From positions 1-32,831 of the forward strand of contig JANOSY010000051.1 of NCBI GenBank assembly GCA_031416075.1: a DNA stretch of 32,831 bases. Direction: 5' to 3'. Shown one piece after another: positions 1 to 32,831 of the stretch. Source of the stretch: Candidatus Tenderia sp. (GTDB taxonomy: Bacteria; Pseudomonadota; Gammaproteobacteria; Tenderiales; Tenderiaceae). The position numbers and the translations under genes were made by a program. Under the pieces are notes generated by a model. It worked only from the letters and a program-made list of their open reading frames with translations, made no database searches and was not told the origin of the DNA. The first letter of the stretch is position 1; each line of letters begins with the position of its first letter.

Positions 1-9527: not shown

Positions 9528-9693
9528 TTAAATCATACAGAAAAGACTACGCACCAATGGCCAGCAGCCAAGCCCACCACCAAACGACAAACAAACCATT
9601 TTCGCGCAAAATAACCATTTGCGCTACCCAAGGGTGGAACTGTATCCTAATTAATTGTTGGCCATTTGAATGATCGCGTGTATATAAAACCCT

Positions 9694-10446
9694 GTGCTAA
9701 ATCACCTGACAAATAACAAGTATTGGCGCTGGCTGCTGGCAACGGCGATCCTTGCTATCAGCAGTGCAACAGGCGCGGGGACCATCCTCGGCTCCAAACA
9801 CGACTTTACCGGCCTGAACAAGCGGGCCGGGGTCACGGCGATGTCCGGCCTTGCCTTTGCCGATTACGGCACGTCGTGTGTCTACTGCCACGTGCCTGCC
9901 GAAAAAAATGGCGCTGACAGCAGTGAGCTGGGCGGCATTCCCGGCTGGAACCGCTTCCAGCCCGCCACCGGGGGGTATGACCTCTACGACAGCCGCACAC
10001 TCGACAACAAGGTCCGCACCCCCAGTCCTATCAGCCTGCTCTGCCTCTCCTGTCACGATGGCACCATGGGGGTTGATATGACCGTCTTTAAACCTGACGG
10101 CTGGGACAGCAGTACCGACGCCTCTCTACATCTGCGCCTCAACGGCGGTAATGATCTGATGAACTGCGGAAAATGCCACAACGGCGTTGCCGCCCATAGC
10201 ATTGAGATCAAACATCTGGGCACCGATCTGCAAAACGATCACCCCATATCGATGGAGTACGCCGGACTCAACGCCAAAGATCCCGATTATCGCCCGGTGG
10301 ATAGCGCCTACGGTTTTGACAATGGCGTCAAGATCTACGACAACCGTGTTGAGTGTGCCACCTGCCACAACGTCCATAACCCTGACGTCAACATCCTGTT
10401 GCGTACCGGTGCCGAGCATCTGTGTGAAACATGCCACATCAAGTAA
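9694..10446 (+). CDS. Secreted pentaheme c-type cytochrome, OmcE-like
   Basis: Signal peptide; CVYCH, CLSCH, CGKCH, CATCH and CETCH; motifs SKHDF, WNR, SLLCLSCHDG, LGTDLQNDHP and the terminal doubled-CxxCH unit match my recollection of Geobacter OmcE. Confidence 0.9.
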   Translation: MLNHLTNNKYWRWLLATAILAISSATGAGTILGSKHDFTGLNKRAGVTAMSGLAFADYGTSCVYCHVPAEKNGADSSELGGIPGWNRFQPATGGYDLYDSRTLDNKVRTPSPISLLCLSCHDGTMGVDMTVFKPDGWDSSTDASLHLRLNGGNDLMNCGKCHNGVAAHSIEIKHLGTDLQNDHPISMEYAGLNAKDPDYRPVDSAYGFDNGVKIYDNRVECATCHNVHNPDVNILLRTGAEHLCETCHIK

Positions 10447-11528
10447 GACCGGGCCTGCGCCTTGCCCTTTCTGCTTCGATCATACTACTGCTCACCGCCT
10501 GCGCCACCCCCGCACCACCGCTGGAGAGCGGGATGGATGTTCCGGTCTACCCCGTGCCGCCCGATGCCCCGCGATTCATCTTTGAACGGACCTTGCGCTA
10601 CAACAGCAATGTCGAGTCCCCCAGCCGCATGGAGAGCCTGCGCCGCTACGCTACTGGCAGCAACGATGAAACCAGGGGTCTGGTAAAACCATTTGGTGTC
10701 AGCGCACGGCATGGCCGGGTCTACGTTACCGATACGGTACAGCGCGCCGTCATCATGTTTGACCTGAAAAACGGGGTATATAAAGAGTTTGGTAGCGACA
10801 AGCCTGCTGAGCTGGGCAAACCCACCGGCATTGCCATCTCCTCTCTAAATGAGCTGTTTGTTGCGGACGTGAGCCACCGCCGCGTGGCAGTTTTTAATCT
10901 CAACGGCGATTTTTTACGTCTGCTTGGCGGGCCAGCGCTGTTTCAGCGCCCTACCGGCATTGCAGTATCCCCTGACGGTACAAAACTATATGTGGTGGAT
11001 ACAGGCGGCGTCGACAGCAGTGATCACCATATGTACATTCTCGACGCCCTCTCCGGCACTCTCATCACCACCGTGGGTGGGCGTGGCACCCAGCCAGGCC
11101 AGTTCAACCTGCCACTACAGGCAGACACCGCGCCTGACGGTACCGTCTACGTCGTCGACAAAGGCAACTTCCGTATCTCCGCCTTTAACCGTGAAGGGGA
11201 GTATCTACGCAGCTTTGGCTCCATTGGTCGTTATCCGGGTCAATTTTTCAGCCCCAAAGGGATTGCCACCGACCCCGAGGGCAATGTTTACGTGGTGGAT
11301 ACCGCCTTTGGCAATGTGCAGGTTTTTAACGCGGCCGGTGAGCTACTGATGGTGATTGGCCAGCGCGGCCAATCAAGCCGTCCTGGCAACTACATGTTGC
11401 CCGCCGGGGTGGCTGTGGATGAGGAGGGGCGGGTCTATATTGCGGACCAGTTTTTCAGGAAGGTGGATATCTATCGCCCCATCCCAACAGCGGAAATACC
11501 CACACCCAAGGTGGGCACACGGGAGTAG
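10431..11528 (+). CDS. NHL-repeat six-bladed beta-propeller lipoprotein
   Basis: Lipobox LLTAC; six NHL repeats (KPFGVS, KPTGIA, RPTGIA, FNLPLQ, FFSPKGIA, YMLPAGVA); 16-nt overlap with the cytochrome gene. Confidence 0.92.
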   Translation: MPHQVRPGLRLALSASIILLLTACATPAPPLESGMDVPVYPVPPDAPRFIFERTLRYNSNVESPSRMESLRRYATGSNDETRGLVKPFGVSARHGRVYVTDTVQRAVIMFDLKNGVYKEFGSDKPAELGKPTGIAISSLNELFVADVSHRRVAVFNLNGDFLRLLGGPALFQRPTGIAVSPDGTKLYVVDTGGVDSSDHHMYILDALSGTLITTVGGRGTQPGQFNLPLQADTAPDGTVYVVDKGNFRISAFNREGEYLRSFGSIGRYPGQFFSPKGIATDPEGNVYVVDTAFGNVQVFNAAGELLMVIGQRGQSSRPGNYMLPAGVAVDEEGRVYIADQFFRKVDIYRPIPTAEIPTPKVGTRE

Positions 11529-11589
11529 TGACAACTTCCGAACGCCTTCGGCCTGTTGCCAGACACTACTACTCACAATGCAGCGCCGA

Positions 11590-14058
11590 TCATGCCCCCT
11601 TTAAGCCCCAGGGCGATTCGGCAATCCACTGCATCAGATCGGCCACCGGTAACGGTCCGCAAACAAAACGCCCCTGCACAGAGTCACACCCCATCTCTTT
11701 GAGCATGTCGTAAATCTGCTGACTTTCGACCCCCTCCGCAACCACCGGGATGCCGATGTTGTGGGCCAGATCAATAATGGAGCGGACAATAACCGTATCG
11801 CTGTTGTCCTTGAGCATACCCAGCACAAAGGATTTGTCGATTTTAAGTTCATCCACCGGCATCTGTTTGAGGTATGAGAGTGATGAGTAGCCCGTACCAA
11901 AATCATCAATGGAGAGCAGAACGCCCATGGCACTGAGGCTGTTAAGCGTCTCCATCGCCCGTGCCGGATCGGCCATAATGGCTGTTTCGGTGATCTCCAG
12001 CCGCAGCCGGCTCGGGTCGCCACAACTCGCCTCGATGAGCCGTGCAACCTTTTCCGGGAAACGGGGATCGTGCAGATTACGTACCGAGAGGTTAACCGCC
12101 ATATCCAGTGGCAATGTATCGTTGTGATACTGCTGGCACTGCGCCAACCCTGCCTGGAGCACCCACATCGTCAGCGGGGTAATCAGCCCGGTCTGTTCTG
12201 CCAGAGGAATAAACTCATCGGGATACATCAGGCCATGGAGTGGATGTTGCCAGCGCACCAGCGCCTCAACACCATAAATTTTGCCACTCTGCATGTTGAT
12301 CTTAGGCTGGTAATAGAGCACCAGTTCATCACGCTCAATCGCGCCACGCAACTCGCCCAGCAGCGCCAGATTCCGCAAACTGTGCTGATCGGTGGTGGGG
12401 TCGTACACGGCGTAACCGGCGTGGTTACGTTTGGCAACGTACATTGCAACATCGGCACGTTGCATCAACGTCACCTCATCCTCCCCATGTTGTGGATAGA
12501 GGGTGACACCTATGCTGGCCCCCACATGCAGCACCTGTTCACCAATCTGAAACGGCTCTTCAATTGCAGCCAATAGTTTTTCGATTATCCGCCGCGCCTG
12601 GACCAGCTCGGTACGCGGCAGCAGTACCGCAAACTCATCCCCTCCCAGGCGGGCGATGGTATCGGATTCACGCAATATACCCCGCACCCGTTGCGCCACC
12701 TGCTGCAGGATGATGTCACCATAATGGTGGCCGAGTGTGTCGTTAATATCCTTGAAGCGGTCAAGGTCCATAATCAGCAGCGCAAACGGTTCGTGGCTCC
12801 GCTGCGCCATCAGCACACTCTGGCGTATCCGATCTGACAGCAGAATACGGTTGGGCAGCTCCGTCAGGCCATCGTGCAGCGCCTGGTGCTCGAGCGCCGC
12901 CGTCTGCTGTTTGGTATCGGTGATATCACGCGCCACCCCCACAAAATAACGTTTGTCGCCAATAAACATCTCACTCAGCGACAGCTCAACAGGGAAGGTG
13001 GTGCCATTTTTATGCAGCCCGATCACTTCAACGTGGTTATTGATCAGCCGCCCTCTGCCCGTCATCAGGTACTGCTCAATATGTAATCTATGCTCCTTGC
13101 GATAGGGCTCCGGGATCAACAGCAGCACATTGGTTCCCAACAACTCCGCTGAACTGTAACCAAACATCTTCTCCACCGCACGGTTGACTGTGTCGATCAT
13201 GCAACTCTCGTCCACCGTAATGATGGCGTCAAAGGCATTCTCAGTCACCGCCCGGATGCGCGCCTCATTGGCCAACAGCTTGCCCTGCATGTCGTTAAAA
13301 ACTGCCGCCACCTCGCCCAGCTCATCACGCCAGTGCAGCGGCAGTTTGACATGGCGTTCACCCGCCCCCACCCGCCCAATAGCCTCACGCAGATAGTTAA
13401 TCGGGGCCAGCACACTAAAACGGAGTGCCACCCAGGCGGTGACCGCAATCACCACCACCAGCAGTGCGGCAATCACCCATAGGTTGCTTCGCATTGAATC
13501 GATGCGGGCAAGGCTCAGCTCTCGCGACATGCTCAGCCGCAGGACACCGCGCAGATGTGAGCTGTCATAACCGTGGCAAGGGAGACACTCTGTCTCAGCA
13601 GGAATGGGATGGAGAACGGTAATCTCCCGGGAGGAGCGCAGATCAACCGCCACCTCCCCCAGTAAAGCATGTTCAAAGGAGTGGTCCACCACATAAGGCT
13701 GCTGCCGTGGCACAGGTTCACGCTCAAAGACCGGGGCGTCCAGATAGCTGTTTACCCGTTTCACTGTATTCAGATCGGTAAATGCCTCGCTACCATCGCT
13801 ACGCAATACCTCAATACTCACAATCCCCGCAGCGCCCTGCATACTGTCAAGCCAGGCACGTGCCTGTGTCCCCTGGCCATTTAGCATCAAAATACGCAGG
13901 CTTGCCAACAGGGTCTGGGCATGGATTTTGGCCTGCTCGACCTCCTCGTTATAGATAGCGCGCTCCAGCTGGCGCTCAACCCAGAGCCCCGCCGCCAGCA
14001 CCACCGCAAAAAGCACTGTAGCCAGCACTAACGCGATACGACTGCCGAGGCTCTTCAT
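11590..14058 (-). CDS. Membrane c-di-GMP cyclase/phosphodiesterase: TM, periplasmic heme-c sensor, TM, HAMP, PAS, GGDEF, EAL
   Basis: Two TM helices flanking CLPCH; HAMP (WRDELGEVAAVFNDM); FixL-like PAS; RESD I-site plus RLGGDEF; EALVRW, DDFGTGYSSL, KIDKSF and AEGVE. Confidence 0.95.
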   Translation of the reverse strand: MKSLGSRIALVLATVLFAVVLAAGLWVERQLERAIYNEEVEQAKIHAQTLLASLRILMLNGQGTQARAWLDSMQGAAGIVSIEVLRSDGSEAFTDLNTVKRVNSYLDAPVFEREPVPRQQPYVVDHSFEHALLGEVAVDLRSSREITVLHPIPAETECLPCHGYDSSHLRGVLRLSMSRELSLARIDSMRSNLWVIAALLVVVIAVTAWVALRFSVLAPINYLREAIGRVGAGERHVKLPLHWRDELGEVAAVFNDMQGKLLANEARIRAVTENAFDAIITVDESCMIDTVNRAVEKMFGYSSAELLGTNVLLLIPEPYRKEHRLHIEQYLMTGRGRLINNHVEVIGLHKNGTTFPVELSLSEMFIGDKRYFVGVARDITDTKQQTAALEHQALHDGLTELPNRILLSDRIRQSVLMAQRSHEPFALLIMDLDRFKDINDTLGHHYGDIILQQVAQRVRGILRESDTIARLGGDEFAVLLPRTELVQARRIIEKLLAAIEEPFQIGEQVLHVGASIGVTLYPQHGEDEVTLMQRADVAMYVAKRNHAGYAVYDPTTDQHSLRNLALLGELRGAIERDELVLYYQPKINMQSGKIYGVEALVRWQHPLHGLMYPDEFIPLAEQTGLITPLTMWVLQAGLAQCQQYHNDTLPLDMAVNLSVRNLHDPRFPEKVARLIEASCGDPSRLRLEITETAIMADPARAMETLNSLSAMGVLLSIDDFGTGYSSLSYLKQMPVDELKIDKSFVLGMLKDNSDTVIVRSIIDLAHNIGIPVVAEGVESQQIYDMLKEMGCDSVQGRFVCGPLPVADLMQWIAESPWGLKGA

Positions 14059-14060
14059 CG

Positions 14061-15290
14061 CTACCAGCCTTGTTCTATATGAGCAACTCCACCAAAACTA
14101 CCCACCCAGAAACTGCCATCCTGGCCGTTGGCCATAGAGAATACACTCTCGGCATAAAGTCCATCGGCAACACCTTTCAGCACAAACCCCTCCTTCTTGG
14201 CATCAAAACGGGCCAACCCCTTGCTGGTGCCAATCCAAAGCTGCTGTTGTTTATCTATATAGAGCATAAATATATGGTTGGCAGGCAGGCCATCCTTGCT
14301 GGTATAGGTCTTCCACTGCTTACCATCAAAACGGGAGAGCCCTGCTCCCCAGGTGCCAGCCCATACCGTGCCATCAGGCTGAACTGCCATCGAAATCACA
14401 TAATTAGGATTGTAAGCATCATTAACCCCCTCCAACCCCTGCTCCTGTTTCTGGCGGGCGTGGTGGGAAGAGGCCTTGCCGGGGTCATTTTTAAACTGGT
14501 TTACATCACGGACCAGCTCATGGTCAGCCCCCAGCCCATCCTTGTGCTGCCAGTTTTGCCACTGGCCATCACGATAGAGCGCAAGCCCCGACTCAGTTGC
14601 AAACCAGATGTCTCCATTTGCCCCCTCCTCTACGCTGTAAACCCAGGGGTTGGGCAGGCCGCCCTGCGTATTCTCCACGGTAAATGTCTGCCACGCACTG
14701 GGGTCATCAAACGCCCCCTGACGAACACGGTTAGTCCCAGACCAGGTAGCAATCCAGACATCACCATTTTTGGCCTTGATAACATCGTAGACAAACTGGT
14801 CCGCCAGCCCTTCCGGAATATTCAGGGTGGACCACACATTGGTTGTGGTATTCAGCAGCGCCAGGCCACCACCATAGGTACCCACCACCAGCGACTCACC
14901 CAGGCGACTAATGTGAAAAATCCCGTTTGAGAGCAGACCGGAGTTTTTATTGTTATAGAGCTGGTAATCATCGGTTTCAGTGTCATAACGGATCACCCCG
15001 CCCGACGTGCCGACCCAGATATACTTACCGTCAGCAAACATGCTTTTAACATTACGGTTACCCACGCGAAAATGGCTGAAGCGTGGCTCCGCTGCAGAGG
15101 CCTGCGGCCCCTCTCCCGGCAAAAGCGCCACTTTGCGATAAGGCGAAGCGCCCTCCGCACCGTTGGCGGCCAGCTGCCCTGTTGTTGTGGCGGCTTGATT
15201 ATCACTGTTTTGCCCCAACTGATACGCCCCCACCACCAGCCCAACAGCGACTACCCCGCCGACAACCATAAGCCTTGGATTAATTTTCAT
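14061..15290 (-). CDS. Two-component-regulator-type beta-propeller protein with N-terminal membrane anchor or signal
   Basis: Repeated W(V/I)(G/A)T..G blades with GL..N.V linkers. Start moved to ATG 15290 (MKINPRLMVVGG), which overlaps the upstream stop by 11 nt. Confidence 0.85.
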   Translation of the reverse strand: MKINPRLMVVGGVVAVGLVVGAYQLGQNSDNQAATTTGQLAANGAEGASPYRKVALLPGEGPQASAAEPRFSHFRVGNRNVKSMFADGKYIWVGTSGGVIRYDTETDDYQLYNNKNSGLLSNGIFHISRLGESLVVGTYGGGLALLNTTTNVWSTLNIPEGLADQFVYDVIKAKNGDVWIATWSGTNRVRQGAFDDPSAWQTFTVENTQGGLPNPWVYSVEEGANGDIWFATESGLALYRDGQWQNWQHKDGLGADHELVRDVNQFKNDPGKASSHHARQKQEQGLEGVNDAYNPNYVISMAVQPDGTVWAGTWGAGLSRFDGKQWKTYTSKDGLPANHIFMLYIDKQQQLWIGTSKGLARFDAKKEGFVLKGVADGLYAESVFSMANGQDGSFWVGSFGGVAHIEQGW

Positions 15291-16461
15291 CTGTTTTACC
15301 TGATACAGCCTCTGCGGGCTTTTTCTCTGCGACCACTGCCGTGCCCAGGCGGGTGACGCCACCACGACTGCCCACCCACACCTCACTCTCCGACACCGCC
15401 ACAATGGCGTAGACGTGGTCTGACAACACCCCTTGTTCACGTCCATAACGATACCACTGCTGGCCATCAAAGCGGCTCACGCCATGGTCCGTGCCAAACC
15501 AGAGCGAACCATCCCGCCCCTCGGCAATGCTATACACCACATTACCCGCCAGGCCATCCTGGGTGGTGTAGTTGCGCCACTGCTTGTCAGCGCCTGCGTT
15601 GTAGGCATCGTAATAACTAATACCACCACCCCAGGTACCGGCCCAGACCCTGTCCTTGCCATCCACATAGATAGAGAGCACATAGCTGGGGTTGTAGGTG
15701 GACTGTCCATCACTGACCACATTCAGGTCGTGGCGAGAGCGTGTGCCCAACCCGGTATTCAAACTGATGGGCAGATTGCCCACATTGGCCGCCCCCAGCC
15801 CCTCTTTGTGGGTCCAGGCGCGCCAGGTCTGACCATCAAACATCGACACCCCCCCCTCTGTGCCAAACCAGACCTGCTGTTTCGAATCGACAGCAATACC
15901 GTAGACCCACTCATTCACCAGCTCTTTCAGATACGTTTTAATCTGCCCACCACCAGGGGGAATAAAGTTGGCCCCCGCCCAAGTGCCGATCCAGAGACCA
16001 CCATCGGCCTGCTCAGCAAAGCTGTATACCCAATAGTCAGCCAAACCGTGCATCGGGAAGAGCACTTGCCATTTGCCATCGACGTAGTGGGAGGCACCGC
16101 CACCGTTGGTGCCAAACCATTTGCCCTTGTCACGATCAACAAGCAGGGCAAAAACATACTCATTGGCCAGCCCTTCAACCCGGGTAAAGGTGGTACGCAG
16201 ATCCTGGCTGCCGAGATCAACCTCATGCACACCCACAGAAGTACCCACCCAGACACTGTCACCCTTACCTTTCTCACCAGACTCCAGCGCCAAAGAGCGG
16301 ACATAGGTCTCCGGGCCAACCTCAAAGGCGTCCAGCACATGCCAAGGATCGACTACAGCCACCTTGCTCTCTGTCGACTTACTGGCCGAAACAACTGTTT
16401 TTGAGTCAGAACAGGCACTTATCAGCAACAATGCCATCAACAACGGTAAAATACGCATCAA
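15280..16461 (-). CDS. Two-component-regulator-type beta-propeller lipoprotein (paralogue of the downstream gene)
   Basis: Lipobox LISAC; repeats WVGT, WFGT, WIGT, WAGT with GLANEYV, GLADYWV and GLAGNVV linkers. Confidence 0.88.
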   Translation of the reverse strand: MMRILPLLMALLLISACSDSKTVVSASKSTESKVAVVDPWHVLDAFEVGPETYVRSLALESGEKGKGDSVWVGTSVGVHEVDLGSQDLRTTFTRVEGLANEYVFALLVDRDKGKWFGTNGGGASHYVDGKWQVLFPMHGLADYWVYSFAEQADGGLWIGTWAGANFIPPGGGQIKTYLKELVNEWVYGIAVDSKQQVWFGTEGGVSMFDGQTWRAWTHKEGLGAANVGNLPISLNTGLGTRSRHDLNVVSDGQSTYNPSYVLSIYVDGKDRVWAGTWGGGISYYDAYNAGADKQWRNYTTQDGLAGNVVYSIAEGRDGSLWFGTDHGVSRFDGQQWYRYGREQGVLSDHVYAIVAVSESEVWVGSRGGVTRLGTAVVAEKKPAEAVSGKTDEN

Positions 16462-16784
16462 TGCAGGGTTCTCAAATAGGCGATAACATCCAACATCTCC
16501 TGAGTCGTCAGCAGGCCACGAAACGCTGGCATCATCCCCGCGCCATTCTCGATCGTCTGCACCAGTGCCGCATCAGGTTTAAGCAACCCTTCGCCACGCA
16601 AGAAGTTAGGCATACCCGGCATCATGCCGTTGCCCTGTGCGCCATGGCAGTTGGCACAATGGTTGTTATAGATCTTTGCGCCATTGCGCGGATCAGCCGC
16701 TTGGGCAAGATTCAGCTGAAATAGACCAGCCAACGCCACCAGTAGTAGCATTGAAACCTTTACAGTCAGTTTTTTATTCATCAT
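16458..16784 (-). CDS. Monoheme class I cytochrome c (c6/c553-like)
   Basis: Signal peptide ending AQA, CANCH, GMMPAF axial Met. Start set at ATG 16784 (or 16781); ATGA overlap with the next gene. Confidence 0.9.
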   Translation of the reverse strand: MMNKKLTVKVSMLLLVALAGLFQLNLAQAADPRNGAKIYNNHCANCHGAQGNGMMPGMPNFLRGEGLLKPDAALVQTIENGAGMMPAFRGLLTTQEMLDVIAYLRTLH

Positions 16785-16860
16785 TTTGATTGTTGGCACC
16801 CTATAAAAACGCACACTGATATTACCACCCCCAACGGCCACTGTCGCCAAAACAGCAGCG

Positions 16861-17421
16861 CTATTGCAAACCGCTGTAATCCCCGTGATACGCACGCCCA
16901 AGCAACTCAATCACGTCGCTACGCTGCCATTCGCGAGGACCGGCAAACCGCTGTATTAATCGACCATCGGGGGAGATCAGGAGGGTATAGGGGAAGATCA
17001 ACACACCAAGCTGCTCACGTGAAACCTGCTGTGTTTGATCGATATAGTTAGGAAAGATGACCTGTTTATCGAGCAGATACTCTCGCACCAGATGTTCATC
17101 CTCATCCGCTGCCACCCCCACCACCGCAAAGCGCTGGGGATCCAGGGCATCACTCAGTGCCTGAAGGTTCGGCATCTCACGGCGACACGGCTCACACCAT
17201 GTGGCCCAGAGATTGAGCACGACCAGCTTGCCACGATAGTCGCTCAACCGGGCGCTGCTGCCATCCAGCTTCACCAGTGAAACATCAGGAAGCAGTTGTC
17301 CTAGCCGTAGTTGGTCGGTAGGGGTAGTGGGTTGGCTACACGCCACCAACCCCACAACAGATAGCAGCAGTGGCATCAACAGCCACCGCAGCCCCCTACC
17401 TTTAGGGCACAACGGTATCAA
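16861..17421 (-). CDS. TlpA/ResA-family thiol-disulfide reductase, probable lipoprotein
   Basis: LNLWATWCEPCRREMP active site, cis-Pro loop FPYT, lipobox LVAC; start uncertain (TTG 17421 or ATG 17376). Confidence 0.9.
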   Translation of the reverse strand: MIPLCPKGRGLRWLLMPLLLSVVGLVACSQPTTPTDQLRLGQLLPDVSLVKLDGSSARLSDYRGKLVVLNLWATWCEPCRREMPNLQALSDALDPQRFAVVGVAADEDEHLVREYLLDKQVIFPNYIDQTQQVSREQLGVLIFPYTLLISPDGRLIQRFAGPREWQRSDVIELLGRAYHGDYSGLQ

Positions 17422-18694
17422 TCTGAATGGTCAGTCCGGTGGTGCCCACAGCAACCGGGCCCTTGCTTGCCCCCTGCAGGTCACCACTTGCCGCGATGGC
17501 ATCGCCGCTCTTGGAGATGCGCGCCCCCACCAACACCTGGTCAAACTTGGCCAGACTCATGTTGGGCATCATCGCCTGACTCTCATCAAGGGTAAATGTC
17601 AGCGGCAGACTGCCCGCCTGGGTGCGAATAATCGCTAACGGCATGGGTGGGCCACTGACCGCCTTGGCAAATATAAACAGCGTATCGCCCGGGGCTACCT
17701 TGGCCGCCAGCGCGGGGCTGAGGGTCACCGTGCCACTGATCTGTGCAGCCACGGCTTTGGCCGGTGCTGTTGACTCTTCCACGGCAGACGCCGCCGGAAT
17801 CGCCCCAAATTCACCATTGAGCTGACGTTTGCGGTAGGACTCGGCCTCCGCAATGTTGGCCGCCATCGCCTGAGCATCTTCAGAACCGACAGGGATCAAC
17901 TGTTCCAGCCGCTTCCACAAAGTAACAGCATTCACAAAATCACCCTGCTCAAAATGGGCCGTCCCCAATAACCACAATACTTTCTGATTTTGTGGTTCGA
18001 TCTTCAGCGCCTTTTCCAGCAACTCGGTGGGTTCTCCGGCAAGATTGCCACCATTGGCCATCGCCATGGCATCGGCATAATCCGACAGCAACGTGGCATC
18101 CTCACCCACAAACTGCATCGATTTTTTATACGCTGCCACGGCTTCGTCATAACGCCCAAGCACGCTGAATGAACGGCCTAACATCACCCAGCCTTCGATA
18201 TCAGAGGGGTTCTCCTGCAGACGCTGCGCCAGCTTACCCACCATGCCTTCGATCTGGGCCTGCATATCAGCATCACCCTGCCCGTGTGGCCCAACATCAG
18301 CAGCTTGTGCCACATGGGTTGCCGGATCAATCGCTGCCGGGGTCCCGAGCTGCAGATAGAGTGAAACTGCGGCCAATGGTACCGCCAACACCAGTACCGC
18401 CGTAGTGGCTATATTCAAGGTCTTGCCTGAATTGACCGCCGCCTGCTCAGCCATGGCGGTATCTTCCAGTAGCCGCCGCTCGATCTCCTGACGACTCTTA
18501 TCGTAATGAGTCTGATCAACATCACCGGCGGCCAGATCAACATCCAACTCTGTCAGCTGGTTTTTATAGATGGAGATGTTCATACCACTACGCGCCAGCT
18601 CAGCATCGGCCCTAAGACGCATAAACAGCGGTGGAATAACAAACAATAATGCGGCACCTATCAGGCACGCTGCTACTACCCAAAACAGTGTCAT
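17402..18694 (-). CDS. ccmI: Cytochrome c biogenesis protein CcmI (CycH)
   Basis: TM, cytoplasmic loop (IYKNQLTELD..EIERRLLED), TM, TPR repeats (GWVMLGRS) and C-terminal domain (GPPMPLA, ARISKSG). Confidence 0.93.
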   Translation of the reverse strand: MTLFWVVAACLIGAALLFVIPPLFMRLRADAELARSGMNISIYKNQLTELDVDLAAGDVDQTHYDKSRQEIERRLLEDTAMAEQAAVNSGKTLNIATTAVLVLAVPLAAVSLYLQLGTPAAIDPATHVAQAADVGPHGQGDADMQAQIEGMVGKLAQRLQENPSDIEGWVMLGRSFSVLGRYDEAVAAYKKSMQFVGEDATLLSDYADAMAMANGGNLAGEPTELLEKALKIEPQNQKVLWLLGTAHFEQGDFVNAVTLWKRLEQLIPVGSEDAQAMAANIAEAESYRKRQLNGEFGAIPAASAVEESTAPAKAVAAQISGTVTLSPALAAKVAPGDTLFIFAKAVSGPPMPLAIIRTQAGSLPLTFTLDESQAMMPNMSLAKFDQVLVGARISKSGDAIAASGDLQGASKGPVAVGTTGLTIQIDTVVP

Positions 18695-19161
18695 GCCTGC
18701 TTATCTCCTGACTTTTGCTCTAACATCGCCTCAGCACGACGCTGATCTTCTGCCGATAATGGTTGATTTAGAACCGCTTTTTTACGCCGCCTGACGTTGA
18801 GGTAAAGCGCACCAATACCCACAACAAGCAATAGACCGGGACCAAACCACAACAGCACTGTGGTCGAGTTCAGTGAAGGGCGGTAACGAATGGTCTCGCC
18901 ATAACGCTCTACCAGAAAGTCAACCACCTCACGATCGCTTTTGCCTTCCTCCATCATCTCCTGAATCTGATTACGCATATCAACAGCAAACTCGGAGTGC
19001 GAGTCCGCCAGTGACTGCCCCTGACAGACCAGACAGCGCAGCTCGCCGGAGATCGCCATCACCCGCTGATACATCTCAGGGTTGCCATTTTCGTACGTCG
19101 CCTCTTTGGCCTGCCCAACCAGCGGCACACAGAGCAGCAGCGCAATTAAGTACCGTTTCAT
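18691..19161 (-). CDS. ccmH: Cytochrome c biogenesis protein CcmH
   Basis: LRCLVCQ motif, RYG..I.YRP and LLWFGP. Confidence 0.95.
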   Translation of the reverse strand: MKRYLIALLLCVPLVGQAKEATYENGNPEMYQRVMAISGELRCLVCQGQSLADSHSEFAVDMRNQIQEMMEEGKSDREVVDFLVERYGETIRYRPSLNSTTVLLWFGPGLLLVVGIGALYLNVRRRKKAVLNQPLSAEDQRRAEAMLEQKSGDKQA

Positions 19162-19694
19162 TATCCGTTCAACTCCTTCACCAGCGGCACAATAGTGGTC
19201 ATCAACGCCTCATCACTCACCGGGCCGGTGTGTTTATAACGGATCACCCCCTGTTTATCGATGACGTAGGTCTCCGGCACCCCGTACACGCCATAATCAA
19301 CACCCACACGGCCATTGGCATCAAAACCGCTGGCAACATAGGGGTTACCAAAGTCATTAAGCCAGTTGATACCCTCTTCACGGGTATCCTTGTAGTTAAG
19401 CCCAAAGATTGGAACGATATTCTGGCGCGCCAAACGCATCAATACGGGGTGCTCCTGACGGCAGGAGACACACCAGGAGGCCCAGACATTCAGCAGCCAG
19501 ACCTGGCCCAACATATCGTCACGTTTAACGTGGATATTTGGATCCGCCAGTAACGGCAGGTCAAACTGTGGTGCTGGTTTGTTAACCAGCGGCGATGGCA
19601 CATCACGCGGGTTCAGCGCCAACCCCCTCCAGAGAAACGCCGCCAGCAACAGAAACACCGCCAGTGGCAACAGGTAACGCAGATAACGACCCAT
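19161..19694 (-). CDS. ccmG: Thiol:disulfide interchange protein CcmG/DsbE
   Basis: WASWCVSCRQEHP, GLNYKD and GVYGVPET. Confidence 0.96.
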   Translation of the reverse strand: MGRYLRYLLPLAVFLLLAAFLWRGLALNPRDVPSPLVNKPAPQFDLPLLADPNIHVKRDDMLGQVWLLNVWASWCVSCRQEHPVLMRLARQNIVPIFGLNYKDTREEGINWLNDFGNPYVASGFDANGRVGVDYGVYGVPETYVIDKQGVIRYKHTGPVSDEALMTTIVPLVKELNG

Positions 19695-21731
19695 CTAGCT
19701 ATTCTCCGTCGCTGCAATTACCGGCTTTGTCTGCTCCGGCTCCTCTGCCATCGTCTTAGACTTCGCATCCCGGCGTGCCAATACCCGGTATCGGCGATCC
19801 GATATCGCCATCAATCCACCCAGGGCCATAAATATGGCACCAAACCAGATCCAGACAACAAATGGCTTGTAATAGATACGCACAATCCAGGCACCACCCT
19901 CCACTGGCTCACCCAACGATACATAGAGGTCACGCCAGATACTGGTATCAATATCGGCCTCGGTCATTGGCGTAGTCTGCACGGTGTAGATACGCTTCTC
20001 GGGGTGCATCACCTTCATCTCATAATCACCACGGAAGACCCTGATCATGCCACGACTGGCGGTATAGTTCGGACCCGTCACATCAACCACACCATCAAAA
20101 CGGAAGGTATAGTCGCTGATGGTGACCGTATCACCAATCTGCATCCGTACGTCCTTCTCGGTCTCGTACTGAGTCACCAACGTCACACCAACAATTGAGA
20201 CCGCCACCCCAAGATGGGCAACATGCATACCCCAGAAGCTGGCGGGGCACGACTTCAGACGCGCCAGCAGTAGCGCATCGGCACGGCCCGTCTTCAGACG
20301 GGAGTAAATATTGTAAGTGGTTGCCGAGACAATCCAGCCCGCCATCGCCATGCCCATCGCCGCCAGCCATGACCAGCCACCCATCAGGAACGGCATAATA
20401 ATGGCCACCAGCGCCGTTGTCCCAAACGCCCAGCGCAGACGCACCAACATATCGGGCAGATTCGCCTGTTTCCAGCGCGCCAAGGGTCCCAACCCCATCA
20501 TAAAGACCAGCGGCACCATCAACGGCACAAAGACAATATTGAAGAACGGAGCACCCACCGACACCTTATTGGTCGCGGCCAGATACCCCATGGAGGAGAG
20601 TCCTTCGATGATAATCGGATAGATCGTGCCCAGCAGAACCGCCGCACCCGCCACCGTTAAGATGACGTTATTCACCAGTAACATCGTCTCTTTTGAGACC
20701 ACCTCAAAACTACCGCCCAATCCCACTTTAGGTGCGCGCCAGGCATAAAGCACCAGTGACGAGACCACCACTACCACCAGGAACCCCAGGATAAAGGTAC
20801 CGCGGGTTGGATCCGTGGCAAACGCATGAACCGACGTAATCACCCCGGAACGCACCAGGAAGGTGCCTAACAAACTGAGCGAGAAGGCGATAATCGCCAA
20901 CAATATACTCCAGCTCTTAAAGCTGCCACGTTTCTCCGTCACCGCCAGGGAGTGAATCAATGCCGTTCCCACCAGCCAGGGCATAAAGGAGGCGTTTTCC
21001 ACCGGATCCCAGAACCACCAGCCACCCCAGCCCAGCTCATAGTAGGCCCACCAGGAGCCCAGAGCGATACCGCAGGAGAGAAACATCCAGGCCACAATTG
21101 TCCAGGGACGTGACCAGCGCGCCCACGCCACATCCAGCCGTCCACTCAGCAGCGCTGCAATGGCAAAGGAGAAGGCCACCGAGAAACCGACATACCCCAT
21201 GTAAAGCATTGGCGGGTGGATAATCAGGCCAAAATCCTGCAACAGCGGATTCAGGTCACGGCCATCGGGCGCGGCTGGCAACAGCCGGTCAAACGGATTG
21301 GAGGTCAACAACATAAAGAGCAGGAAACCCACCGCAATCAACCCCATCACACCCAGTACCCGCGCCACCATTTCGGAGGTCAGGTTCTTGCTGAAGTTGG
21401 CCACCGCCAGCCCCCACAGACTCAACATCGCCGCCCACAACAGCAACGACCCCTCATGTCCGCCCCAAACACCGGCGATACGGTACTGCAATGGCAACTG
21501 CGAATTGGAGTGCGACGCAACATAGAGCACAGAGAAGTCGTTATTAATAAAGGCGTAGGTGAGACAGGCAAAGGCAATCACCACAAACAGAAACTGGCCA
21601 GTGGCCAGTGGCCGCGCCAGCCCCATCCACGACTGAATATTAAACCCTGCCCCGGCGATCGGCAGCACCCCCTGCAAAATGGCCATGCAGAGCGCCACGA
21701 TCAAGGCAAATTGACCAATTTCAGGAATCAT
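19695..21731 (-). CDS. ccmF: Cytochrome c heme lyase CcmF
   Basis: WGGHEGS, HPPMLYMGY, WGGWWFWDPVEN and SVHAF. Confidence 0.98.
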   Translation of the reverse strand: MIPEIGQFALIVALCMAILQGVLPIAGAGFNIQSWMGLARPLATGQFLFVVIAFACLTYAFINNDFSVLYVASHSNSQLPLQYRIAGVWGGHEGSLLLWAAMLSLWGLAVANFSKNLTSEMVARVLGVMGLIAVGFLLFMLLTSNPFDRLLPAAPDGRDLNPLLQDFGLIIHPPMLYMGYVGFSVAFSFAIAALLSGRLDVAWARWSRPWTIVAWMFLSCGIALGSWWAYYELGWGGWWFWDPVENASFMPWLVGTALIHSLAVTEKRGSFKSWSILLAIIAFSLSLLGTFLVRSGVITSVHAFATDPTRGTFILGFLVVVVVSSLVLYAWRAPKVGLGGSFEVVSKETMLLVNNVILTVAGAAVLLGTIYPIIIEGLSSMGYLAATNKVSVGAPFFNIVFVPLMVPLVFMMGLGPLARWKQANLPDMLVRLRWAFGTTALVAIIMPFLMGGWSWLAAMGMAMAGWIVSATTYNIYSRLKTGRADALLLARLKSCPASFWGMHVAHLGVAVSIVGVTLVTQYETEKDVRMQIGDTVTISDYTFRFDGVVDVTGPNYTASRGMIRVFRGDYEMKVMHPEKRIYTVQTTPMTEADIDTSIWRDLYVSLGEPVEGGAWIVRIYYKPFVVWIWFGAIFMALGGLMAISDRRYRVLARRDAKSKTMAEEPEQTKPVIAATENS

Positions 21732-22234
21732 TATTCGCTAGCCCCCGGAGTAGGTACATCTGTTGATACAGCCGCTGGAATAGCTGCTGCTGGACTTGTA
21801 TTAGAATTTTGTTTGGACTGTTCGGCCTGCTCCAGGGCCTTGGCAACCTCTGGCGGCATATAGGTTTCATCATGTTTAGCCAGAACCTCTTCAGCCGCAA
21901 ACACACCATCTGCACCCATTTTACCCTGCGCCACAACCCCCTCCCCCTCACGGAAGAGGTCAGGCAGGATACCACTGTAGACCACGGGAACAGTCTCAAT
22001 ATTGTCAGTAATGCGGAAGTGAACCAGCAGATCGTCACGCCGAACACTTCCTTTCTCAACCAGACCACCCAGCCGGAATGTACGATCCTGTGGTGATTTT
22101 TTAGCCACCACTTCAGATGAGCTGAAGAAGTGGTTGATATTGCTCTGCAGCGCCTGCATCACCAACATCACAATCAGGGCCACCCCCGCCAACCCGAGCA
22201 CAATCAACATCATGCGCTTATGTCTGGTCTTCAT
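21731..22234 (-). CDS. ccmE: Heme chaperone CcmE
   Basis: RLGGLV, LPDLFREG and LAKHDETY (HxxxY). Confidence 0.97.
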   Translation of the reverse strand: MKTRHKRMMLIVLGLAGVALIVMLVMQALQSNINHFFSSSEVVAKKSPQDRTFRLGGLVEKGSVRRDDLLVHFRITDNIETVPVVYSGILPDLFREGEGVVAQGKMGADGVFAAEEVLAKHDETYMPPEVAKALEQAEQSKQNSNTSPAAAIPAAVSTDVPTPGASE

Positions 22235-22398
22235 CGCTGTTCCTCTGCATTCAGTCGAACCATACGACCCAAGCGCTGTAATAAAGTTCGTTTGTGGCGC
22301 AAGACCAGGATTGTCTCAGCCACCATAAAGAGGGCTGTTACACCATAGGAGCCCCAGATGTAGGCACCGTGGGTACCCATCGCAAAGAATTCAGCCAT
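22231..22398 (-). CDS. ccmD: Heme exporter protein CcmD (55 aa, absent from the ORF track)
   Basis: Manual translation MAEFFAMGTHGAYIWGSYGVTALFMVAETILVLRHKRTLLQRLGRMVRLNAEEQR; FFAMG..G.YIW.SY motif, between ccmC and ccmE, ATGA overlap with ccmE. Confidence 0.93.
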   Translation of the reverse strand: MAEFFAMGTHGAYIWGSYGVTALFMVAETILVLRHKRTLLQRLGRMVRLNAEEQR

Positions 22399-22399
22399 G

Positions 22400-23149
22400 C
22401 TATTTCTTCTCCTGCAACATCTCTTTTACCCAGACACTGCCACTCTCACGTTCAAGAATAATGCTACGCACCCGTATCAACACCACGGCAATGGTATACA
22501 ACCAGCAAGCCAGCGCCATGATCAGCAGCGTCCAGAGCATAATGTCAGTCATACTGCTCTGCACACCACCCCCATCGAATTTAATGGAGGAGCCTTGATG
22601 CAGCGTATTCCACCACTGCACTGAGTAGTAGATGATGGGGATATTCACAACCCCCACCAGCGCCAGCAGGCCACTGGCACGGGCCGCACGACGTGGATCA
22701 TCAATAGCCGACTCCAGCGCCATAAATCCTATATATAGGAAGAGCAGAATCAACTCGGAGGTGAGACGGGCATCCCATACCCACCAGGTACCCCACATCG
22801 GTTTACCCCAAAGGGCACCGGTCCAGAGCGCCAGAAAAGTAAACATCGCCCCCGTGGGTGCCAGCGCGGTAGCCATCATGGACGAAAGGCGGGTGCGCCA
22901 GATCATGCCCGCCGCCGCCCAGCCGGCCATCACCAGATAGATGACCATCGACATCCAGGCCGCAGGGACGTGGATAAAGATGATCCGGTAACCTTCACCC
23001 TGCTTGTAATCGGTGGGGGCGACAAAAAAACTCATATACAGCCCAACGACCAGCAGAATGGCCGCCGCCCCCGCAAACCAGGGTGAGATTCGTCCCGCCA
23101 AGGGATAAAAGGTCGCGGGCGAAGAGTATTTAAACCAGTTTATTGCCAT
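22400..23149 (-). CDS. ccmC: Heme exporter protein CcmC
   Basis: IHVPAAW, WGKPMWGTWWVWDARLT and WWNTLHQ. Confidence 0.98.
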   Translation of the reverse strand: MAINWFKYSSPATFYPLAGRISPWFAGAAAILLVVGLYMSFFVAPTDYKQGEGYRIIFIHVPAAWMSMVIYLVMAGWAAAGMIWRTRLSSMMATALAPTGAMFTFLALWTGALWGKPMWGTWWVWDARLTSELILLFLYIGFMALESAIDDPRRAARASGLLALVGVVNIPIIYYSVQWWNTLHQGSSIKFDGGGVQSSMTDIMLWTLLIMALACWLYTIAVVLIRVRSIILERESGSVWVKEMLQEKK

Positions 23150-23168
23150 GACTCTTTCCCTACTTCAA

Positions 23169-23840
23169 CTATTCAACAGAAATTCTTAGCGCCGCCGCCG
23201 AGGCCCAGGGGGCCAGCAACAGCGCCAGTACCAGGATCGCCCCCATGAGCGACAGATGGCCATCGGCCCCCATACCCACCGCGCTGGCCTCCACCGCACC
23301 GGCACCAAAAATCAGCACTGGAATATACAGCGGCAGCACCAGCAGCGATACCAACACCCCACCACCACGCAGCCCAAGTGTCAGTGCCGCACCAATCGCA
23401 CCAATCAAACTCAATACCGGCGTACCCAGCAGCAGCGTAACCATCAACATCCACAACGCATCACCGGTCAAACCAAACTGCAACCCCAGCAGGGGTGACA
23501 TCAGCACCAGTGGCAATCCGGAGATGAGCCAGTGGGCCACAATTTTACCCAGCACCATCAGCGCCAAGGGTTGCGGCACCAGCAGCAACTGCTCAAGCGT
23601 ACCGTCTACATAATCGTCCGCAAACAGCCGTGTCAGGGAGAGCATGGACGCCAACAGCGCCGCCACCCAGACCACCCCCGCCGCCATCGAGCGCAACAAT
23701 TCGGTATCCGGCCCCACCCCCAACGGAAACAGGCTGACAACAATGACAAAGAAAAACACTGTCGTCAGTACGTCAGAGCGGTGACGCATCGCCAAGGTCA
23801 GGTCACGCTGAACAATACACCATAGCGCCGCCAACATCAT
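23169..23840 (-). CDS. ccmB: Heme exporter protein CcmB
   Basis: LFPLGVGP, DGTLEQLLL and LPLYIPVLIFG; highly hydrophobic. Confidence 0.97.
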   Translation of the reverse strand: MMLAALWCIVQRDLTLAMRHRSDVLTTVFFFVIVVSLFPLGVGPDTELLRSMAAGVVWVAALLASMLSLTRLFADDYVDGTLEQLLLVPQPLALMVLGKIVAHWLISGLPLVLMSPLLGLQFGLTGDALWMLMVTLLLGTPVLSLIGAIGAALTLGLRGGGVLVSLLVLPLYIPVLIFGAGAVEASAVGMGADGHLSLMGAILVLALLLAPWASAAALRISVE

Positions 23841-24457
23841 TGTGTCCCCAGGTGCACATGCTGAATCTCACCCGCCTCAATATCCACATGTTGATGGGTG
23901 GTCAACATCACCATGCCACCGTTGGCAACATGGGTCTGGATCATCTCCGTCAACATCGTCACGGCCTTCACATCCAGCGCCGTAAACGGCTCATCCAGAA
24001 TCCAGAACCGTGGCGGGTGCAATAGCAACCGCGCCAGTGCCACACGCCGCTTCTGCCCTTGTGAGAGCGCCTTCACTGGTAGCTCAACACAGCGCGCCAA
24101 CCCCACCTGCCGTAGCGCCTCTTCAACTTCACGCTCACTCACATCAAAGCCGCTGAGATTGGCAAAAACCCGCAGATTTTCATAACCACTCAACTCAAAT
24201 TTCAAGCCGTAGTGGTGGCCGAGGTAGAGCAGTTCCCGGTTAAACTCTTCACCGAGCTTGCGTATTAACTCACCGTTCCAGCGGATATCACCCGACTCCG
24301 GCAGTACCAGTCCGGCGATGGCGCGCAACAGCGTGGTTTTACCCGCGCCATTAGGGCCATGCAGATGCAACAGACTCCCCGCCTTCATCGAAAACGAGAG
24401 GTCGGCAAAGAGCTGGCGGTCACCGCGCACACACTCCAGATTGGTGATATCAAGCAT
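23837..24457 (-). CDS. ccmA: Heme ABC exporter ATP-binding protein CcmA
   Basis: GPNGAGKT Walker A, LSQGQKRRVALARL signature, WILDEP and TTHQ. Start set at ATG 24457 (MLDITNL). Confidence 0.96.
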   Translation of the reverse strand: MLDITNLECVRGDRQLFADLSFSMKAGSLLHLHGPNGAGKTTLLRAIAGLVLPESGDIRWNGELIRKLGEEFNRELLYLGHHYGLKFELSGYENLRVFANLSGFDVSEREVEEALRQVGLARCVELPVKALSQGQKRRVALARLLLHPPRFWILDEPFTALDVKAVTMLTEMIQTHVANGGMVMLTTHQHVDIEAGEIQHVHLGTQ

Positions 24458-24538
24458 TAAATCCACATCGCCGCAGACCAAAAAGACCGAAGATTATACA
24501 TCAACACCGCAAAAAGTCCCGACCTGACGGCACAACCT

Positions 24539-25366
24539 TTACGACCCGCCCAATACCACCCGAAAGCCTGTATTTACATCATTGTCATCGGTCTGATAAC
24601 TGCCACGCCAGGCCGAGCCAATCTGCTCTGCCGGGGTATCCCAGCCACCACCACGGACAACGTGGTGGCCACACTCACCGCCACCCCAGACCCGCCCATC
24701 CAGCGGCGCACCGCTGTAATCGGGGTGCCAGCAATCCTGCACCCACTCCCAGACATTGCCGTACACATCAAACAGCCCCCATTCATTAGGGCTCTTGCCG
24801 GCCACTGGGCGGCTGCCGTTGCCTGGCCCTACCCAGCCAAACCGGCCCAGTGCAGCCACATCATCACCGAAGAAAAAACGGCTACGGCTATTGGCCCGTG
24901 CGGCATACTCCCACTCCGCCTCTGACGGCAGACGGTAACGATTGGTTCCTTCGGCGCTGTTCAGCCGCTCAAGAAACGCCTGTACATCAAGCCAGGAGAC
25001 ACTCTCCAGGGGACGACGTGGATCCTGAAACTGGCTGGGATTATCCCCCATCAGTGCTGACCACTGCGCCTGAGTCACCTCACGGGTGCTGATAAAATAG
25101 GTGGCAAGGCGCACCTCCCGCTGCGGTCCAATGCCTGCCGCCTCATCGCCCATCACAAAACTACCCGCCGGGATGCGCACAAACTCCATGCCAAGGCTAT
25201 TGACCAACCGCTCCTGTGGCTCTGCCACCGCCGACGCGGTGGCCGGTTCGCGGCTACTGCCCCACCATGCCATTCCACCCGCCAGCCCTATCACCATTGC
25301 GATTGCCACCAGCATGCGCAGCACGCGCTGCCGCTCTGACAACCGATTATCATCCTGCTGTTCCAC
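24539..25366 (-). CDS. Membrane-anchored FGE-sulfatase/SUMF1-fold protein
   Basis: N-terminal TM; F.MGD, RLPSEAEWEYAAR, NEWGLFDVYGNVWEW, RGGGW and GFR motifs. Confidence 0.9.
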   Translation of the reverse strand: MEQQDDNRLSERQRVLRMLVAIAMVIGLAGGMAWWGSSREPATASAVAEPQERLVNSLGMEFVRIPAGSFVMGDEAAGIGPQREVRLATYFISTREVTQAQWSALMGDNPSQFQDPRRPLESVSWLDVQAFLERLNSAEGTNRYRLPSEAEWEYAARANSRSRFFFGDDVAALGRFGWVGPGNGSRPVAGKSPNEWGLFDVYGNVWEWVQDCWHPDYSGAPLDGRVWGGGECGHHVVRGGGWDTPAEQIGSAWRGSYQTDDNDVNTGFRVVLGGS

Positions 25367-25509
25367 TGATATCTCAGCCCTGTTTTTGGCGTGTTACTAT
25401 TGGACGCCATGTCTATGAAGGGGTCCGATCATAGCGTGAACCCTACCCCAGAGCCAGAGCAAACCATCAGGGCCAACCATTCAGACCAACCATTTAGAGT
25501 AGATGAGTC

Positions 25510-26505
25510 ATGACTGAAGTCGCCATACCCGCCGTACCCACTGCCAATAACAGCCGCCAGATCGCCACGCTGCGCCACCACATTCAGCAGACGATTGTGG
25601 GGCAAAACCGACTGATCGAGCGGTTATTGGTTGCGCTGCTGGCAGACGGCCACATCCTGCTCGAAGGGCTGCCGGGGCTGGCCAAGACCACCGCTGTGCA
25701 TACCCTGGCCGAAGGCATGGCGTTGAGTTTCCAGCGCATCCAGTTCACCCCGGACCTGATCCCCGGCGACATCACCGGCAGCGACATCTTCCTGGCACGT
25801 GAAGGCGAGCTTAAGTTTATCGAAGGGCCGATCTTCCACGAGATCATTCTCGCTGATGAGATCAACCGCGCCCCACCCAAGGTGCAGTCAGCACTGCTCG
25901 AAGCGATGCAGGAGCGGCAGGTCACCACCACCGGCACCACCCGCAAGCTACCGCAGATCTTCCAGGTCATCGCCACCCAAAACCCACTCGAGCAGGAGGG
26001 GACCTACCCACTGCCCGAGGCACAGCTCGACCGTTTTTTGATGAAGATAGCGCTGGGCTACCCAAGCCCGGAGGATGAGCTGGAGATCCTGCGCCGTGAA
26101 ACCCGCAAACAGCAGCAGCCACATGGGGAGAGCCGCCCGGAGATCATCAGTGGCGACGACATTCTCACCGCCCGTCGCGCCGTCAACCAAATACATATGG
26201 ATGAGATGCTGGAGCGCTACATCGTCACCCTCGTCAACGCCACCCGCACCCCGGCACGCTGGTGGCCGGAGGCCGCCGAATGGCTCAGCTACGGTGCCTC
26301 ACCCCGCGCCACCCTTGCCCTGGCCCGCAGCGCCCGCGCCCTGGCCTATCTGCGTCAGCGCGATTTTGTTGAACCCGCCGACATCATCGACCTTGCTGAC
26401 GACGTCCTCAACCACCGTATCGGCCTGAGCTTTGCAGCACGGGCGGCGGGTGTTACCCGCAAACAACTAATTTCCGGGCTACTGGAGCGCGTTCCTGTAC
26501 CCTAA
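25510..26505 (+). CDS. moxR: MoxR-family AAA+ ATPase
   Basis: LLEGLPGLAKT, RIQFTPDL, LADEINRAPPKVQSALLEAM, ATQNP.EQEGTYPLPEAQLDRF and GASPR. Confidence 0.95.
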   Translation: MTEVAIPAVPTANNSRQIATLRHHIQQTIVGQNRLIERLLVALLADGHILLEGLPGLAKTTAVHTLAEGMALSFQRIQFTPDLIPGDITGSDIFLAREGELKFIEGPIFHEIILADEINRAPPKVQSALLEAMQERQVTTTGTTRKLPQIFQVIATQNPLEQEGTYPLPEAQLDRFLMKIALGYPSPEDELEILRRETRKQQQPHGESRPEIISGDDILTARRAVNQIHMDEMLERYIVTLVNATRTPARWWPEAAEWLSYGASPRATLALARSARALAYLRQRDFVEPADIIDLADDVLNHRIGLSFAARAAGVTRKQLISGLLERVPVP

Positions 26506-26580
26506 CCCTAAACAGTGAAACAGGATTACCTGCGTTTGGGTACCTACGAGCCACCACTAACACCACACCACTATATATAG

Positions 26581-27462
26581 ATGCAACTACCATCACTGCT
26601 CACCTCCGAGGATTTGGAACTGCTGCGTTTCCAGGCGCGCGGGCTGCTGGACGGCCGTATCAGCGGCAACAGCCCACTCAGCGGCGAGCAGCGCTCCCGC
26701 TACCGTGGCATGGGCATGGAGCTGGAGGAGTTACGCGCCTACCAGCAGGGTGATGATGTCCGCCACATCGCCTGGCGCACCAGCGCCCGCAGCCACCTGC
26801 CAATCACAAAGGTGTTCCGGACTGAGCAGCAACAGCGGGCGCTGCTACTGGTTGAGCAGCACCCAGGGATGTTTTTTGCCACCACTGGCCGACTCAAGGC
26901 GACCTGTGCCGCCCACGTCACCGCCCTGCTCACCTTTGCCCTGCTGGCGGAGCGTGGCGAGGCGGGTGGCGTGGTAGCACATCAACATCTGCACCACTTT
27001 GGTTACAGCAGCGGGCTGGATCAGGGGCTGGCGCTGATCGGCAGCGCCGCTGCCGCAGGGCAGCCGGCCACGGCCATCCCCACCCGCACCTTGTTAACCG
27101 AGGCACAACGACTCTGCGGACGGGGCGATACCCTGTTTATCATCAGCGACTTTAGCCGCTGGGATACCTCGCTGACCGCACATCTACTGCAACTGGGGGA
27201 GCAGCGCCAACTCCACGCCATCCAGATTATTGACCGTGGCGAACAGAACCTGCCCGCCATCGGCAAGCTGCGACTGCGCTCCCCCTACTCCGGCAAAACA
27301 GCCATCATCGACAGCAACAATCCGGTACTGCGACAACAGTACAGCGCCGCGATGGCGGCACAGCAGCAGCAGATCGAATCACTGTTACAACGCTGCGGCG
27401 TGCACCACACCCGGCTGCATACCGATGCCGACCTCTTCCTGACCCTGGCCAGATCACTATGA
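26581..27462 (+). CDS. DUF58 domain protein
   Basis: G.GME.EELRAYQ.GDDVRHI.W..SAR motif, IISDF; follows moxR. Confidence 0.92.
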   Translation: MQLPSLLTSEDLELLRFQARGLLDGRISGNSPLSGEQRSRYRGMGMELEELRAYQQGDDVRHIAWRTSARSHLPITKVFRTEQQQRALLLVEQHPGMFFATTGRLKATCAAHVTALLTFALLAERGEAGGVVAHQHLHHFGYSSGLDQGLALIGSAAAAGQPATAIPTRTLLTEAQRLCGRGDTLFIISDFSRWDTSLTAHLLQLGEQRQLHAIQIIDRGEQNLPAIGKLRLRSPYSGKTAIIDSNNPVLRQQYSAAMAAQQQQIESLLQRCGVHHTRLHTDADLFLTLARSL

Positions 27463-27944
27463 ACACGCCCCTGAGTGACGACGAGCTCAAACAGATCACC
27501 CAGCAGCTGGCCGGGCTGGAGCTGCCGCCCGCCCCCGACTGGCAACCGCTGATCATCGCCACCCTCGTGGTCCTGATAGCGCTGCTGCTGGCCGTGGCCT
27601 TGATCTATCTCCGCAGCCGCCGCCAACAGCCCGGCCACATAGACGACCAATCACGAGAGGCACTGCACCAGCTGCACCTGTTGCAACAACAGTGGCTGCA
27701 GCAGAGTATCGACGACCACGATGCCGCCTACCGCCTGGCAACACTGTTGCGGCTGGGGCTGGGGCTGAACCAACTGACCAACACCGCCCCCCCGGCACTT
27801 ATCGAACAACAGCAACGGTGGCAGCAGCTACAACAGCAATTAATCCAGCTGCGCTACACCCCGGCGGAGAGCCGCCCCCCCTTGAGCGCCGATCTGTTTA
27901 CACAGGTTGAGACGTGGCTGATACAGGGCCGCCCCGAATGTTGA
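27459..27944 (+). CDS. Small single-TM protein of MoxR/Bat clusters (DUF4381-like)
   Basis: LELPPAPDW followed by a TM helix and RSRR; overlaps both neighbours; typical position in such clusters. Confidence 0.7.
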   Translation: MNTPLSDDELKQITQQLAGLELPPAPDWQPLIIATLVVLIALLLAVALIYLRSRRQQPGHIDDQSREALHQLHLLQQQWLQQSIDDHDAAYRLATLLRLGLGLNQLTNTAPPALIEQQQRWQQLQQQLIQLRYTPAESRPPLSADLFTQVETWLIQGRPEC

Positions 27945-28912
27945 TCCTGGCCGCCCCCTGGTGGTTGCTCTTTTTACCGCTGCCGTGGCTGCTGTGGCGG
28001 GCACGCTTCAAACAGCCACAGCCCAATAGCCATCACCGCGCCATTACCCATCCACAAACCGAGCTTCTGATGCGTCTCAGCCAAGCTTCCACGTCCGGAC
28101 AAAAACCGTGGCTCTGGCTGATTGGTGCGGCGCTCTTGTTTCTAGCCTTGGCCCGGCCACAGTGGTGGGACAACCAGCAGCACGAGGGGCGTAACTTTAT
28201 GCTGGCGCTGGACAGCTCCAGCTCCATGCGGGCGGAGGATTTTTCCGACAATGGTACCCCCGTCAGCCGGATGCAGATGGTGAAACGTGTGGTGGATACC
28301 TTTATCAGCCAACGCCACGGCGACCGGCTGGGGCTGATTGTATTTGGTGATGACGCCTTTACGCTGGCACCACTCACCAGCGACATCACACTGATTCGTC
28401 ACCACCTCCAACAGCTCCACGACGGCATGGCGGGCCAGAGGACCGCCCTCGGCCAGGCCATTGCACTGGGGGTGCAGCGGCTGCGCGACGAAGATCAACG
28501 GTCACGCATCCTGGTACTACTGACCGACGGCAGCAATACCGCTGGCACCATACACCCATTGCAGGCACTGGCGATGGCCAAGGGCAATGGCGTCCGCATC
28601 TACACCATCGGCATCGGCTCTCATAATCAAGTGATGTTCCCACGCGGCCCGGTACAGCAGGCGCAGCTGGCCAGCGTGCCGATGGATGAGACACTGCTGC
28701 AACAGCTGGCGCAGGAGAGTGGTGGCCGCTACTATCGGGCAACGGCCCCAGGCGAACTTGATAACATCATCACCGACATTGAACAGCTTGAAACCATCAC
28801 CCTCACCGATGACGAAGTACGCCCCTATGAGTGGTACAGCGTGCCGTTAATCCTCGGACTCTGCTCTCTGGCACTGAGTGGCTGGCGGGAGCGGCGCGAG
28901 GTGTTGCCATGA
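27938..28912 (+). CDS. batA: BatA-like vWA domain membrane protein
   Basis: PWWLLFL N-terminus, ALARPQW, MIDAS DSSSSM, GDRLGLIVFG, LLTDG and IYTIGIG. Start set at ATG 27938. Confidence 0.85.
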   Translation: MLILAAPWWLLFLPLPWLLWRARFKQPQPNSHHRAITHPQTELLMRLSQASTSGQKPWLWLIGAALLFLALARPQWWDNQQHEGRNFMLALDSSSSMRAEDFSDNGTPVSRMQMVKRVVDTFISQRHGDRLGLIVFGDDAFTLAPLTSDITLIRHHLQQLHDGMAGQRTALGQAIALGVQRLRDEDQRSRILVLLTDGSNTAGTIHPLQALAMAKGNGVRIYTIGIGSHNQVMFPRGPVQQAQLASVPMDETLLQQLAQESGGRYYRATAPGELDNIITDIEQLETITLTDDEVRPYEWYSVPLILGLCSLALSGWRERREVLP

Positions 28913-30651
28913 TGGAGTGGTTAACGTGGCAACAGCCGTGGTGGCTGCTATTGGCCGCCATTCCGTGGCTGGCACGGCTGGTGTCGAAGCGTTGGCATGG
29001 ACGACCGCAGAGCCAGCTGGAGCAGTTCATCGCCCGCCACCTCTGGCCGCAGCTGCTCAGTGGCGCACCCAGCGCCAGCCACTATCACACCCCGCTGTTT
29101 ATGGTGGCGTGGCTGCTTGCCTGTGTCGCACTGGCCGGCCCAACACTGCAGACAGCGCAAAATAGCCATGAGATCAAACAGCAGGCCAACATTGCCATCG
29201 TGCTCGATATCTCCCCCTCCATGCGGGTGCAGGATATCCTGCCCAGCCGCCTCGACTACAGCAAACGCCTGCTCAGCGAGCTGGCGCAACAGCTCCGTGG
29301 CCAGCAGGTGGCGCTGATTGTCTTTTCCGCCAACGCCTACACCGTGCTGCCACTCACCCGCGACAACCAGATACTCACGCAGATGATCGAGGCCATGGAC
29401 CCCACCTTGGCCAGCGTCACCGGTTCCAATCTCAGCCGCGCCCTGCAACTTGCACAACAGGCACTGGCCGCGCCGCCACTGGCTAGTGGCACAACAGCTG
29501 GCGGCAAAACAGCCAACGGATTGGTACTGCTGATCAGCGATGGCGAGATCCACGACAGCGGTGCCCTTGCCGCCAGCCGCCAGCTCCGGCAAGCGGGCCA
29601 CATGCTCTACACCCTTGGCGTCGGCACCGAACAGGGTGGCCCCGTGCCCTACGCCACGGGCCGACTGGTCACGGACAACAACAGACTGATCACCTCCCGA
29701 CTCAACAGGGAGACACTACGGACCCTGGCCCAGAGTGGCGGTGGCCACTACGCCGACCTGCGCCCGGAGGTCTGGCCCGCGATCATGCAGCAAGTTGATG
29801 CCCTTAAACAGCCCATCGAGGGCCAGCAGCAGCGCCGTACCGGCACCCCACTCTTCCCTTGGTTTCTAGCGCTGGCCCTGGCGCTCTTCCTCTGGAACGG
29901 CGTGCGCCGCCCCAACATCGTCGCCCTATTCCTGTTATTGCCACTCATCGGCAACAGCCCGGCCACCGAGGCCGCCCCCTGGAGTGAAGCCAAAGGGCTG
30001 GCGCTGCTCGATCAGGGGCAAAACCAAGCCGCCCTCGATATCTACAACACCCTTAACAGCTACAGCGGTCACCTTGGCCGAGGCGTTGCCGCCTACCGTT
30101 TTGGCCAGTGGCAACCGGCGCTGAAGGCCTTTGACCGTGCCCTCACACTCGCCACCACCCCCCAGGAGAAGGGGCTGGCCGCCTACAATCGTGGCAACGC
30201 CCTAGTCCAGCTCAATCAGATAGATGACGCCACCCGCGCCTACAAAACTGCGCTCCACTGGCTACCCAACCACCCCAAAAGCAACCACAACCTCACCCTG
30301 TTACAGCGCAACCCACCCAAAAGTGGTGAGCGCAAAGGCAGCAGCAAACACGAACGCCAAGACGAAAGTGGCAGTGAATTGAGCGACCGCAGCGGCAGTG
30401 ACAACAGCAGTGTCCGCCCTAACCCTGCCCTAACGGGACAAACAGGCCAACAGACAACCACCCAGCAGCGGGCACTGCAACAGAGCCTGACCCAGTGGGG
30501 CCAGCAGCGTAACAGCCTCAGCACCGCTGCCACGCCCAGCCAGCAACAGCTCAATACATTGAAGGAGGATTACCAGACCATGCTCAAACAGCGCTTTGCT
30601 GCTGAAGATATCAGCGATGCAGCCGGTCTGGTGGTAGAAAAACCATGGTAA
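28909..30651 (+). CDS. BatB/BatC-like vWA plus TPR protein
   Basis: QPWWLL, ALAGP, MIDAS DISPSM, PSRL, LISDGE, GVGTEQGGP, TPR (AYNRGNAL) and a Q/S-rich tail. Start set at ATG 28909 or 28912. Confidence 0.85.
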   Translation: MMEWLTWQQPWWLLLAAIPWLARLVSKRWHGRPQSQLEQFIARHLWPQLLSGAPSASHYHTPLFMVAWLLACVALAGPTLQTAQNSHEIKQQANIAIVLDISPSMRVQDILPSRLDYSKRLLSELAQQLRGQQVALIVFSANAYTVLPLTRDNQILTQMIEAMDPTLASVTGSNLSRALQLAQQALAAPPLASGTTAGGKTANGLVLLISDGEIHDSGALAASRQLRQAGHMLYTLGVGTEQGGPVPYATGRLVTDNNRLITSRLNRETLRTLAQSGGGHYADLRPEVWPAIMQQVDALKQPIEGQQQRRTGTPLFPWFLALALALFLWNGVRRPNIVALFLLLPLIGNSPATEAAPWSEAKGLALLDQGQNQAALDIYNTLNSYSGHLGRGVAAYRFGQWQPALKAFDRALTLATTPQEKGLAAYNRGNALVQLNQIDDATRAYKTALHWLPNHPKSNHNLTLLQRNPPKSGERKGSSKHERQDESGSELSDRSGSDNSSVRPNPALTGQTGQQTTTQQRALQQSLTQWGQQRNSLSTAATPSQQQLNTLKEDYQTMLKQRFAAEDISDAAGLVVEKPW

Positions 30652-32294
30652 ACAGATTCACCACCCTGCTCATCCTGCTACTGCTTGGCATCACCAGCGC
30701 CTGCGCCGCCGAGCTAACCGCTCGCGTAGACCGCCATCAACTCAACCAGGAGGAGCATATTCTCCTCACCCTGGAGCTGATCAACAGCGATACCCGACTG
30801 CGTGCCGAAGGGGTAAAGCCCAACATCGACCTGACACTGTTAAGTGACAACTTCACCCTCAGCCGTCCCAGCGCCAGCAACCACTACAACATCTATCAGG
30901 GGCGTGGCCGTTCCCGCTCCACCCTCACCGTCACCCTTTTTCCAAAAGCCGCCGGTCGTTTCACCCTCCCCCCCTTTGAGGTCGATGGCCTACGCACCCA
31001 ACCAATCACCGTTGAGGTCACCGCCGCCAGCAGCGCCGCCCCCCCGGCGCTGTTTGTCCGCAGTGGCAGCAACAAAAACTCACTCTGGGTCAACGAACAG
31101 CTGGTGGTCTACCTCGACCTCTACCACCGCGTAACCATCAACAAGGCAAGCCTGGGCGACAACCTGGAGACAGAACCGACCCAGATCGAACTCCTGCCCT
31201 ACTGGAAACTGGAACCCAGCCGCCGCCAGGAGCAGTTTCAAGGCTACACCTATGATGTCGAACGCACCGCCTGGGCCATCTTCCCGCAGACCAGCGGCAG
31301 ACTCACCGTACAGCTCCCCGACGTCTGGGTGGTCAGCCAACAGGCTGGCGAGACCCAACAGCGTCTCGAACATCAGCGCCTCAACGTTGAAGTCAAACCA
31401 CTGCCCGCCGACCTGCCCGCCGACATCATCATTGGCAAACCCACCATTGAACAGACCCGGCTGCCACAACAGAACCCACAGCACCAGCTCACCCACTGGA
31501 CCGTCACCGTCACCGCCCCCGTTGCCGTCACCACCCTACCCGAGCGGCTGCCCACTGCCGCCTTGCCCGAGGGGCTAAGGCTCTATGCCGATACCGCCCG
31601 CCGCGATACCACCCTGGACAGCAGCGGCATCATCGATCGTGCCGACTACGTGCTCTCCATCATGCCGCAGCAGTCGGGCCAGTTTGAACTGCCCCCGCTA
31701 CAGATCCCCTACTTCGATCCAATACTGGGCCAGGCGGACTACATCGAACTGCCCGGACAAACCCTCAACATCAACCCCGCCCCACTGCCCAAAAGCCAGA
31801 ACAGCCCACTGCCCGCCATCACCACACCCACCCCACAGGGGGGGCTCAACATCAAACTGGGCGACTGGTTCTGGCCCACCACCAGCGCCCTGTTTGCCAC
31901 ACTCTGGCTCATCACCCTGCAACGTGGACGGCGCCAACGTCCAGCCCCCGCCACAACCACGCCACAGGAGACAGCCGCACCTGCCCCCCAGACACCACGC
32001 CACCCACTACAGCAACAGCTACTCAAGGCACTCAACAGCACAACACTGGAAGCGGGACTCACACAGTGGCAAAAAGATCACCCCGACGAACAACATGTCG
32101 CCACCGCCGTGCGGGCAGTACAACGCCTCTGTTACGGCAAGGGGCAGACAGATGATGACTCAGCAACACAGCAGGTCAACAAAGCCATCACCATACTCAA
32201 CCACCCCGCCATCACCACCCGTGAAAAAAAACCAGACCCGTGGCAGCCTGAGGCGTTTACAGTGGGTAAAATAATAAAAAATAAACCACATTGA
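30645..32294 (+). CDS. batD: BatD-like oxygen-tolerance family protein
   Basis: Signal peptide, ARVDR, repeated Ig-like segments (FPKAAGRFTLP, FPQTSGRLT, PQQSGQFELP) and a C-terminal TM; ends the MoxR/Bat cluster. Confidence 0.8.
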   Translation: MVNRFTTLLILLLLGITSACAAELTARVDRHQLNQEEHILLTLELINSDTRLRAEGVKPNIDLTLLSDNFTLSRPSASNHYNIYQGRGRSRSTLTVTLFPKAAGRFTLPPFEVDGLRTQPITVEVTAASSAAPPALFVRSGSNKNSLWVNEQLVVYLDLYHRVTINKASLGDNLETEPTQIELLPYWKLEPSRRQEQFQGYTYDVERTAWAIFPQTSGRLTVQLPDVWVVSQQAGETQQRLEHQRLNVEVKPLPADLPADIIIGKPTIEQTRLPQQNPQHQLTHWTVTVTAPVAVTTLPERLPTAALPEGLRLYADTARRDTTLDSSGIIDRADYVLSIMPQQSGQFELPPLQIPYFDPILGQADYIELPGQTLNINPAPLPKSQNSPLPAITTPTPQGGLNIKLGDWFWPTTSALFATLWLITLQRGRRQRPAPATTTPQETAAPAPQTPRHPLQQQLLKALNSTTLEAGLTQWQKDHPDEQHVATAVRAVQRLCYGKGQTDDDSATQQVNKAITILNHPAITTREKKPDPWQPEAFTVGKIIKNKPH

Positions 32295-32693
32295 CCCAAT
32301 GCCTGGCCAGATAGCGACCGGCTTTGCCAACGTGGCTGCCAGACCAAATTCAGCCGGCACACGGCAATCACCAATAACAATTTACCCGTCTACGTAAACA
32401 CTATCAGTCCGGTACCCCCCGCTATTGAGGGGCTCTACTCTGACCTAAACATAAAAACCTGCTGTTCAGAGAGACATTTTCGCTAACACCTGAATAAAAA
32501 AGTCCTGTTAACCCGTACCGCTTAAACGCCATGCCACACCTCACAACCAGCTATTTCTGGTAATTCTACATATTATGAAACAGCAATAGTTCGCATCTAC
32601 TCTGCACACATTGCGTCAACATAACTCCTGTGAGATGCAGTTGCCATAGTGCGAGTTGTCGAGGCGGACCGCATCCACGCCCGTATGTACACA

Positions 32694-32831
32694 CTAGTGT
32701 ACTGTAACAAATAGTATGATCATATATAATAGCGCTACTCCTTCCTTATTTTCTGGTGCGCTGACTATGCCTGTCCCCGTTGCTATCTCACTCACAGAAG
32801 AAGAACGCCAAGAATTTCATCGCTGTTGTCG
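32694..32831 (+). mobile_element. Probable left end of an IS630-family insertion sequence (truncated by the window edge)
   Basis: CTAGTGTACTGTAAC resembles CTAG-target IS630 ends; ORF from ATG 32767 reads MPVPVAISLTEEERQEFHRCC, like the L(T/S)EEER N-termini of IS630 transposases. Only 21 codons are visible. Confidence 0.5.

Follow-up and report, generated by a model that had tools for sequence, protein, structure and literature searches.

Candidatus Tenderia encodes a full-length relative of the nanowire cytochrome OmcE whose similarity to that protein is far beyond chance, and both its sequence and its predicted fold place it in the OmcE superfamily. Its gene lies in the window that we analysed (the whole stretch of DNA, 32,831 nucleotides long) as part of a module (the cytochrome that we call the pentaheme, an NHL lipoprotein and two triheme cytochromes) that is conserved in Tenderiales-like Gammaproteobacteria. 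Our analysis places both this order-wide 'pentaheme' and the tetraheme UetA in the OmcE superfamily. A first-pass annotation had presented the protein as OmcE-like in a gammaproteobacterium, outside the Desulfobacterota; the host is indeed a gammaproteobacterium, but OmcE homologues outside the Desulfobacterota, including in Pseudomonadota, are already in print, and together with the five-heme variants published in 2026 (PMC13712944) they make the finding one already known in kind.

The gene and the sites in it that bear on heme binding are as follows.

9694 to 10446, forward strand: gene for the five-heme c-type cytochrome of the OmcE superfamily (open reading frame and translation, GTG start, 250 amino acids)
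9799 to 9801, forward strand: codon of His36 in the KHD motif, 6–10 residues past the likely signal-peptide cleavage site
9877 to 9891, forward strand: first CxxCH, CVYCH (residues 62–66), with VPA after it in place of the superfamily's xPH
10042 to 10056, forward strand: second CxxCH, CLSCH (residues 117–121), equivalent to OmcE heme 2
10165 to 10179, forward strand: extra CxxCH, CGKCH (residues 158–162), within an insertion relative to OmcE in the alignment
10354 to 10368, forward strand: fourth CxxCH, CATCH (residues 221–225), followed by His228 (NVH)
10423 to 10437, forward strand: fifth CxxCH, CETCH (residues 244–248)

The reading frame, the signal-like N terminus, the motifs and their order, and a length similar to that of OmcE were all described correctly at the outset. 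Residues ~1–29, as read from the translation, are hydrophobic and resemble a Sec-type signal, and ILGSKHDF, CVYCH, PGWNR, CLSCHDG, LGTDLQNDHP, CATCHNVH and CETCHIK then follow in that order. However, the protein had been taken to have four heme motifs; these are colinear with those of OmcE, but CGKCH had been overlooked. With five CxxCH motifs, the protein is therefore predicted to be a pentaheme, not a tetraheme. A scan of positions 9450–11700 for promoters and terminators returned counts at the level of shuffled sequence.

The proposed homology with OmcE was borne out by sequence and structure searches. Using phmmer against all PDB chains, we found 7tfs_A, the OmcE filament, at E = 3.7e-17 (query residues 14–250, chain residues 9–232) and 9yuq_N, the OmcE of Desulfuromonas soudanensis, at E = 3e-12 in two stretches. 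The AF2 model of the pentaheme (pLDDT 89.2) had 7tfs as its sole Foldseek match at E ≤ 0.001 (E = 5.4e-7), and VIA-align across 48,161 chains ranked 7tfs_A at Z = 12.5, the next-best chain reaching Z = 3.0. The model superposes on 7tfs_A with an rmsd of 3.3 Å over 177 of 202 residues at 33% identity (VIA-align). Four pentaheme motifs (residues 62–66, 117–121, 221–225 and 244–248) align colinearly with those of OmcE, and His36 corresponds to the second residue modelled in 7tfs_A. A complex prediction with two copies of residues 26–250 and four hemes scored 0.00; controls were absent, and this result is evidence neither way.

The histidines set the pentaheme apart from OmcE at one position. His36 occurs in all 138 superfamily representatives, as well as in 120 of the 121 close relatives; the pentaheme also has His183 of the NDHP motif (138/138 representatives) and His228 of the CHxVH motif (136/138). 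The KHD, NDHP and CHxVH histidines are thus shared with OmcE, but the CHxPH histidine, which 129 of the 138 representatives keep, is Ala69 in the pentaheme, so its ligand set differs from that of OmcE. The close family as a whole reads CH.P without the histidine, and its alternative invariant histidines are His146 and His168. Ten histidines are invariant in this family (36, 66, 121, 146, 162, 168, 183, 225, 228 and 248), as are Met50 and Met129, which are specific to it.

The fifth motif is a stable trait of the same family: 118 of the 121 close relatives have five CxxCH motifs, and the CGKCH site is kept in 118 of 121. Across the superfamily, a CxxCH aligns at residues 158–162 in 52 of 138 representatives, 39 of which have five in total; unlike the close family of the pentaheme, 46 of these 52 retain the CHxPH histidine. 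A FastTree phylogeny of the 138 representatives (midpoint root, SH-like support, no bootstrap) splits, with SH-like support of 97, into 50 rows that include the pentaheme (38 of them five-heme) and 88 rows that include UetA (85 of them four-heme). By this tree, the pentaheme belongs to a five-heme clade within the OmcE superfamily, and that clade is apparently separate and old, such that the pentaheme would not be a recent duplicate of UetA.

UetA itself is encoded elsewhere in the genome.

Contig C91, L065:16740-17615, reverse strand: gene for UetA, the tetraheme OmcE orthologue, which keeps CHTPH

UetA matched OmcE at E = 3.8e-25, better than the 3.7e-17 of the pentaheme, to which it is 28% identical (E = 6e-21); judged by these alignments, UetA and not the pentaheme is the closer OmcE orthologue of the genome. 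The two share a superfamily, and each has an NHL lipoprotein partner. UetA differs in having four hemes, in keeping CHTPH and in its surroundings, where its gene adjoins a PPIase gene and the gene for UetC, a barrel of 608 amino acids. This UetC-like barrel is single-copy and the sole UetC-type barrel in the genome.

The genes around the pentaheme gene lie on both strands of the window.

7369 to 8277, reverse strand: tri2, a class-I triheme cytochrome c gene (302 amino acids from the first start codon, no signal peptide)
8331 to 9527, reverse strand: tri1, a class-I triheme cytochrome c gene (398 amino acids, signal peptide, three Cytochrome_CBB3 domains)
8340 to 8348, reverse strand: A9 run, a candidate slippery site just ahead of the tri1 stop codon
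10431 to 11528, forward strand: gene for an NHL six-bladed beta-propeller lipoprotein (lipobox LLTAC; Pfam NHL, E = 5.9e-26)
11590 to 14058, reverse strand: gene for a HAMP-PAS-GGDEF-EAL protein whose N-terminal periplasmic part carries a CLPCH motif
17402 to 24481, reverse strand: System I genes for cytochrome c maturation, ccmI, H, G, F, E, C, B and A (Pfam), ~7 kb from the cytochrome gene

The first 16 nucleotides of the NHL gene lie within the cytochrome gene, and in 58 of 61 related loci the NHL gene lies directly downstream of the pentaheme gene. Its product is paralogous to the UetI-like protein encoded in the uet cluster (36% identity, E = 1e-48). The tri1 gene, divergent from the pentaheme gene, was found in 56 of the 61 loci; tri1 and tri2 together are adjacent and divergent to it in 53, and lie less than 6 kb away in 3 more. 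The GGDEF-EAL gene turned up in 40 of the 61 loci (some of the others stop short of its position), and Reg_prop sensor-like proteins are also encoded near the pentaheme gene. Of 17 genomes from the order, 16 carry the pentaheme gene, including all 7 of high quality, and its closest relatives carry the labels Ca. Tenderia or Chromatiales MAGs. The same Tenderia genome encodes the RuBisCO large subunit; its best match to the ccoN model (cbb3 oxidase) reached 227 bits, below the cut-off of 583.

The tri2 gene occupies the −1 frame with respect to tri1, and slippage on the A9 run appears to fuse the two, yielding a putative longer cytochrome. Natural in-frame fusions in L010, L011 and L024 (frame difference 0) were considered and rejected as evidence: in L010 and L011, the tri2 match lies less than ~200 nucleotides from the tri1 match but is only 40–49% identical and is probably a paralogous tri1 domain, and the L024 locus is rearranged. 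Separately, we note that the A9 run is conserved across related loci, and that contigs from three sequencing runs span it with no indel listed.

No large outer-membrane barrel gene was present among the 25 window open reading frames scanned, nor in the neighbourhoods of L017, L022, L023, L033 and L041, nor within the module in 58 syntenic loci examined with the window proteins; glycosylation genes were likewise absent near the pentaheme gene. One locus (L058), from a Sterolibacterium MAG, combines OmcE-like genes of both the five-heme and the four-heme type with two NHL genes and a gene for a 753-amino-acid protein in a single cluster, which links five-heme forms to OmcE-type machinery. The 753-amino-acid protein was considered as a barrel but not called one, having no BLASTP similarity to UetC and no Pfam match.

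The gene content and order of the pentaheme locus match the Tenderiales 'secondary cytochrome cluster' described by Eddie et al. 2022 (bioRxiv 10.1101/2022.05.06.490989), which comprises ccm genes, a thioredoxin, a cytochrome with a partial CcoP domain, two sensor proteins, a heme-containing c-di-GMP phosphodiesterase (the GGDEF-EAL protein), an NHL protein, 'a pentaheme' and two trihemes. That preprint does not relate the pentaheme to OmcE. In Ca. Tenderia electrophaga, the pentaheme ALP54653.1 (Tel_16670) has the same described neighbourhood as the pentaheme studied here and is presumably its orthologue, judging from synteny and the cluster description and not from sequence alignment.

The role that we favour most, if tentatively, is that of a cell-bound electron-transfer component docked on the NHL lipoprotein and linking the Uet system with the trihemes. 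The pentaheme would be a Sec-exported c-type cytochrome of the OmcE fold, in which a core chain of four hemes is joined by an extra heme located in the insertion after heme 2 and before the NDHP motif. Made together with the outer-membrane NHL propeller lipoprotein from overlapping genes, it may sit at the periplasmic face or the surface of the outer membrane, docked on the propeller as a monomer or short oligomer. From there it could shuttle electrons between the porin-cytochrome system Uet (UetA, UetC and UetJ, encoded elsewhere) and the divergent class-I tri- or hexaheme cytochromes, as part of an electron-uptake chain in a chemolithoautotroph. Its location, partners, oligomeric state and direction of electron flow are what we infer from the gene context and fold.

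The same evidence suits a filament almost as well, and we treat as a serious possibility that the pentaheme assembles head to tail into an OmcE-like extracellular filament. In OmcE, heme 2 is the heme that takes a histidine from the next subunit (PMC12203936); here, a subunit histidine would likewise complete heme 2 of its neighbour, the extra heme would be exposed to solvent at the filament surface in a 'leaky' wire, and electrons would flow inwards from minerals or cathodes, with export by UetC or another pore. The fold is that of the filament subunit OmcE, the four core CxxCH motifs are kept, and so are three of the four superfamily-conserved distal histidines, including the invariant His36. 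The paralogous beta-propeller lipoprotein partner is a feature of OmcE clusters too (PMC13712944), and L058 joins five-heme and four-heme OmcE-like genes. In Petersen et al. 2026 (PMC13712944), AlphaFold3 models retain the insulated chain in five-CxxCH OmcE-like proteins and leave the extra heme more exposed, and 'an uncharacterized nanowire family' is proposed for these proteins. However, the module holds no barrel gene and the single UetC-type barrel adjoins UetA, although a barrel encoded elsewhere could serve both paralogues. The replacement of the CHxPH histidine by alanine, leaving a ligand set unlike that of OmcE, also speaks against a filament, as does, more weakly, the transcript level of ALP54653.1, which was below that of UetA in biocathode samples of Ca. 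T. electrophaga (logCPM 7.96 versus 9.57; PMC5371394).

It is unlikely that the pentaheme is instead the terminal subunit of a UetA filament, at its tip or as a basal anchor, joined to one end of the polymer by virtue of the common fold, where the exposed extra heme would contact a mineral, an electrode or periplasmic cytochromes. The genome does encode, besides the five-heme paralogue, an OmcE orthologue with four hemes whose gene lies in a porin cluster; the secondary and uet clusters have both been described as conserved throughout Tenderiales (bioRxiv 10.1101/2022.05.06.490989); the L058 cluster contains five-heme as well as four-heme forms; and the altered histidines might befit a subunit unable to donate one ligand and also accept another. 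Against this, the pentaheme is only 28% identical to UetA, falls in a separate and old five-heme clade (SH-like 97, FastTree) that makes it no recent duplicate, and has its own lipoprotein partner, encoded on a contig other than that of UetA.

Very unlikely is a periplasmic redox protein without a role in extracellular electron transfer, for example a reductase donor or a redox input to the heme c-di-GMP enzyme: its gene adjoins that for a GGDEF-EAL protein with a periplasmic CxxCH, near Reg_prop sensor-like proteins, and the expression of ALP54653.1 did not respond to electrode potential (FDR 0.44; PMC5371394), but the GGDEF-EAL gene was found in only 40 of 61 loci, whereas the NHL and triheme genes persist, and the only characterised members of the fold are nanowire subunits.

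Whether docked on the lipoprotein, as we favour, or polymerised, the pentaheme would bear on the way in which Ca. Tenderia, an electroautotroph, transports electrons across distances within cathode biofilms. To our knowledge, solved cytochrome nanowires come only from metal reducers and two archaea. With the pentaheme and UetA both in the OmcE superfamily, Tenderia-rich biofilms have two candidate filament subunits. A more speculative and rather doubtful extension is that Tenderiales build reversed OmcE-type wires that carry electrons inwards: UetA would form the insulated core, the pentaheme would be a second, 'leaky' wire or a terminal subunit whose exposed heme touches a mineral, cathode or periplasmic partner, and the re-arranged ligands (loss of the CHxPH histidine; His146, His168, Met50 and Met129) would tune it to high uptake potentials. 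The natural pairing of four-heme and five-heme proteins, with and without the CHxPH ligand, also offers a way to ask what makes OmcE-fold proteins polymerise.

Among published systems, the five-CxxCH proteins of Petersen et al. 2026 (PMC13712944), described there as possibly a new family of OmcE nanowires, resemble the pentaheme in length, OmcE-like sequence and their one additional CxxCH, and we infer that it belongs with them; unlike most extra-motif proteins, its close family has additionally lost the CHxPH histidine. The same study names two markers of a nanowire-capable OmcE gene, a beta-propeller lipoprotein gene and a large outer-membrane barrel gene nearby; at the pentaheme locus, the NHL gene (10431–11528) provides the former, and the latter is missing from the vicinity. 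According to that study, minimal OmcE clusters 'always' contain OmcE together with a pair of multiheme cytochromes, a pair of propeller lipoproteins and a large barrel. The OmcE of D. soudanensis WTL (PDB 9YUQ) is homologous to the pentaheme and its cluster also has beta-propeller lipoproteins, but compared with this type of minimal cluster the pentaheme locus has one propeller and no barrel. OmcZ, the 'leaky' nanowire of G. sulfurreducens, is not homologous to the pentaheme and was absent from all searches; the resemblance is limited to the notion that each subunit exposes one heme to solvent, which has been put forward for OmcE-like proteins with five hemes (PMC13712944). Closest of all is the OmcE of G. 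sulfurreducens (PDB 7TFS), with which the pentaheme shares four colinear CxxCH motifs, the KHD, NDHP and CHxVH histidines and a similar length. By contrast, the pentaheme has a fifth CxxCH in an insertion, an alanine in place of the CHxPH histidine, His146 and His168, and a locus without barrel or glycosylation genes nearby. Whereas OmcE is a solved filament subunit from a metal reducer, the pentaheme is a candidate subunit, and its host belongs to an aerobic, autotrophic lineage that takes up electrons.

The open reading frame at 9694–10446 on the plus strand starts with GTG and encodes 250 residues. All motifs quoted in the first-pass annotation were found in the order stated there, after a hydrophobic N terminus, but that list overlooked CGKCH at residues 158–162, which brings the heme motifs to five (CxxCH at residues 62–66, 117–121, 158–162, 221–225 and 244–248). 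Pfam and NCBIfam returned generic multiheme domains only, such as Paired_CXXCH_1. In a phmmer search of all PDB chains, the protein matched the Geobacter sulfurreducens OmcE filament (7tfs_A) with E 3.7e-17 (query 14–250, chain 9–232), a full-length alignment that upholds the proposed homology to OmcE; Desulfuromonas soudanensis OmcE (9yuq_N) followed with E 3e-12, and the third row was noise (E 7). OmcE has a gap opposite the fifth CxxCH in the 7tfs_A alignment, which makes that motif an insertion in the window protein. From a 146-row alignment (A1), AlphaFold2 gave a model with a mean pLDDT of 89.2 and a pTM of 0.83. Its sole Foldseek match in the PDB at E ≤ 0.001 was 7tfs (E 5.4e-7, TM 0.42/0.50), and VIA-align against 48,161 representative chains gave 7tfs_A a Z of 12.5 (r.m.s.d. 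3.3 Å, 177 of 202 residues aligned, 33% identity), followed by MtrA and OmcS at Z 3.0, then 2.2. Membership of the OmcE fold superfamily is thus well supported.

When 1.84 billion cluster representatives were searched exhaustively with HMMER, 2,891 passed E ≤ 1e-3, of which 826 also passed E ≤ 1e-10. We aligned 138 sequences, comprising the representatives listed with lengths of 190–310 aa plus UetA, the tetraheme OmcE-like paralogue from the same genome. The tree (FastTree, midpoint root) splits in two with an SH-like support of 97: the window protein falls among 50 rows, of which 38 have five CxxCH motifs, and UetA among 88 rows, 85 of them with four. This split argues that the pentaheme belongs to an old clade of five-heme proteins and did not arise by recent duplication of UetA.

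Conservation was also assessed in a close family consisting of the window protein and its 120 best relatives (59–95% identity), 118 of whose 121 members have five CxxCH motifs. Exactly ten histidines are fully or almost fully conserved (36, 66, 121, 146, 162, 168, 183, 225, 228 and 248) and would suffice for five bis-His hemes; His174 is conserved in 107 of 121. Across the 138-row alignment, His36 and His183 are present in every row and His228 in 136. The histidine of CHxPH, three residues past the first CxxCH, occurs in 129 of 138 rows (83 of the 86 that lack the extra motif and 46 of the 52 that carry it). In the window protein it is replaced by Ala69; the rest of the close family also lacks it and has His146 and His168 instead. 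Met50 and Met129 are present in 121/121 members of the close family and are not invariant in the superfamily, and Met187 is conserved in 120/121. Judged from this pattern of residues, with the CHxPH histidine lost and His146, His168, Met50 and Met129 fixed in the family, heme ligation must be partly unlike that of OmcE; the three methionines, together with the lost CHxPH histidine, make His/Met ligation, with higher potentials, a possibility in the close family. The second histidine of OmcE heme 2 is supplied by the adjacent subunit, according to the available text of three reports (PMC12203936, PMC9473688, PMC12954529). The modelled 7tfs chain begins at residue 30, one residue ahead of the histidine aligned to His36, a start that would suit a donated N-terminal ligand.

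The window is a complete contig, and the cytochrome gene lies among the following features.

7369–8277, minus strand: tri2, a class-I cytochrome c with three CBB3-type domains, divergent from the pentaheme–NHL pair
8331–9527, minus strand: tri1, likewise a class-I cytochrome c with three CBB3-type domains, divergent from that pair
10431–11528: NHL six-bladed propeller with lipobox LLTAC, overlapping the cytochrome gene by 16 nt
11590–14058, minus strand: HAMP-PAS-GGDEF-EAL gene (822 aa), past the NHL gene
14061–15470 and 15280–16461, minus strand: two Reg_prop (two-component regulator propeller) ORFs
25510–32294: MoxR-DUF58-BatA-BatB-BatD set, closing the contig (end 32831)

Farther out on the NHL side, a small cytochrome c gene, a thioredoxin-like gene and a ccm operon precede an FGE-sulfatase-like gene and the Bat set. 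The HAMP-PAS-GGDEF-EAL protein carries CLPCH in a periplasmic segment between two predicted membrane helices and is a candidate heme-based redox sensor controlling c-di-GMP, adjoining the cytochrome module. With each Reg_prop ORF taken from its first start codon, the two share about 190 nt; translation of the downstream one probably begins farther along.

This arrangement recurs. Among 61 related loci, 58 are 62–97% identical, from metagenome-assembled genomes (MAGs) labelled Ca. Tenderia, Chromatiaceae/Chromatiales or Gammaproteobacteria. Immediately downstream of the cytochrome gene, 58 of the 61 carry the NHL gene. The triheme genes occur in 56, of which 53 have them adjacent and divergent and 3 have them within 6 kb; they are missing from three loci truncated at a contig edge and from the two relatives that are most distant. 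The GGDEF-EAL gene is found in 40 of 61. Within the order, 16 of 17 genomes hold the cytochrome gene, including 7/7 high-quality ones. The gene set matches the secondary cytochrome cluster that Eddie et al. 2022 describe for Ca. Tenderia electrophaga, which includes 'a pentaheme (ALP54653.1)', two trihemes and an NHL protein (bioRxiv 10.1101/2022.05.06.490989).

The two triheme genes may be expressed as one. Directly ahead of the tri1 stop lies an A9 run (8340–8348, minus strand); tri2 has no signal peptide, and its frame, −1 relative to tri1, is open from 31 nt ahead of that stop. When the window was compared with the 55 related loci holding both genes, the −1 relation held in 53/56 and the open tri2 frame ahead of the stop in 56/56. 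Within 40 nt of the stop, 41 loci carry a run of exactly A9, four carry A10 and one carries A8. Past the run the −1 frame reads KK[ST], and in many loci a conserved PSTV..AAG peptide comes next, ahead of any start codon; in four more loci (L021, L025, L029 and L036), EKK or KKS lies farther upstream in the −1-frame peptide, beyond the scanned stretch. DNA contigs of three runs span the A9 tract, with no indel listed. Programmed −1 frameshifting or transcriptional slippage probably generates a hexaheme fusion here. For Tenderia and frameshifting, the text covered by our literature search gave a Cyc2 iron oxidation paper as its sole match.

Two weaker paralogous matches of the window protein, both on contig C91 of the same genome, led to a complete uet-type cluster (L065:2892–17615, minus strand). 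It encodes a tetraheme UetA-like protein, a PPIase, a 608-aa protein in the UetC position, three c7-type trihemes, a 514-aa protein, two NHL proteins, a 905-aa multiheme protein, ResB/CcsA-like proteins and a TPR protein. The 608-aa protein has no Pfam match, and no second UetC-like copy was found elsewhere in the genome. Compared with the window protein, UetA is the stronger match to OmcE (7tfs_A, E 3.8e-25; 9yuq_N, E 7.5e-25), retains CHTPH and shares 28% identity with the pentaheme; the window NHL protein is 36% identical to the UetI-like protein (E 1e-48) and 24% to the UetH-like one. The C91 cluster, with its UetA-like protein, is the best nanowire candidate of this genome. Bat genes adjoin the uet cluster in Ca. 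T. electrophaga, according to the Figure 2 legend of Eddie et al. 2022 (bioRxiv 10.1101/2022.05.06.490989). In the present genome, a 110-kb contig holds the uet cluster and runs on for about 22 kb past the TPR gene of the cluster; therefore, the Bat–uet linkage may be broken, or the assembly split. The relative from a Magnetococcales MAG (L061) is tetraheme and UetA-like, with genes for an NHL protein, a PPIase and a weak UetC homologue (E 8e-9) alongside. In a Sterolibacterium MAG, one cluster (L058:9878–19283) brings together OmcE-like genes of both kinds, two encoding five-heme proteins and one a four-heme protein. Its other members are a nine-heme gene, a TPR gene, two NHL genes and a gene for a 753-aa protein that has no Pfam match and no BLASTP similarity to UetC.

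We tentatively favour a cell-bound pentaheme. After Sec export and Ccm maturation, the protein would comprise a four-heme OmcE chain plus a side heme and would dock on its own NHL lipoprotein, predicted in the outer membrane from Ala at +2 past the lipid Cys under the E. coli Lol rule; there it may act as an electron relay linking the Uet system to the class-I cytochromes. A long extracellular filament is somewhat less likely, and the evidence that tells these two readings apart is indirect: Petersen et al. 2026, in the text available, selected systems with both a large barrel and a propeller lipoprotein (PMC13712944), and no large barrel gene was found in the window or in the five variant neighbourhoods examined. 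That the pentaheme forms the terminal subunit of a UetA filament seems improbable, and a role outside electron uptake is the most doubtful reading. The genome encodes RuBisCO. A relative, Ca. T. electrophaga, is an electroautotroph on cathodes; there, its gene named as the pentaheme has a logCPM of 7.96 versus 9.57 for UetA, with no transcript response to potential (supplement of PMC5371394).

For ALP54653 or Tel_16670, the literature search returned only the Eddie et al. 2022 preprint, which in its available part speculates that UetA or UetJ might form polymers (bioRxiv 10.1101/2022.05.06.490989). No Tenderia–OmcE connection was found in the full-text passages searched, and the specific link between the Tenderia pentaheme and OmcE therefore appears to be absent from that literature; proteins of this general kind are already known, and OmcE homologues from beyond the Desulfobacterota, Pseudomonadota among them, have been published (PMC13712944). 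Heme-motif gain within the OmcE family is described in accessible parts of bioRxiv 10.1101/2025.05.29.656830 and PMC11492766. Petersen et al. 2026, who solved the second OmcE filament, report in the text available many PSI-BLAST matches with one more CxxCH, which in AlphaFold3 models retain the insulated chain and gain a heme that is more exposed, and they term these proteins 'an uncharacterized nanowire family' (PMC13712944).
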